A DNA stretch of 63,296 nt, filler included. It is 4 parts of 4 records of this genome, joined end to end, with 100 filler letters (N's around TTAATTAATTAA, not from the genome) between each part and the next. Parts side by side here need not be neighbours in the genome. Positions count along the whole stretch, not along the records: positions 16,704 to 34,738 come from DRR378314_815; 3 more parts are not named here. One strand, 5' to 3'. Position numbers and translations under genes: made by a program. The first letter of the stretch is position 1. Each line of letters opens with the position of its first letter. The notes under the pieces are model-generated. The model was not told where the DNA came from. It made no database searches and saw only the letters and a program-made list of their open reading frames with translations. Of this stretch, positions 1 to 63,296 are shown piece after piece.

Positions 1-1237
1 GGCCCGTGTGCAGGGCGCGGATCTGGTGATTATGGGCGGGCTGAACGATGGCGCATGGCCTGAAGCCCCGTCACCCGACCCGTGGCTGAACCGTAAGATG
101 CGGCTTGATTCCGGTATGTTATTGCCGGAACGGCGTATTGGTCTTTCGGCGCATGACTATCAACAAGCTATTGCCGCGCCCGAAGTCTGGCTGACCCGCG
201 CTATCCGTTCGGAGGAGGCGGAAACGGTGCCATCACGCTGGTTGAACCGGTTGGAAAACCTGTTGAACGGTCTGCCGGAGGGGCAGGGGAAAACCGCGCT
301 GAAGGACATGCGCGAACGGGGGCAGTATTGGACCGGGCAGGTGCAGGCAATCGAGGCTTTTACCCGCGTTGATCCCGCACCGCGCCCATCACCACGCCCG
401 CCGGTCAGTGCGCGACCACATGCCCTTTCCGTCACCGAAATCAAACGGCTGATCCGCGACCCCTATGCGATCTATGCCAAACACACCTTGCGCCTGCGTC
501 CCATTGATCCGCTTGTGCAATCCCCGGACGCCCCGGTACGCGGTATCATCGTACATAAGATTATGGAATTGTTCATTAAATCAGTGCGTGAAGATTCCAG
601 CCGCCTGACCCGAGACCATTTGATTGAGATTACGCGAGAGGTGTTGAGCGACGACGTGCCATGGCCCGCCGCACGGCTGATGTGGCAAGCGCGGGTTGAA
701 CGGATTGCTGATTGGTTTGTCAAAAATGAACAACACCGCCAAAGCTTTGCAACACCGATGCTGTTTGAAGAAGCCGCCAAAGGGGTGCATGAATTCAAGG
801 ATCTGGGCTTCAGGCTGAAAGGGTTTGCCGACCGGATCGACCGCACCGAATTTGGTGATGTGCTGATCTATGACTATAAAACCGGCAACCCGCCCAGCGC
901 CAAGGAACAAAAGTTCTTTGACAAACAACTGTTGCTTGAGGCGGCGATGATCGAGGAAGGCGGGTTTGAAAACGTCGGTGTGGCCACAGTGGCAAATGCG
1001 GTCTTCATCGGGTTGGGCAGCAGCCCGAAAGAAGTGTCTGCTCCTTTGGACGATGAACCGCCAGCCACCGTTCTGGCCGGTTTGCATTCATTGATTGAAA
1101 CCTATCTGTCAGCGCAGCAGGGGTTCACTGCGCGTCGCCTTGTCAAAACCGAAGACGCCGCAGGGGATTATGATCAGCTGGCACGATTTGGCGAATGGGA
1201 CGGCACCACCCCTGCAACACCGGAGGATTTGGCGTGA
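1..1237 (+). CDS. addB: Double-strand break repair protein AddB, 5'-truncated
   Basis: C-terminal PD-(D/E)xK nuclease (GFADRID...IYDYKTG) and LSVTEIKRLIRDPYAIYA motif; its stop overlaps the addA start. Confidence 0.93.
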   Translation, partial: ARVQGADLVIMGGLNDGAWPEAPSPDPWLNRKMRLDSGMLLPERRIGLSAHDYQQAIAAPEVWLTRAIRSEEAETVPSRWLNRLENLLNGLPEGQGKTALKDMRERGQYWTGQVQAIEAFTRVDPAPRPSPRPPVSARPHALSVTEIKRLIRDPYAIYAKHTLRLRPIDPLVQSPDAPVRGIIVHKIMELFIKSVREDSSRLTRDHLIEITREVLSDDVPWPAARLMWQARVERIADWFVKNEQHRQSFATPMLFEEAAKGVHEFKDLGFRLKGFADRIDRTEFGDVLIYDYKTGNPPSAKEQKFFDKQLLLEAAMIEEGGFENVGVATVANAVFIGLGSSPKEVSAPLDDEPPATVLAGLHSLIETYLSAQQGFTARRLVKTEDAAGDYDQLARFGEWDGTTPATPEDLA

Positions 1238-4200
1238 CCCATAACGATGCCACCCGCGCCCAGATCGAAGCGGCACGGCCGGATGCCTCTACATGGCTTG
1301 GCGCAAATGCGGGGTCGGGCAAAACGCGCGTTCTGACAGATCGCGTGGCGCGTTTGCTGCTGAATGGTGTCGAACCGCAACATATCCTGTGCCTGACCTA
1401 TACCAAGGCAGCCGCGTCAGAGATGCAGAACCGTTTGTTCAAACGATTGGGCGAATGGGCGATGCTGCGCGATGTTGAGCTACGCGAAGCCATGTCGGAA
1501 CTGGGTGTCCAAGGGCAGCTGGACGCAGAGCAACTGCGCAAGGCGCGCACCCTGTTTGCCCTGGCGATTGAAACCCCCGGCGGGTTGAAGATCCAGACCA
1601 TCCATTCCTTTTGTGCGTCACTGTTACGGCGCTTTCCGCTGGAAGCCGGGGTCAGTCCCCAGTTCACCGAAATCGAGGATCGCGCCGCCGACCTGCTGCG
1701 CGCTGATATCGTGGATGAAATGTCGGAAGGCGGCGAGGCCCATTTGATCAGCAATATCGCCCGTTTTTATACGGGCGAGGATTTTGGCAAATTGACCAGA
1801 CGTATTGTCGGGATGCGGGACGGGTTTGAAACACCTGTGACGCGCGGCGATGTCCTTGCCCATCTGGGTCAGCCTGCGGATCTGGACACGCAATCGGTTG
1901 AGGGTGGTGTTTTCCTTGGAGGTGAAGGTGAACTGCTCAGCGCGATCGTACCGCACTTGTTGGCCAAGGGCGGCAATGACGCGAAAGCCGGAGCGAAGTT
2001 GCAAGAGATCGACAGTGTGAGTTTGGCCATTTTGCCCTTGTTAGAGAGTTTTTTTCTGACCGGCAGCGGCGCAAAATCACCCTTTACGGCCAAGATTGGC
2101 AGCTTTCCAACCAAAGCCACCCAAGCGGTCCTTGGTGCCCTGATGGATCCGCTTGAAGCCCTTATGTTGCGGGTCGAAGACACACGAAATGCCCGGTTGT
2201 CCCTGATGGCCGCAGAAAAGGCAGAAGCCCTGCAACAATTTGCGCAGGCTTTCCTTGCGCGATACGCTGCGGCCAAACAACTGCGAGGGTGGCTAGACTT
2301 TGACGATCTGATCCTGCGCGCCCGCGCCTTGTTACAGGACGAGCGGGTCGCGGCATGGGTGCTGTACCGGATTGACGGCGGCATTGACCATATTCTGGTG
2401 GATGAGGCGCAGGATACCTCGCCAAACCAATGGGACATCATCGAATTGCTGACCGATGAGTTTTACAGCGGGTCCGGCGCACGGGTCGACGTGGCGCGAA
2501 CCCTGTTTGTGGTTGGCGACAAGAAGCAGTCGATCTATTCTTTTCAGGGTGCCGACCCGCTGGAGTTTGATCGCAAAAGCCTGACCTTCGAGGAAAAGAT
2601 CAAAGCCGCCGGTCAGGTTTTCCAACACCGCAGTCTGGACTATTCCTTTCGGTCCTCCAGCGCCATTTTACGCTTTGTAGACACTATTTTTGATCCGACC
2701 CGCCAAGTGGATTTTGATCGTCAAAGCCAGCATATTGCGTTCAAGGATGCCTTGCCCGGCCGCGTTGATCTTTGGCCCGTGGTGGCCAAGGCGGAGGCAG
2801 ATGAGGACCGCCCGTGGACCGACCCCCTGGACCGGCGTTCCGAGCAGCATCACACGGTTATTCTGGCCGAACAGATTGCGACACAGATCAAGGAACTGAC
2901 CGATCCCGACAACCCGACATTTATCCCGGACGACGGGAAAGAGCGGGGCACCTTGATCAAACGTCCCGTGCGTGCCGGTGATTTTCTGATCCTTGTGCAA
3001 CGGCGCTCTGCCCTGTTTGCTGAAATTATCCGTGCCTGCAAAGCTGCCGGTTTACCAATTGCCGGGGCGGATCGCCTTAAGGTCGGCGCGGAACTAGCGG
3101 TCAAGGATCTGGCCGCGCTGCTGTCCTTTCTTGCAACACCTGATGACAACCTGTCGCTCGCCACGGCGCTTAAGTCTCCGCTGTTTGGTTGGTCGGAACA
3201 GGACATTTACGATCTGGCCCACAAGCGGACGGTTTCCAGCCTGACGCAAGCGCTGCGTGATCGCAAGGAAGACTATGCTGAAACACTCAGCGTTTTAAAT
3301 GACTTGCGCGGGCAGGTCGATTTTCTGCGGCCCTATGACCTGATCGAACGCATCCTAACCCGACATGGCGGGCGCGAAAAATTGCTGGCGCGATTGGGCC
3401 CGGAGGCTGAAGACGGCATCAACGCGATGTTGACGCAGGCACTGGCCTATGAACGCAATGATATTCCCAGTCTGACAGGCTTCATCGAATGGATGCAGAC
3501 CGACGACCTTGAAATCAAACGTCAGATTGACAGTGCCTCGAACCAGATCAGGGTGATGACGGTGCATGGTTCCAAAGGGCTGGAGGCACCGATTGTGATC
3601 CTCCCGGATACGGGGCGACGTGATATTGTAATCAAGGACGAGATTGTCGAACTGGAAGAAACGCCGGTCTGGAAACCCGCCGCTGCCGACCTGCCGGAAG
3701 CGATGCGTGTGACCGTCGAGGATATGAAAGGCGCGCAATATGCTGAACGGCTGCGGCTGTTGTACGTTGCGCTGACCCGGGCCGAGAAATGGCTGATGAT
3801 CGCAGCGGCAGGGGAGTTGTCCAAAGACCGTAGCGACTGGTATCAGATCGCCGAAGACGCAATGGATCACCTGAACGGCGTCGAGGTTGGCAGCAGCGGT
3901 ATCAGACGGTTTGAAGAGGGCGATTGGGAGGGGCTTGACCTGCAGGTCGACCCGGAAGTCGCGGCTGAAATGCCCCAGTTAGAGCCTATTTTTGAACAAC
4001 CCTATCCTATTTTTGCATTGGAAGACGTTGTTTTCTCGCCTTCTGATCTGGGTGGGAGAAAGGCATTGCCGGGGGTGTTGGGCGAGGAAAGCGAACAGGC
4101 AATGACCTATGGCACGATGGTGCATGAAATGCTGGAAGCCCTGCCCGGACTGGTTGAGCCTGCATTTTCAAACACCGCAAGATACCACACCCAAAAGGCC

Positions 4201-4614
4201 ACCCCTGAGGAGGCCGAGCAGGCAATCAACGAAGTGCGGCGCGTGTTGGACAATCCTGCACTGGCCTCGGTCTTTGCCAATGATACGCTGACGGAGGTGC
4301 CGGTCACGGCCAGTGTGCGCGGCGAGCGCCTGCATGGGGTCATTGACCGTTTGATCATCAAACCAGACCGTATTTTGCTGATCGATTACAAGACCAACCG
4401 CACGGTGCCTGACACACCTGAAACATGTCCCGACGGTATTTTGCGGCAAATGGGCGCTTACGCTGCGATGCTGGCGCAGATCTATCCTGATCGCCAGATC
4501 GACACGATCATCCTGTGGACAGCCACTGCATCATTGATGCCCCTGCCGCACGATCTTGTGACATCTGCACTTGCGGCCTCTCCCTACCTTGACGCCACGC
4601 ATGCGCGTTCATAG
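1234..4614 (+). CDS. addA: Double-strand break repair helicase/nuclease AddA
   Basis: Walker A ANAGSGKT, LVDEAQD, VMTVHGSKGLE, RLLYVALTRA, C-terminal GVIDRL...IDYKT nuclease; GTG start at 1234 overlaps addB TGA. Confidence 0.96.
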   Translation: MTHNDATRAQIEAARPDASTWLGANAGSGKTRVLTDRVARLLLNGVEPQHILCLTYTKAAASEMQNRLFKRLGEWAMLRDVELREAMSELGVQGQLDAEQLRKARTLFALAIETPGGLKIQTIHSFCASLLRRFPLEAGVSPQFTEIEDRAADLLRADIVDEMSEGGEAHLISNIARFYTGEDFGKLTRRIVGMRDGFETPVTRGDVLAHLGQPADLDTQSVEGGVFLGGEGELLSAIVPHLLAKGGNDAKAGAKLQEIDSVSLAILPLLESFFLTGSGAKSPFTAKIGSFPTKATQAVLGALMDPLEALMLRVEDTRNARLSLMAAEKAEALQQFAQAFLARYAAAKQLRGWLDFDDLILRARALLQDERVAAWVLYRIDGGIDHILVDEAQDTSPNQWDIIELLTDEFYSGSGARVDVARTLFVVGDKKQSIYSFQGADPLEFDRKSLTFEEKIKAAGQVFQHRSLDYSFRSSSAILRFVDTIFDPTRQVDFDRQSQHIAFKDALPGRVDLWPVVAKAEADEDRPWTDPLDRRSEQHHTVILAEQIATQIKELTDPDNPTFIPDDGKERGTLIKRPVRAGDFLILVQRRSALFAEIIRACKAAGLPIAGADRLKVGAELAVKDLAALLSFLATPDDNLSLATALKSPLFGWSEQDIYDLAHKRTVSSLTQALRDRKEDYAETLSVLNDLRGQVDFLRPYDLIERILTRHGGREKLLARLGPEAEDGINAMLTQALAYERNDIPSLTGFIEWMQTDDLEIKRQIDSASNQIRVMTVHGSKGLEAPIVILPDTGRRDIVIKDEIVELEETPVWKPAAADLPEAMRVTVEDMKGAQYAERLRLLYVALTRAEKWLMIAAAGELSKDRSDWYQIAEDAMDHLNGVEVGSSGIRRFEEGDWEGLDLQVDPEVAAEMPQLEPIFEQPYPIFALEDVVFSPSDLGGRKALPGVLGEESEQAMTYGTMVHEMLEALPGLVEPAFSNTARYHTQKATPEEAEQAINEVRRVLDNPALASVFANDTLTEVPVTASVRGERLHGVIDRLIIKPDRILLIDYKTNRTVPDTPETCPDGILRQMGAYAAMLAQIYPDRQIDTIILWTATASLMPLPHDLVTSALAASPYLDATHARS

Positions 4615-4617
4615 GTT
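4589..4617 (+). promoter_or_regulatory. Putative sigma70 promoter of trxA
   Basis: TTGACG-N17-TAGGTT, overlapping the addA stop codon. Confidence 0.5.
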
Positions 4618-4649
4618 CGCCCTAACGCAATTCTCAGCAGGAGAGCCCC

Positions 4650-4970
4650 ATGGCTACGCTCGCAGTTACCGACAACACATTCGATGCCGAAGTAAAGAAT
4701 TCCGACATCCCCGTAGTGGTGGATTTCTGGGCGGAATGGTGCGGCCCCTGTAAGCAGATCGGCCCATCTTTGGAAGAGCTGTCCACAGAGATGGAAGGCA
4801 AGGTCAAGATCGTCAAAGTAAACGTAGACGAGAACCCGAATTCCCCCGCCCAAATGGGTGTGCGCGGCATTCCAGCGCTGTTTATCTTCAAAAACGGTGA
4901 AGTCGTTTCGAATATGGCCGGTGCCAAACCAAAGGCCGCACTGCAAAGCTGGATCGAAGAGTCCATCTAA
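4650..4970 (+). CDS. trxA: Thioredoxin
   Basis: [11 protein letters not shown] active site; 106 aa. Confidence 0.98.
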
Positions 4971-4994
4971 GCTTTCTGTTTAGGTTCAAGACCT

Positions 4995-5030
4995 CAAGGG
5001 CGTCCCATGCAGGGGCGCCCTTGTGCGTTT
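4995..5030 (+). terminator. Hairpin, probable terminator after trxA
   Basis: CAAGGGCGTCCC-ATGCA-GGGGCGCCCTTG stem-loop followed by TGCGTTT. Confidence 0.55.
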
Positions 5031-5074
5031 GTGCGCCGAGCGCCATATAACAAATCAAGAAAAAGGAGCCCCGC

Positions 5075-5632
5075 ATGACACGAGACGAATTTCCCGGCTG
5101 GCATGGCACCACGATCATCGGTGTGAAGAAGGACGGCGAAGTGGTAATTGCCGGTGACGGTCAGGTCAGCCTTGGCCAGACCGTGATCAAAGGCACCGCG
5201 CGCAAGGTGCGCCGCCTGTCACCCGGCGGGTTTGACGTGGTTGCAGGGTTTGCCGGATCAACCGCAGATGCCTTTACCTTGCTGGAGCGGTTGGAGGCCA
5301 AGCTGGAGGCAACCCCCGGTCAGCTGGCCCGGGCGAGTGTTGAGCTGGCAAAGGACTGGCGCACTGACAAATACCTGCAAAAGCTGGAGGCGATGTTGAT
5401 TGTTACCGACGGCACGGAACTGCTGATCATCACCGGTGCCGGTGATGTTCTGGAGCCGGAGCATAACATTGCCGCTATCGGTTCCGGTGGGAACTTTGCA
5501 ATGGCCGCAGCGCGTGGGTTGATCGACAGCGACCGCGACGCCGAAACCGTGGCGCGGGACGCGATGGCAATTGCATCGGACATCTGCGTCTACACCAACG
5601 GCAATCTGACCGTGGAGAAAATTTCCAAATGA
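5075..5632 (+). CDS. hslV: ATP-dependent protease peptidase subunit HslV
   Basis: WHGTTI catalytic Thr, [20 protein letters not shown]. Confidence 0.98.
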
Positions 5633-6936
5633 CTGATCTGACACCCCGTGAAATTGTTTCGGAACTTGACCGGTTCATCATCGGGCAGAATGATGCCAAA
5701 CGCGCCGTGGCTGTGGCCCTGCGCAATCGCTGGCGGCGCAAACAGCTGTCCGATGACCTGCGCGATGAGGTTTATCCAAAGAATATCCTGATGATCGGAC
5801 CCACCGGCGTGGGTAAAACCGAAATCAGCCGGCGTTTGGCAAAACTGGCGCGTGCGCCGTTTCTGAAGGTTGAGGCGACCAAATTCACCGAAGTTGGCTA
5901 CGTCGGGCGGGATGTGGAGCAGATCATCCGCGATCTGGTCGACAATGCCATTGTCATGACCCGCGAGCACATGCGCGAAGATGTGAAGGTCAAGGCGCAT
6001 AAAGCCGCAGAGGAACGCGTGATTGACGCAATTGCAGGGGCAGAAGCACGTGACAGCACCCGCGACATGTTCCGCAAAAAGCTGAAAGACGGTTTGCTTG
6101 ACGATACAATGATCGAACTGGAAGTTGCCGACACCACCAGCCCGTTTCCAACAATGGATATCCCCGGACAACCCGGCATGGGCGTCGGGATGATGAACCT
6201 TGGCGATCTGTTTGGCAAAGCCATGGGTGGACGCACAACAAAGAAACGCCTGTCGGTTGCTGAAAGCTATGAAATCCTGATCGGGGAAGAGGCAGACAAG
6301 CTGCTGGATGATGAAACCGTGACCAAGGCGGCCATCGACGCAGTTGAACAGAATGGGATTGTTTTCCTTGATGAGATCGACAAGGTTTGCGCGCGCTCTG
6401 ATGCCCGTGGCGGTGACGTCAGCCGTGAAGGGGTGCAGCGCGATTTGCTGCCGCTGATTGAGGGAACAACCGTCAGCACCAAACACGGGCCGGTGAAAAC
6501 CGACCATGTGTTGTTCATCGCGTCGGGCGCGTTTCACATCGCAAAACCTTCTGACCTGTTGCCGGAATTGCAGGGGCGTTTGCCCATTCGGGTAGAGTTG
6601 CGCGCACTGACGGAAGAGGATTTTGTGCGCATTCTGACAGAGACCGACAATGCGCTGACGCTGCAATATACCGCCTTGATGGGCACCGAAGAGGTCACTG
6701 TCAGCTTTACCGAGGATGGCATCGCCGCATTGGCGAAGATAGCGGCGGATGTGAACCAATCGGTTGAAAACATCGGTGCGCGGCGGCTTTATACCGTAAT
6801 GGAACGGGTGTTCGAGGAGCTGTCGTTCAGCGCCCCAGACCGGTCAGGTGACGTCATCGAGGTCAATGCAGAGTTTGTTGACAAGAACCTTGGCGCCCTC
6901 AGCAAATCCGCAGACCTCAGCCGCTACGTGCTTTAG
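5629..6936 (+). CDS. hslU: ATP-dependent protease ATPase subunit HslU
   Basis: [38 protein letters not shown]. Confidence 0.98.
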
Positions 6937-6974
6937 GGCTTTCCATTCCCGGCCCATCCTGAGACCAAGACAGG

Positions 6975-8192
6975 ATGGGCTATTTTTCGTTTCTTCGTAC
7001 GAACTGGCTGTTCCTGCTAGCCGGTTTTTTGCTGACGTTCACCTCGTCTTACGGGCAGACCTATTTCATTTCGCTGTTCGCGGGTGAGATCAAAACCGAC
7101 TTTGGCCTGAGTGATGGACAATGGGGTGGGATCTATACCATCGGCACCACCATGTCGGCGGTTGCAATGATCTGGGCCGGGGTGTTGACGGACAGGTTCC
7201 GCGTAAGGGCGCTGGCGGTTGGTGTGATGCTGTGCCTGGCGACGGCCTGTATCGCGATGGCGCTGAACACATCTTGGGTGCTGTTGATCATTGTCATCTT
7301 TGCGCTGCGCCTGTCAGGGCAGGGGATGATGTCGCAATTGGGTTCCGTGGCGATGGTCCGCTGGTTTGAGGCGACACGCGGCAAGGCCCTTTCGCTGGCC
7401 TCCACGGGATTTGCAGCCGGACAAGCCATTTTGCCCATCGTTTTTGTGGCCCTGTTTGCGGTGACTTCTTGGCGGTCACTCTGGGTTCTGGCCGCCCTCC
7501 TGATCGTGCTGACAATACCGTTTCTGGTGATCCTGCTTCGACAGGAACGCACGCCGCAATCCATGGCCGCCGAAACACAGATGAACGGGATGCATGGACG
7601 TCACTGGAGCAGGGCAGAGATGCTGCGCTCGGGGCTGTTTTTCCTGATGATCCCACTGATCCTTGGCCCCTCCGCATGGGGAACGGCATTGTTCTTTCAG
7701 CAGGTACACTTGGCAGAGGTGAAGGGTTGGGAGCTGGTCGCCTATGTCGCGCTGATGCCCATCTATACCCTATCAGCGATTGCCACGACCTTTGCCTCCG
7801 GCTGGGCGATTGACCGCTATGGTGTCAGCCGGGTTGTTCCGATCCAGATGCTGCCTTTCGCGCTGAGCTTTGCGGTGCTGGCCTTTGCGGATACGATATT
7901 TATGGCTGGCGTCGGATTGGTCATCTTTGGGGTTGGGCAAGGGTTGCAAAGCACCGCAACCTCTACCTTTTGGGCCGAATATTTTGGCACCCGTCATATC
8001 GGTTCAATCAAATCGGTGGCGGCAGCGATTATGGTGTTTGGTTCGGCCATTGGTCCGGGGGTTACAGGTGTGTTGATCGACCTTGGGATTGATTTTCCCG
8101 ACCAGATGCTGCCGATTTCCCTATATTACCTTATCGCCGCCGCGCTTGCCGCTTATGGGATCAAACGATATCAGCCCACACTTGGCCGCTAG
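6975..8192 (+). CDS. MFS transporter
   Basis: About 12 hydrophobic segments, GVLTDRFRVR and GWAIDRYG MFS motifs. Confidence 0.88.
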   Translation: MGYFSFLRTNWLFLLAGFLLTFTSSYGQTYFISLFAGEIKTDFGLSDGQWGGIYTIGTTMSAVAMIWAGVLTDRFRVRALAVGVMLCLATACIAMALNTSWVLLIIVIFALRLSGQGMMSQLGSVAMVRWFEATRGKALSLASTGFAAGQAILPIVFVALFAVTSWRSLWVLAALLIVLTIPFLVILLRQERTPQSMAAETQMNGMHGRHWSRAEMLRSGLFFLMIPLILGPSAWGTALFFQQVHLAEVKGWELVAYVALMPIYTLSAIATTFASGWAIDRYGVSRVVPIQMLPFALSFAVLAFADTIFMAGVGLVIFGVGQGLQSTATSTFWAEYFGTRHIGSIKSVAAAIMVFGSAIGPGVTGVLIDLGIDFPDQMLPISLYYLIAAALAAYGIKRYQPTLGR

Positions 8193-8779
8193 CGTTGACG
8201 ACGCAGATAGACGTAATAGGCGCCGCTGCCACCATGGCTGATATGGGCCTGACTGACCTGCAAAACCACAGACTTTAGCGGTGCCATGCCCAACCATTGC
8301 GGCACCTGATGGCGCAAGACGCCGTGACGCACGGGGATGGGTCCACCTTCGTCGCGCTGCTTGCCCTTACCTGTAATCACCAGAACCAGCCGCTTTCCCG
8401 ATGCATGCGCTGAAAGAATAAAACGGCTGAGGGCGGGATGAGCGCGGTCCAATGTCATACCATGCAAATCAATGCGCCCTTCGGGCTTCAACTTGCCGCG
8501 CTTGAGTTTGCCAAAGGCTTTTTGATCCATCTGAACTGGCACATGGCGCATCTGATCGGGCAGTGAAGGGGCCAGATCATGGGTAGATTTTCGCGGCTTG
8601 CCGGTGGGTTTACCCAACACCACAGATTTCGATTTACGCAACGCAGGTACAGTGGGTGCTGGCGCGTCAATCTCGGGCACAAACAGCGATTTCAAATCCA
8701 GCTTTTCGGTGCGTTCCGTGACCCTACGCCAAAGCGCCAGATCATCTTCGTTCAGATGACCATGCTTGCGATGTCGCAT
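8189..8779 (-). CDS. Smr/MutS2 domain protein
   Basis: IDLHGMT...LVITGKG...HGGSGAYYVYL. Confidence 0.93.
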   Translation of the reverse strand: MRHRKHGHLNEDDLALWRRVTERTEKLDLKSLFVPEIDAPAPTVPALRKSKSVVLGKPTGKPRKSTHDLAPSLPDQMRHVPVQMDQKAFGKLKRGKLKPEGRIDLHGMTLDRAHPALSRFILSAHASGKRLVLVITGKGKQRDEGGPIPVRHGVLRHQVPQWLGMAPLKSVVLQVSQAHISHGGSGAYYVYLRRQR

Positions 8780-9831
8780 CAGATCGCGCTTTCGGGCAGC
8801 AGGGCATAGGCGCGTTGAATGGGCATCAGAACAACCATACGGCCCGGATCGCGCAGCTTGCCGGCTTCCTTGCCAGCAAGGTCACCAGTGCCGAAAAACA
8901 CATCCGCCCGTTGCGCCCCTTTGATCGCTGATCCGGTATCCTGCGCCATCATCAAACGGCGCAATGGCTTTTTGCCGTCTTTTTCCACCCAGACCGGCGA
9001 GCCGAGTTTCACATAAGACGGATCAACCGCAATACTGCGCATTGCGGTGACAGAGCGATTCATCGCCCCCAGCGGGCCCTGATCAGCAGGCACTTTGCTG
9101 ACCTCGCGGAAAAACACATAAGACGGGTTGTGAAATAACAATTCACGCCCCTCGACAGGATTGCGGCGCACCCAGTTCTTGATCACATCGGCGCTGACCT
9201 GATGGGCCTGATATACCCCGCGCCGGACCAGCTCCATTCCGATGGAGCGATATTCATGACCGTTGGAGCCGCGATACCCCACGCGAATATAACTGCCATC
9301 GGGCAGTTTGATCCGGCCAGATCCCTGAATTTGCAGAAAGAACAGCTCGACAGGATCATCAACCCAAGCGATCTCAAGCCCACGCCCCGCCAATACCTCC
9401 CTTTCAAGGAGTTCCCGGCGGGTCAGAGTGCGCAGATGATCCGGCGGGATCGCATAGACCGGATAGCGATAGCGGGCAGAGCGGTATTTATCGCCCTCAA
9501 GTTCGGGTTCGAAATATCCGGTGAACATGGCGTCCTGACCATCACTGATCACAACTGGCCGAAAGAACAATTCGAAGAACTGGCGCGCATCAGGATTGGC
9601 AGAGGCATATTTGCACAGCGCACGCCAATCGGGGTCTTTCATATCGCGGCAGGTGTTCAGAAACACCTTAAGGGCCGCGGCGTGATCATCCTCGGCCCAG
9701 CCATCAAGCTGATCAAAACCCAGTACATCATAGGTGACATCAGTGGCATGCGCCGGAGTCATCATAAGAACCCCGGCCCATAGTGATGCTGCCCATGCAC
9801 GGCTTATCCGTCTGTAGAAACCAGCTGCCAA
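8779..9831 (-). CDS. mltA: Membrane-bound lytic murein transglycosylase A (start uncertain; may be ATG near 9765)
   Basis: FTGYFEP, FFLQIQGSG, NPSYVFF, AQDTGSAIKGAQRADVFFG (3D domain). Confidence 0.93.
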   Translation of the reverse strand: MAAGFYRRISRAWAASLWAGVLMMTPAHATDVTYDVLGFDQLDGWAEDDHAAALKVFLNTCRDMKDPDWRALCKYASANPDARQFFELFFRPVVISDGQDAMFTGYFEPELEGDKYRSARYRYPVYAIPPDHLRTLTRRELLEREVLAGRGLEIAWVDDPVELFFLQIQGSGRIKLPDGSYIRVGYRGSNGHEYRSIGMELVRRGVYQAHQVSADVIKNWVRRNPVEGRELLFHNPSYVFFREVSKVPADQGPLGAMNRSVTAMRSIAVDPSYVKLGSPVWVEKDGKKPLRRLMMAQDTGSAIKGAQRADVFFGTGDLAGKEAGKLRDPGRMVVLMPIQRAYALLPESAI

Positions 9832-10466
9832 TTTGGATCATCCGAGCCCATGATACGAGAGAAGACCCAAACATCCTTCTGGCGCTTCACCTCAGTCAAG
9901 CTGCCCTCAATGATGTCACCACCGGCATCACGTACGGCCGAGGTCAGCTCACCAACAAAGCGGATCGTCAATTCGGCCTCATTGGTGGTGGCGTCAAGTG
10001 TCGCATCCATCAATTCAGTTTCCCGCACGCCATTAAATTCGGCTTCGATGGTAAGACCCTGATCTTCGCGAGCAGCGACACCATCGACAAAACTCTCGTA
10101 TATCTCTTCAGAAAGGAACGGCTGGATATCGGCCAGATCACCGCGTTCATATCCCATCACGATCATCTCATAGGCCTGCCGTGCACCGCCCAGAAAATCA
10201 TCAACACCAAAAGACGGCTCAAGCCGCTTCATTTTTGCCAATGCCTTTGCGGCATCGCTGCCTTCAGGCACATGATCGGTGATATCCAGATCAGGACCAC
10301 CTTCAATCACTTCGAAAGCCGGGCTGTTGCTGCGAGACCGGGGGGCCTGATCGGTCACGGGAGGTTTTTCAAAACCTTCCCGGGTTCCCAGAACATTCTT
10401 GAGCCGCAGGATCAGGAATACTGCAATACCGGCCAGGACCAGAAGCTGTATCAAAGGTGAATTCAT
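9804..10466 (-). CDS. Tim44/TimA family adaptor protein
   Basis: N-terminal TM, LGTREGFE, FLGGARQAYEMI, DVWVFSR...DPNWQLVST; ATG at 10466. Confidence 0.9.
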   Translation of the reverse strand: MNSPLIQLLVLAGIAVFLILRLKNVLGTREGFEKPPVTDQAPRSRSNSPAFEVIEGGPDLDITDHVPEGSDAAKALAKMKRLEPSFGVDDFLGGARQAYEMIVMGYERGDLADIQPFLSEEIYESFVDGVAAREDQGLTIEAEFNGVRETELMDATLDATTNEAELTIRFVGELTSAVRDAGGDIIEGSLTEVKRQKDVWVFSRIMGSDDPNWQLVSTDG

Positions 10467-10570
10467 CGAAACCTCACGGTGTGAAACATGGAAATATGTG
10501 CGCTTTGTCCCTATGTAGGTGCTTGGGTTGGGTGAGTCCACTCTACCCCAAGTAAAAGGACATTCACCGC

Positions 10571-11062
10571 ATGTGGCTATTGATCGCATTTATCGCCGTT
10601 CCCTTGATCGAAATCGGGCTTTTTATTCAGGTCGGAGGGCTGATCGGACTGTTTCCCACACTCGCCATTGTGTTGGTCACGGCCGTTCTGGGCACTTGGC
10701 TGGTGCGCACTCAGGGTGCCATGGCCTTGGGCCAGTTGCGCACATCGTTTTCTGATCTGCGCGATCCCACGGAACCACTGGTGCATGGTGCCATGATCCT
10801 GTTCGCCGGCGCATTGTTACTGACGCCCGGATTTTTTACCGATGCGGTTGGTTTTGCCTTTCTGGTCCCCTCAATCCGGCAGGGCGCCTATAAGGCATTA
10901 CGTGCACGGGTCAATGTACAGTCCTTCGGCACACCGGGGCAGGGCACCTATCAAGGAGCATCGCGCCGTTCAGACCAAAGCGATGTGATTGATGCCGACT
11001 ATCACGAAATCCTTGATGACACACCGCGCGACGATGGCCCCTCCGGCTGGACAAAACACTGA
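10571..11062 (+). CDS. fxsA: FxsA family membrane protein
   Basis: VPLIEIGLFIQVG and LLLTPGFFTD motifs. Confidence 0.93.
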   Translation: MWLLIAFIAVPLIEIGLFIQVGGLIGLFPTLAIVLVTAVLGTWLVRTQGAMALGQLRTSFSDLRDPTEPLVHGAMILFAGALLLTPGFFTDAVGFAFLVPSIRQGAYKALRARVNVQSFGTPGQGTYQGASRRSDQSDVIDADYHEILDDTPRDDGPSGWTKH

Positions 11063-11240
11063 AGCATTCCACAAAACCTGATAGAAAGCGCGTCGCTTAA
11101 CGCGTTGGAATATCCGATTTCTGGCAAGGCTCGGTGGTTCAAGTTTTTCGCGAACTGATATGCGGGCAGGACAGACCATTGAGCGCCGCCGCGCCTTCTG
11201 CTAAGCCCGCTTGAAATTGATTTACCAAAGGAACAGCCTC

Positions 11241-11726
11241 ATGGCCGAAGAAGAAGCAACACCCGCACCGGCGCAGATGCGCGTATTGGGCCAATACATC
11301 CGCGACATGTCATTTGAAAACATCATGGCGCAAAAAGGCGGCGGCGCAGATGTGCAGCCGGATGTGCAAGTTGAGGTTAAACTGGACGCGAGAAAGCGTT
11401 CTGTCGACAATCAGTATGAAAGCGCAATCAAGCTGAACGTGACGTCCAAGGACACAGCTGGCAACACAACCCTGTTCCTGCTGGAAGTCGACTATGTCGG
11501 TATTTTCCACATCGAGAACATCCCGGATGACCAGATCCATCCATTCCTGTTGATCGAATGCCCGCGGATGATCTTCCCATTCCTGCGCCGCATCGTCAGT
11601 GATGTGACTCGCGACGGTGGGTTCCCGCCGCTGAACCTTGAAAACATTGATTTCGTATCACTTTACCGCAACGAAATCGCGCGTCGTCAGGCTTCCGAAG
11701 GCACACCGCCGCCTGCCGACGCCTAA
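11241..11726 (+). CDS. secB: Protein-export chaperone SecB
   Basis: GQYIRDMSFE, IECPRMIFPFLR, GGFPPLNL; ATG at 11241 after AAGGAA. Confidence 0.96.
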   Translation: MAEEEATPAPAQMRVLGQYIRDMSFENIMAQKGGGADVQPDVQVEVKLDARKRSVDNQYESAIKLNVTSKDTAGNTTLFLLEVDYVGIFHIENIPDDQIHPFLLIECPRMIFPFLRRIVSDVTRDGGFPPLNLENIDFVSLYRNEIARRQASEGTPPPADA

Positions 11727-12409
11727 TACTTTGACCACATCGCATCGCCGCCCAGCTTGCTGACAAATTCAGCATGGGCGGCGTTTTCCTTTTCGGTCAG
11801 CCTTGAGGGCAGGGGATTTGGCCGTGGTTTTGGCGTCCAATTGGTTGTCGTTGTTTGCGAACCCGTCTGGGGCTGTGAAGACAGGGCAAAATCGGGTTGC
11901 CGCCCACCGATCAGCTCAAGATAGACTTCTGCCAGAATTTCACTGTCCAGCAGGGCACCGTGCAAGGTGCGGGACGTGTTATCGATATTGAACCGGCGAC
12001 ACAGCGCATCCAAAGATGCAGGTGAGCCAGGAAATTTAGTGCGGGCAATCTCTAGCGTATCAACAGCCTGTGACCAGGGGATTTGCGGCAATCCCATCCA
12101 TTTCAACTCGGCGTTCAGGAATTTGATGTCGAACTTGGCGTTGTGGATGATCAACTTTGATGTGCCGATGAAATCCAGAAAGGCCTGACCGATTTGGGCA
12201 AACTTTGGCTTGTCTCGCAGAAAATCATCGCCCAACCCATGCACCTCGAACGCCTCTTGCGGCATGGCGCGTTCGGGGTTGATGTATTGGTGATAGGTTT
12301 CCCCAGTCGCCATATGCCCGATCAGTTCAACCGCACCGATCTCAACGATGCGATCGCCGGATTCGGGATCAAAACCTGTGGTTTCCGTATCGAGTACAAT
12401 CTCACGCAT
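11723..12409 (-). CDS. dnaQ: DNA polymerase III epsilon subunit
   Basis: MREIVLDTETTG, HNAKFD, HGALLD DEDDh exonuclease motifs. Confidence 0.97.
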   Translation of the reverse strand: MREIVLDTETTGFDPESGDRIVEIGAVELIGHMATGETYHQYINPERAMPQEAFEVHGLGDDFLRDKPKFAQIGQAFLDFIGTSKLIIHNAKFDIKFLNAELKWMGLPQIPWSQAVDTLEIARTKFPGSPASLDALCRRFNIDNTSRTLHGALLDSEILAEVYLELIGGRQPDFALSSQPQTGSQTTTTNWTPKPRPNPLPSRLTEKENAAHAEFVSKLGGDAMWSKY

Positions 12410-12992
12410 GGCGCTGTTTTTCCCTGATGTCCCTGACCACTTCTTGCACCTGACGGCGCGCATTTTCAATCGTGTCCGTCGTAATCACATAGTCTGCCCG
12501 GGCCGCTTTTTCATCTGCGGGCAATTGTTTGCTGCGGATCACTTCGAATTGTTCTAGGGTCATCGTCCCCCGTGCCATCACCCGTTCTTTCTGGGTATCC
12601 GCGTCAATGATCACACAGGCCACTGCATCCACCTTACCCTCTCCACCGGTTTCATAGATCAGAGGAATATCAAGGACGATAATGTCCTCTGCGGCCTCTA
12701 CGATAAAGGCGGCGCGGTCTTGCCCGACAAGTGGATGGACGATCGCCTCAATCTTTTTCAGCGCAGTGGGGTCGGCAAGAATGATCTCTTTCAACCTTGC
12801 GCGGGACACTGCGTTCTCTTCGATGGCATCAGGAAACAAGTCTCTAACAGGGGCAACTGCGGCCCCTCCTGTGCTATACAAACGATGCACAGCGGCATCC
12901 GCATCCCACAGCGCGCACCCCTCCTGCACAAAAAGTTGCGCAGTTGTTGACTTGCCCATACCGATTGAACCGGTCAAGCCCAGCAGAAACAT
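12402..12992 (-). CDS. coaE: Dephospho-CoA kinase
   Basis: GLTGSIGMGKST, DADAAVH, VHPLV. Confidence 0.96.
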   Translation of the reverse strand: MFLLGLTGSIGMGKSTTAQLFVQEGCALWDADAAVHRLYSTGGAAVAPVRDLFPDAIEENAVSRARLKEIILADPTALKKIEAIVHPLVGQDRAAFIVEAAEDIIVLDIPLIYETGGEGKVDAVACVIIDADTQKERVMARGTMTLEQFEVIRSKQLPADEKAARADYVITTDTIENARRQVQEVVRDIREKQRHA

Positions 12993-13825
12993 CAGCGCAG
13001 CGCCGCCGCACGGGTTGCGCGGTCAACCTCCGGGCGTTTGCCGAACCAACGTTCAAATGCAGGAACCGCTTGATGCAGCAACATCCCCAATCCATCCACC
13101 GTGACGCAACCCGCCTGTTCAGCCGTCGCAAGCAGATTGGTTTTCAGTGGCGCATAGACCAGATCCGTCACTACGGTTCCCGGATTCAATCCATCGAGCG
13201 GCACACGCATTTCACCTTTGCCGATCATACCCAGTGATGTGGTATTCACGACCAGGGCCGCATGTTCCATCATATTGCCGGCCTGCACCCAGTCAAAGAT
13301 CCGCAAACGATTGCCAAAATCCGCCTTTAGTTTCTCGGCCCGCACCCGCGTCCGGTTGGACAAGAAAATTTCGGGCACACCTGCATCCAGAAGCGAGGCG
13401 ATGACCGCCCGCGCCGCGCCACCGGCACCAAGCAGGGCAGCAGGACCGGATTGAGGTGACCAGTTTGGCGCGCCAATCTTGAGGTTTTCCAGAAACCCAT
13501 AACCATCTGTATTATCCGCATGGATTTTCCCATCTTTACGGAAAATCAACGTGTTCGCAGCCCCGATCAAGATCGCCCGATCCGTGACCAGATCAGCGAT
13601 CGACATGATCTTTTCCTTATGCGGGATCGTGACGTTGGCGCCGACAAAGCCCATCTTGGGCAGGGTACGCACCACCTGTTCAAGGTTATCCGTGTTCACG
13701 TCCATCGGTATATAGTGGCCGGCAATGCCATAGGTCTTGAGCCAATGACGGTGCACCTGTGGCGATTTCGAATGTGCAATTGGTGATCCGATAACCCCGG
13801 CCAAGGGGATGTTAGGCAAATTCAT
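12992..13825 (-). CDS. aroE: Shikimate dehydrogenase
   Basis: HSKSP, NVTIPHK, GAANT, NTDGYG, GAGGAAR, NTTSLG. Confidence 0.97.
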   Translation of the reverse strand: MNLPNIPLAGVIGSPIAHSKSPQVHRHWLKTYGIAGHYIPMDVNTDNLEQVVRTLPKMGFVGANVTIPHKEKIMSIADLVTDRAILIGAANTLIFRKDGKIHADNTDGYGFLENLKIGAPNWSPQSGPAALLGAGGAARAVIASLLDAGVPEIFLSNRTRVRAEKLKADFGNRLRIFDWVQAGNMMEHAALVVNTTSLGMIGKGEMRVPLDGLNPGTVVTDLVYAPLKTNLLATAEQAGCVTVDGLGMLLHQAVPAFERWFGKRPEVDRATRAAALR

Positions 13826-14421
13826 GTGGCAAGATCCCCGCGCAAGGTCAGATAATTTAGCAACTCCAGAAGTGGCATACCCAGAACGTTAAAGTAATCC
13901 CCTTCGATGTTCGAGAACAGGCGCACACCTTCCTCCTCCAGTTTATAACATCCCACTGCATGGCGGATGCTTTCCCAGTTCCGCCGGATGTATTCCTCTA
14001 GGTAGCCATCTGTGGCATGGCGCATCCGCAGACGCACCTGACCGACATGACGCCAAATCGGCTTGCCGTCCTCGCAAAGAACTGCCGCACTGAGCAGGGA
14101 ATGGCGATCACCACGCAACGACTGGAGCTGGGTAAAGGCGTCATCGGGACTGTTCGGTTTCGACAACAATTTTCCCTTATGATCCAATACCTGATCACAT
14201 CCCAAAACCAAGGCACCCGGGTTCTTTTCGCTGACCTTGCGCGCCTTCATTTCAGCCAGTTTATCGGCAATGTCACGGGGCGGCGCATTTTCAACGATCA
14301 AGGACTGTTTGATCATTTCCTCATCAATCCGGGGCACCTGAACCAGATGATCCACACAGGCCTGCATCAACAGTTTTGCCCGGATGGCGGAACCGGAAGC
14401 GAGGATAAGAGGCTGCGGCAT
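13822..14421 (-). CDS. maf: Maf family nucleotide pyrophosphatase
   Basis: LILASGS, LGCDQVL, SKP, GDYFNVLGMPL. Confidence 0.95.
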   Translation of the reverse strand: MPQPLILASGSAIRAKLLMQACVDHLVQVPRIDEEMIKQSLIVENAPPRDIADKLAEMKARKVSEKNPGALVLGCDQVLDHKGKLLSKPNSPDDAFTQLQSLRGDRHSLLSAAVLCEDGKPIWRHVGQVRLRMRHATDGYLEEYIRRNWESIRHAVGCYKLEEEGVRLFSNIEGDYFNVLGMPLLELLNYLTLRGDLAT

Positions 14422-14800
14422 GGGGATAACCTTGTGGACGGTGTTAAGGGTTTCTTAAGGAGTTTTAGTGCAGAATTTGCAAAGACGAAACACGCTCAGG
14501 AAATTTGCCGGGTTATGCCCCCGGCTGGCCGTTTCGTACACCTGAGGAAAAGAACAACATCCCCTTGGGAGGAATCGGTTTTGCCGTCAGTTATCTTGAT
14601 TTCACACACAGTTTCAGTGAAAATCTACCTGCATAAAACTCTATTTTTAAAAGATATTTTTGACCTTTACCTCTGTTTGCCCACAGGCCCGGGATAGTTT
14701 TTCCTTGGCCCTGCCAGCCTTGGGGTAACTCATTAATCCACAGAAAATCTGCTCCCTACTTACATCATCATCTTTCTTATCTTCTTTATTATTATAAGAA
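14421..14800. other. oriC: Probable chromosomal replication origin (oriC)
   Basis: AT-rich gap between maf and hemJ-rho (usual alphaproteobacterial ori synteny); DnaA-like boxes TGGGGATAA (14421-14429), TTGCCCACA (14677-14685), TAATCCACA (14734-14742); trinucleotide DnaA-trio-like run at about 14757-14796; CtrA box; GANTC at 14572. Confidence 0.8.
14444..14458. promoter_or_regulatory. CtrA box in oriC / maf promoter region
   Basis: TTAA-GGGTTTC-TTAA, exact TTAA-N7-TTAA. Confidence 0.7.
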
Positions 14801-14821
14801 GGGCAAAGAACGGAGTGAGAT

Positions 14822-15271
14822 ATGTCAGACATCCTTGCGCTTGCTTACCCTTGGGTCAAAGCACTTCATATCATATCGGTGATTTCCTGGATGGCGGCTT
14901 TGTTCTATTTGCCACGCCTGTTTGTGCACCATACGGAACAGGGTGGATTGTCGGGGGCAACCCATGATCTCTTTGCCATGATGGAATTCAAACTGGCGCG
15001 TGTTATCATGCGACCGGCAATGCATGCCACCTGGACCTTCGGATTGTTACTGGTCTTCACGCCGGGCATTGTGGACTGGTCCGCCATCTGGCCCTGGACC
15101 AAAGCCGCCAGCGTCCTTGCAATGACAGTGTTTCATACTTGGCTGATCATTCGGATGAAGGCCTTCCAGCGGGGTGAGAATTCCGTGTCCGGGCGGCAAT
15201 ACCGGCTGATGAATGAGGTGCCGACGGTTTTGATGATCATCATCGTCTTCTCGGTTGTCGTGAAATTCTGA
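14822..15271 (+). CDS. hemJ: Protoporphyrinogen oxidase HemJ
   Basis: YPWVKALHII...WMAALFYLPRLFVHH, RLMNEVPT, VVVKF. Confidence 0.92.
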   Translation: MSDILALAYPWVKALHIISVISWMAALFYLPRLFVHHTEQGGLSGATHDLFAMMEFKLARVIMRPAMHATWTFGLLLVFTPGIVDWSAIWPWTKAASVLAMTVFHTWLIIRMKAFQRGENSVSGRQYRLMNEVPTVLMIIIVFSVVVKF

Positions 15272-15275
15272 TTGA

Positions 15276-15304
15276 TTGACTCGCGCCGGTCAGCCGCTTA
15301 TATC
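15276..15304 (+). promoter_or_regulatory. Putative sigma70 promoter of rho
   Basis: TTGACT-N17-TATATC; the -35 overlaps a GANTC site (GACTC). Confidence 0.6.
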
Positions 15305-15397
15305 CCTTGCACCACCCCGTTCGGGGATCGGTCTTAGCTTTTTCATTCCCCATATCGACCAGCCAGCAGTTTTCGCGCGGCTGCACAGGATTTCTTC

Positions 15398-16603
15398 ATG
15401 ACAACCGATACGCTGAACCTCGCTGATCTTAAGGCGCAAACGCCCAAGAACCTTCTGGCAATGGCCGAGGAACTTGAGATCGAAAACGCCTCTACCATGC
15501 GAAAAGGCGAAATGATGTTCCAGATCCTGCGCGAACGTGCAGATGAGGGCTGGGAAATCTCCGGCGATGGTGTTTTGGAAGTTTTGCAGGATGGGTTTGG
15601 CTTTCTGCGGTCACCGGAAGCCAACTATCTGCCGGGCCCGGATGATATTTATGTCTCACCTGATATGATCCGCCAGCATTCCCTGCGTACCGGGGACACC
15701 ATTGAGGGGCTGATCAAGGCCCCTGACGATACCGAACGGTATTTCGCCCTGACCGAGGTCACCAAGATCAACTTTGAAGAGCCAGAGAAGGCCCGTCACA
15801 AGGTTGCGTTCGAGAACCTGACGCCGCTTTACCCGGACGAGCGGCTGACGATGGAAGTGGAAGATCCCACTGTCAAAGACCGTTCAGCGCGGATCATTGA
15901 TCTGGTATCACCCATCGGTAAAGGCCAGCGGTGTCTGATCGTTGCGCCCCCGCGGACGGGTAAAACGGTTCTGTTGCAGAATATCGCGAATTCGATCGAG
16001 ATGAACCATCCAGAGTGCTATCTGATTGTTCTGCTGATTGATGAGCGCCCTGAAGAAGTCACCGATATGCAGCGTTCGGTGAAAGGCGAGGTTGTTTCCT
16101 CGACGTTTGATGAGCCTGCAACGCGTCACGTTGCCGTGTCCGAGATGGTCATCGAAAAAGCGAAACGTCTGGTGGAACATAAACGTGATGTTGTAATCCT
16201 GCTTGATTCCATCACGCGGTTGGGTCGGGCGTTCAACACGGTTGTGCCGTCCTCTGGTAAGGTTTTGACCGGTGGTGTGGATGCTAATGCCTTGCAACGC
16301 CCCAAGCGTTTCTTTGGTGCAGCACGTAATATTGAAGAAGGCGGTTCACTGACGATTATCGCAACTGCTTTGATCGACACAGGTTCGCGGATGGACGAGG
16401 TGATCTTTGAAGAATTCAAAGGCACGGGTAACTCTGAAATTGTGCTGGATCGTAAGATTGCTGATAAACGTGTGTTCCCGGCGATGGATATTCTGAAATC
16501 CGGTACCCGTAAGGAAGACTTGCTGGTCGATAAGGTTGATCTGCAAAAGACATTTGTCCTGCGTCGGATTCTGAACCCGATGGGGACCACCGATGCGATT
16601 GAA
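15398..16603 (+). CDS. rho: Transcription termination factor Rho, 3'-truncated at contig end
   Basis: [43 protein letters not shown]. Confidence 0.98.
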
Positions 16604-16703
16604 NNNNNNNNNNNNNNNNNNNNNNNNNNNNNNNNNNNNNNNNNNNNTTAATTAATTAANNNNNNNNNNNNNNNNNNNNNNNNNNNNNNNNNNNNNNNNN
16701 NNN
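16604..16703. other. Artificial contig spacer
   Basis: 44 N + TTAATTAATTAA (stops in all six frames) + 44 N. Confidence 0.99.
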
Positions 16704-17483
16704 ACACATGATGTAGGACAGGATCGCACCGGAAGAGCCCACAAGCGCACCCACGATAATGAGGGCCGTGTTTTCCAGGGTAAATCCAATACCGGCTGCC
16801 GCCCATCCTGAATAGGAATTCAGCATGGAAACCACCACCGGCATATCCGCACCCCCAATTGGGATAATGATCAAAAAGCCGATCAGGAAAGCAAGCGCTG
16901 TCATCGCCCAGAAAATGGCTGGGTTCAGATCAACACAGAACCAGACGATCAGGGCAACAATGCCAATTCCGATCAGCAGGTTCAACATATGCTGGCCCGG
17001 GAAAACCACCGGATTACCAGAGACAAGTCCCTGCAATTTGGTGAAGGCAATAATGGATCCCGAGAAGGTAATCGCACCGACCACAATTCCGATCGCCATT
17101 TCCACACGCGACAGAACTGTCAGTTGCCCACTCTCACCAATGATGCCATAGGCTTCTGGATTATAGAATGCGGCCGCCGCAACCAGAACCGCAGCCAGAC
17201 CCACAAGGGAATGAAAAGCGGCCACAAGCTGAGGCATGGCAGTCATGGCAATGCGCTGGGCAATCACTGCACCAATGGCACCGCCAATGACAATACCGCC
17301 AATAATCCATTCATAGGAAAGGACGCTGGGGCTCAAGATGGTAACGACAATGGCAATGGCCATGCCGATCATACCCATCACATTACCGCGGCGGGACGTG
17401 TCCGGAGAAGATAGCCCTCTCAAAGACAGGATGAATAAAATGGCGGATACCAGATAGGCAAGCGCCGTAAAATTAGCTGACAC
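16704..17483 (-). CDS. pntB: NAD(P) transhydrogenase beta subunit, 3'-truncated
   Basis: MTAMPQLVAAFHSLVG, IGGADMPVVVSMLNSYSGWA, GALVGSSGAILS. Confidence 0.97.
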
Positions 17484-17495
17484 TGGATAATCCCC

Positions 17496-17789
17496 CTATT
17501 TCTGTTTTTTCTTGTACATGGCGAGCATTCGCTGGGTCACCAGGAAACCACCAAAGATATTCACCGATGCCAGGACAATGGCGACAAAACCGAAAATCTT
17601 GGCAAGGTTCAGATCAGCGGGACCCGCTGCAATGAGCGCGCCGACGATAATCACAGAAGAAATGGCGTTTGTAACCGCCATCAACGGGGTATGCAGGGCT
17701 GGTGTCACGCTCCAGACTACATAGTAGCCAACGAAAATTGCCAGAACAAAAATCGCCAGCCGAAAAACAGTAGGATCGACCATATCCAT
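17496..17789 (-). CDS. pntAb: NAD(P) transhydrogenase alpha subunit part 2 (membrane)
   Basis: [34 protein letters not shown]. Confidence 0.96.
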
Positions 17790-17791
17790 GA

Positions 17792-18946
17792 TTAGTTACC
17801 TCCTTCTGTCAAAAGCGGATGAACGACTTCACCGTTTCGTGTCAGACCTGTCCCGAGGATGATTTCATCCTCCCAGTTCATCTCCAACGCGCCGGTTTCC
17901 TTGTTGATCATCGGTGTCAGGTAATTGAGTAGGTTCTTAGCATAAAGGTTAGAAGCATCACTTGCCAAACGACTTGGAACGTTAATATGACCGACGATTT
18001 TCACGCCATTATCCGTTTCAACAACTTCACCTGCTTTGGACTGGGTAACATTACCACCCGCCTCAACCGCCAGATCCACAATCACAGAGCCCGGTTTCAT
18101 CACAGCCAGCATCTCGTCATTAATCAGGATCGGGGCTTCCCGTCCTGGAATAAGGGCGGTGGTGATCACAATGTCCTGTTTCTTGAGATGTTCAAAAACA
18201 AGATCGGCCTGTTTTTTCTTGTACTCTTCAGACATTTCCTTGGCGTAACCACCTTCACCTTCGCCAGCCTCTTCAGACTCGACCATGATGAATTTGGCAC
18301 CCAGGCTTTCAACCTGTTCTTTGGTTGCTGCGCGAACATCTGTTGCGGTCACAACAGATCCCAGGCGCCGTGCGGTGGCAATTGCCTGAAGACCGGCAAC
18401 ACCAACACCCATGATAAAGATTTTGGCAGGGGCTACAGTGCCGGCCGCTGTCATCATCATTGGCAGGGCTTTGCCATAAACAGATGTCGCATCAAGAACG
18501 GATTTATAACCCGCCAGGTTGGATTGCGACGAGAGAACATCCATGGATTGCGCCCGACTGATGCGCGGTACAAGTTCCATGGCATGGGCTTCAATGCCCG
18601 CTGCGGCATAGGCCGCAACCTGTTCTTTATTTTGCGTCGGCGCCAAAATGGAAATTAGCGTGGCCCCTTTTTTCATCAGGGCAAGTTCATCCGGTCCGCC
18701 CTCAGCTTCGGTCAAGGGGCGTTGGACTTTCAGAATAACATCGGCATCTTTCAGGGCTGCTGCGGCATCCCCGGCAATGGTGGCTCCGGCGTCGGTATAT
18801 TCCTGATCAGAGAAAGAACTGAGCAAACCAGCTTCTGTCTCGACAACAACTTCAACTCCCAGACCCACATACTTCTTTACAGTATCAGGAGAGGCCGCCA
18901 CACGTTTTTCGTGCGCCCGACGCTCCTTGGGGATTGCGATTTTCAT
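17792..18946 (-). CDS. pntAa: NAD(P) transhydrogenase alpha subunit part 1 (soluble dI)
   Basis: IPKE...[43 protein letters not shown]. Confidence 0.97.
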
Positions 18947-19061
18947 AATCGATCCTCTTATATTTGTAGTTAAAGTGGGTGTGATCGACGCCCCCTGCCA
19001 GCGTCAATTTGCGAAAATCTGCCCTTTAACTCATTAAAGGACAGCCAGCACAATTTCCCAA

Positions 19062-19190
19062 TTAAGCGATAATAAAAACCACGAAAGCTGTAATCACAGC
19101 AGAGATAATAGTGCCCCATGTAAACAGCTTAACAAAAGAATTATAGGACTCTTTTTGCTGCTCAACATTCATATTACCCTGTTCGTACAT
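19062..19190 (-). CDS. aa3-type cytochrome c oxidase subunit IV-like small membrane protein (42 aa; not in ORF track)
   Basis: MYEQGNMNVEQQKESYNSFVKLFTWGTIISAVITAFVVFIIA; GAGGA RBS; single TM; usual position upstream of pntA. Confidence 0.8.
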   Translation of the reverse strand: MYEQGNMNVEQQKESYNSFVKLFTWGTIISAVITAFVVFIIA

Positions 19191-19288
19191 AGTTTCCTCT
19201 CCACTTCAATCGGTGTATTACGCTGCATCGCAATATAGCAAAACTTCAACGCCGGGCAACAATTAACGCATTCTGCATCTCAGAAGAC

Positions 19289-19324
19289 AAAAAAAGGCGG
19301 CTTTTCTCTGTGGAGAAGCCGCCT
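19289..19324 (-). terminator. Rho-independent terminator after pepF
   Basis: AGGCGGCTTCTC...GAAAAGCCGCCT stem followed by a T-run on the minus strand. Confidence 0.85.
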
Positions 19325-19345
19325 GAATTCGGGATGATGAATATC

Positions 19346-21121
19346 TTAGGACAGAGATTCCAGCTCGTCGATAAATTCTTCGATAATCCCAAGGCCTTTC
19401 TGCCAAAAGGCCGGATCACTGGCGTCCAGTCCAAAGGGGGCTAGAAGTTCCTTGTGAGGCAGGGTTCCCCCAGCTTTCAGCATATCGAAATATTTCTCCT
19501 GAAAACCGCTTTCTGCATTCTGGTAGACCGCATATAGCGCGTTCACCAAACAGTCACCAAACGCATAGGCGTAGACATAAAATGGCGAATGAATGAAATG
19601 CGGAATATAGGTCCAGAAATATTGATATTCATCATGCAGACGAATGGCCGGGCCGAGGCTCTCCCGCTGCACCGCCATCCAGATTTCACCGATTTGATCC
19701 GGAGACAGCTCTTCTTCTTTACGGGCGGTATGCAGGCGCACCTCAAACTCATAAAATGCGATTTGGCGAACCACCGTGTTGATCATGTCTTCAACCTTAC
19801 CGGCCAGCATAACCCGCTTCTTAGCCGGGTCCTTTTCCTTATCCAGAAGCGCCCGGAAGGTAAGTTGCTCTCCAAACACGCTGGCGGTTTCCGCCAATGT
19901 CAGCGGGGTATCGGCAAGCAGCGCCCCTTGTGGCCCGGCTAGAACCTGATGCACACCATGGCCAAGTTCGTGGGCTAATGTCATCACATCGCGCACTTTG
20001 CCCTGATAATTCACCAGCAGATAGGGATGGGCACTCGGTACCGTTGGATGAGCGAAGGCGCCTGGGGATTTTCCAGGGCGGACCGAAGCGTCAATCCACG
20101 GTTTATCAAAAAATTCCTGACCCAGTTTTGCCAGTTCCGGGGAAAAGCGACCATAAGCGTCCAGCACTGTATCGCGGGCTTCATCCCATGGGATAAGCCG
20201 ATCATCATCTTCGGGCAGTGGGGCATTTCGATCCCAATAGTCCAGCTTATCCTGTCCCATCCACTTGGCTTTCAACGCATAATATCTATGCGATAGCCGC
20301 GGGTAGGACTGACGAACAGCTTCGGCAAGCGCGTCCACGACCTCATCCTCCACCTGATTGGACAGGTGGCGCATGGTCATTGGGCTCGTCGCTTTTCGCC
20401 ACTCATCCTCAATGGCTTTATCTTTTGCCAAAGTGTTGGTAATCAGCGCAAACAGGCGAACATTTTCCCCAAAAACCTTGCCCAGGCATTTGGCCGCTTT
20501 TTTACGTTTATCCCCGTCCTTGTCCGACAACAGGTGCAACACCTCTTGAGACGCCAAGGTCTTGCCATCTATTTCAAACTTCAGGCCAGCCATGGTTTCA
20601 TCAAACAGCCGAACCCAGGAACTGCGGCCAGAAATCGCCTTTTCATGCAGCAATTTCTCCAGCGCATCATCCAGTTGGTAAGGCTTCAATGCTCGAACAT
20701 TATCAATCCATGGCTGATAGCGTTTTAGCTCAGGATGGGCGTAATAGTCATTGATCCGGATATCTTCAATTCGGTTCAATTCCAATGTGAAGAACAACAG
20801 ATCCGTCGAAATTGCGCTGATTTTTTCCTGCATATTTTGGAAAAACTTGCCAATATCCGGATCGGTCATGTCACCCGCATAAACAAGATAGGCAAAAGAC
20901 ATAATCCGCCCCAGTTTTTCTTCCAGCGCTTCATACTCCTTCAACGCTTTCAGAAAACCATTCGCATCCAAACTGCTCAGTTTGCCCTGATAGCTGGCGG
21001 CAAAGGTTTTTGCCTCCTCTGCAGCAGAACTGATATCATCCTCCAGCTCCGGTGATTTCCGGGACGGATACAGATCAGTGAGATCCCATTCGGGCAGATT
21101 GCTTAAGGCGGCTTCGGACAT
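19346..21121 (-). CDS. pepF: M3 family oligoendopeptidase F
   Basis: LPEWDLTDLY, GKSPGAF, TLAHELGHGVH, AETASVFGE, IPHFIHSPFYVYAYAFG. Confidence 0.94.
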   Translation of the reverse strand: MSEAALSNLPEWDLTDLYPSRKSPELEDDISSAAEEAKTFAASYQGKLSSLDANGFLKALKEYEALEEKLGRIMSFAYLVYAGDMTDPDIGKFFQNMQEKISAISTDLLFFTLELNRIEDIRINDYYAHPELKRYQPWIDNVRALKPYQLDDALEKLLHEKAISGRSSWVRLFDETMAGLKFEIDGKTLASQEVLHLLSDKDGDKRKKAAKCLGKVFGENVRLFALITNTLAKDKAIEDEWRKATSPMTMRHLSNQVEDEVVDALAEAVRQSYPRLSHRYYALKAKWMGQDKLDYWDRNAPLPEDDDRLIPWDEARDTVLDAYGRFSPELAKLGQEFFDKPWIDASVRPGKSPGAFAHPTVPSAHPYLLVNYQGKVRDVMTLAHELGHGVHQVLAGPQGALLADTPLTLAETASVFGEQLTFRALLDKEKDPAKKRVMLAGKVEDMINTVVRQIAFYEFEVRLHTARKEEELSPDQIGEIWMAVQRESLGPAIRLHDEYQYFWTYIPHFIHSPFYVYAYAFGDCLVNALYAVYQNAESGFQEKYFDMLKAGGTLPHKELLAPFGLDASDPAFWQKGLGIIEEFIDELESLS

Positions 21122-21178
21122 GTCTTCGGTTTAACTCCAGTTAAAAATATTCAGCAGTCTACATTTATGCTTTTTTCC

Positions 21179-21628
21179 CTAGCTGACAAGGAAGTTCGCA
21201 TTGGCTGTTGCAATTGGTTTGCTGCGGTCCTTTTGCCAGGCCCGGATGCGCATATTGGCAACCCGCCGACCGGGTTTGGTGATCACTGCCTCAGCAAAAC
21301 AGGCCTCCACTTTGGCAGAGCGCAAATAGTCGATCGTAAACGTGATAATCTTCGGAACCCGGGTGACTTCCTGAGTGACCAGCAAATGCACCAGCGCCGT
21401 ACTTTCCAGAAAGGCGCCGACAACTCCACCATGAATGGCCGGCAGTGTTGGATTACCAGTGAATTTCTTGTTTTCAGGGATATAGCAGATCAACTCATCT
21501 TCGCTTTCCCGCACTTCCATACCCAAATACTGGAAATAAGGGATGAGATCGGCAATAGTCGCCCAGTCTCTTTGCTCTTTGGCTTTCAGGATAGTCTGCA
21601 GAAATTCTTCACTTTTTGGGTCTGACAT
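21179..21628 (-). CDS. PaaI family (hotdog) thioesterase
   Basis: GNPTLPAIHGGVVGAFLE, TIDYLRSA. Confidence 0.9.
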   Translation of the reverse strand: MSDPKSEEFLQTILKAKEQRDWATIADLIPYFQYLGMEVRESEDELICYIPENKKFTGNPTLPAIHGGVVGAFLESTALVHLLVTQEVTRVPKIITFTIDYLRSAKVEACFAEAVITKPGRRVANMRIRAWQKDRSKPIATANANFLVS

Positions 21629-22104
21629 CAGTTTGCCTCCTTTTTCTTTTGAGAGGCTTTATCCAGTGACGCACTTGCACTGCTATGAAGCATGAAAGTA
21701 CTGACGCTATTGGCGATGGGATCATCCGCAGTTTCGTGATAAGCAACCGCCCGCACAAACGCGATTTGCCGCGTCAACCGATAGCAGGATGCCTTGGCCA
21801 GCACATCCCGTCCCGGCTCCGCAGATTTCAGATAATCAATGCGCAAATCCAGAGTTGCAATCGGCAGGTATTTTTTGAGCTTGGCATAAATGCACATGCC
21901 TGATGCGGTATCAATTAACGTGGTGACAATGCCGCCATGCAGGACACCGCTAACCGGATTTCCAACAAATCGCTCATCATAGGGCAGCCGCATAACCACA
22001 GAGTCGCTGCTTAGGTCTTCGACCTTGATCCCAATATCACCGCAATGGGGGATGCCCACATCGATTATGTTTTGTATTTGTTTAATATCAAATGCTTCTG
22101 ACAT
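21628..22104 (-). CDS. PaaI family (hotdog) thioesterase
   Basis: GNPVSGVLHGGIVTTLIDTASG, ATLDLRIDYL. Confidence 0.9.
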   Translation of the reverse strand: MSEAFDIKQIQNIIDVGIPHCGDIGIKVEDLSSDSVVMRLPYDERFVGNPVSGVLHGGIVTTLIDTASGMCIYAKLKKYLPIATLDLRIDYLKSAEPGRDVLAKASCYRLTRQIAFVRAVAYHETADDPIANSVSTFMLHSSASASLDKASQKKKEAN

Positions 22105-22109
22105 TTTCT

Positions 22110-23093
22110 TTATGTTCTTTCAAAATACGCGCGGTACCATTCGACGAATTTCGGGATACCGGTTTCAAGCCGTGTTGCCGGCTCATACCCCACCGCTTTT
22201 CGAAGCGGATCAATATCGGCAAAAGTCTCTTTCACATCGCCCTTTTGCATCGGCAGAAGGTCCAGGTCGGCTTTGACGCCCAGTGACTTTTCCAATACCG
22301 CGACCAACTCCATCAGCGGCTCAGGGCGATTATTACCAATATTATAGACGATATAAGGGGGATGTCCTTCACCACCATCTTCTGGAATATGCTTTACCAG
22401 CTTCATGATCCCGCTGACAATATCATCGATATAGGTAAAGTCTCGCTTCATGTCGCCATTATTGAAAATTTTAATGGAGTTTCCTGCGAGCAAAGATTCA
22501 GTAAACATCCAATAGGCCATATCCGGCCGACCCCAGGGCCCATAAACTGTAAAGAACCGGAGCCCGGTAGTCGGAAATCGATAAAGATGGCTATAGCTAT
22601 GAGCCATGAGTTCATTGGATTTTTTGGTCGCAGCATATAAGGAAACGGGCTTATCCACCGATTGCGACACGGCATACGGCAGTTCCTTGTTACCGCCATA
22701 AACAGAACTGGAACTGGCGTAAAGCAAATGCTTCAGATGCGGATTATGACGGCAATATTCCAGAATATTGACAAATCCAACCAGGTTGGACTGCACATAG
22801 GAATGCGGATTTTCCAGGCTATACCGAACACCGGCTTGCGCCGCCAGATGGATAACATATTCAATTTTCTTATCTGCCAATGCCGCAGCTAGCGCGCTCT
22901 GATCTGCGATATCCACTTTCGCAAAGGTAAAATTATCGAATTTTGCCAGCTCTGTCAGGCGCGCCTTTTTCAGAGAGACATCATAATAGTCGGTCAAACA
23001 GTCAATACCGAAGACTGTTTCGCCTGCCTGCAGTAGCTGTTTGACGACATACATGCCGACAAAACCGGCGGCCCCTGTAACCAGATAAGTCAT
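22110..23093 (-). CDS. NAD-dependent epimerase, UDP-glucuronate 4-epimerase type
   Basis: TGAAGFVG, HLAAQAGVRYS, YASSSSVYG, YAATK, RFFTVYGPWGRPDMA. Confidence 0.92.
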   Translation of the reverse strand: MTYLVTGAAGFVGMYVVKQLLQAGETVFGIDCLTDYYDVSLKKARLTELAKFDNFTFAKVDIADQSALAAALADKKIEYVIHLAAQAGVRYSLENPHSYVQSNLVGFVNILEYCRHNPHLKHLLYASSSSVYGGNKELPYAVSQSVDKPVSLYAATKKSNELMAHSYSHLYRFPTTGLRFFTVYGPWGRPDMAYWMFTESLLAGNSIKIFNNGDMKRDFTYIDDIVSGIMKLVKHIPEDGGEGHPPYIVYNIGNNRPEPLMELVAVLEKSLGVKADLDLLPMQKGDVKETFADIDPLRKAVGYEPATRLETGIPKFVEWYRAYFERT

Positions 23094-23280
23094 CTATCCC
23101 GTATCCCTTTGAATTTTTTGGCACTCTAAACCAACTGATTTTTTATTGGACAGGAAAAAAGTTAAAAACCCCCTACGAAACATTCTTTCTATATGTCAGT
23201 ATTATTGACCTTTATTGAAAAGGCTGCTACATTCCTTATATTAAGTAATACAAATTTGCATGAGCTAGGGAGTAATAAGT

Positions 23281-26200
23281 ATGAAGCTTGCTGACGTAAC
23301 GCTCGACGATAAATATACGCTCGAACAGGGCCGCGTTTTCCTGACAGGTATTCAGGCGCTGGTCCGTCTTCCGCTCGTCCAGAAAGCCCGCGACCGGGCT
23401 GCAGGACTGAATACGGCAGGCTTCATCTCCGGGTATCGCGGCTCCCCTCTTGGTGGTTATGACCAAGCGCTGTGGAAGGTTCGCCCGCTCCTGAAAGAAA
23501 ACGACATCCATTTTGAACCTGGCATTAACGAGGACCTGGCCGCTACTGCCGTCTGGGGCAGTCAACAGCTCAACATGTATAAAGGCGCCAATTATGATGG
23601 CGTTTTCAGCTTGTGGTACGGCAAAGGGCCCGGTGTCGACAGAACCGGCGATGTCTTTCGTCATGCCAATTCCAATGGCACCTCAAAACATGGGGGCGTT
23701 CTTGCCCTTGCCGGTGACGATCACGGGATCGTCTCCTCCACCGTTGCCCACCAAAGCGAACATGGTTTCATGAGCTGGATGATGCCAGTACTGCATCCTG
23801 CCAATGTGCAGGAAGTGTTGGATTACGGCCTGATGGGGATTGCCATGTCTCGTTACTCGGGCCTTTGGGTTGGGTTCAAATGCATCTCTGAAACGATTGA
23901 GGGCGGCGCCTCCGTTTATGTGGATCCAAATCGGGTTAATATCAAGATCCCGGATTTACAATTGCCCCTCGGCGGGCTGAATATCCGCTCCCACGATAAC
24001 CGGTTCGATCAGGAAGTCCGCCTGACCCAACATAAGATCTATGCTGCCCGTGAATTTGCCAGACTGAACAAGCTGGATAAAATCACCATGGACAGCCCCA
24101 AACGCCGCTTTGGCATTGTAACCACCGGCAAAGCCTATCTGGATGTGCGTCAGGCCCTTCGTGATCTGGGCATCACCGATGAAATGGCCGCCGATATCGG
24201 CCTCAGTGTTTACAAGGTCGGCATGCCCTGGCCACTGGATCCGGAAGGGGTTCGAAGCTTTGCCGAAGGACTGGAAGAGGTTCTGGTGGTTGAGGAAAAA
24301 CGCGCCCTTGTGGAAAACCAGATGAAGGAGCAGCTCTATAACTGGCAAACCGGCGTGCGCCCGCGCATCATTGGCGAGTTTGATGATAAGGGTGCCCATA
24401 TTCTGCCATCTGCAGGGGAATTAACACCGGCTCTGGTTGCACGGGTTATTGCCGCCCGTATCCGCCGTTTTTATACATCAGAGCATATTGAAAACCGCCT
24501 GGCCTTTCTGGACCGCAAAGAAAAACAGCTCAATCAATCGCCTGCCAAAATCAACCGCACACCCTTTTATTGTTCCGGTTGTCCGCACAACACATCAACT
24601 GTCGTGCCAGAGGGAAGCCGCGCGGTTGCCGGCATCGGCTGTCACTATATGGTGACCTGGATGGACCGAAACACAACCGAATTCACCCAAATGGGCGGTG
24701 AAGGGGTTCCGTGGGTTGGTCAACAGCATTTCACCGACGAAAAACATATTTTCGCCAATCTGGGCGATGGCACCTATCATCACTCAGGCCTCCTCGCCAT
24801 TCGGCAGGCTATTGCCGCTAAGGCCAACATCACCTACAAGATTCTTTATAACGACGCGGTCGCCATGACCGGCGGTCAGCCCCTTGATGATCAACTCACC
24901 CCCTGGCAAATTGCCCAGCAGGTTGCCGGTGAAGGCGTAGCCACCATCAAAGTCGTATCGGACGAGCCGGACAAATATCCCTCTTCCATTGAATGGCCGA
25001 AGGGAACCACCTTTGATCACCGCGACGATTTGGATAAAATCCAGAAGGAAATGCGCGAACTTTCGGGTGTGACCATCCTTCTGTATGATCAGACCTGCGC
25101 TTCTGAAAAACGCCGCCGCCGCAAGCGGGGCAAATTCCCTGATCCGGCAAAACGGGTCATGATCAATGATCTTGTCTGTGAAGGCTGCGGCGACTGTTCG
25201 GTCAAATCCAACTGCATTTCCGTCGAGCCGCTGGAAACCGAATTTGGCCGTAAACGCACCATCAACCAGTCTTCGTGCAACAAAGATTATTCCTGCGTCA
25301 AAGGGTTCTGCCCAAGCTTCGTAACCATCGAAGGCGGCGACCTTCGCAAGCCGGAAAAAAGCGATAAGGCTGACCCGGCCTCAGACGTTCCCCTGCCCGC
25401 CTTGAAAGAGGTAACTCACCCTTACCGCATTCTGGTAACCGGAATTGGCGGCACAGGTGTGGTTACCATCGGCGCGTTGATGAGCATGGCCGCCCATCTG
25501 GAGGGCAAAGGCGTTACCGTATTGGATCAGGCCGGCCTCGCCCAGAAAGGTGGCGCGGTTACAAGCCATATCCATATCGCCCAGAAGCCTGAAGATATCA
25601 GCGCCGTTCGCATTCCAGCAGGCCGCGCTGACCTGCTGATCGGCTGCGATATGGTGGTTGCTGCCTCCTACGACTCGCTTGCCAAGCTGGATGTGGGCAT
25701 TGCCAAAGCCGTCGTGAACTCTCACCCGGCACCGACAATGGACTTCACCCTGAACCCGGATGCGCCGTTCCCAATTGCCGATACCCTCGCGCATATTGAG
25801 GATGCGGTCGGCAAAGAGGCCTGCTCCCTGATCGAGGCTAGCGACATTGCGACAACCCTGATGGGCGATGCCATTGCCACTAACCTCTTCATGCTGGGCT
25901 ATGCTTTCCAAAAAGGCTTTGTCCCGCTGAGCCGGGAATCGCTGGAACGGGCTATTGAGCTGAACGGGATCGCCATCGACGCCAACAAGCTTGCGTTTGC
26001 CTGGGGCCGACTGATGGCACATGATCCCGACAAAGTACTGGCTGAGGTTGAAAAGCTCAAAGGCCCTGACGACATCCTGCATCCGACTGAGGATCTACAA
26101 ACCATGATCGCCCGCCGATCAGAGTTCCTCACCGATTATCAAAACAAGGCTTATGCCGATAGCTATGCCAAGGTGATTGAAACCGTCCGCCTGACCAAGG

Positions 26201-26733
26201 ATAACAATTTGATCAAAGCATCGGTTAAATCCCTGTTTAAGTTGATGGCTTACAAAGATGAGTATGAGGTGGCCCGCCTGCATGCCGAAACAGGATTTAA
26301 GGACCGCATTGATCGGATGATGGCTGGCGATTACACGGTCAAATATCATCTGGCCCCACCGCTCTTTGCCAAAAAAGATCCAGAAACCGGTCACTTGAAA
26401 AAAGCGGAATATGGCCCCTGGGTTGGCAAGGCTTTCGCAAAGCTTGCTAAACTGAAAGGCTTGCGCGGCACCGCCTTTGATCCTTTCGGCTACACCCAGG
26501 AGCGAAAAGAGGAACGAAAACTCATCACCCATTTCAAGGGAACGCTGTCTTATGTGGCGGAGCATGTATCGGATCAGAACCGGGCCATCGCCCTTGAGCT
26601 TCTGGAACTGCCCATGAAAATCCGTGGATATGGTCATGTGAAGGAAAAAGCGATCGAGCAATATTATGCGGAACATGATCACCTGATGCAGCTTTTCAAC
26701 AATCCTACAGATGTCCAGAAAGCTGCTGAATAA
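23281..26733 (+). CDS. Indolepyruvate:ferredoxin oxidoreductase family protein (fused alpha/beta)
   Basis: SGYRGSPLGG, YCSGCPHN, GIGCH, NLGDGTY, CEGCGDC...C ferredoxin, GIGGTGV, YKDEYEVARL. Confidence 0.94.
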   Translation: MKLADVTLDDKYTLEQGRVFLTGIQALVRLPLVQKARDRAAGLNTAGFISGYRGSPLGGYDQALWKVRPLLKENDIHFEPGINEDLAATAVWGSQQLNMYKGANYDGVFSLWYGKGPGVDRTGDVFRHANSNGTSKHGGVLALAGDDHGIVSSTVAHQSEHGFMSWMMPVLHPANVQEVLDYGLMGIAMSRYSGLWVGFKCISETIEGGASVYVDPNRVNIKIPDLQLPLGGLNIRSHDNRFDQEVRLTQHKIYAAREFARLNKLDKITMDSPKRRFGIVTTGKAYLDVRQALRDLGITDEMAADIGLSVYKVGMPWPLDPEGVRSFAEGLEEVLVVEEKRALVENQMKEQLYNWQTGVRPRIIGEFDDKGAHILPSAGELTPALVARVIAARIRRFYTSEHIENRLAFLDRKEKQLNQSPAKINRTPFYCSGCPHNTSTVVPEGSRAVAGIGCHYMVTWMDRNTTEFTQMGGEGVPWVGQQHFTDEKHIFANLGDGTYHHSGLLAIRQAIAAKANITYKILYNDAVAMTGGQPLDDQLTPWQIAQQVAGEGVATIKVVSDEPDKYPSSIEWPKGTTFDHRDDLDKIQKEMRELSGVTILLYDQTCASEKRRRRKRGKFPDPAKRVMINDLVCEGCGDCSVKSNCISVEPLETEFGRKRTINQSSCNKDYSCVKGFCPSFVTIEGGDLRKPEKSDKADPASDVPLPALKEVTHPYRILVTGIGGTGVVTIGALMSMAAHLEGKGVTVLDQAGLAQKGGAVTSHIHIAQKPEDISAVRIPAGRADLLIGCDMVVAASYDSLAKLDVGIAKAVVNSHPAPTMDFTLNPDAPFPIADTLAHIEDAVGKEACSLIEASDIATTLMGDAIATNLFMLGYAFQKGFVPLSRESLERAIELNGIAIDANKLAFAWGRLMAHDPDKVLAEVEKLKGPDDILHPTEDLQTMIARRSEFLTDYQNKAYADSYAKVIETVRLTKDNNLIKASVKSLFKLMAYKDEYEVARLHAETGFKDRIDRMMAGDYTVKYHLAPPLFAKKDPETGHLKKAEYGPWVGKAFAKLAKLKGLRGTAFDPFGYTQERKEERKLITHFKGTLSYVAEHVSDQNRAIALELLELPMKIRGYGHVKEKAIEQYYAEHDHLMQLFNNPTDVQKAAE

Positions 26734-26753
26734 TCAGCATCACGACACCAATC

Positions 26754-26786
26754 GCCAATTGGTCCTTTAAAAGAGGATCAATTGGC
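26754..26786. terminator. Stem-loop after the IOR gene (probable terminator)
   Basis: GCCAATTGGTCCTTT-AAA-AGAGGATCAATTGGC inverted repeat; no clear T-tract. Confidence 0.5.
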
Positions 26787-26838
26787 CCTCGCCTTCCCAG
26801 CCAGAGTTCGGCATTTCTTGAGGTCAGGAGACCTCATC

Positions 26839-27051
26839 ATGCTAAAGCTGAAAGACAAATGCGAAACCTGCGCTGCGTCGTTGATCAATGGGCAGGCCGA
26901 TGCCTACATCTGCACCTTCGAATGCACGTTCTGCGCCCCCTGCACCCAGGAAACCCATCAGCAGACTTGCCCCAACTGCGGCGGCAATCTTCTATTGCGG
27001 CCAACCCGCCCAGATAAATTTAAAGCGAAATATCCTCAGGCGGAGGGGTAA
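26839..27051 (+). CDS. DUF1272 family Cys-rich (probably Zn-binding) protein
   Basis: CETC...ICTFECTFCAPC...CPNCGG...RPTR; AGGAG RBS before ATG 26839. Confidence 0.88.
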   Translation: MLKLKDKCETCAASLINGQADAYICTFECTFCAPCTQETHQQTCPNCGGNLLLRPTRPDKFKAKYPQAEG

Positions 27052-27331
27052 CTGAGGTTTGCCGCTTTTTTGTCTTTCGCTTTTTCTTGGCTGTTTTCAA
27101 GGCCGGATTGAGCCCGTCCAATAGCAACCGGATAAGGGTCGCCGTTTCCATATTCAATTCAATTTTATCAGGGCAATCTGTGGCGGTTTTTTCATGACGT
27201 TTGGCGGCTGCCTTTAGTAGCCGTTTCACATCCCGGTCATCCAGAATGTCTTTATGGACCAGCTCCTGCACCAGAAGCTCCACAATGGTCAGGGCCGCAA
27301 ATCCTGCTTTGTCTGCTGAAATCTGTCTCAT
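27020..27331 (-). CDS. Hypothetical helical protein with basic C-terminal tail
   Basis: 103-aa ORF with amphipathic helices and KKKRKTKKR; 3' end overlaps DUF1272 by 32 nt. Confidence 0.6.
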   Translation of the reverse strand: MRQISADKAGFAALTIVELLVQELVHKDILDDRDVKRLLKAAAKRHEKTATDCPDKIELNMETATLIRLLLDGLNPALKTAKKKRKTKKRQTSVTPPPEDISL

Positions 27332-27420
27332 GGTTCCCAGAAAAAAGGGCTGTGCAAACGGCTCACACAGTCAACTACACTTAATAAGTGCAAATTAGAA
27401 TTCAAGATCACCTATATATA

Positions 27421-28410
27421 TTAGGGATCTTTTTCGTCCTTTTCCGCTAATTTTGGCGACCAGCCGGGACGCCGAACCATATAGCCAATGCCCTGCCAAA
27501 AGGTTCGCGCCATGAAAAAATCCCGGAGAATTAGTCTATATTCATGGAAATTCACTTTCAGCGGGTTAATGGAATTCACCGGCTCTGTAATTCCAAAGAC
27601 CACGGGTTCCTCCTCCGCCTGATACGTGCCGAATATGCGATCCCAGACAATCAGAATTCCACCATAATTTTTATCCAGATAGCGGGGATTTGATCCGTGA
27701 TGAACCCGGTGAACTGATGGGGTATTCAAGACTTTATCCAGCCATCCCAGCTTGCCAATTTTCTGGGTATGGATCCATGTTTGATAACTGACGACAGTCG
27801 CGATGGCAATCAGGGTTTGACCGGCATCAAACCCCATCACGATCATGGGCACAAAGAACACCCATTCAAACGCCCCCTCGATCCACGAGAGCCGCAGCGC
27901 CGTCGTCAAATTAAATTCCGGGGAGGAATGATGCACACTGTGATAGGCCCACAGCAATCTGACCTCATGTTCAAAGCGGTGCATCCAGTAATAGGTGAAA
28001 TCCGCAACCAAAATAACGGCAATCCAGCTCCACCAGGTTATGGGAATTTGGGTAACAGAAAGTTTTTGAACGGCAAATAGTCCGATCACGAAAATAAGTC
28101 CAAACACAGTCTTCTCGACAATCAGGTTCCCGATTGCAATCAGGTAGTTGGCAGCTGTTTCACTGGGCTTTCGCCGTGTTTTAGCGACAAAATCCCAAAT
28201 GGTTTCACCGACAATCAGAAAAAGAAATAAAAGCCCCGCCCACTCCAGAATCTGAAAACTGATCTCAAAATTCAACAGATGCAGAGTGATCGGGTCAGTT
28301 TCGACATCTGTTTCAGCACCGAAGAAAAGCATATCCAAAGGCGCGAAAGTCAGCAGTAAAAACCCGCCGACCCCTAAAACAGCCAGTGCCCAATGACTTT
28401 GACGGATCAT
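27421..28410 (-). CDS. Fatty acid hydroxylase/sterol desaturase family protein, alkylglycerol monooxygenase-like
   Basis: His boxes YYWMHRFEHE, HSVHH, WIHT, HRVHHG; KNYGGILIVWDRIFGT. Confidence 0.9.
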   Translation of the reverse strand: MIRQSHWALAVLGVGGFLLLTFAPLDMLFFGAETDVETDPITLHLLNFEISFQILEWAGLLFLFLIVGETIWDFVAKTRRKPSETAANYLIAIGNLIVEKTVFGLIFVIGLFAVQKLSVTQIPITWWSWIAVILVADFTYYWMHRFEHEVRLLWAYHSVHHSSPEFNLTTALRLSWIEGAFEWVFFVPMIVMGFDAGQTLIAIATVVSYQTWIHTQKIGKLGWLDKVLNTPSVHRVHHGSNPRYLDKNYGGILIVWDRIFGTYQAEEEPVVFGITEPVNSINPLKVNFHEYRLILRDFFMARTFWQGIGYMVRRPGWSPKLAEKDEKDP

Positions 28411-28431
28411 TTTTCCTCCTTTATAATAATG

Positions 28432-28449
28432 AATGAACGTTCGTTCATT
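28432..28449. promoter_or_regulatory. Probable TetR operator
   Basis: Palindrome AATGAACG-TT-CGTTCATT in the 56-nt gap between the divergent hydroxylase and TetR genes. Confidence 0.75.
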
Positions 28450-28466
28450 TAATAAATAGGGAACTT

Positions 28467-29102
28467 ATGACAACTCCACAAGAGCCAACCCAAAAAAACC
28501 GTCGGCAAGCGGAAACCGATAAACGGCGTGCTTTTCTACTGGAAACGGCCATCACTGCGTTTATGGAGAAGGGTTACCACCAGACCGGTATCCGCGACAT
28601 TGCAAAGCGGGCAGGCGTCAGTCTTGGAAACCTGTATAACCATTTTCCCGGCAAAGAAGCGGTCCTGCTGGAGATTGCCCGCTTGGAGGCTGAGGAACTG
28701 ACAAAATTCTCGAACATTCTGGAAGGTACCGGCACCCCTGCGGCCCGGCTAAAAACCTTCGTCGGTGAATATCTGGCCTACTGTTGCCGCCCGGAAAATG
28801 TGTTATTGACCATTGAAATCACGTCGGAGGCCACGCGAAACCCCTCTGTCGGCGAAATCTATTCTGAAAACAGGCGCAGCTTTTTGACGGAGGTAACAGC
28901 TTGCCTGAATGCAGCCGCTGAGCAGCAGGAAATCTCTCCCCTCCCCCAGCCGGATAGAGTTGCCCATTACATCCTTTCGTTAACCGAAGCCGAAGGACAG
29001 CGAATTTGTTTTGAGGAGCGGAAATTCAACCAACAGGATGCGGCTCTCCTCTGGGCAATGATCTTTCAGGGCCTCAACGGTGACACATCGTCCACAACAT
29101 AA
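28467..29102 (+). CDS. TetR/AcrR family transcriptional regulator
   Basis: FMEKGYHQTGIRDIAKRAGVSLGNLYNHFPGKE HTH. Confidence 0.95.
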   Translation: MTTPQEPTQKNRRQAETDKRRAFLLETAITAFMEKGYHQTGIRDIAKRAGVSLGNLYNHFPGKEAVLLEIARLEAEELTKFSNILEGTGTPAARLKTFVGEYLAYCCRPENVLLTIEITSEATRNPSVGEIYSENRRSFLTEVTACLNAAAEQQEISPLPQPDRVAHYILSLTEAEGQRICFEERKFNQQDAALLWAMIFQGLNGDTSSTT

Positions 29103-29133
29103 AAAAAGCTGCGCAGCAATCTGCGCAGCTTTT
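29101..29133. terminator. Bidirectional Rho-independent terminator
   Basis: AAAAAAAGCTGCGCAG-CAAT-CTGCGCAGCTTTT between convergent genes. Confidence 0.88.
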
Positions 29134-29163
29134 CGTCTGGTTTATCCAAATTGCGGCTACGTC

Positions 29164-30480
29164 TTATTCAGCCGGAATTGCCGCCCAGTTTCCGTTCCGA
29201 TCCAGATATTTGGCGCCATCATCTGAATAAAACCGGCCCGTGCCGGCGTCTTTCAAGATTTTTAGCATGGCAGGCAGTTCTTTTTCGTCGGCTTCAAGTT
29301 TGGCAATGATCTTATCAGCGCCCAATTGATCGAGAAGTTCAAATGGCCCTTTGCCCCAACCGAAGCCCCAGCGCATTGCCCGGTCAATATTGACCACATC
29401 ATCGGCAATTTCCGGGATCAGATCTGCCGCATATAACAGCGTGCCACCCATGACATCCCAGACAAGCTGACCTTCCGCATCATCGGCAAAGAAAACCGTC
29501 TGCGGCGCCTGATGGTCACTGGAAAGCTCCACCGCTTGCACCGGCCGCCAGGTTTCAGTGGTCAGGTCGAAAATTTCTTTTGTCTTGCTTCCATCATCGG
29601 CAATATTCAGCCGATAAAAGCCGCCTTTGGCTTTGCGGCCAAGTTGCCCGCGTTCCAGCATCGCCTGCTCAGCCGCAGGAAAGCTTGTATAGGAAAGTCC
29701 AACGTCCCCATTGGGCAGGTTGGCCTTAAGGTTTTTACCGACCAGATCCATGATGTCCAGACCGATCAAATCAATCAGTCCGTAAAGACCGGTTGGCGGC
29801 AATCCGACGGGTTTACTAAGCAACGCATCCACTTTTTCCATAGGCATCCCGGCATCCAGCGCCGCTTTTGCTTTATGCAGGCCAGAAAGCATAAAGAAAC
29901 AACCGATCCGGTTGCCAATGAAATTAACTGTATCCTTGGCATAAACAACGCCCTTGCCCAGCTTTTCCCCACAGAACCGGGCCAACGCATCTGTCACATC
30001 CGGTGTGGTTTTCTCTCCGGGGATCAGCTCCATCAGACGCATGATTTTGACAGGATTGAAAAAATGGGTGACGACGATGTCTTTTTGAAGCCGTTCAGGC
30101 ATGTCAGCCGCGATATCCTTCAGTGGAATACCTGACGTGTTTGTGGACACGACTGATCCGTCCCGGCGCAACGGCTCCAGCTTGGCGAACAAGTCCCGCT
30201 TTGTTGCCAAATCTTCAACGATGGCCTCACAAATCCAGTCATAACCCTCTATTTTCGGCAGGTCATCGGAAAAACTACCTAGCTTGATCCGCTTGGCAGA
30301 ATCTGGATTTTCAAAGGCAGGCGGGCGAATATTGATCATGCGATCAAGGGAGGCCTCCGCCGCTTGCAGTGTCACATCCAACAACAGCACATCGGCCCCG
30401 GCATCAGCGGATGCCGCTGCAATTCCAAGCCCCATGGTACCGCCGCCCAGTACGGCAACTGATTTTACATCTCTGGTCAT
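29164..30480 (-). CDS. 3-hydroxyacyl-CoA dehydrogenase (FadN-like, no hydratase domain)
   Basis: GGGTMG, EAIVE, STNTSGIP, HFFNP, NFIGNRIG, IDRAMRWGFGW..GPFE. Confidence 0.92.
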   Translation of the reverse strand: MTRDVKSVAVLGGGTMGLGIAAASADAGADVLLLDVTLQAAEASLDRMINIRPPAFENPDSAKRIKLGSFSDDLPKIEGYDWICEAIVEDLATKRDLFAKLEPLRRDGSVVSTNTSGIPLKDIAADMPERLQKDIVVTHFFNPVKIMRLMELIPGEKTTPDVTDALARFCGEKLGKGVVYAKDTVNFIGNRIGCFFMLSGLHKAKAALDAGMPMEKVDALLSKPVGLPPTGLYGLIDLIGLDIMDLVGKNLKANLPNGDVGLSYTSFPAAEQAMLERGQLGRKAKGGFYRLNIADDGSKTKEIFDLTTETWRPVQAVELSSDHQAPQTVFFADDAEGQLVWDVMGGTLLYAADLIPEIADDVVNIDRAMRWGFGWGKGPFELLDQLGADKIIAKLEADEKELPAMLKILKDAGTGRFYSDDGAKYLDRNGNWAAIPAE

Positions 30481-30559
30481 ATTGCGTCCTCATCAACAGA
30501 ATGACCTGAGTTACCATTTGCAGCGCATTTGATAAACCGCAAAAGCGGCTTTGCGACAT

Positions 30560-30589
30560 AAAAAAAGGCGGCCCCATCACTGGACCGCC
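30560..30589 (-). terminator. Terminator after the 135-aa gene
   Basis: GGCGGTCCA-GTGA-TGGGGCCGCC stem followed by T7 on the minus strand. Confidence 0.8.
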
Positions 30590-30621
30590 CGTTTCGGTTA
30601 TGCAGGTTGCAACAGCTGCGT

Positions 30622-31029
30622 CTAGACTTCTGCTTCCAGTGTCATGGCAAAGTCCTTGATCACTTCTTCGGTAATTCTGGAGTTTGGGAAAACCTCAGAC
30701 ACCTTGGCGTGAATTTCCGCAGGGGATAACCCGTCGCGATAATTCTCAATAATCAGATTCTGGATTTTCTCCCGCTGAGGCTTGGTCCTGGCGACCGCGA
30801 TGCGAACCGCCGCATCTTTAGCTTCAAGGAGCTTTTGCAGAGCAATCATCTTCTGGGAATGATCGGGAAGCTGCTCGACTAGCGAATGCGCCAGCTTATT
30901 GAACGGCATGCTGATATTCTGCAATCCTTCGGGCAAATGCTTATAGTCAAAGAAACACAACATATCTTCATACTGGGCCCGGGCTAGGATGGCCTGGCGC
31001 TTTGCTATTCCTTCAGTCTTCTGACTCAT
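30622..31029 (-). CDS. Hypothetical protein: phage-type helical hairpin (Acb2/Tad1-like pattern) fused to an HTH-like tail
   Basis: FFDYKHLPEGLQNISMPFNKLA...LP...KMIALQKLLEAKDAAVR followed by GLSPAEIHAKVSEVFPNSRITEEVI; GGAG RBS; own terminator. Confidence 0.75.
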   Translation of the reverse strand: MSQKTEGIAKRQAILARAQYEDMLCFFDYKHLPEGLQNISMPFNKLAHSLVEQLPDHSQKMIALQKLLEAKDAAVRIAVARTKPQREKIQNLIIENYRDGLSPAEIHAKVSEVFPNSRITEEVIKDFAMTLEAEV

Positions 31030-31148
31030 GACTATCTCTCCGCATTCTTGGGGGCATTGGTCTGGACTTCCGTAAAAAGTCCGTCTTACAAAAGCCAGAA
31101 TAACGCCTAAAAGTTACCTAAAAGTTTAACAAAACGTAAAAATTCTGG

Positions 31149-31163
31149 TTAATATTCCGTTAA
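31149..31163 (-). promoter_or_regulatory. CtrA box upstream of the 135-aa gene
   Basis: Minus strand TTAA-CGGAATA-TTAA(C), full consensus; degenerate copies at 31126-31140 and 31107-31121. Confidence 0.65.
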
Positions 31164-31173
31164 GACCAGATAC

Positions 31174-31202
31174 AAAAAAACCGGGCAAGAGACCTGCCCG
31201 GC
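31174..31202 (-). terminator. Terminator after fbaA
   Basis: CCGGGCAGG-TCT-CTTGCCCGG stem followed by T7 on the minus strand. Confidence 0.85.
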
Positions 31203-31229
31203 TTTGAATAACATTCTGAAATTTCAGCG

Positions 31230-32300
31230 TTATTTTGCGATTGATTTACCGGTTGAGCCAAGCTCCCGGAAGGCCTGACCCAGACGCTCAATCATTTTAT
31301 CTTCACCCATCCGCAACCATTTACGGGGATCATACAGCTTCTTGAGTGGCTCTTCTGTTTCCGGATGGATCTGATGTTCAAACGCCACCATGTTTTCTTT
31401 CACAAAGGCGCCAACCCCTTCAGCAAATGCAAACTGGGTGTCAGTATCAATATTCATTTTGAAGACGCCATATTCGATGGCTTCTGAAATTTTCTGCGGC
31501 TCAGAACCGGATCCACCGTGAAACACCAGATCCAAAGGTTTGTCCGACAGGGAGTGGGTCTTTGATACCAGCTCCTGTGAGGCTTTAAGGATTTCTGGAC
31601 GCAATTTCACATTACCCGGTTTATAAACCCCGTGCACATTTCCAAAAGACGCTGCGATCGAGAAATGACCAATTGGGTTCAGGCGATCATACGCCTCCAG
31701 AACATCTTCAGGCTGGGTGTAAAGTTTGCTGTTATCCATGCTGTCGATATCACTACCGACACCATCTTCTTCACCGCCTGTAATGCCCAGTTCAATCTCG
31801 ATGCTCATATCCAGCTCGACTGCCCGCTTCAGGAGCCGTGCAGATTCGCTCAGATTGTCATCAAGGGATTCTTCTGACAAATCCACCATGTGAGAGGTAA
31901 ATAGCGGAATACCGTTTTTCTTCTTATAGTCCGCACCTGCATCAAACAGCCGATCTACCCAGGGGATCAGTTTGCGGTTTGCATGGTCTGTGTGAAGAAT
32001 GGCGCAAATGCCATAATGCTTGGCCAGAAGATGCACATGCTGGGCAGCCGCGACCGCCCCATAAAGCATCGCATCATCGCTATTGGGCATGCCTTTTCCG
32101 GCGTAGAAAGTTGCGCCGCCGTTGGACAACTGGATGATCACATCCGATCCGTTTTTGGCAGCCGCTTCCATGACCGCATTGATACTGTCGGTACCGACTA
32201 CATTGACAGCCGGAAGCGCAAAGCCACCCGCCTTACAGTTACTCACCAGTTTCTGGTATTCCTCACCAAAAACGACACCTGCTGGAAGTTGTAGAGACAC
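31230..32300 (-). CDS. fbaA: Class II fructose-bisphosphate aldolase (E. coli FbaA type)
   Basis: LHTDHA, EIELGITGGEEDG, SFGNVHGVYKPG, VFHGGSGS, KMNIDTD, YDPRKWLR; GTG start at 32300 after GAGGA. Confidence 0.95.
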   Translation of the reverse strand: MSLQLPAGVVFGEEYQKLVSNCKAGGFALPAVNVVGTDSINAVMEAAAKNGSDVIIQLSNGGATFYAGKGMPNSDDAMLYGAVAAAQHVHLLAKHYGICAILHTDHANRKLIPWVDRLFDAGADYKKKNGIPLFTSHMVDLSEESLDDNLSESARLLKRAVELDMSIEIELGITGGEEDGVGSDIDSMDNSKLYTQPEDVLEAYDRLNPIGHFSIAASFGNVHGVYKPGNVKLRPEILKASQELVSKTHSLSDKPLDLVFHGGSGSEPQKISEAIEYGVFKMNIDTDTQFAFAEGVGAFVKENMVAFEHQIHPETEEPLKKLYDPRKWLRMGEDKMIERLGQAFRELGSTGKSIAK

Positions 32301-32568
32301 GGTTCTAATCCTCACTCGTTCTTCAGGAAACGCCCAGCCGTCGGCCGGGAGACCCCAATTCAGTTAAACCTAACTTCAAATCGAAAAGCTGTCTTTCGGT
32401 AAACTTGTTCCGAACGATCCAGACACCGTCATCAGGTAACCGGCCGATTTGGCGAACCTGGCGATGTATCAGGGTCTATTTTCAGGCAAGTGTCTAAGCC
32501 AACAGGCTCACCCCCAACCAGAAGACATTCTCTTCACTTAAATTGCCAGAACTCTATAAACCGTCTTG

Positions 32569-32673
32569 GGGTTCCTATCAAGTTCGGATCACGCGGATCG
32601 AGCGACACCTTGATCCGCAGCGCTGTTTTCAACCAGTTATGCCAGGCCATCGTGGTGAGTTGAATTAAGACCC
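32569..32673. repeat. Possible miniature inverted-repeat element (about 105 bp)
   Basis: Imperfect terminal inverted repeats GGGTTCCTATCAA / TTGAATTAAGACCC and internal hairpin GCGGATCGAG-CGACAC-CTTGATCCGC. Confidence 0.3.
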
Positions 32674-32675
32674 GT

Positions 32676-33455
32676 TCATGTCCCTTGAAATTGAGCGGCT
32701 CGTTGCTCCAAAAAGGCGCGGGGCCCCTCCTTCGCATCAAAACCTGTTTTAAGCTCCTGATTAACTTCAATTTCTTCTCGAAACCTGGCTTCGAAGGCCG
32801 CTTCATCATTGCCATCCACCAATCTGCGGGCTTCGACCAATGCCCGTGTCGGGCCTTTGGCCAAGCGCTTCGCAAAAGAGAGACTTTCCGCCATCAACTC
32901 ATCGGGCTCATAAACCCTGTTGACGATCCCCCACTCCGCCGCGGCTTGCGCCGAAATCGGATCGTTACTCATAATATATTCCAGTGCCCGAAATCGGCCG
33001 ATTATCCGGGGCAACAGATATGTCGATCCCAGATCCGGGCTTAGGCCAATCCGGCTGAAGACCTGAATAAACTTCGCGGTTGAGGCGGCAAAAATCACAT
33101 CTGCGGTTAAAGCCAGTGAAAAACCACCCCCCGCAGCGGTGCCGTTTACCGCTGCAACTACGGGCACCCGGCAACTTCGAATGCCCTGAAAAGCCTTATG
33201 GTAACAATCCATGATTTGGCCAACAACATCATCACCCGCCGGCCGACTTCTCAAATCCTGCCCAGAGCAAAACCCCCGTCCAGCCCCGGTTAAAATCAGG
33301 CAGCAAATTGTCGGCTCCTGTTCAATACGTGCCAGCACCTCCTGAACTTCATACATCATATCAAAAGTCAGCGCATTTAACGTTTCAGGCTTGGTTAGCT
33401 GCAATACGCCCACGCCCTCATCAACAGTGAAGGAAATACTTGAGAAATTCGTCAT
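32676..33455 (-). CDS. Enoyl-CoA hydratase/isomerase (PaaG-like)
   Basis: GRGFCSGQDL, AVNGTAAGGG, FSRIGLSPDLG, EGPRAFLEQR. Confidence 0.93.
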   Translation of the reverse strand: MTNFSSISFTVDEGVGVLQLTKPETLNALTFDMMYEVQEVLARIEQEPTICCLILTGAGRGFCSGQDLRSRPAGDDVVGQIMDCYHKAFQGIRSCRVPVVAAVNGTAAGGGFSLALTADVIFAASTAKFIQVFSRIGLSPDLGSTYLLPRIIGRFRALEYIMSNDPISAQAAAEWGIVNRVYEPDELMAESLSFAKRLAKGPTRALVEARRLVDGNDEAAFEARFREEIEVNQELKTGFDAKEGPRAFLEQRAAQFQGT

Positions 33456-33486
33456 ATCAGCCTCTTTTTAAATGAGTTTACGTGGT

Positions 33487-34674
33487 TTACTTTTGACCTT
33501 GGCTCGCCAGAATTTCGGCAATCTCCGCATCTGAACATCCGACTTCCTGTAATATTTCTGCCGTATGCTCTCCCAGACCGGGGGGCAGCCGCCGAATGGT
33601 TGATGGGGTTTGGGAAAAGCGGGTTGGCGGATCCGTCATTCTCAGTGCACCTTCCGTCGGATGATCGGCAATATGCCAAAACCCGGATGCTGCCAGTTGT
33701 TCATCTTCCAACAACTCTTCCTTACTCAGGACCCGCTGAACCGGTATACTCGCCGCTCTCAAGCTTTGCTCCCACGCATCACTGGTGCGGGTTGCAACAA
33801 TTTCCTCCAGCAACCCATATATTTCTTCCGAATACTCAACGCGGGTGGAATGATCAGCAAACCGAGGATCCTTTTGCAGATCATCACGCCCGGCAATCTC
33901 CAGAAAATCCCGCCAGTTTTGATCTGTGTAGGGCAACACGGCCAGATAACCATCCAATGTGGCATATGGTTTGCGCATAGTGTTCAGAAGACGCCGATAG
34001 CCCATTTTGTCGATCGGTGGATCAAAACAGGCGCCGTTCAGATGCTCCACCATGACAAAGTCTACCAGACTTTCAAACATGGGAACTTCAATCGCTTGAC
34101 CACCTGCCCCTTTTTCACGGGCAAAGAGCGCCCCCAGAATTCCCGACACCACATGAAAGGCCGATGTTTTGTCCGCCATCACCGTCGGGACATATCTTGG
34201 CTGATCTGAAGAGATCGTCTGCAGGTCCGCAATCCCGCTGGCCGCCTGTATGATATCGTCGTAAGCAGGATCATTGGCCCTGGGACCTGATTTTCGATAG
34301 CCATAAGTTGCACAATAAATCAGATCTGGAAATTGACTGTGGATCTGCTCATATTCCAGTTCCAGCTTCTGCATGACCCGCGGCCGAAAATTATGCACCA
34401 GAACATCCGCCGTAGCGAGAATACGAAACAACGAAGCCCGTCCGGCCTCTGAGGTCAGATCAAGCGCCACGCTCCGTTTATTGCGGTTGATCGACAGATA
34501 AAGCGACGCCATTGCCGGATTTCGCCGGGGGCCGGCATGCCGGGTCGTATCCCCCTGCAGGGTTTCAACCTTGATGACATCCGCCCCCATATCCCCGAGC
34601 ATCTGGGTCGCCCAAGGCCCCAGGACGACTGTTGTTAAATCAACAACTCTAACACCTGATAGACATCCCTGCAT
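33487..34674 (-). CDS. CaiB/BaiF family (class III) CoA transferase
   Basis: LSGVRVVDLT, LGDMGADVIKVE, NRNKRS, HNFRP, PAYDDIIQA, PPGLGEHT. Confidence 0.94.
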   Translation of the reverse strand: MQGCLSGVRVVDLTTVVLGPWATQMLGDMGADVIKVETLQGDTTRHAGPRRNPAMASLYLSINRNKRSVALDLTSEAGRASLFRILATADVLVHNFRPRVMQKLELEYEQIHSQFPDLIYCATYGYRKSGPRANDPAYDDIIQAASGIADLQTISSDQPRYVPTVMADKTSAFHVVSGILGALFAREKGAGGQAIEVPMFESLVDFVMVEHLNGACFDPPIDKMGYRRLLNTMRKPYATLDGYLAVLPYTDQNWRDFLEIAGRDDLQKDPRFADHSTRVEYSEEIYGLLEEIVATRTSDAWEQSLRAASIPVQRVLSKEELLEDEQLAASGFWHIADHPTEGALRMTDPPTRFSQTPSTIRRLPPGLGEHTAEILQEVGCSDAEIAEILASQGQK

Positions 34675-34738
34675 TTCATCCCCCTTGTTATTTTTTGTCG
34701 CCAGCCCTTTTTTTTCAGCCGCGTTTAGCGATCTGCTC

Positions 34739-34838
34739 NNNNNNNNNNNNNNNNNNNNNNNNNNNNNNNNNNNNNNNNNNNNTTAATTAATTAANNNNNN
34801 NNNNNNNNNNNNNNNNNNNNNNNNNNNNNNNNNNNNNN
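34739..34838. other. Artificial contig spacer
   Basis: N-run with TTAATTAATTAA linker. Confidence 0.99.
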
Positions 34839-35223
34839 TCATGTCGTTGTCGATCGCCTGCTTGCCGGTCAGAACCAGACCGGGCTGCTCTTCGTCAACA
34901 ATCGCCTTGAGGATCTTGGCCACAGCCAGGGGTTCGATGTCGTTATGTACATCGTCAGTGGCGACAACAAGGATCGCACGATCCGCACCCATCGCCAAAG
35001 CGGTCCGCAGGGTTTCCTGCGACTGTTTGACACCGATGGAAACCACGACGATTTCATCAACCTGCCCGGCCTCTTTCAGACGGATCGCCTGTTCGACGGA
35101 AATTTCGTCAAACGGGTTCATCGACATTTTTACGTTGGCAAGATCAACACCCGATCCGTCCGCTTTGACGCGCACTTTCACGTTGTAATCAATCACGCGT
35201 TTGACAGGTACAAGCACCTTCAT
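34839..35223 (-). CDS. etfB: Electron transfer flavoprotein beta subunit, 3'-truncated
   Basis: [37 protein letters not shown]. Confidence 0.97.
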
Positions 35224-35378
35224 GAGCGTTCTCTCCTTGGTTACTGCGCGCCCTGTTTGGCCGCGCGATTCAATTCTCTTGAGCAGGTTTAGCGAAAGCA
35301 CTTGCGGCGAAACAGGGAAAAATCGTCCTTTATCGACCTAAGAACGCCGCGTTTCCGGGTGTTAGCGCTGTCAACCTC

Positions 35379-35951
35379 TCAGCGGTTCGCCCCCGGCACC
35401 CAAAGCACATCATCCTTGCCGCCATTGTTCGACATCCGGGCCGCGACAAAGAACCAATCACTCAGCCGATTCAGGTATTTCACAGCCGCCGGGTTGATCT
35501 CTTCCTGTTCTGCCAAAAGCACGGCCAGCCGTTCCGCGCGCCGTGCCACGGTGCGGCAGACATGCAGATGGGCAGCCAGCGCGGTGCCGCCGGGCAGGAT
35601 AAAACTGCGCAGCGGATCAAGGCTGGTGTTCATCACGTCAATCTCGGCTTCCAGCCGGTCAACCTGTGCGCTTGCCAATCGCAGGGGCGGATATTCCGCA
35701 TCCTTGTCCGCCGCCATATCAGGGCGGCACAGGTCCGCGCCCAGATCAAACAGATCATTTTGAATGCGCGAAAGGGCGGCATCGGTTTCCCCGGTTGCTT
35801 CCAATCGGGCCACCCCGACAAAGCAGTTCAATTCATCCGAGGTGCCATAGGCTTCTACCCGCGCATTATATTTCGCCACGCGGTCCCCGTTGCCAAGCGC
35901 GGTTGTGCCGCTGTCACCGGTGCGCGTGTAGATCTTGTTCAGGACAACCAT
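35379..35951 (-). CDS. PduO-type cob(I)alamin adenosyltransferase
   Basis: KIYTRTGDSGTT, YGTSDELN, FILPGG, RTVARRAER, YLNRLSD. Confidence 0.95.
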   Translation of the reverse strand: MVVLNKIYTRTGDSGTTALGNGDRVAKYNARVEAYGTSDELNCFVGVARLEATGETDAALSRIQNDLFDLGADLCRPDMAADKDAEYPPLRLASAQVDRLEAEIDVMNTSLDPLRSFILPGGTALAAHLHVCRTVARRAERLAVLLAEQEEINPAAVKYLNRLSDWFFVAARMSNNGGKDDVLWVPGANR

Positions 35952-36157
35952 CAGCCAAATCCTCCGCGCAGCCAGACAAAGCCGACAATCAACAACACGG
36001 CAACAAACTGGGCACCGATCCGATAGCGCATCAACTTGTTGGCGTTCTTTTTGTTAAAGGCCCCGCCACCGGCAAATCCACCCAGACCGATCATCAAAAT
36101 GATGGCAACGGCACAGACCGCCAGTAGCAGAATAATAAACAGCGGATCATCAGTCAT
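35951..36157 (-). CDS. Twin transmembrane helix small protein (HIG1-like)
   Basis: TM-GGAFNKKNANKLMRYRIGAQ-TM. Confidence 0.88.
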   Translation of the reverse strand: MTDDPLFIILLLAVCAVAIILMIGLGGFAGGGAFNKKNANKLMRYRIGAQFVAVLLIVGFVWLRGGFG

Positions 36158-36218
36158 CGGGCATCCCTTCGGCTTGTCCTGAAAGATGTAGCCGGTGAAG
36201 CGCACAACGCAAGGCTTG

Positions 36219-37058
36219 TCAGCGGCTCAATACCCAATCCAGGGCACGGGTGGGCAGGATACGGCGCAGCATACCAGACAGATAGGTCGGCAGTGTGACG
36301 TAATAGCGCGGGCGGGGCCGGGGGCTTTCAACCGCGTGGATCAGCCGTTTGGTAACGGCGTCAGGGGGCAGCTCGAAGCGGTCCGGCCCGGATGATTCGT
36401 AGAGCCGTTTCAACAGGGAGCGCTGATATTGCTCTGCACGGGCAGAGTTTTTCCAATCCACCCAGCGTTCAAAATGCGGAATCGAATTGACCCTGATCTT
36501 TGAGGTCACCGGTCCGGGTTCAATCAGACAGATATGCACACCGGTCCCGCGCATTTCGATGCGCAACGTGTCGGTCAGCCCCTCAAGCGCAAATTTGGTG
36601 GCGTTATAGGCACCACGCCACGGCATGGTGACAAACCCCAAAACGGAAGAACATTGCACAATGCGCCCACCGCCCTGTGCCCGCATCACTGGAATCACCG
36701 CGCGGGTCAGGCTGTGCCAGCCGAAAAAGTTGCTCTCGAAAATCGCGCGCAGGGCATCTGTCGGCAAATCCTCAACCGCGCCGGGCAAACCATGTGCACC
36801 GTTGTTGAACAACGCATCCAAAGTGCCACCGGTCGCTTTCAATACCTCGGCCAATGCGCTCTGAATTGTCGCTTCATCCGTGTAATCCAGCAGCGGGGCC
36901 TCGAACCCTTCTTCTTTCAATCTTGCGCAATCTTCGGGTTTGCGACAGGCGGCAAACACCCGCCAGCCCTGTGCGCGCATGCCATGGGCCGCGTCATAAC
37001 CGATGCCGCTGGAGCAGCCAGTGATCAGGATCGACTTTGCAGGGGGGACGTCAGACAT
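36219..37058 (-). CDS. Short-chain dehydrogenase/reductase
   Basis: TGCSSGIG, NNGA, YNATK. Confidence 0.93.
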   Translation of the reverse strand: MSDVPPAKSILITGCSSGIGYDAAHGMRAQGWRVFAACRKPEDCARLKEEGFEAPLLDYTDEATIQSALAEVLKATGGTLDALFNNGAHGLPGAVEDLPTDALRAIFESNFFGWHSLTRAVIPVMRAQGGGRIVQCSSVLGFVTMPWRGAYNATKFALEGLTDTLRIEMRGTGVHICLIEPGPVTSKIRVNSIPHFERWVDWKNSARAEQYQRSLLKRLYESSGPDRFELPPDAVTKRLIHAVESPRPRPRYYVTLPTYLSGMLRRILPTRALDWVLSR

Positions 37059-37115
37059 GAAAAAAGCCTCCGGTTGGGAAGGCTTTCATCGCGTGCAATG
37101 CTCTGGATGGCAAGT

Positions 37116-37742
37116 TCAGCCGCTGGTCAGCAGGAAATCCGCCATCCAACCGCCGGTGCCGCCGTCAAGTGGCTGAAACCGGACCCAGCCATTGCCGTCG
37201 TCCTGAATGATCTTCACCTGATCACCCTGCACCAGCCGCGAGACCACGCCAAAATCCGTGCCCGGTCCGCCGCGCACATTCACGCGGTTGCCGGTTACGG
37301 TGCGAATATCCTCAGAGCTGCCCGCGTCTGTGCCGCGCAGATCGGATACGCCGTCTGTCGGGTCAATCAGGCTGGGGATGATCGCCGGTGTATCAGCGGA
37401 AGAGGTCACAAGGCTGGCATTCTGCGGCACGAGTTCAGCGTCAGTTGCGGCAAAGCCGCTATCGCTCTCTGTCGCGACATCACCCAGAGATGTCAGGTTC
37501 AGCGACACCCGCGTCACGCCATTGTCCAGAGGCGGGTCTGTGTCCACCACAGGTTTTGGGGCGGCGGCAACCACAACTGGTTCAGGCTGGGTATAGATCT
37601 TTTTCTGGGTAACGACGGGGGCCGGTTCAGCCGCTTCAAGCCGCGCCTGTTTAATCGCGCTGGCATCAAAATCAGACCCCCCACTCATTTCATAGAAGGT
37701 CCAGCCCAAAAAGCCGAACGAAACCAAAATAAACCTTACCAT
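37116..37742 (-). CDS. Bacterial SH3 domain protein with N-terminal membrane anchor
   Basis: FYEMSGGSDF; C-terminal VNVRGGPGT...GW...GWMADFL. Confidence 0.88.
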   Translation of the reverse strand: MVRFILVSFGFLGWTFYEMSGGSDFDASAIKQARLEAAEPAPVVTQKKIYTQPEPVVVAAAPKPVVDTDPPLDNGVTRVSLNLTSLGDVATESDSGFAATDAELVPQNASLVTSSADTPAIIPSLIDPTDGVSDLRGTDAGSSEDIRTVTGNRVNVRGGPGTDFGVVSRLVQGDQVKIIQDDGNGWVRFQPLDGGTGGWMADFLLTSG

Positions 37743-37937
37743 CGTTACATCCCCGAGAATCTTCGTGTCACAAGCATAACACGTATTGCAGCTAAATGGT
37801 TCAATACCGCGTAAAATTCCTGAGTGCGCGGGGGAAACGACAAAAACTTCTCCCCCGTGGCATCTGTGCCGCGCTGCGGTGAACTTTGGCCAAACGACCG
37901 CTTGCTGTGGCTCGAAGGCGCCGCTACAAAACCTGCC

Positions 37938-40256
37938 ATGTCAGATGTAACCACCCCCCCCGAGACCGACCCGAAAAACGTCTCTGAACCGCTGCGCCTT
38001 GCGCTGGGCGAACGCTATCTGACCTATGCATTATCGACGATCATGCACCGTGCGCTGCCGGATGCCCGCGACGGGTTGAAACCGGTCCACCGCCGGATTC
38101 TCTATGCGATGCGCGAGCTGCGTTTGGCCTCAAACGGCGGGTTCCGTAAGTCTGCCAAGATCTCCGGCGATGTGATGGGGAACTATCACCCGCATGGTGA
38201 CGCCGCGATCTATGATGCGATGGCGCGTCTGGCACAGGATTTCAACGTTCGCTATCCGCTGGTCGACGGGCAGGGCAACTTTGGCAACATCGACGGCGAT
38301 AACCCCGCCGCCAGCCGCTATACCGAGGCGCGGATGACCGCCGTGGCCGAGGCCATGCTGGAAGGGCTCAACGAGAACGCGGTTGATTTTCGCGAAAACT
38401 ATGACGGGACGCTGACTGAGCCGGTTGTCCTGCCGGCACAGTTCCCGAATCTGCTGGCCAATGGGTCGACCGGTATCGCCGTGGGCATGGCGACCAATAT
38501 CCCGCCGCATAACATTTCCGAATTGTGTGATGCCTGTATCCACATGATCAAAGTGCCCGATTGCCGCGATGAAACCCTGTTGAACTATGTTCCCGGCCCC
38601 GATTTCCCGACCGGCGGTGTCATTGTCGAACCCAAGGAAAACATCGCAACCGCCTATGCCACCGGCAAGGGCGGCTTCCGGCTGCGCTGCCGTTGGGAGG
38701 TGGAGGATCTGGGGCGCGGGCAGTGGCAGATTGTGGTCACCGAAATTCCCTATCAGGTTCAGAAATCCAAGCTGATTGAAAAGATCGCAGAACTTATCCA
38801 GATCAAGAAGATCCCGATTCTGGCTGATGTGCGCGACGAATCTGCCGAAGATTTGCGCATGGTGATCGAACCGCGTTCCAAAAACGTTGATCCCGAAGTG
38901 CTGATGGGCATGTTGTTCCGCAACTGTGACCTTGAGGTGCGGTTTTCGCTGAACATGAACGTTTTGATCGACGGGGTAACACCCAAGGTCTGTTCGATGA
39001 AGGAAGTGCTGCGCGCTTTCCTTGATCACCGCCGCGAGGTCTTGCAGCGCCGCTCGACCCACCGGATGGAAAAGATTGACCACCGCCTTGAGGTGCTGGA
39101 AGGCTTTATCATTGCCTTCCTCAACCTTGACCGTGTGATCGACATCATCCGTTATGACGATGACCCCAAGGCCGCACTGATGCGCGAGGATTGGGGCCGC
39201 GATCATGTGCGTGCCATGAATGAATCGGATTATGTGTCTCCCCCTGCAGGGGAGGGCGAGCTGTCAGAAGTGCAGGCCGATGCGATTCTGAACATGCGTC
39301 TGCGGTCGTTGCGCCGTCTGGAAGAGCTGGAGCTGCTGCGCGAGCAATCCGCACTGATGGAAGAACGCGCAGGGCTTGAGGATTTGCTGGAAAGCGAAGA
39401 CCTGCAATGGCAAAGCATTACAGATCAGTTGCGCGCGACGAAAAAGCAGTTTGGCAAAGATTGGATCATCGACGGGGTTCCCTGTGGCAATCGCCGCACG
39501 ACATTTGCCGAAGCGGGCGTGATCGAAGAGGTGCCGCTTGAGGCGATGATCGACCGCGAGCCGATCACGGTTGTCTGTTCCGAAATGGGCTGGATTCGCG
39601 CAATGACCGGCCATATCGACCTGAACCGCGAGCTGAAGTTCAAGGACGGCGACGGGCCGGGATATATCTTTCACGCTGAAACCACTGACCGTTTGCTGGT
39701 CTTTGGTTCGAACGGCCGGTTTTATACCCTTTCCGCCTCAACCCTGCCCGGCGGGCGCGGCATGGGTGAACCGGTGCGCCTGATGGTGGATCTGCCCAAT
39801 GAGGCACAGATCGTGGCGCTGTTCATCCACCAGCCGGATCGCAAACTTTTGGTGGCCTCTTCTGCGGGGGACGGGTTCGTGGTGCCGGAAAACGACGTGG
39901 TGGCGCAGACACGGTCGGGCAAACAGGTGTTGAACGTGCGCGGGGATACCACGGCGCTGATATGTAAGCCGACGTCGGGGGATGCGGTGGCGACGGTGGG
40001 TGAAAACCGCAAGGTTCTGGTTTTCGCTCTGGACGAGCTGCCCGAAATGGCCCGCGGCAAAGGGGTACGTTTGCAGAAATACAAGGACGGTGGGTTGTCG
40101 GATGCCACCAGTTTTGTCCTTGAGGACGGGCTAAGCTGGCTGGATCCTGCCGGGCGCACGCGCACTGAAGTGGATCTAAGTGAATGGACCGGCAAACGCG
40201 CCAGCGCCGGACGGATGGCCCCGCGTGGTTTCCCGCGTGATAACAAGTTCACCTGA
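37938..40256 (+). CDS. parC: DNA topoisomerase IV subunit A
   Basis: RALPDARDGLKPVHRR, YHPHGDAAIY, AASRYTEAR; short C-terminal domain, no GyrA box seen. Confidence 0.95.
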   Translation: MSDVTTPPETDPKNVSEPLRLALGERYLTYALSTIMHRALPDARDGLKPVHRRILYAMRELRLASNGGFRKSAKISGDVMGNYHPHGDAAIYDAMARLAQDFNVRYPLVDGQGNFGNIDGDNPAASRYTEARMTAVAEAMLEGLNENAVDFRENYDGTLTEPVVLPAQFPNLLANGSTGIAVGMATNIPPHNISELCDACIHMIKVPDCRDETLLNYVPGPDFPTGGVIVEPKENIATAYATGKGGFRLRCRWEVEDLGRGQWQIVVTEIPYQVQKSKLIEKIAELIQIKKIPILADVRDESAEDLRMVIEPRSKNVDPEVLMGMLFRNCDLEVRFSLNMNVLIDGVTPKVCSMKEVLRAFLDHRREVLQRRSTHRMEKIDHRLEVLEGFIIAFLNLDRVIDIIRYDDDPKAALMREDWGRDHVRAMNESDYVSPPAGEGELSEVQADAILNMRLRSLRRLEELELLREQSALMEERAGLEDLLESEDLQWQSITDQLRATKKQFGKDWIIDGVPCGNRRTTFAEAGVIEEVPLEAMIDREPITVVCSEMGWIRAMTGHIDLNRELKFKDGDGPGYIFHAETTDRLLVFGSNGRFYTLSASTLPGGRGMGEPVRLMVDLPNEAQIVALFIHQPDRKLLVASSAGDGFVVPENDVVAQTRSGKQVLNVRGDTTALICKPTSGDAVATVGENRKVLVFALDELPEMARGKGVRLQKYKDGGLSDATSFVLEDGLSWLDPAGRTRTEVDLSEWTGKRASAGRMAPRGFPRDNKFT

Positions 40257-40267
40257 TCGCTGCGCTG

Positions 40268-41620
40268 ATGAGCGACACCCAACCTCTTAACAGCCCTTGG
40301 CACGCCACGCCACAACCTGAGGGTGTCCCCGTGGGGACATCTGCGAAAATCGGGATGACTGTTGAGTTTAGCGGCAAACGTGGTGCGCTGTTCTGGCTGG
40401 CTTTGAAAACCGGTTTCTTCACAATCTTAACACTTGGATTTTACCGCTTCTGGATGAAAACCCGGCTGCGGCGCTGGTATTGGTCCGCGATCCGCCCCGG
40501 TGGTCATGCGATGGAATATACCGGCGATCCGATGGAAAAGCTGTTGGGGTTTTTCATCGCGGTGGTGATCCTCACCTTCTACATCGGCATCGTGAACCTC
40601 TTGCTGATGTTCATCAGCTTCTCGGTCTTTAATTCCTCTGTCATCGGCTATCTGCTGAGCTTTGCCGGGGTGATCCCGATCTGGTTCTATGCCCGCTATC
40701 GCGCCCGTCGTTACGTGCTGGCACGGACCCGTTGGCGCGGGGTGCGCTTCGGGTTGGAGAAAGGCGCATGGGGCTTTGCCATCCGCGCCTTGTGGTACTG
40801 GTTTCTGACGATCATCACAGCGGGCATCCTGTGGCCGCGCATGACCTTTCTGTTAGAGAAATACAAAACCGACCGGACGTTTTTCGGGTCGGCCAGACTG
40901 GTGCAGGGCGGACGTTGGCAGATGCTTTATCGCGCAGCCGTGCCTTTGCTGGCCAGTCTGGTGGTGATGGCGGGGGCGGCGCTCTGGACCATTCAGTTTG
41001 ATCCGGTTTTTGACGGTATGGAGATCGACGGCAGGGCGCTGGCGAACGAGATCGAGGAACTTGCCGCCGGAGATTGGTCTGGATTTGATCTGAACCGGCC
41101 TGAACGCTTGCTGTTATTGCCATTGGCGCTGGCGGGCGTTCTGTTTGGCATGATCTATTACAACTGGGCCAGCAAACGGATGATGGCCAACCACAAATCC
41201 GCCAATGGCATTCAGTTTGCTTCGGCTCTTAGTGGGCTGCGTGTCACCTTGATCTATGTTTTGGGCAATTTCATCGCCTATCTGATGCTGCTGCTGGGCA
41301 TTGTCGCGCTGGTGCTACTGGCGGCGGCGCTGTTCTCGGGCGGCTTCCCGGTTTTCGAGGAAATACCGGGGGCGGCGCTGATGGCCGGTCTGCCGCGCTG
41401 GGTGTCGCTGGTTCTTTTGGCGGCCTTATACCTGTCGTTTTTCCTGCTCTGGGGCGTGCTTTATAACACCTTCGTCACCTTTCCCCTGATGCGCCATATG
41501 GCACGCACCACCAGCCTGCCGGTGGTTGTTGGCTTGCCCCTGATCAGCCAACGCGCGCGGGATGAATTTGCCGAGGCCGAAGGCTTTGCCGAAGCGCTGG
41601 ATCTGGGGGCCGCAATATGA
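40268..41620 (+). CDS. DUF898/YjgN family inner membrane protein
   Basis: FSG...LTLGFYRFWMKTRLRRWYW, YVLARTRWRGVRF; paired with an M48 gene. Confidence 0.88.
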   Translation: MSDTQPLNSPWHATPQPEGVPVGTSAKIGMTVEFSGKRGALFWLALKTGFFTILTLGFYRFWMKTRLRRWYWSAIRPGGHAMEYTGDPMEKLLGFFIAVVILTFYIGIVNLLLMFISFSVFNSSVIGYLLSFAGVIPIWFYARYRARRYVLARTRWRGVRFGLEKGAWGFAIRALWYWFLTIITAGILWPRMTFLLEKYKTDRTFFGSARLVQGGRWQMLYRAAVPLLASLVVMAGAALWTIQFDPVFDGMEIDGRALANEIEELAAGDWSGFDLNRPERLLLLPLALAGVLFGMIYYNWASKRMMANHKSANGIQFASALSGLRVTLIYVLGNFIAYLMLLLGIVALVLLAAALFSGGFPVFEEIPGAALMAGLPRWVSLVLLAALYLSFFLLWGVLYNTFVTFPLMRHMARTTSLPVVVGLPLISQRARDEFAEAEGFAEALDLGAAI

Positions 41621-42711
41621 GTGTTGGCTTTGACGGTCTGGGGGCGGCTTACTTCGACGGTGACAGCCCGGAACCGCAAGAGGTCTCTCTGCATGTTGCG
41701 GCGGGGATTTTGCAGATCGGGTTGGACGATGGCATGATCCTGCGCTGGCCGGTGGAAGAGGTGCGGCGACTGCCGGATCTGGCGGACAGGAACAGGGTGA
41801 TCCTGCGCCGCACAACCGATCCTTTGGCGCGGCTTCATGTGAGAGATCAAAGCCTGCTGAAGCATCTGCCGCAGTTGACCCGCCGCGCGCCGCCAAAAGG
41901 GCGCGGGCGATTGGCGGCTTGGGCCATTGCCGCAGTGGCTGCGGTCGGGGTGCAGATTTTTGTGCTGGTGCCGTTACTGGCGGATAATCTGGCGGGGTTC
42001 ATTCCACCCGAAGGGGAGCGCGCGCTGGGCGAGGCAACCTTTGGCCAGATCCGCGAGGCACTGGATGAAACCGGCCTGAACCCGCTGAACATTTGCGAAG
42101 GGGCAGAGGGGGTTGCCGCGCTGGAGACCTTGGTGCAGCGCCTTGGCGGCGACAATGACCTGCGTCAGGAAATTTCCCTGTCGGTGCTGGATCACGATAT
42201 GGTGAATGCCTTTGCGCTGCCCGGTGGTTTTGTGGTGCTGTTTCGCGGCCTGATTGAGGCGGCAGAAGGGCCAGACGAACTGGCCGCTGTATTGGCCCAT
42301 GAGATTGGCCATGTGGTCAGCAGCGACCCAACGCGCCACGCGCTGCGCTCTGCCGGGTCGATTGGGATATTGGGGCTGTTGTTTGGGGATTTCGCCGGTG
42401 GTGCAGCGGTGCTGTTCCTGACCGAACGGCTGATCTCTGCACAGTACAGTCAGGCAGCGGAAACCGGCGCTGATGCCTTTGCCCATCGGGCGCTGGCAGA
42501 GGCCGGCATCAACCCGGGTGCGCTGGGCGATATGTTTGCGACCTTCCGCGAAAAGCACGGGGATGCAGATGCGGTGACCGCGCATTTCCTAAGCCACCCC
42601 GCATTGGACAAGCGGATCACTGCTGCGCGTGACGCGGTTGAAACGGGGGCGGAGTATACCCCGTCAATGTCTGCGGCGGATTGGGCTGCGGTGCAGAATA
42701 TCTGCAAGTAG
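41617..42711 (+). CDS. M48 family metallopeptidase
   Basis: VNAFALPGG, AVLAHEIGH, YSQAAETGAD, LSHP. Confidence 0.92.
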   Translation: MSVGFDGLGAAYFDGDSPEPQEVSLHVAAGILQIGLDDGMILRWPVEEVRRLPDLADRNRVILRRTTDPLARLHVRDQSLLKHLPQLTRRAPPKGRGRLAAWAIAAVAAVGVQIFVLVPLLADNLAGFIPPEGERALGEATFGQIREALDETGLNPLNICEGAEGVAALETLVQRLGGDNDLRQEISLSVLDHDMVNAFALPGGFVVLFRGLIEAAEGPDELAAVLAHEIGHVVSSDPTRHALRSAGSIGILGLLFGDFAGGAAVLFLTERLISAQYSQAAETGADAFAHRALAEAGINPGALGDMFATFREKHGDADAVTAHFLSHPALDKRITAARDAVETGAEYTPSMSAADWAAVQNICK

Positions 42712-42863
42712 GTATTTGGTTCATTGGATTTGATGTCTGAGAATGGGGCGCTGTCCTCTTGGCACGATGCGATCCTGCATCAGGACCACAAACGGCAATG
42801 GATTGCGCCAGAGCAGGCGCTGCGCTATCGCAGGGAAAGCTGCCAAACGGGGATTACCAACTT

Positions 42864-43430
42864 ATGACACGTCTCTTTGCGATTCTGATCAGCATGACCA
42901 TGCTTGTGGCCTGCAACGGCGCGCGTGATTTACAGAATGCTCCGGTGCCGCTGGGGGATTTCAATCTGGTGCATAACATCGCTGTCGCTCCCAAGGCTTT
43001 CAAAGGGCCGCTAAGCCGGGAAGTCAGCGAAGAGGAGCTGACCAAGGCGCTGACGGATGCCACGGCTGAACGGTTTGGCCGCTACGCAGGTGCGCGGGAC
43101 TATCATTTCGGGATGAGCATCGAGGGGTATGTGCTGGCCCAGCCCGGCATCCCGCTGGTGTTTGCGCCAAAATCGATTCTGGTGATCAACCTGACGGTTT
43201 GGGATGATGCGAAAAACCTGAAACTCACGCCAAAACCGCATCAGATCACAGTGCTGGAATCGCTGGATCAGGGGCCGATTGTCGGATCGGGCTATACCAA
43301 ATCTGCACAAGAACAGCTGAAGAACCTCAGCCAGAATGCAGCCAAACAGATCGAGACCTATCTTGTGAAGCAAAACAAGGAAAAAGGCTGGTTCAATGGC
43401 GGTGGCGAAACAGTCGCAGCCACGGAATAG
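42864..43430 (+). CDS. Putative lipoprotein
   Basis: Signal peptide with lipobox LVAC; GYVLAQPGIP motif. Confidence 0.8.
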   Translation: MTRLFAILISMTMLVACNGARDLQNAPVPLGDFNLVHNIAVAPKAFKGPLSREVSEEELTKALTDATAERFGRYAGARDYHFGMSIEGYVLAQPGIPLVFAPKSILVINLTVWDDAKNLKLTPKPHQITVLESLDQGPIVGSGYTKSAQEQLKNLSQNAAKQIETYLVKQNKEKGWFNGGGETVAATE

Positions 43431-43449
43431 CGCCCGCGTTGAAACACGC

Positions 43450-43478
43450 TTGATTTTACTGTCCAGACCCAATACATC
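43450..43478 (+). promoter_or_regulatory. Putative sigma70 promoter of tuf
   Basis: TTGATT-N17-TACATC. Confidence 0.5.
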
Positions 43479-43546
43479 GCCCGCCATAACGCTTGTCAGA
43501 TATTCTCTGGCAGATTCCATACCGGGCCCGTGTGGCCCCTCAATAA

Positions 43547-43648
<102 letters not shown>

Positions 43649-43748
43649 NNNNNNNNNNNNNNNNNNNNNNNNNNNNNNNNNNNNNNNNNNNNTTAATTAA
43701 TTAANNNNNNNNNNNNNNNNNNNNNNNNNNNNNNNNNNNNNNNNNNNN
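43649..43748. other. Artificial contig spacer
   Basis: N-run with TTAATTAATTAA linker. Confidence 0.99.
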
Positions 43749-44345
43749 CGCCCAGCGGCGCAGGCGTTTCAGGGCAACCTTGATGTTGCGCGTGCCAAGT
43801 TCAACTGTGTCATCCAGGTTCTTGAATTCACGTTTGTCCCAGACTTTCACCGCCCGCTGATGGCGCGATTCATTCTGGCCGATCCGCACCCCTTCGGGGT
43901 TATAGCCATAAGCACCAAAAGGCGAGGTGCCCGCGGTGCCGACCCATTTGTTGCCACCCTGATGCCGACCTTTTTGCTCCTCAAGCCGCTTTTTCAGCGT
44001 CTCCATCAGCTTGTCAAAACCACCGGCGGCTTCGATCTCTGCTTTCTCTTCGGGTGAAAGATGCTTTTCAGCCATCTTTTCCAGCCAGTCCTTGGGGATT
44101 TCAACCGCTTCAAGAACGTCGTCCAAGCCGATGTTTTCCAAGCCTTTAAAGGCGGCTGCAAAGGCTCTGTCGAACTTGTCGATATTGCGTTCGTCTTTGA
44201 CCATTGCAACACGGGCGAGGTAATAGAAAGCCTCGACATCATAGGTGGCGATGCCAGCGGCCATGCCGTCGAGAAACGCCAGAAACTCGCGCATGGAGAC
44301 CGGCACCTTATGGGCGCGCAGCTGATCAAAGAAGGGTAAAAACAT
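43749..44345 (-). CDS. VWA domain protein (CoxE-like MoxR partner), 3'-truncated
   Basis: VPVSMREFL, KDERNIDKFDRAF, RHQGGNKWVGTAGTSPFG, LGTRNIKVAL. Confidence 0.88.
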
Positions 44346-44518
44346 CAGGCAGCCAGCAGAAACCGGTCCAGCAGAACCGTCAGCACCATACCGACAACCA
44401 TAAATGCCATGGCGAATCCGGCGGCATATTGCGCCATATCCTTGCGGTTCCCACCGCGTTTACGGGCAGTATACCCGCCCCATAGCACACCGATAATTCC
44501 TAGACCGATAACGATCAT
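44345..44518 (-). CDS. Small two-TM membrane protein
   Basis: MIVI...ARKRGGNRKDMAQYAAG...; stop overlaps the VWA start. Confidence 0.8.
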   Translation of the reverse strand: MIVIGLGIIGVLWGGYTARKRGGNRKDMAQYAAGFAMAFMVVGMVLTVLLDRFLLAA

Positions 44519-44547
44519 TCGTGACCCCACTTTGTCCGGTGGGCAGC

Positions 44548-45906
44548 TTATCCTTTAAGCGGGTTCAATGATGCGATCTCGCGCAGCTTGGCCCGCACTG
44601 CCCAATCTGGTCCAAAGCCGTATCGCGCCCAGCCGATGCTGTCCAGTCTGACGCTGCGCGCTTCGGCGTGGCGGTTTTCCAGTTCCAGTGCTTCGGAGCG
44701 CAGCAGCAACAAAGTCGACAGCAAGGCGGCGTTTTCGCTGGCGGTTGCGGTGTTGATATGGGGTGCAATGATCCGCAGGGCCTCAGCCCCATCACCGCGG
44801 GTGATGGCATAGGCTGAAAGCTGCGTGGCGACATAGGCGCGGTGCAATCTGGTGCCCGGAGTGTTGGCATAATAGCGCTCTGCCTCGATATAGTGGCGAT
44901 GTGCCAGTTCGGGATCAGAGGTCTGCATCACACGGCCCATGGCGTAATGGGCAAAGGCGCGGCGGTGGTCTTGCCAGCCCATTGCGGTTGCGATGCGGAT
45001 CGCCTCCTTCGCCGAGGAGGTGCGCCCTTCAAAGGAAATGGACCGGCCAAGTGCGGTTTGCACTGCTTTGCTCCACTCACGCGGGGTGCGCGTGGCGTAA
45101 CGGGCCGGTTTATGCACGCCGCGCGGATTGGTGCGGGCCAGAATGCCGGGCAGGGCGGCGGCAACCTGTCCACGGCTCATGCCAGAGCGCAACGCGGGAT
45201 CGTAATAGGTCCGCAGAATCAGCATATCGAAACCGGTCAGCACCGTATGCACATTGTCGTCGTTGAACACGCTGTCCGGCAAGCGGTACAGGTCGTTCAA
45301 CGGACCAAGCGCCTGTGCCAGTTCTTCATGTAGGCAATCGCGTACTTCTTGCGGGCTGGAGTCATTTGGCAGGAAAATCGACAGGCGTTCGCGTTTTTGC
45401 AGCAGGGTCCAATTGGTCTGCGGCTTGCGGCGCGCCTTGCTGTATTCGGCCAGCGAAGAAACATTGGGTGCTACAAAACAGGCGGCCTGAGGCAAAACCG
45501 AACGAATTTCCGCACCGCTCACCGCCTGAATGGTGATATTGGCATCTGCGGCGTTGGTCTGGCTGATGTCAATCCGCGCCTCATTGCGCAGCCGCGAGAT
45601 CAGACGTTTCAGATCGGGACCAAGGGTAGCTGTAGGGTTGCCGGTGACACGCACAGTGATCGGCGTTTCGAACCGGGTAAGCACCGGCAGCTTGCGACCG
45701 CTTTCCATCTGGAACGACAGTTCGATGAAATCCAGCGCCAGATCATTGTTTGAACGCACCGGCGCAAGGGGAACGCTGGTGGCGAAACTCTTCATCGGGG
45801 GCAGCGAGCTGTCGGCGAAATTTGCACGTGTCGCAACGTCATGTTGCGAGGCGGGCACACAGGCGTTCAACAGCATGACCAGTGGCAGGACTGTGCGCGC
45901 TCTCAT
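44548..45906 (-). CDS. DUF2927 family lipoprotein (zincin-like motif)
   Basis: Lipobox LNAC; RDCLHEELAQALGPLND...SVFNDD; helical-repeat C-terminus. Confidence 0.85.
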   Translation of the reverse strand: MRARTVLPLVMLLNACVPASQHDVATRANFADSSLPPMKSFATSVPLAPVRSNNDLALDFIELSFQMESGRKLPVLTRFETPITVRVTGNPTATLGPDLKRLISRLRNEARIDISQTNAADANITIQAVSGAEIRSVLPQAACFVAPNVSSLAEYSKARRKPQTNWTLLQKRERLSIFLPNDSSPQEVRDCLHEELAQALGPLNDLYRLPDSVFNDDNVHTVLTGFDMLILRTYYDPALRSGMSRGQVAAALPGILARTNPRGVHKPARYATRTPREWSKAVQTALGRSISFEGRTSSAKEAIRIATAMGWQDHRRAFAHYAMGRVMQTSDPELAHRHYIEAERYYANTPGTRLHRAYVATQLSAYAITRGDGAEALRIIAPHINTATASENAALLSTLLLLRSEALELENRHAEARSVRLDSIGWARYGFGPDWAVRAKLREIASLNPLKG

Positions 45907-46001
45907 GGACAAAACCCATTGTTCATTGGGGTTTCATTCGGAAAACGACGTGCCACACGCACACCAGAGGAGCGCACGTAAGGTGCTGAACTGATCATCA
46001 T
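45903..46001 (-). CDS. Putative 32-aa leader peptide coupled to DUF2927
   Basis: MMISSAPYVRSSGVRVARRFPNETPMNNGFCP; preceded by AGGCAGTT; TGA overlaps the DUF2927 ATG (ATGA). Confidence 0.45.
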   Translation of the reverse strand: MMISSAPYVRSSGVRVARRFPNETPMNNGFCP

Positions 46002-46071
46002 AACTGCCTGCCTGTCCTTTTTGGACGTTTGGATTTCAGGTCTTATCGCCTTCCATCCGGTCCTTAGTAGG

Positions 46072-46115
46072 GAGCAATTAAGGCAAATTTGGGGCAAATA
46101 AGGCGAATTGGGGCA
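46072..46115 (-). promoter_or_regulatory. Phased GCC direct repeats (possible response-regulator site)
   Basis: TAAGGCAAATTTGGGGCA and TAAGGCGAATTGGGGCA with 20-nt period; GGC/AGC units every 9-11 nt. Confidence 0.5.
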
Positions 46116-46291
46116 GGGGGTATTCGGTTACAACGGGGAATATAGAGCTGGCCAAACAAATGACACAATTAGAAGGGGTTACAGGGACTTCCTAGTGAAT
46201 TTCCTGCCAGCCAGCAGGCGAAACGTTGCAAAGTGCGCACAGGTTGCGGCGCTTTGCTGCAAGTTCGCGATTAACTGTTGATATTATCTGC

Positions 46292-47131
46292 TTAGCGTCC
46301 GCCACGGGCCATAAAGGCCAGACGTTCAAACAAATGCACATCCTGTTCGTTTTTCAACAAGGCCCCATGTAGCTTTGGCAGCGCAGAGGTACCGTCCTTT
46401 TTCAGGTCAGCAGCATCCATATCTTCGGCCAGCAACAGCTTCAGCCAGTCCAGCACCTCTGAGGTTGAGGGCTTTTTCTTCAGCCCTTGCTGGTCGCGGA
46501 TCTCGTAAAACTGGGTCAGCGCGGTGGTCAAAAGGCTTTCCTTGATGTCGGGGTGATGCACCTCGACGATCTTTTTCAGGGTCTCCATGTCGGGGAATTG
46601 AATGTAGTGGAAAAAGCAGCGGCGCAGAAAGGCGTCAGGCAATTCTTTTTCATTGTTCGAGGTGATAATGACAATCGGACGGTTTGCGGCTTTCACCATC
46701 TCGCCGGTCTCATAGACAAAGAATTCCATCTTATCAAGCTCTTGCAGCAGGTCGTTGGGGAATTCAATATCCGCTTTGTCAATCTCGTCGATCAGCAACA
46801 CAACCTTTTCATCCGCTTCAAAAGCCTCCCAGAGCTTGCCCTTGCGGATGTAGTTGGCGACATCATGCACCCGTTCTTCGCCCAGCTGGCTGTCGCGCAA
46901 ACGGCTGACCGCGTCATATTCGTAAAGACCCTGCTGCGCCCGTGTGGTGGATTTGATGTTCCATTCGATCATCCGCAGCCCCAGCGCCGCGGAAACCTGC
47001 TTGGCCAGTTCAGTCTTGCCGGTGCCCGGTTCCCCCTTGACCAGCAGCGGACGTTCCAGCGTCACAGCGGCATTCACAGCAATGGTCAGATCGTCGGTTG
47101 CGACATAATCAGCGGTGCCTTGGAATTTCAT
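46292..47131 (-). CDS. MoxR family AAA+ ATPase
   Basis: GEPGTGKT, LYEYDAVSRLRD, LLIDEIDKAD, ITSN, LPDAFLRRC. Confidence 0.94.
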   Translation of the reverse strand: MKFQGTADYVATDDLTIAVNAAVTLERPLLVKGEPGTGKTELAKQVSAALGLRMIEWNIKSTTRAQQGLYEYDAVSRLRDSQLGEERVHDVANYIRKGKLWEAFEADEKVVLLIDEIDKADIEFPNDLLQELDKMEFFVYETGEMVKAANRPIVIITSNNEKELPDAFLRRCFFHYIQFPDMETLKKIVEVHHPDIKESLLTTALTQFYEIRDQQGLKKKPSTSEVLDWLKLLLAEDMDAADLKKDGTSALPKLHGALLKNEQDVHLFERLAFMARGGR

Positions 47132-47302
47132 CTTACTTTTCAGCCTTCTGATTATGGAGCAGGACAAGCGCCTTTAACCAAAAATCAAAGGGATTGTGTA
47201 GTGACAATTCAAAGTGGCTAAGATAGACGCAGCGTCATTGGGGGGCGACCTCAGGGAGAGGGGTCTCGTATGCCAGAAACGAAAACAGTTGAGGGGTATG
47301 AT

Positions 47303-47725
47303 ATGAAACAGGAAGTTTTCCTGCCTGATAATTATTCACCGGCCGAAGATGAACCTTTCATGAACGACCGTCAGCTTGAGTATTTCCGACGCAAGCTATT
47401 GAATTGGAAAACGGAATTGATGGAGGGCAGCCGGGATACGATTGAATCCCTACAGGATGGCACACGTAATATTCCTGATGTCATTGACCGTTCTTCGGAA
47501 GAAACCGATCGGGCCTTGGAATTGCGCACCCGCGACCGTGCCCGCAAGCTGGTCTCCAAAATCGACGCCGCATTGCGCCGCATTGATGAGGGTGAATTTG
47601 GTTATTGCTCGGTGACGGGTGATCCGATTTCACTCAAGCGGCTGGACGCCCGTCCGATTGCGACGATGAGCCTTGAAGCGCAGGAAAAACACGAGCGGCG
47701 TGAAAAAGTACATCGCGATGACTGA
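47303..47725 (+). CDS. dksA: RNA polymerase-binding protein DksA
   Basis: EPFMNDRQLEYFRRKL, DRSSEE, RDRARKL, GYC...RLDARPIAT (one-Cys alphaproteobacterial type). Confidence 0.96.
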   Translation: MKQEVFLPDNYSPAEDEPFMNDRQLEYFRRKLLNWKTELMEGSRDTIESLQDGTRNIPDVIDRSSEETDRALELRTRDRARKLVSKIDAALRRIDEGEFGYCSVTGDPISLKRLDARPIATMSLEAQEKHERREKVHRDD

Positions 47726-47784
47726 TCGCTAGCCCGGTGTTATTTACATGCGGGTGGGGTCAAAGATAGTTGTGTTGAACAGGA

Positions 47785-47813
47785 AAACGCCGGGGCATCG
47801 CCTCCGGCGTTTC
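47785..47813. terminator. Probable terminator after dksA
   Basis: AAACGCCGGGG-CATCG-CCTCCGGCGTTT. Confidence 0.65.
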
Positions 47814-47830
47814 TGTATTGAGGGGCAGCG

Positions 47831-49003
47831 ATGAATATTTCCAATGCAATTGTTGTAGGCGGCGGGATTGGCGGGCTTGCAGCCGCAGCGGCATTGGCAA
47901 GTCGCGGCGTGGCGGTGACGGTGTTGGAACAGGCCGACGCCCTGCGCGAGGTCGGTGCCGGTTTGCAGGTCAGCCCGAATGGTCTTGCGGTGTTGCGGGC
48001 CCTTGGGCTGGAAGCAGGGTTGCGCGGCAAAGAGGCGGTGCAGGGGCAGGCCGTAGTGCTGCGCGATTTTGCAAAAGGCGCAGAGGTGGCCCGTTTGCCA
48101 CTGGACCGACTGCCGAAGACGCAACGTTACTTCTTTGTGCATCGCGCTGATTTGATTGACCTTCTGGCAGGGGCTGCGAAACGCGCCAATGTGACATTCG
48201 AAATGGGCGCGCAGGTTGCCAGCATCCGCCCCGGCAAGGTGCCGCAGGTGCAGATGGTCGATGGCAGCACACGCCGGGCTGAACTGGTGGTAGCTGCGGA
48301 CGGCATTCATTCCGTGGCACGGCCTGTGTTGAACGGCCCGGACGAGGCGGCGTTTTCCGGTCAGGTTGCCTGGCGGGCATTGGTGCCCAACAGCATCAAC
48401 CATCCGGCCGAGGCTCAGGTGCATATGGGGGCTGCGCGCCATCTGGTCAGCTATCCCTTGCGGGGCGGGCGGTTGATCAATCTGGTTGCCGTGGAAGAAC
48501 GCGAAGGCTGGGCCGCCGAAGGTTGGAATCACACTGATGATCCTTCCTATATGAAAGACGCCTTCGCCGGTTTCGGTGGCGATGCGGCGGAGATGATCAA
48601 TGCGGTTACCGATGTGACGCTCTGGGGGCTGCACCTGCATCCGGTGGCGTCAATCTGGCAACGTGAAGGTGTGGCATTGCTGGGGGATGCGGCCCATCCA
48701 ACCCTGCCGTTTCTGGCGCAGGGGGCGAATATGGCGCTGGAAGATGCTTGGATCTTAGCGGATGCAGCGACCAGCAGGCCGGGCGATTGGCTGGCCGGCT
48801 ATCAACAGCGCCGCGAAGCGCGGGTTAGACGGGTGATCGCAGCGGCCGCGAAAAATGCGCACCGCTACCATCTGCGCCCCGGCCCCATGCGCAGCTTGGC
48901 GCATCTTGGCCTGAAGCTGGGCAGCCGTCTTGCGCCGTCACAAATGCTGGGGGCGTTCAACTGGCTCTATGGCCATGACGTCACGCGCCCCCCAAAGGGC
49001 TAG
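47831..49003 (+). CDS. FAD-dependent monooxygenase (salicylate hydroxylase-like)
   Basis: GGGIGG, EVGAGLQ, ADGIHS, LGDAAHPTLPFLAQGANMALED. Confidence 0.92.
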   Translation: MNISNAIVVGGGIGGLAAAAALASRGVAVTVLEQADALREVGAGLQVSPNGLAVLRALGLEAGLRGKEAVQGQAVVLRDFAKGAEVARLPLDRLPKTQRYFFVHRADLIDLLAGAAKRANVTFEMGAQVASIRPGKVPQVQMVDGSTRRAELVVAADGIHSVARPVLNGPDEAAFSGQVAWRALVPNSINHPAEAQVHMGAARHLVSYPLRGGRLINLVAVEEREGWAAEGWNHTDDPSYMKDAFAGFGGDAAEMINAVTDVTLWGLHLHPVASIWQREGVALLGDAAHPTLPFLAQGANMALEDAWILADAATSRPGDWLAGYQQRREARVRRVIAAAAKNAHRYHLRPGPMRSLAHLGLKLGSRLAPSQMLGAFNWLYGHDVTRPPKG

Positions 49004-50052
49004 GGTTTCGCCCGCTGCAACATGCCGAACAGGTCACGCGGATCATCAGGATCAGCCAGCAGGTCCAGCGGGTGGAACAACCCGGTATCAGCAATCTGGT
49101 CGCGTACGTAACGCAGCGCTGAGAAATCCTCGATGGCAAAGCCGACACTGTCAAACAGGGTGATCTGTTTGTCATCGGTCCGCCCTTTGGCAGCACCGGT
49201 CAGCACCTCCCAGAATTCGGTGACCGGATGATCGGATTCCATCTGCTGAATCTCACCCTCAATCCGGGTCTGTTCGGGATATTCCACAAAGATTTCAGCG
49301 CGGTTCAGAATGGCAGGGGCCAGTTCCGTCTTGCCGGGGCAATCGCCGCCAATGGCGTTGATATGCACCCCTGCGCCAACCATGTTGTCAGTCAGAATGG
49401 TGGCATATTGCTTGTCAGCGGTGCAGGTTGTGATGATCTGCGCACCTTCCATCGACTCTTCTGCCGTTTTGCAAGAGGTCACCCGCAGGCCCATCCCGGC
49501 AAGGTTTTCAGCGCATTTGGCAGTGGCTGCCGGGTCGATATCATAGAGCCGCACCTCTTCGATGCCGACAATGGTTTTCATCGCAAGGCTTTGGAATTCT
49601 GATTGTGTGCCATTGCCGATCATCGCCATGACCTTGGCGTTTTTCGGGGCCAGTACCCGCGCGACCAGTGCAGAAGTCGCCGCCGTACGCAGGGCCGTCA
49701 GCAGGGTCATCTCGCTGAGCAACACAGGGTATCCTGACGCCACATCCGCCAGTAAACCAAAGGCGGTGACCGTCTGTAAACCGTCCGCTGTGTTGGACGG
49801 ATGGCCGTTCACATATTTGAACCCGTATACATCACCATCTGAGGTGGGCATCAGTTCAATCACGCCACTTTCGGAATGGCTAGCCACGCGCGGGGTTTTG
49901 TCAAACAGCTCCCAACGTTTGAAATCGGTCTCGATATAGTCAGCAATGCCGCGCAACATCTCTTCGATGCCAACGTGATGCACCAGTTTCATCATGTGAT
50001 CGACAGAAACAAAAGGCACCAGCGCCTTGGACGAAGGTTTCAGGTTTGTCAT
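49000..50052 (-). CDS. ocd: Ornithine cyclodeaminase
   Basis: IELMP, FKYVNGHP, TALRTAA, GGDCPGKTE, FDSVGFAIEDFS. Confidence 0.95.
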   Translation of the reverse strand: MTNLKPSSKALVPFVSVDHMMKLVHHVGIEEMLRGIADYIETDFKRWELFDKTPRVASHSESGVIELMPTSDGDVYGFKYVNGHPSNTADGLQTVTAFGLLADVASGYPVLLSEMTLLTALRTAATSALVARVLAPKNAKVMAMIGNGTQSEFQSLAMKTIVGIEEVRLYDIDPAATAKCAENLAGMGLRVTSCKTAEESMEGAQIITTCTADKQYATILTDNMVGAGVHINAIGGDCPGKTELAPAILNRAEIFVEYPEQTRIEGEIQQMESDHPVTEFWEVLTGAAKGRTDDKQITLFDSVGFAIEDFSALRYVRDQIADTGLFHPLDLLADPDDPRDLFGMLQRAKP

Positions 50053-50063
50053 GGCAGTATCCT

Positions 50064-50984
50064 TTAATATGCGCGGGTCGGACGGTCGAAGACGCGGCGG
50101 CCAAAGGCCGATGCGGTCAGGTCGACCATCAGGGTTGCGGTACGGCCGCGCTCGTCCAGAAACGGGTTCAGCTCAACCAGATCAAGCGAAGTCATCAAGC
50201 CTGAATCGTGCAGCATCTCCATCACCAGATGGCCTTCACGGACGGTGGCACCGCCGGGAACCGTGGTGCCGACTGCGGGTGCAACCGATGGGTCAAGGAA
50301 ATCCACATCGAGGGAGACATGTAATAGGCCATTGGCGGCTGCGACCTTGGCAAGAAAAGCGGAAAGCGGTTTCGCAATACCGGTCTCGTCAATCTCGCGC
50401 ATGTCAACATAGGTGACATCCGTGTCCTGCAACGCCGCGCGTTCCGCCGCATCAACAGAGCGCAGGCCGATGATGGCGATGTTTTCCTGCGGGACGGGGG
50501 TGTCGACAATTGGAAAGCCGTCAAACCCGTCGCGGCCCGTAACATAGCCCAATGGCGTGCCATGCAGGTTGCCGCTGTCCGTCGTTTGTGGTGTGTGGAA
50601 ATCCGTATGTGCATCCAGCCACAGCACGAACAATGGGCGATCAACGGTTTTGGCATGGCGCGCGGCACCCAGAACGGTGCCCAGAGACAATGCATGATCG
50701 CCCCCCATGAAGATCGGCACACCATCCGGCATCGCCGTTTCGGAGGCATCGGCAAGGGCAGTGGTCCAGGCGATGGTTTCCTCCAGTGCGACGATTTTGG
50801 GGTGATCCTTGGCGATGAAAGGGGCAGGGCGGACATTGCCACGGTCTTCAACCGGATGACCCAGATCGCGCAACGCCTGCGCCAGACCGGCAGTGCGATA
50901 GGCGTCAGGGCCCATTAAACAGCCTTGGCGGCGCTTGCCACTGTCCAGTGGACAACCGATCAGAATACAAGGGGACTGGGACAT
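50064..50984 (-). CDS. rocF: Arginase
   Basis: GGDHA, WLDAHTD, SGNLHG, SLDVDFLDP, ELNP. Confidence 0.95.
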   Translation of the reverse strand: MSQSPCILIGCPLDSGKRRQGCLMGPDAYRTAGLAQALRDLGHPVEDRGNVRPAPFIAKDHPKIVALEETIAWTTALADASETAMPDGVPIFMGGDHALSLGTVLGAARHAKTVDRPLFVLWLDAHTDFHTPQTTDSGNLHGTPLGYVTGRDGFDGFPIVDTPVPQENIAIIGLRSVDAAERAALQDTDVTYVDMREIDETGIAKPLSAFLAKVAAANGLLHVSLDVDFLDPSVAPAVGTTVPGGATVREGHLVMEMLHDSGLMTSLDLVELNPFLDERGRTATLMVDLTASAFGRRVFDRPTRAY

Positions 50985-51093
50985 GGGACGGCTCCTTTAA
51001 GTGGTGTTTCCCTGACTTATCTGGCGATATCGGTCATCGACAAGCGGCAGAAGTGGCCGTATTGGTTTGATATTGGTCATAATGGAGTGAATA

Positions 51094-51519
51094 ATGGACG
51101 ATTTGGATAATCGCATTATCGCCGCCCTGCGTCACGACGCACGGATGCCGCTGTCGGATCTGGCGCATGCGCTTGATACCTCGCGCACGACGCTGCGGGC
51201 GCGGATTGCACGGCTGCAGGAACGGGGCGAGATTGTTGGTTTCACGGTGCTGACCCGTGCAGATGTGATGCGCGATCCGGTGCGCGGATTGATGATGATC
51301 GGGATCGAGGGGCGCGGCACCGAACGGATCACCCGCCAGCTGGCAGGTTTTGCCGAGGTGCGGGCGGTGCATTCAACCAACGGACGCTGGGATGTGATTG
51401 TCGAAATCGGCACCGCCACGCTGGAAGCCTTTGATGCGGTGCTGACACGGATCAGGCGGCTGGACGGGATTGTTGCCAGCGAAACCAACCTGCTGCTCAA
51501 AACCCGAAAGGCGGGTTAG
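51094..51519 (+). CDS. Lrp/AsnC family regulator, divergent from rocF-ocd
   Basis: MDDLDNRIIAALRHDARMPLSDLA HTH; STNGRWD. Confidence 0.94.
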   Translation: MDDLDNRIIAALRHDARMPLSDLAHALDTSRTTLRARIARLQERGEIVGFTVLTRADVMRDPVRGLMMIGIEGRGTERITRQLAGFAEVRAVHSTNGRWDVIVEIGTATLEAFDAVLTRIRRLDGIVASETNLLLKTRKAG

Positions 51520-51980
51520 GCGCGCCGTGCTGCCATGATCCAAACAGCGGTCAGCGCAAAGGCAAAGACGGCGTTCCAGCCGGCCATCGACAAGCCAAAC
51601 AGCTGCCAGACAATTTCGTCGCACATGACAACGCCAGTGGGTGTGTCCAGCGCCAATAGCGCGCCGCCATCCATCGCGCCAAGGTCGGCACCGCCGCCGC
51701 TGCAAGAGGTCGGACCGGGCCACCAGCCCCATTCGACACCTGCATGATACGCCCCGATTGCGCCAGTGATCGCTGTGGCCAGGGCCCCCAGCCATGCCAG
51801 CAAACGCGGCCCGCCCATCAGGGCCGCAACACCGATCAGGATTGCCGCAGCATGGGGCCAGCGTTGCCACAGGCACATTTTGCACGGGGCCAGACCGCCG
51901 ATGTGCTGGAACCCGAAGGCCCCCAGCAACAGCGCAGCGGAACCGAAGGTGGCGATTAAAATCAGCGTCTTACGTGTCAT
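51516..51980 (-). CDS. dsbB: Disulfide bond formation protein B family
   Basis: PCKMCLWQR, YHAGVEW..WPGPTSC, CDE, GLSMAGWN. Confidence 0.9.
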   Translation of the reverse strand: MTRKTLILIATFGSAALLLGAFGFQHIGGLAPCKMCLWQRWPHAAAILIGVAALMGGPRLLAWLGALATAITGAIGAYHAGVEWGWWPGPTSCSGGGADLGAMDGGALLALDTPTGVVMCDEIVWQLFGLSMAGWNAVFAFALTAVWIMAARRA

Positions 51981-52555
51981 ATCAGCTTTACCACAGCAAA
52001 TCCTGCCACCAGCAGGATAACAAACAGGGTGAACATCAGGCCCAGACGTTTTTCAATGAAGTCACGGATCGGGGCACCAAATTTCCACAGGAGCAGCGCG
52101 ACGATAAAGAACCGCAGGCCCCGCGCAAGGATCGAGGTGACGATAAACGTCCCCAAGGGCATCGCGGTCCAGCCGGACATGATCGTGATGACCTTATAGG
52201 GAAAGGGGGTGACCCCCGCCGCCAGCACGGCCCAGAAACCCACACCATTGAACCGTTCGGCAAAGGCCTCCATCGCCTCGGCCTTGCCCAGCGAAGCCAG
52301 CATGGGCTGACCGATGGTTTCATAGGCAAAGGCCCCGATGGCATAGCCCAGCAACCCGCCCAGCACCGATGCAACCAGCGCCACACCGGCAATCACAAAG
52401 GCGCGGTTGGGTCGGGCGATGATCATCGGAATCATGATGATATCCGGCGGGATCGGGAAAAACGAACTTTCCGCAAAAGCCACAATCGCCAGAGCCCAGA
52501 GGGCGTGGGGGTGTTGGGCAAGGCCAAGGGTCCAGTCGTAAAGGCGTTTTAACAT
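51977..52555 (-). CDS. YqaA/DedA family membrane protein
   Basis: FAESSFFPIPPD, ASVLGG, TPFPYK, RGLRFF; ATG at 52555. Confidence 0.92.
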   Translation of the reverse strand: MLKRLYDWTLGLAQHPHALWALAIVAFAESSFFPIPPDIIMIPMIIARPNRAFVIAGVALVASVLGGLLGYAIGAFAYETIGQPMLASLGKAEAMEAFAERFNGVGFWAVLAAGVTPFPYKVITIMSGWTAMPLGTFIVTSILARGLRFFIVALLLWKFGAPIRDFIEKRLGLMFTLFVILLVAGFAVVKLI

Positions 52556-52761
52556 TTGCATTGCTCTTTTTGGTTGACCTGCAACACCATACCGGATGGA
52601 CGGGGTCAAGAGCAGGCCGTGCTTGGGCCGGGCAGGGTGACCGGATTGCGCCAGGATACGCCGCTGATGCGACTTGCGGGCTGAAAACTCCCGGGGCTGC
52701 ACGGTTCAATCCTGCCTTAACGATTATCTGCTAAAGCCTGACCTCATCAGAGGGGGCACAT

Positions 52762-53070
52762 ATGCCGTATAATCTGCGCATTCTGTTATTCATGCTGTTT
52801 GGCGGCGCGGCCGTGGTCATTGCCGTGTTTCAGGTGCCGCCCCTGACCTCTGGAGGCAATAGCGGAAAATCAGGACTGAACGAGGCAGAGTTCAAGGCAG
52901 CAGTCAGCGCGGAACTGGCCTTTTGCCAAAAGCAGCCTGATGCGGTGAATTGTCGATGTTTTGCCAATAAATCCGCGATCATCCGAAGCCATCAACAACC
53001 CCGTGTACCCAGCGCCGTTTACGCCGATAAGGAAGATCTTGCACGTGGGCAGGCTGCACTGGGCTGCTGA
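52762..53070 (+). CDS. Hypothetical membrane-anchored protein with four Cys
   Basis: N-terminal TM; C...CRC...C; GAGGGGG RBS. Confidence 0.65.
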   Translation: MPYNLRILLFMLFGGAAVVIAVFQVPPLTSGGNSGKSGLNEAEFKAAVSAELAFCQKQPDAVNCRCFANKSAIIRSHQQPRVPSAVYADKEDLARGQAALGC

Positions 53071-53169
53071 GGGCCAGCAGGTCAACACACCCTGCGCCCG
53101 ACTTAACAGCCCCCGATCTACGATAGCCCTTGTCGAATCGCGCAACGCTTTGTAGCAGGTCCGAACAGT

Positions 53170-53253
53170 GCCCGTGTGGTGGAATGGTAGACACGTCAGA
53201 TTCAAAATCTGATGCAGCAATGCGTGCCGGTTCAAGTCCGGCCACGGGTACCA
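53170..53253 (+). tRNA. tRNA-Leu(CAA)
   Basis: GCCCGTG acceptor stem, GGTAG D-loop, TCAGA-TTCAAAA-TCTGA anticodon arm, long variable arm, GGTTCAAGTCC, encoded CCA. Confidence 0.97.
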
Positions 53254-53626
53254 ACTGGTTTATACACCAGCCGCCAAAATTCTCTCTTGTCGCAGTCTGG
53301 ACTCGCGAAACGCAGTTTTGACGCGGACCAGAGTGGTGATTGCTTTGTGCGGGTTGTCCCCCAGGGCCTGCGCGGTCAGGGTACGGGGCGGAGGACGCGC
53401 GCGACGATGCCGCCGTTCCGCATCGCGCCAAGCCCCTGACCAAGGCGGATCTTGTCGCAAAGTGATTCGTGACGAATTTGGTGAAGGTGCCGGTTTGCGG
53501 CATCAGTCCTGTGTTTTTGCGCGGATTGGTTCCAAGTTGGCGACAGTGGTGATTCACTCATGGCGGGAATAAGGCAAGAGGTTTGACGGCTCACCTTTTC
53601 TAAAATTGTTTCCCGTGGCGGAACAG

Positions 53627-53641
53627 TTAACCACATCTTAA
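53627..53641. promoter_or_regulatory. CtrA box upstream of the Hint protein leader
   Basis: TTAA-CCACATC-TTAA; extra half-site TTAACC at 53671. Confidence 0.7.
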
Positions 53642-54126
53642 TGATTTCCTTTCCACTGTAGAGCAACTGATTAACCTATTTACATGAGGTTTGTTCTTTT
53701 GCGACGAATTCCAGGTGGAAACAATTGTTTGGTGTATGGCCCTCATCAACCGGGGGAGTATCGCCCCGCACCTACGGCTGTTCCGTCATTTCTGACAATT
53801 TCCCGACATTTTTCCCTTTGTTGGACCATTTTGCAGGGATAAATATGTTTTTGCCCAACTGGGGGGCTTTTTCTATTGGTCGCGGGCGGCCACATATTCG
53901 CGCATCCATGCTGATGCGGGAGACGTGCCAACGCCGTGCCCAGCGCGACCGTCTGCATGTCGCTGCCGGACAACTGCTGTTCCGTCGCGCGCTGCCCGAT
54001 GCAGCTCTCCCCGGCTTTTTGGTGCGTCATTCGTTGGGACTGTCCCATGCGTTTGGAATGATAATCTGTGCCGCCCCTGCTTGCGGGTCATACCTTACAG
54101 GGCACAAGTTTGAGTGGAGTAAAGTG

Positions 54127-54273
54127 ATGAAGCTTGCATCAAGACCGTCCTTACTGGCCGTTAATGCGCCGCGGTTTTCTAGCGCCTTCCTTGCACACCC
54201 ACGTCCCGAAGCACCTTCCAGAATGGCCGCGCTGCTTGGCATGCGCATCAACGTCCAGGAGACTACCCAATGA
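54127..54273 (+). CDS. Putative 48-aa upstream peptide coupled to the Hint gene
   Basis: MKLASRPSLLAVNAPRFSSAFLAHPRPEAPSRMAALLGMRINVQETTQ; GGAG RBS at 54116; TGA overlaps the Hint ATG (ATGA). Confidence 0.5.
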   Translation: MKLASRPSLLAVNAPRFSSAFLAHPRPEAPSRMAALLGMRINVQETTQ

Positions 54274-57200
54274 TCCGTACACTTGATTTCAATGCATTTG
54301 CTGCCGGCACCGTTATTGATGACGAATATCAGGCAACGGATGGGGTGTTGGTTTCTGCGGTTGGCGGGTCAGGTCAGGCGATGACATTCGACACCAACAA
54401 CCCCACCGGGGATGACACGGATCTGGCTTCCGATACGCTGGACGGGGTATTGATCATTTCGGAAGATGGCGACGGCAGCGACCCCGACGATAATGACGCG
54501 GGGGGCAGCATCTTTTTCGACTTTGAATCTCCCGCGCTGATCAAAGAACTGACTTTCAAGGATATCGAAGAGACCGAGGGTGAGGGCACATCCATGATCT
54601 TTTACGATGCGGAAGAGGTGGTCATTGAGGAACATTTCGTGCAGCCAACCGAGGATGGTGGCGAACACACCGTTGGTTTGTCGGTAGATGGCGTGTCCCG
54701 CTTGGAGGTCCGTTTTGAAGGGTCCGGCGCGGTGGATAATCTGGTGTTTGACGACAAACTGCCAATGGATGATGGGCCGACGGCAATTGATGACAGCGGC
54801 GAAACCGATGAGGACAGCGCAGTGATCATTGATCTGCGCGGCAATGACACGGACCCTGATGATCCGCGCGAGGATCTGGTGATCGGTGATTTTGTGAGCG
54901 CTGATGGCACGGTAACCGACTTGGGGGACGGCACGGTGTCCTTCCTGCCAAATCCGGATTTCAATGGCGAGACCAGCTTTACCTACACGGTGACGGATCC
55001 GGACGGGAATTCGGACACGGGCGAGGTCACAGTGCAGGTGAACCCGGTTAATGACGCACCCGTGGCCGTTGATGATACCGATACCACCGATTTGGATGCA
55101 ACGGTGACGGTTGATCTGCTGGCCAATGACAGCGATGTGGATGGCGACACACTGTCCGTGACGGCCGCCACTGTGCCGCCGGAACAGGGCAGTCTGCTCA
55201 ACAATGGCGATGGGACGGTGACTTTCACCCCCGCTGCGGCCTTCACTGGTCCGGCCACCATCAGCTATGCCATTTCTGACGGCAATGGCGGCGAGGATAG
55301 CGCGGTTCATGTGATTGATGTCACCCCCGAGGTGCTCGCCCCGCCGGTGGCAAATGATGACACCGCCGCCACCGATGAAGATACTGCGGTGATCGTCGAT
55401 CTGCGGGGCAATGATACCGACCCTGACAATACCCTTGATGAACTAACCCTTAGCGACCTTTTGGTTGATCCGGCAGAGGGCACTGTTGTGGACAATGGCG
55501 ACGGCACGGTCACTTTTACACCAGCCGCTGATTTTAACGGCGATGCCACCATCACCTATACGCTGACCGATCCCGATGGGGCCTCTGATGATGCTGAGGC
55601 CATTGTCACCGTGGCCCCGGTAAATGACGCCCCGGTGGCGGGTGATGACGTTATGGGCACGCCCTATAACACCCCCATTGAAGATATCGACGTGCTTGCC
55701 AATGACACGGATGTTGACGGTGATCCGCTGCGCCTTGTCTCGGCAACCAGCCCTGATGGTACCGTGCTGATCACACCCGAAGGCATGCTCAGCTTTACCC
55801 CGACCGAAGGGTTCACCGGGCCGGCTGAAATTACCTATACCATTTCTGACCGCCCTGAAGGTGATCCGGAGGGGCTGAGCGATGTCGGCACGCTGCTGGT
55901 CAATGTGGCCGCACCAGACACGCGCGATGGCATTGTTGCTGGCACCATCGGTGCCGACCTGATTGATAGCGAATATCTGGGCGATCCTGACGGCGATCGT
56001 GTCGATAGTGAGGATGCGATCATTCCCGGTCAGGCACCGAACGACGACATCATCCGTGCCGGTGACGGCGATGATACGGTTGTGGCCGGTCTGGGGGATG
56101 ACAATATCACCGGCGGTGAAGGTGATGACAGCATCCGTGGTGAAGATGGCAATGACACGGTGGATGGCGGTGCAGGGGACGATGTGATCAACACCTCCGG
56201 TCCCGATCTGGCCCCCGACCGTGGCTATCCCGACGCGCCAACCGACAGTCTGGGCTTTGAGGGCGATGATGACACTGAGAACGACCGCGACTCCGTTATC
56301 GGCGGTGCGGGCAATGACACCATCACAACCGGTGACGACCGTGACACCATCATCGGTGGAACCGGGGCAGATGTGATTGATGCCGGGATTGATGACGATT
56401 TCATCGACGGTGACGAAGATGATGACCGCATTGTTGGTGGTGAAGGCAGTGATACCATCTTTGGAGGGGCGGGGGATGATACCATCTATGCGGGCAATGA
56501 TCCTGATGGCATCGGTGATCTGCTGGATATTCCGGATGACGTAACTGCAGGCGCGCCTTTCTCGCCGGATCGCAACCCCGACAATGGCCGCGATGTTGTT
56601 CAGGGTGGCGCGGGGGATGATCTGATCTTTGGCGCGGATGATGCCGACAGCCTTGTCGGTGGCTCTGGTAACGACACCATTGACGGCCAGATTGACGATG
56701 ACACCATCAGCGGCGGCTCGGGCGACGATTCATTGCTTGGCGGGCAGGGCGACGACACCATCGAAGGGGGCACCGGCGAAGATACGCTTGAGGGCGGCAT
56801 CGGTGATGACACACTGCGGGGCAATCGCAATGACGATATCCTGCTGGGTGGTGCCGGTGACGACGTGCTGGACGGCGGCGGGGATGATGACCTGCTGGAC
56901 GGCGGCGAAGGTGACGATGATCTGCAAGGCGGGCTTGGGGATGATACCCTGCGCGGCGGCGCGGGTGAGGACACCATGACAGGGGGTGCTGGTCAGGATG
57001 TCTTTGCCGCCGTGGGCGCCGGTGATGAGATCGACGGTGGTTCCGGCCCGGTTGATCTTGACACGCTGGACCTGCGCGGCTCTGCCCCGGAGGGGGGAGG
57101 GCTTGAGGTTATCTATACCTCTGATGACCGTGAAGACGGGGTGGTCAATTACTTCGACGCAGATGGGGCAGACGCGGGTCAATTGGTGTTCGAAGAGATC

Positions 57201-57797
57201 GAGAATGTCATCCCCTGTTTCACACCGGGCACCAAGATCGCCACACCAAAAGGCGAACGTCTGGTAGAAGAGCTCAAAGTTGGTGAACGTGTCATCACCC
57301 GGGACAACGGCATTCAGGAAATCCGCTGGGTTGGCGCGCGCGATATGTCCGGTGCCGAGCTGGAAAAAGCGCCGCATCTCAGACCAGTGCTGATCCGTCA
57401 GGGCGCACTTGGTAACGATCTGCCGGAACGTGATATGATGGTTTCGCCCAACCACCGGGTGCTGGTGGCCAATGACAAGACCGCGCTTTATTTTGAAGAG
57501 CGCGAGGTTTTGGTCGCGGCCAAACATCTGACCGATCTGGAGGGCGTGGACATCGTGGAGGTGTCCCAGACAACCTATATCCATGTGATGTTTGACCAAC
57601 ATGAGGTGATCCTGTCCGACGGCGCATGGACCGAAAGTTTCCAGCCTGGCGATATGTCATTGGCCGGCATCGGCAAGGAACAGCGTCAGGAAATTTTGGA
57701 ACTTTTCCCGGAACTGGCCACCACAGCCGGTATCGAAGGTTATGCATCGGCCCGCCGGTCGCTGAAAAAGCATGAGGCCAAGCTGATTACAGAGTAA
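54270..57797 (+). CDS. Large acidic protein with cadherin-like (Big/VCBS) repeats, RTX repeats and a C-terminal B-type BIL Hint domain
   Basis: About four NDxDxD...FTPxxxFxG...Y repeats, many GGxGxD nonapeptides, IPCFTPGT (Cys983), VSPNHRVL, HEVILSDGAWTES. Confidence 0.93.
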   Translation: MIRTLDFNAFAAGTVIDDEYQATDGVLVSAVGGSGQAMTFDTNNPTGDDTDLASDTLDGVLIISEDGDGSDPDDNDAGGSIFFDFESPALIKELTFKDIEETEGEGTSMIFYDAEEVVIEEHFVQPTEDGGEHTVGLSVDGVSRLEVRFEGSGAVDNLVFDDKLPMDDGPTAIDDSGETDEDSAVIIDLRGNDTDPDDPREDLVIGDFVSADGTVTDLGDGTVSFLPNPDFNGETSFTYTVTDPDGNSDTGEVTVQVNPVNDAPVAVDDTDTTDLDATVTVDLLANDSDVDGDTLSVTAATVPPEQGSLLNNGDGTVTFTPAAAFTGPATISYAISDGNGGEDSAVHVIDVTPEVLAPPVANDDTAATDEDTAVIVDLRGNDTDPDNTLDELTLSDLLVDPAEGTVVDNGDGTVTFTPAADFNGDATITYTLTDPDGASDDAEAIVTVAPVNDAPVAGDDVMGTPYNTPIEDIDVLANDTDVDGDPLRLVSATSPDGTVLITPEGMLSFTPTEGFTGPAEITYTISDRPEGDPEGLSDVGTLLVNVAAPDTRDGIVAGTIGADLIDSEYLGDPDGDRVDSEDAIIPGQAPNDDIIRAGDGDDTVVAGLGDDNITGGEGDDSIRGEDGNDTVDGGAGDDVINTSGPDLAPDRGYPDAPTDSLGFEGDDDTENDRDSVIGGAGNDTITTGDDRDTIIGGTGADVIDAGIDDDFIDGDEDDDRIVGGEGSDTIFGGAGDDTIYAGNDPDGIGDLLDIPDDVTAGAPFSPDRNPDNGRDVVQGGAGDDLIFGADDADSLVGGSGNDTIDGQIDDDTISGGSGDDSLLGGQGDDTIEGGTGEDTLEGGIGDDTLRGNRNDDILLGGAGDDVLDGGGDDDLLDGGEGDDDLQGGLGDDTLRGGAGEDTMTGGAGQDVFAAVGAGDEIDGGSGPVDLDTLDLRGSAPEGGGLEVIYTSDDREDGVVNYFDADGADAGQLVFEEIENVIPCFTPGTKIATPKGERLVEELKVGERVITRDNGIQEIRWVGARDMSGAELEKAPHLRPVLIRQGALGNDLPERDMMVSPNHRVLVANDKTALYFEEREVLVAAKHLTDLEGVDIVEVSQTTYIHVMFDQHEVILSDGAWTESFQPGDMSLAGIGKEQRQEILELFPELATTAGIEGYASARRSLKKHEAKLITE

Positions 57798-57910
57798 ACC
57801 GCCAGAAAAGGGGCGGGGGCCCCCGGCGCGGAACAAAGGCACGCGGGGCAACCGGGTGTCAGAAATATGCAGCAGTTTGTCAGGGATGTATCACCTATGA
57901 CAAACGACCA

Positions 57911-57944
57911 GAGCGGGGCGGGAAACTGCCCCGCTCACTTTTAT
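57911..57944 (+). terminator. Rho-independent terminator after the Hint gene
   Basis: GAGCGGGGCGG-GAAA-CTGCCCCGCTC followed by ACTTTTAT. Confidence 0.8.
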
Positions 57945-58023
57945 CTGATAGAGGCTGCTCATGGGGACGGATGCAGTGGTCCAAATTGCCCTGAAAAATC
58001 ATATGGATTTACCAATGCTGGCG

Positions 58024-58638
58024 CTATGTCTGGTCCTGTTCCCTGCGCCATCTGTGCCAGTCTTCTGGCGTGTCCAAGTCACGCCGCGCGCGCTGTCCTT
58101 CTAGGGGCACCAAGGTCATGCGCCCCTTGGCCTGTGCGACCACCTCGCGCCCGCCGCTGTCTCCGCTCAGCTGCGCAAAGGCCGGGAATAAGGTGCGGTG
58201 AAACACAATCGGATGCCCCGCCGCACCCTCCTGCGTTGCCCCGCGCCAGATCAATTGGCCGCTGTCCAGTTCCACCGCATCTGCCACCTTTGCCAGATCA
58301 TCGGCTGTCACATCCGGCAAATCGCCCAGCAATACCATCGCGCAGGGGGCTTCCCGTGGCAGGGCCGCAAAGGCGCGGCGCAGGCTGGCGTTCATGCCCT
58401 CATCCGCATCCGGCACCGCAAATGGCAGAACTTCCAATCCCTTCAGCGCGTCATACCGGCGATGTGGCGGTGCCGGCAGGGCGATCAGCACCGGACCACC
58501 CGTGACCGCACAGGCTTTCAGGGCCTGCTGTCGCAGCAGGGGCAATCCGTTTACCTCTTCCAACAGCTTGTCACGCCCGCGCATCCGACTGGATGCACCG
58601 GCGGCAAGGATGATGATGGGCAGGTTGCGCGGATTCAT
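58024..58638 (-). CDS. Nucleotidyltransferase, MocA/MobA-like
   Basis: IILAAGASSRMRGRDKLL, GMNASL, LGDLP, GHP, GDSGGR, DLDTPED. Confidence 0.9.
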   Translation of the reverse strand: MNPRNLPIIILAAGASSRMRGRDKLLEEVNGLPLLRQQALKACAVTGGPVLIALPAPPHRRYDALKGLEVLPFAVPDADEGMNASLRRAFAALPREAPCAMVLLGDLPDVTADDLAKVADAVELDSGQLIWRGATQEGAAGHPIVFHRTLFPAFAQLSGDSGGREVVAQAKGRMTLVPLEGQRARRDLDTPEDWHRWRREQDQT

Positions 58639-58684
58639 GTCCCGCAGTTTACCGGGCGCAGACGGCAAAAGTAAGTGCCCCTTG

Positions 58685-61102
58685 TCAGCCGCGCATGGCA
58701 GCACCGTCAGGGTCAAACAGCGGCGCGGTGATCAGATGTGCCGGGCGCATCTGGCCAAGGATCTCGATCTCGACCGCCAAACCCTCAACCGCGCGCGCGC
58801 GCGGCACAAAGCCCAGCGCCACCGAGGTGCCGGAATAATACGAATACCCGCCTGAGGTGCAAAAACCCACAACGGCACCCTCCAGCCAGATCGGTTCATA
58901 GCCCTGTACATCCGCATCCTCGGCCTCGACCTTGAAGGCGACCAGCTGGCGGTCGGGTGGTGTTGTGCGCTCTGCTTCTGCGGCGGCACGGCCGATGAAA
59001 GTGGTGTTTTTCTTGAAGCTGATGAACCGGTCCAGCCCTGTCTCCGCTGCTGTGTAATCCGGTGAAAACTCCGACATCCATGAGCCAAAGAATTTATCCA
59101 GCCGCAGCGACATCATTGCGCGCATGCCAAAGGGCGTAATCCCATGTTGCTGTCCGGCCTCCCAAAGATGCTGCCACAGGCTACGCTGGTCCATTGGGTC
59201 GCAATAAATCTCAAACCCCAGATCGCCGGTATAGCTGACCCGTTGCACGATGCATTTGCTTTGACCCACGGTCATTTCCCAGACATCCAGAAATTTTATA
59301 TCACTGACATCGCGGCGTGTGCAGGCTTGCAAAACATCGCGGGCGCGCGGCCCGGCAATTTGAAATCCGGTGCGCCGATCGGAAATGTTGTCAACCTCAA
59401 CACCATCTTCCAAGTGGTTAAGAAACCAACGGTAATGGTAGGATTGAGACCCGTAGGAGGCGGTCAGCTGGAACAGATCCTCCGCGAGGCAGGAGATGGT
59501 GAAATCACCAATGAGCTTACCTTTCTCTGACAACATTGGCGTAAGCGACAGCCGCCCCTTTGCAGGGACACGTCCCGCCATGATCCGGTCCAACCAAGCC
59601 CGCGCATTTGGGCCTTTCACCAGAAACTTGCCAAAGTTCTGTACCTCGTTGATTCCGACACTGCTGCGCACCGCCTTCACCTCGCGGGCGGTGGCGTCAA
59701 AGGCATCTGAACGGCGGAAGGAAGGTGTTTCGAAGCTTGGTTCGTCACCTCTGGCAAAGTAATTTGGTACTTCAAGGCCGAATTGCTGGCCCCAGACCGC
59801 ACCCATTTCGGTAAAAATGTCATACATTGGCGTGGTGCGATGGGGCCGCGCGGCGGGCAGTTCCTCGTTCGGGTAGGCGACGGAGAACCGTTTCTGATAG
59901 TTTTCGATCACCTTTGGCAGGGTATAGCCCGGCGTGATCCAATCGCCGAAACGGGCCACATCCATCGCCATCACATCGCGCTCCGGCTCTCCCTCAATCA
60001 TCCATTGGGCAAGGGTCAGGCCAACGCCGCCCCCCTGGGAAAACCCGGCCATAACCCCGCAAGCGGACCAATAGTTGCGCATTCCCGGCACCGGACCGAC
60101 CAGCGGATTGCCGTCCGGCGCAAAGGTGAAGGGCCCGTGGATCACGTTTTTCACGCCCGCACGTTCCAGATCGGGAAAGCGCTTATAGGCAAAGGCGATG
60201 CTGTCTTCGATCTTGTCAAAATCATCTTGCAGCAGGTCCTGACCAAAGGACCATGGTGTGCCATCAACGGACCACGGGCGGCAGGTTTGTTCGTAAAACC
60301 CGATACATAGCCCTTTGCCTTCTTGCCGCAGATAGGATTCGCCTGCGGGGTCCATCACATGCGGGTGCTCGATTCCGTCTTTCATCATCTCGACAATCAT
60401 CGGCACGTCTTCAGTGACCAGATACTGATGTTCCATCGGGTGCAGCGGGAAATAGACACCGGCCATTGCCCCAACTTCACGTGCCCAAAGTCCACCTGCG
60501 TTAACGATATGCTCGGCGTGAATCGTGCCCTTGTCGGTGACCACATCCCATGTGCCATCAGGGCGTTGGTTGGTCTCTTGTACCATACAATGGGTTTCAA
60601 TGGTCGCACCACCCATCTTGGCCGCGCGGGCATAGGCGTGGGTGGTGCCGGAGGGATCAAGGTGTCCATCAAGCGGGTCATAAAGACCGCCAATGATGCC
60701 GTCGATGTTGGTGACCGGCGCGATTTTCTGAATCTCTTCGGGGCTGACAATCTCTGTATCCAAGCCCATAAACCGATGTTTGGCGCGTTCCGCCAACAGC
60801 ATATCAAACCGGTCCTGATTGTCCGCCAAAGTGACTCCGCCCACGTGGTGCAAGCCGCAAGACATGCCGGTGATTTTCTCTAACTCCTTGTAAAGGCGAA
60901 TGGTATAGCCCTGCAACGCCGCCATATTGGTGTCACCGTTCAGCGTGTGAAATCCGCCCGCCGCGTGCCAGGTGGAGCCAGAGGTCAGCTCGGAACGTTC
61001 AACCAGCATCACGTCGGACCAACCCAGTTTGGTCAGATGATATAAGACCGAAGCGCCGACGACGCCGCCGCCAATGATCAGAACACGGGTAGATGTTTGC
61101 AT
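58685..61102 (-). CDS. GcvT family FAD oxidoreductase (dimethylglycine/sarcosine dehydrogenase-like)
   Basis: IGGGVVG, LTSGSTWHAAG, FTFAPDG, RVSYTGDLGFE, SLRLDK; ATG at 61102. Confidence 0.93.
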   Translation of the reverse strand: MQTSTRVLIIGGGVVGASVLYHLTKLGWSDVMLVERSELTSGSTWHAAGGFHTLNGDTNMAALQGYTIRLYKELEKITGMSCGLHHVGGVTLADNQDRFDMLLAERAKHRFMGLDTEIVSPEEIQKIAPVTNIDGIIGGLYDPLDGHLDPSGTTHAYARAAKMGGATIETHCMVQETNQRPDGTWDVVTDKGTIHAEHIVNAGGLWAREVGAMAGVYFPLHPMEHQYLVTEDVPMIVEMMKDGIEHPHVMDPAGESYLRQEGKGLCIGFYEQTCRPWSVDGTPWSFGQDLLQDDFDKIEDSIAFAYKRFPDLERAGVKNVIHGPFTFAPDGNPLVGPVPGMRNYWSACGVMAGFSQGGGVGLTLAQWMIEGEPERDVMAMDVARFGDWITPGYTLPKVIENYQKRFSVAYPNEELPAARPHRTTPMYDIFTEMGAVWGQQFGLEVPNYFARGDEPSFETPSFRRSDAFDATAREVKAVRSSVGINEVQNFGKFLVKGPNARAWLDRIMAGRVPAKGRLSLTPMLSEKGKLIGDFTISCLAEDLFQLTASYGSQSYHYRWFLNHLEDGVEVDNISDRRTGFQIAGPRARDVLQACTRRDVSDIKFLDVWEMTVGQSKCIVQRVSYTGDLGFEIYCDPMDQRSLWQHLWEAGQQHGITPFGMRAMMSLRLDKFFGSWMSEFSPDYTAAETGLDRFISFKKNTTFIGRAAAEAERTTPPDRQLVAFKVEAEDADVQGYEPIWLEGAVVGFCTSGGYSYYSGTSVALGFVPRARAVEGLAVEIEILGQMRPAHLITAPLFDPDGAAMRG

Positions 61103-61156
61103 GGGGGTCTCCAGATTTGCTTGCCCCAAGCCTGAAAGCTGACGAATGCAGTCGCA

Positions 61157-61190
61157 TGTAGTTTTCCGACAGAAGATGTCGTGATCTGGC
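61157..61190. promoter_or_regulatory. Possible GlxA/GbdR-type operator between divergent GcvT genes
   Basis: Palindromic core CGACA-GAAGA-TGTCG at 61167-61181. Confidence 0.45.
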
Positions 61191-61256
61191 AATCGGTGGG
61201 AAATGGCGGGGGTCAAATGGTGGGGTAAGGAAAACCGAAAGACAGGACCAAGCCCC

Positions 61257-63296
61257 ATGCGCACCCATGCCCAAGCTGTTGTGATCGGAGGTGGCGTGAT
61301 CGGCTGCTCGATCCTGTACCATCTGACTAAACTGGGCTGGACCGATGTGGTTTTGCTGGAACGGGATGAATTGACCAGCGGCTCAACATGGCATGCGGCG
61401 GCAAATATCCACGGGCTGCATGACAACAACAATATCACCCGTATTCAGAATTACACCATGGACCTGTATAACCAGCTGGAGGCAGAGACCGGGCAGTCCT
61501 GCGGTGTGTTTCAACCGGGCAGCCTCTATCTGGCCCAGACCGAAGCGCGCGAACACCAGCTGCGCTTGCAGGCGGCAAAGGCAAAATATTATAACATGCC
61601 GTTTCGCGAAGTTTCGCGGGAAGAGGCAGAGGTGCTGCATCCGCTGGTCAATTATGACGGCATTCGCTGTATCATGTTTGAAGAGAACGGCGGCAACGTG
61701 GATCCTTCGGGTGTGACCAATGCCTATGCGGCGGGGGCACGTCAAAATGGGGCAGAGATCATTCGCTTCTGTCCCGTGACGGGGACAGAGCAGCAGGCGG
61801 ATGGCAGTTGGATTGTGCGCACCGAGAAGGGTGATATCGCCACGCAGTGGATTGTGAATGCGGCCGGTCTATGGGGGCGTGAAGTGGCTGCGATGGCCGG
61901 TGTGAAGCTGCCGCTGCAACCGACCGAACACCAATATTTTGTGACGGAAACGATTGCAGAGATCGACGGGCTGGACCGGCGTTTACCCTCGGTCGCGGAT
62001 CGCGATGGTGAGTATTACCTGCGTCAGGAAGGCAAGGGATTGCTGGTCGGGGCCTATGAAAAGGACATGCGATTCTGGGCCGAAAACGGCACGCCGCAGG
62101 GGTTCGGGCACGAGTTGTTTGCCGATGATTTGGAGCGGATCGAGGACAATATGATGCGCGCAATTGACCGTGTTCCCGCGGTCGGCGCCGCAGGAATCAA
62201 ACGGGTGATCAACGGGCCGATGATCTGGTCACCAGACAGCAATGTGTTATTCGGCCCGCTGCCGGAACTGTCCAACTATTTCTGTTGTAACGGTATTATC
62301 CCAGGGTTCTCGCAATCGGGTGGCATGGGGCTGCTCGCCGCGGATTGGATAGTCACCGGTGAAAGCCGCTATGACATGTTTGCCTGGGACGTGGCACGGT
62401 TTGGCGATTGGGCAGATGCTGCGTTCACCAAGGCGCGGGTGGGGGACCAATATGCCAACCGCTTCAAGATCCATTTCCCGAATGAGGAACGCAGCGCGGG
62501 CCGCCCCATGCGCCAACGCCCCATCTATGCGGCCCAACGCAATTTGGGCGCGGTATTTGGGTTGAACTATGGTTGGGAGCATCCGCTGTATTATGGCCAG
62601 GACATCGGCGCGCCGGATGTGACCGAAGGGTTCACGCGGCAGGGCTGGTGGGAACAGGTCGGACGCGAATGCCGCATGCTGCGCGAAAATGCGGGCATCA
62701 TCGACATATCGAATTTCGCGAAATACCGCTGTGCGGGGCCGGGGGCAGAGGCGTGGTTGAATGCCGTCTTTGCCAATAACATGCCGAAATTGGTTGGGCG
62801 GTCCTGTTTGACACCATTGATCGGCACGCGTGGCGGGATCGCGGGGGATTTCACGATCACGCGCATGGGGGATGAGGAATTCTGGATCATCGGGTCCGGC
62901 ATGGCCGAGCGCTATCACCAGCGGTTCTTTAAGCAGGTGCCGCTGCCCGATGGCACCACATTCGAGAGCCGGACAGAGGCCATGTGCGGCTTTAACGTGG
63001 CGGGGCCTAAATCGCGCGAGATCTTGCAGCGGATGACAAACACCTCGCTGGCAACGGCCGATTTCCGCTTTATGCGGTCGGCTTGGGTCGAACTGGCCGG
63101 GGTGCGCTGTCTGGCGTTGCGGGTGAGTTTCACCGGGGATCTGGGCTGGGAATTGCATTGCGCAGTTGAAGATCAGGCGCAGCTTTTTGCGGCGCTTCTT
63201 AAAGAAGGGGCGGCGGTGGGCGCAGGACCGGTTGGCTCACGGGCGTTGATGTCACTGCGCATTGAAAAGGGCTATGGCTCCTGGAGCCGCGAATAC
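61257..63296 (+). CDS. GcvT family FAD oxidoreductase (dimethylglycine dehydrogenase-like), 3'-truncated; not in ORF track
   Basis: MRTHAQAVVIGGGVIGCSILYHL...LTSGSTWHAAA...RVSFTGDLGWELH...SLRIEKGYG; runs off the window end. Confidence 0.93.
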   Translation, partial: MRTHAQAVVIGGGVIGCSILYHLTKLGWTDVVLLERDELTSGSTWHAAANIHGLHDNNNITRIQNYTMDLYNQLEAETGQSCGVFQPGSLYLAQTEAREHQLRLQAAKAKYYNMPFREVSREEAEVLHPLVNYDGIRCIMFEENGGNVDPSGVTNAYAAGARQNGAEIIRFCPVTGTEQQADGSWIVRTEKGDIATQWIVNAAGLWGREVAAMAGVKLPLQPTEHQYFVTETIAEIDGLDRRLPSVADRDGEYYLRQEGKGLLVGAYEKDMRFWAENGTPQGFGHELFADDLERIEDNMMRAIDRVPAVGAAGIKRVINGPMIWSPDSNVLFGPLPELSNYFCCNGIIPGFSQSGGMGLLAADWIVTGESRYDMFAWDVARFGDWADAAFTKARVGDQYANRFKIHFPNEERSAGRPMRQRPIYAAQRNLGAVFGLNYGWEHPLYYGQDIGAPDVTEGFTRQGWWEQVGRECRMLRENAGIIDISNFAKYRCAGPGAEAWLNAVFANNMPKLVGRSCLTPLIGTRGGIAGDFTITRMGDEEFWIIGSGMAERYHQRFFKQVPLPDGTTFESRTEAMCGFNVAGPKSREILQRMTNTSLATADFRFMRSAWVELAGVRCLALRVSFTGDLGWELHCAVEDQAQLFAALLKEGAAVGAGPVGSRALMSLRIEKGYGSWSREY

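Follow-up and report, generated by a model that had tools for sequence, protein, structure and literature searches.

Results

A solitary gene flanked by fbaA and a gene for 3-hydroxyacyl-CoA dehydrogenase

The window, by which we mean the whole stretch of DNA analysed (63,296 nucleotides), carries on its minus strand a 135-aa open reading frame with an ATG start, whose product is referred to here as P0001 (Table 1). This is a genuine gene and not a chance ORF, since its product has 18 full-length homologs (49-90% identity) and its omega values lie between 0.005 and 0.26. It stands alone between the fbaA and 3-hydroxyacyl-CoA dehydrogenase genes, both confirmed by Pfam, with its own ribosome-binding site and a terminator-like hairpin on either side. 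A scan of 18 neighbouring ORFs revealed nothing phage-like. In its position, its signals and its lack of phage neighbours the locus is as described in the first-pass annotation, which was made from the sequence alone and whose quoted residues (26-76 and 86-126) agree with ours.

Table 1. Coordinates of the P0001 gene, its parts and its neighbours in the window.
Feature	Position	Strand	Remark
Complete CDS	30622..31029	-	135 aa plus stop codon, P0001
Residues 1-17, beginning of N-terminal helix	30979..31029	-	Specific to the Sneathiella proteins
Residues 18-82, phage-family helical hairpin domain	30784..30978	-	phrog_1761 and phrog_5120 matches
Residues 83-135, acidic tri-helical HTH-type tail	30625..30783	-	
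Ribosome-binding site GGAGAG	31036..31041	-	6 nt 5' of the ATG
Conserved upstream block, TTTAG-type direct repeats about 11 nt apart	31100..31143	-	Alignment of 4 clade-1 loci
Terminator-like hairpin following fbaA, the gene upstream	31177..31205	-	13 pairs, then T run
Terminator-like hairpin right after the CDS	30566..30590	-	9 pairs, 7 of them G-C, then T run
Class-II FBP aldolase (fbaA)	31230-32315		Pfam
3-hydroxyacyl-CoA dehydrogenase	29164-30480		Pfam

The GGAGA of the ribosome-binding site is kept in all four clade-1 orthologous loci, and the invariant columns further upstream cluster in the direct-repeat block, a candidate promoter or operator as judged from this alignment. A CtrA box upstream of the gene was considered and dropped, the exact motif TTAA-N7-TTAA preceding none of the 7 orthologs. 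In the window itself the exact motif occurs at 31149-31163, 134 nt 5' of the ATG, and is found three times in total against 0.23 expected; a one-mismatch form, TTTA-N7-TTAA, is present in 3 of the 4 clade-1 loci, and chance matches arise easily in such AT-rich spacers.

Distribution, synteny and constraint in Sneathiella

The gene is present in a single copy in each of the five Sneathiella genomes searched, and the seven loci recovered with it all belong to Sneathiella or close kin. The order fbaA, P0001 gene, 3-hydroxyacyl-CoA dehydrogenase gene is common to the window and three of these seven loci, and in four of the seven, a second Sneathiella clade, the gene directly follows fliI. At one such locus, L015, FliI (654 bits) is encoded on one side and a FliJ-like ORF starts 8 nt downstream on the other; ctrA (420 bits, cut-off 350) adjoins the gene, and the cluster comprises che, ctrA, flhF and flhA. 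In the clade-1 genomes the FliJ-like ORF comes directly after fliI. The fliI context is found in one clade only and is possibly a neutral insertion site. Single copies at syntenic loci support a gene that is chromosomal, as had been proposed, and vertically inherited.

The 18-kb low-GC block around the gene is Sneathiella DNA, whereas the flanks of the window come from another lineage. The gene is found in none of the 41 relatives of the nearest genome, and this is because the window is composite, with flanks of that other lineage, and not because the gene was lost. Among sequencing runs, only two metagenomes contain small shares of it (0.21 and 0.12), and no RNA run is listed.

The gene is intact at all eight sequenced loci. 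Omega ranges from 0.005 to 0.063 for the N-domain and from 0.033 to 0.264 for the tail, these values being quoted only from unsaturated pairs, as synonymous sites are saturated in 9 of 12 pairs for the N-domain and in 8 of 12 for the tail. The N-domain is near-invariant across 19 orthologs, its dN being 2-12 times below that of the tail, and R11 is invariant in all 19. The tail is itself conserved among the homologs and constrained, and is not a read-through extension, in line with the reading of the fusion as a real two-domain protein.

The N-domain belongs to a widespread family of short phage proteins

Residues 18-82 of P0001 are a clear member of the phage family PHROG 1761/5120: phrog_1761 matches residues 18-82 (E 6.5e-24, profile positions 77-141 of 148) and phrog_5120 residues 22-84 (E 2.1e-14, profile positions 13-75 of 79). 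The N-domain is also matched by 282 phage records, whose hosts differ widely and none of which covers the tail, and the phage homologs mostly align from about residue 17-23 onwards. The first-pass annotation had ascribed the first motif to a family of short phage proteins, and these matches bear this out. Among representatives of clusters at 50% identity, 3,243 match at E<=0.001, with 40-60% identity in the N-domain, and just one of them does so at full length; the clusters are found in phages of Proteobacteria, Actinobacteria and Cyanobacteria. Phage members consist of this domain by itself or carry a fused Sequestin or zinc-ribbon domain, whereas the HTH-type tail is confined to the Sneathiella clade, where the gene is chromosomal, single-copy and syntenic. 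Named examples of the family are Sulfitobacter phage EE36phi1 gp29 and Gordonia phage Morrissey gp20, and the top BFVD match is a protein of Dinoroseobacter phage DFL12phi1 (A0A023NHU2, TM 0.86).

Nineteen positions are conserved in at least 93% of 149 representatives (F27, H31, L32, P33, L36, S40, F43, A47, P55, L64, K66, L67, L68, E69, K71, D72, A74, V75 and R76), and P0001 carries every one of these signature residues. They include polar residues that are kept at this level across phages of unrelated hosts. The AF2 model of P0001 is all-helical with a first helix at residues 2-27, and the N-domain comprises the end of this helix, the H31-L32-P33 loop, a helix at 34-53, the P55 loop and the first half of a helix at 58-98. 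The N-domain is basic (pI 8.9-10.1). The representatives have a median length of 95 aa, and the 83 of 149 that are at most 100 aa long are not uniformly basic (median pI 6.7; 30 above 7.5 and 35 below 6.5). Tandem-duplicated members exist (P0093 and P0094), which hints at self-association in this family. A two-copy complex prediction reached 0.29 against a mark of 0.32 and was counted neither way.

The position of the phage genes varies (between terminase genes, among tail genes, in a nucleotide-metabolism block) and is not diagnostic. A literature search by PHROG name found no description of the function of PHROG 1761/5120, and the ESM Atlas gave no usable match. A search with residues 15-85 returned no fused forms of greater length at E<=0.001, which for that tool is weak evidence. 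A single weak PADLOC match (E 0.025) was disregarded.

An HTH-type tail with an acidic third helix

The tail consists of three helices, at about residues 84-98, 103-113 and 121-134. Structure comparison supports a three-helix HTH fold of mariner type, as named in the earlier reading, and with it, together with the PHROG matches, the fusion of a phage-type helical module to an HTH-type fold. In structure the tail is closest to DNA-binding HTHs, which also make up most of the lower matches; identity to mariner/Tc1 and small-terminase HTHs is 11-21%, and the Foldseek E-values are not significant. At the level of sequence, no Pfam HTH model matches P0001 above its cut-off, HTH_SB appears below threshold in 2 of 92 members (E 0.0031), and the profile search against PDB sequences returned no HTH proteins.

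The recognition helix of mariner and small-terminase DNA-binding domains is basic or polar. In the tail, by contrast, the third helix has a net charge of -3 to -6 in all 19 orthologs, and the whole tail one of -1 to -4 (pI 4.7-6.1), again in 19 of 19. This weakens the claim of a hairpin wired to DNA binding; an acidic third helix is compatible with DNA binding by another surface. P0001 differs in this helix from the HTHs of the mariner/Tc1 transposases (SETMAR, 7s03; Mos1, 3hos and 4u7b) and of the small terminase of G20c (4xvn), and its version of the fold lies at the C-terminus of a non-transposase. SciP is a small alphaproteobacterial regulator of the cell cycle and motility with a minimal helical domain of DNA-binding type. 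The DNA-binding domain of GcrA (PDB 5yiv and 5yiu), likewise a small alphaproteobacterial regulator, ranks below the mariner HTHs, and the likeness of P0001 to such cell-cycle and motility regulators lies in the location of its gene near ctrA and flagellar genes in one clade, without a match at sequence level.

A faint likeness to the Acb2/Tad1 hairpin

It had been suggested that the last helix of the hairpin echoes that of the phage sponges Acb2 and Tad1. Both families are short phage helical hairpins, and Acb2/Tad1 (PF24729; T4 Vs.4, PDB 7uq2) shares with the N-domain a loop and, after it, a helix of the form A-x-x-K-L-x-E-A-x-x-x-A-x-R-A. The echo amounts to no more than a faint similarity, and membership of the Acb2/Tad1 family is not borne out. 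P0001 has no match to PF24729 even at E<=10, whereas the positive control, T4 Vs.4, scores 71.4 bits against a gathering cut-off of 27 bits. Sub-threshold matches to PF24729 are found in 10 of 92 members (best E 0.0023) and in 7 of 149 (best E 0.0015), and these are at the level of helical noise, as the irrelevant Occludin_ELL family is matched by 13 of the 149. Searches of the PDB by sequence and profile gave no match better than E 0.3, and chains of Acb2 or Tad1 were not among the results. Of the best 50 BFVD rows, 7 are labelled Acb2/Tad1 (E 0.6-2.4).

Profile-profile comparison is the source of the faint signal, which covers the loop and the second helix. With hhalign, a profile of 35 T4-like and 5 alphaproteobacterial Acb2/Tad1 sequences gave E 0.0034 (probability 9.5%, 37 columns), a profile restricted to the 5 alphaproteobacterial sequences E 0.0086 (probability 4.7%), and a T4-only Acb2 profile an E of about 0.073-0.2, which is not significant. 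The mixed profile scores 20.1, a value reached in 2 of 150 column shuffles, against 11.5 for the reversed template; for the alphaproteobacterial profile the scores are 18.2 and 13.2, and none of 150 shuffles reaches the real one, this shuffle null ignoring helical periodicity. The cyclic-dinucleotide pocket of PaMx33 Acb2 relies on pi-stacking by Y11 and a salt bridge from K26 (PMC10312549). The alignment of T4-like Acb2 has an invariant Y8 and K23. In a global hhalign alignment of low confidence, the tyrosine of Acb2 is paired with Y29 of P0001 (81% conserved) and its lysine with S40 (97% Ser), and the 'MW' pair of Acb2 stands opposite 'DA'. The N-domain family has its own invariant set (H31, P33, S40, F43, K66, E69, K71, D72 and R76). 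In addition, Acb2 is defined by a hexamer and by nucleotide binding (PMC10312549), whereas the N-domain is known here from sequence and model. The marks of the Acb2/Tad1 family are an interlocked homo-hexamer whose pockets lie between protomers and the sequestration of cyclic di- or trinucleotides or gcADPR. The D29 gp53-gp52 preprint has PF24729 only as inserted Tad1-like cassettes. The N-domain is at most remotely related to the Acb2/Tad1 hairpin and is no member of that family.

Fusions of the phage family to Sequestin

Only one domain above its cut-off, PF21825 (Sequestin), is fused to the N-domain more than once: 4 of 50 longer members carry both domains, which occur in either order, and PF21825 scores 53-63 bits there against a cut-off of 24.8. 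The partners found only once are a HAD hydrolase, CxxCxxCC, a rubredoxin-like domain and zinc ribbons, which would fit a nucleic-acid or other role equally well. Sequestin, like the N-domain, is a short alpha-helical phage protein, and the two are not homologous (hhalign scores 11.5 across 6 columns, the null being 9.4 +/- 1.9). The PF21825 domain is absent from P0001 itself.

Sequestin sequesters the Thoeris signal 3'cADPR and, as set out in the preprint, sponge domains are often fused to one another, such a fusion having been the criterion by which Sequestin was discovered; the general marks of a sponge given there are a short phage protein, often under 100 aa, that is fused to a known sponge and forms a homo-oligomer with positively charged interface pockets (10.1101/2025.07.12.664507). 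The phage family is of this length, whereas the Sneathiella protein has 135 aa and is host-encoded; fusion to a known sponge is likewise found in the family and not in P0001. Guilt by fusion in these four proteins makes a sponge-like origin of the N-domain plausible. The family may be among the 124 candidates tested in that work, with a positive or a negative outcome (10.1101/2025.07.12.664507).

Discussion

Sneathiella possesses a real, conserved and syntenic gene whose product joins a phage-family helical hairpin to an HTH-type tail. The explanation that we favour, with a chance that falls a little short of even, is that the hairpin was domesticated in this genus as a candidate sponge-like ligand-binding module, the HTH-derived tail serving as an output that contacts a protein. 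On this account residues ~18-82 would be a domesticated copy of an unnamed and very widespread domain of short phage proteins, a family that may act in counter-defence through sponge-like ligand binding. The hairpin would self-associate and bind whatever universal ligand or partner it has in the phages, most plausibly a small molecule of nucleotide type. Residues ~83-135 would derive from a three-helix HTH of mariner or small-terminase type that has lost its basic recognition surface, and the acidic tail would touch a protein partner and not read a DNA sequence. Through it P0001 may feed the CtrA-flagellar programme in Sneathiella.

Four other explanations have been weighed. P0001 could be an ordinary small transcription factor, with the HTH on an operator (possibly the TTTAG repeats upstream of its own gene) and the N-domain as a mere dimerisation or oligomerisation module. 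This fits the DNA-binding HTHs that head the structural matches of the tail, the direct-repeat block found in all four clade-1 loci, the basic N-domain, and the self-association suggested by the tandem-duplicated members. We nevertheless consider it unlikely: the third helix and the tail are acidic in every ortholog, no Pfam HTH model reaches its cut-off, a dN in the N-domain so far below that of the tail would be unusual for a mere dimerisation module, and the same domain occurs alone, with no DNA-binding part, in thousands of phage proteins.

The first-pass annotation had combined an Acb2/Tad1-type sponge hairpin with a DNA-binding HTH into a one-component sensor of CBASS- or Thoeris-type or other cyclic-nucleotide messengers, or a buffer against autoimmunity. 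The hairpin similarity that exceeds the nulls, Y29 on the Acb2 tyrosine, the fusion of family members to Sequestin and the mariner-type fold of the tail, with its sub-threshold HTH_SB matches, are consistent with this idea. It is improbable all the same, given the missing PF24729 and PDB matches, a serine and 'DA' opposite the Acb2 lysine and 'MW', and the acidic recognition helix. Co-occurrence contributes nothing to it either, a CD-NTase domain being found in one of the five Sneathiella genomes against the gene in all five, and a term search of the diversity paper (10.1101/2025.08.24.671296) returned neither 'HTH' nor 'fused'. A bolder version of the explanation that we favour, in which PHROG 1761/5120 is a new family of phage nucleotide-signal sponges and the Sneathiella copy a receptor for an immune or housekeeping messenger (e.g. 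c-di-GMP) that relays through its acidic tail to the CtrA/flagellar machinery, strikes us as quite improbable.

More doubtful still is a small helical accessory of flagellar export or assembly, a chaperone- or adaptor-like partner of FliI and FliJ whose phage similarity is ancient or incidental. The gene is indeed found right after fliI in 4 of 7 loci, with the FliJ-like ORF 8 nt downstream in the che/ctrA/flhF/flhA cluster of L015, and P0001 is small and all-helical. However, 3 of the 7 loci, like the window, have it as a monocistronic gene with its own terminators between metabolic genes, and the FliJ-like ORF comes straight after fliI in those genomes, so that the gene is no obligatory part of the operon; members of the family are also carried by actinobacterial phages and by phages from non-flagellar contexts, and P0001 matches no flagellar family. 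Finally, the idea of a prophage remnant in decay or an annotation artefact that does nothing for the host would suit the phage-type N-domain and the different gene positions in the two Sneathiella clades, but is close to refuted by a gene that is single-copy in 5/5 genomes, intact at 8/8 loci with omega well below 1, preceded by a conserved ribosome-binding site and upstream block, and free of phage genes among the 18 neighbouring ORFs.

The N-domain family, with its 3,243 clusters, is among the larger uncharacterised phage protein families. As it has no Pfam model, a fusion search based on Pfam cannot find it; it shows the very feature by which Sequestin was discovered, fusion to a known sponge, which makes it a concrete and cheaply testable candidate for a new family of counter-defence proteins. 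A strongly constrained single-copy gene across Sneathiella, in which this domain is joined to a degenerate HTH, would be an unusual host takeover of a phage accessory module, and the fusion suggests that Sneathiella may have tamed a module of phage counter-defence. If the N-domain binds a nucleotide signal, the Sneathiella protein would show what such a module does under the ownership of the cell, and if it is a receptor derived from a sponge, it would be the first example of a host that has made a signalling protein out of the fold of a phage sponge.

The gene and its constraint

The open reading frame reported in the first-pass annotation is present exactly as described, with the two quoted peptide stretches, its own ribosome-binding site and bracketing terminator-like hairpins, and Pfam assigns the flanking genes to a class-II fructose-bisphosphate aldolase (fbaA) and a 3-hydroxyacyl-CoA dehydrogenase (3HCDH). 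The claim that no phage genes lie nearby also holds: 18 ORFs around the gene, from 19.3 to 43.4 kb of the window, were scanned, and all are metabolic or housekeeping genes with nothing phage-like among them. The original observation is thus confirmed.

Features of the window referred to in the text
Feature	Position	Strand	Remarks
ORF encoding P0001	30622-31029	-	encodes 135 residues
Ribosome-binding site GGAGAG	6 nt before ATG of the 30622-31029 gene	-	
Terminator-like hairpin	31205-31177	-	after the upstream gene
Terminator-like hairpin	30590-30566	-	just past the stop codon of the 30622-31029 gene
Upstream non-coding block	31100-31143	-	2-3 TTTAG-type direct repeats, ~11 nt spacing
Exact TTAA-N7-TTAA	31149-31163		134 nt upstream of the ATG
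Window block	1-16603		99% identity to G001 (nearest genome compared)
Window block (18 kb)	16604-34838		no counterpart in G001
Window block	34839-43648		99% identity to G001
Window block	43749-60000		98% identity to G001 (comparison ended at 60000)
pntB, cut	16656-17483	-	left edge of 18-kb block; Pfam profile positions 2-254 of 456
ETF ORF	34783-35301	-	right edge of 18-kb block; 172 aa, spans boundary 34838/34839

A search of a 5.8-billion-protein collection retained 91 of 125 candidates at E<=0.001. Full-length homologs of the product (P0001) number 18 (133-142 aa, 49-90% identity), the named ones coming from Sneathiella limimaris, S. aquimaris and one unclassified alphaproteobacterium. In the 19-protein alignment, residues 18-80, within the N-domain, are near-invariant; the tail is more variable but keeps R86, I93, G100, I106 and P115. 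Synonymous sites are saturated in most pairs, so that omega was computable for 3 of 12 pairs in the N-domain (0.005-0.063) and 4 of 12 in the tail (0.033-0.264); dN of the tail is 2-12 times that of the N-domain. These values rule out the possibility, raised at first pass, that the tail is an unconserved product of read-through, and the ORF is a real, constrained gene. That it is the remnant of a dead prophage is hardly credible.

A phage protein family with a sponge domain among its fusion partners

Nothing significant was found for P0001 in Pfam, NCBIfam, PADLOC or PDB sequences. In PHROGs, residues 18-82 match phrog_1761 (E 6.5e-24) and the protein also matches phrog_5120 (E 2.1e-14), both of them families without assigned function, which bears out the earlier recognition of a family of short phage proteins. 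When 1.84 billion cluster representatives were searched exhaustively, 3,243 matched at E<=0.001; a single one, a Sneathiella-type protein, has a match that extends past the N-domain. By tblastn, 282 phage records contain the N-domain (Vibrio, Erwinia, Acinetobacter and Gordonia phages, roseophages, a Microcystis phage and others), and none of them covers the tail; in all 40 of these records that were listed the protein is labelled hypothetical or uncharacterised. Phage genomes carry it in various places: in one setting it separates the genes of the small and large terminase, in others it lies amid minor tail genes or within a block for nucleotide metabolism. Across a diverse set of 149 representatives, 19 positions are conserved in 93% or more of the sequences, including H31, S40, K66, E69, K71, D72 and R76. 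Some members (P0093, 145 aa; P0094, 146 aa) carry the domain twice in tandem in one chain, a hint that it may act as a dimer.

When 50 family members of at least 120 aa were scanned against Pfam for fusion partners, the Sequestin domain (PF21825) was found in four (53-63 bits, cut-off 24.8), once before the N-domain and three times after it. A HAD hydrolase and a CxxCxxCC domain occurred once each, as did, below their cut-offs, a rubredoxin-like domain and zinc ribbons. By hhalign, PF21825 scores 11.5 over 6 columns against the N-domain (null 9.4 +/- 1.9), so it is no divergent copy of that domain. PF21825 owes the name Sequestin to 10.1101/2025.07.12.664507. According to that work, type I Thoeris is inhibited by 10 of 13 members, which sequester 3'cADPR; sponges are short, form homo-oligomers and have positive pockets where protomers meet; and sponge domains are often fused to each other, a pattern that served as the criterion for discovering Sequestin. 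The Pfam-based query described there could not find the N-domain because the latter has no Pfam model; the family may be among the 124 candidates in the supplementary tables of that work. A search of a paper library for "phrog1761" and "phrog5120" found no paper. Guilt by association from four fusion proteins is suggestive of a sponge-type role for the N-domain, though no proof of it.

An HTH-like but acidic tail

The model of P0001 (pLDDT 89.4) has helices at residues 2-27, 34-53, 58-98, 103-113 and 121-134, and the tail folded alone (eight orthologs, pLDDT 83.5) keeps three helices. Both structure aligners place it on mariner-type HTHs, namely SETMAR (7.6-7.7; probability 0.84, TMq 0.70) and Mos1 (7.3-7.5; TMq 0.74, rmsd 1.2 A), and on the HTH of the G20c phage small terminase (6.9-7.4; probability 0.57). 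At the level of fold, the mariner-like HTH proposed at first pass is thus supported. However, the tail is acidic in 19/19 orthologs (net -1 to -4, pI 4.7-6.1) and its third helix carries a charge of -3 to -6, which speaks against ordinary major-groove recognition. That the protein is an ordinary DNA-binding regulator is unlikely. The N-domain is basic (pI 8.9-10.1).

Comparison with Acb2/Tad1 and the proposed immune-messenger role

The first-pass annotation had seen in the N-domain an Acb2/Tad1-like hairpin. The reference for that family, T4 Vs.4 (PDB 7uq2), matches PF24729 at 71.4 bits. P0001 has no PF24729 match even at E<=10. Sub-threshold matches occur in 10/92 and 7/149 family members, and the irrelevant Occludin_ELL scores equally well in 13/149; family profiles found no Acb2/Tad1 chain among PDB sequences. 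With hhalign, a T4-like Acb2 alignment gave E 0.15-0.2 (not significant), a profile widened to 35 T4-like and 5 alphaproteobacterial PF24729 proteins E 0.0034 (probability 9.5%, score 20.1) and the five alphaproteobacterial proteins alone E 0.0086 (score 18.2). Reversed templates scored 11.5 and 13.2, and column shuffles reached the real score in 2/150 and 0/150 cases. Among the best 50 BFVD matches, seven are labelled Acb2/Tad1 hairpin (E 0.6-2.4). The local alignment spans the loop and second helix only; a low-confidence global one puts Y29 on the Acb2 tyrosine, the Acb2 lysine on S40 and the "MW" pair on "DA". According to PMC10312549, the hallmarks of Acb2 are an interlocked hexamer, a Y11/K26 pocket and an R67/T74 pocket. 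What survives is a faint likeness of loop and second helix, not membership: the family would be at most a remote sister of Acb2/Tad1 with its own signature. Of 401 alphaproteobacterial genomes sampled, five (G156, G361, G040, G089 and G217; loci L030-L034) have genuine hairpins above the Pfam cut-off, presumably in prophages.

All five Sneathiella genomes have the gene, but only one encodes a CD-NTase (SMODS) domain. A defence system that varies this much is unlikely to be what so constant a gene serves. The Acb2/Tad1-type nucleotide sensor proposed at first pass is distinctly unlikely. The CD-NTase gene itself (G042:C12:606512-607000, an open frame of 461 aa) may represent a CBASS locus.

Distribution and genomic context

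When one genome of every prokaryotic species was scanned, the gene turned up at seven loci, each in Sneathiella or a close relative, and a profile search gave exactly one copy in each of five of these genomes. Three loci (74-80% identity) mirror the block of the window (fbaA, gene, 3HCDH, POR, epimerase, thioesterase, PepF, pntA) and share with it a conserved upstream block and ribosome-binding site. The TTTAG-type block is kept in 4/4 loci of this clade (in L012, L013 and L014 it lies some 75-120 nt before the gene) and may be a promoter or the binding site of a response-regulator-type protein. The spacing TTAA-N7-TTAA is that of the CtrA box; three exact copies occur in the window (0.23 expected), and the one near the gene is kept upstream of 0/7 orthologs. 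In the S. glossodoripedis draft, pepF is matched in three successive frames (L012 17876-19643) and fliI in two (L026 1-1475), which looks like frameshift-type sequencing errors rather than pseudogenes.

At the other four loci (50-53% identity) the gene lies elsewhere, directly after an ATPase. In one of them, L015, this ATPase is FliI (TIGR03498, 654 bits), its divergent neighbour is CtrA (NF045991, 420 bits, cut-off 350), and a 138-aa ORF, weakly FliJ-like (TIGR02473, E 0.0075, full-length coverage, below cut-off), starts 8 nt downstream of the gene. The order over 5471-16735 is cheB, cheR, ctrA (opposite strand), fliI, ortholog, FliJ-like ORF, a 606-aa ORF without family match, flhG-like, flhF, flhA. 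In the fbaA-context clade, the 138-aa FliJ-like ORF directly follows fliI (25 nt apart in L026). Since the two are adjacent in one clade and have the gene between them in the other, the gene moved once. That the product is a flagellar accessory factor is very improbable.

The window itself looks like contigs of two organisms joined or a chimeric bin, joined contigs being the simplest reading. The three blocks matching G001 map to three distant places in that genome. The 18-kb block has a GC content of 48-52% in 8/9 2-kb bins, lower than the 54-60% of most bins in the flanks. The cut genes at or next to both its junctions are what contig ends would produce. Rho, encoded in the left flank, shares 99% identity with G001 but only 79% with Sneathiella; in the low-GC block, the proteins of the conserved neighbours share 80-91% with Sneathiella (FbaA 82-91%, 3HCDH 80-82%, POR 81-88%). 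The gene was found in 0/41 relatives of G001 and, on the simplest reading of these comparisons, would belong to a Sneathiella-like genome.

Overall, the earlier interpretation is partly supported. Probability beyond the five readings considered is left to functions that we do not name. The reading we favour, tentatively, is that a phage accessory domain, possibly of the sponge type, would have been taken over by a Sneathiella host; its degenerate HTH tail would more likely contact a protein partner than read DNA, and the gene product may be tied to the CtrA-flagellar programme.
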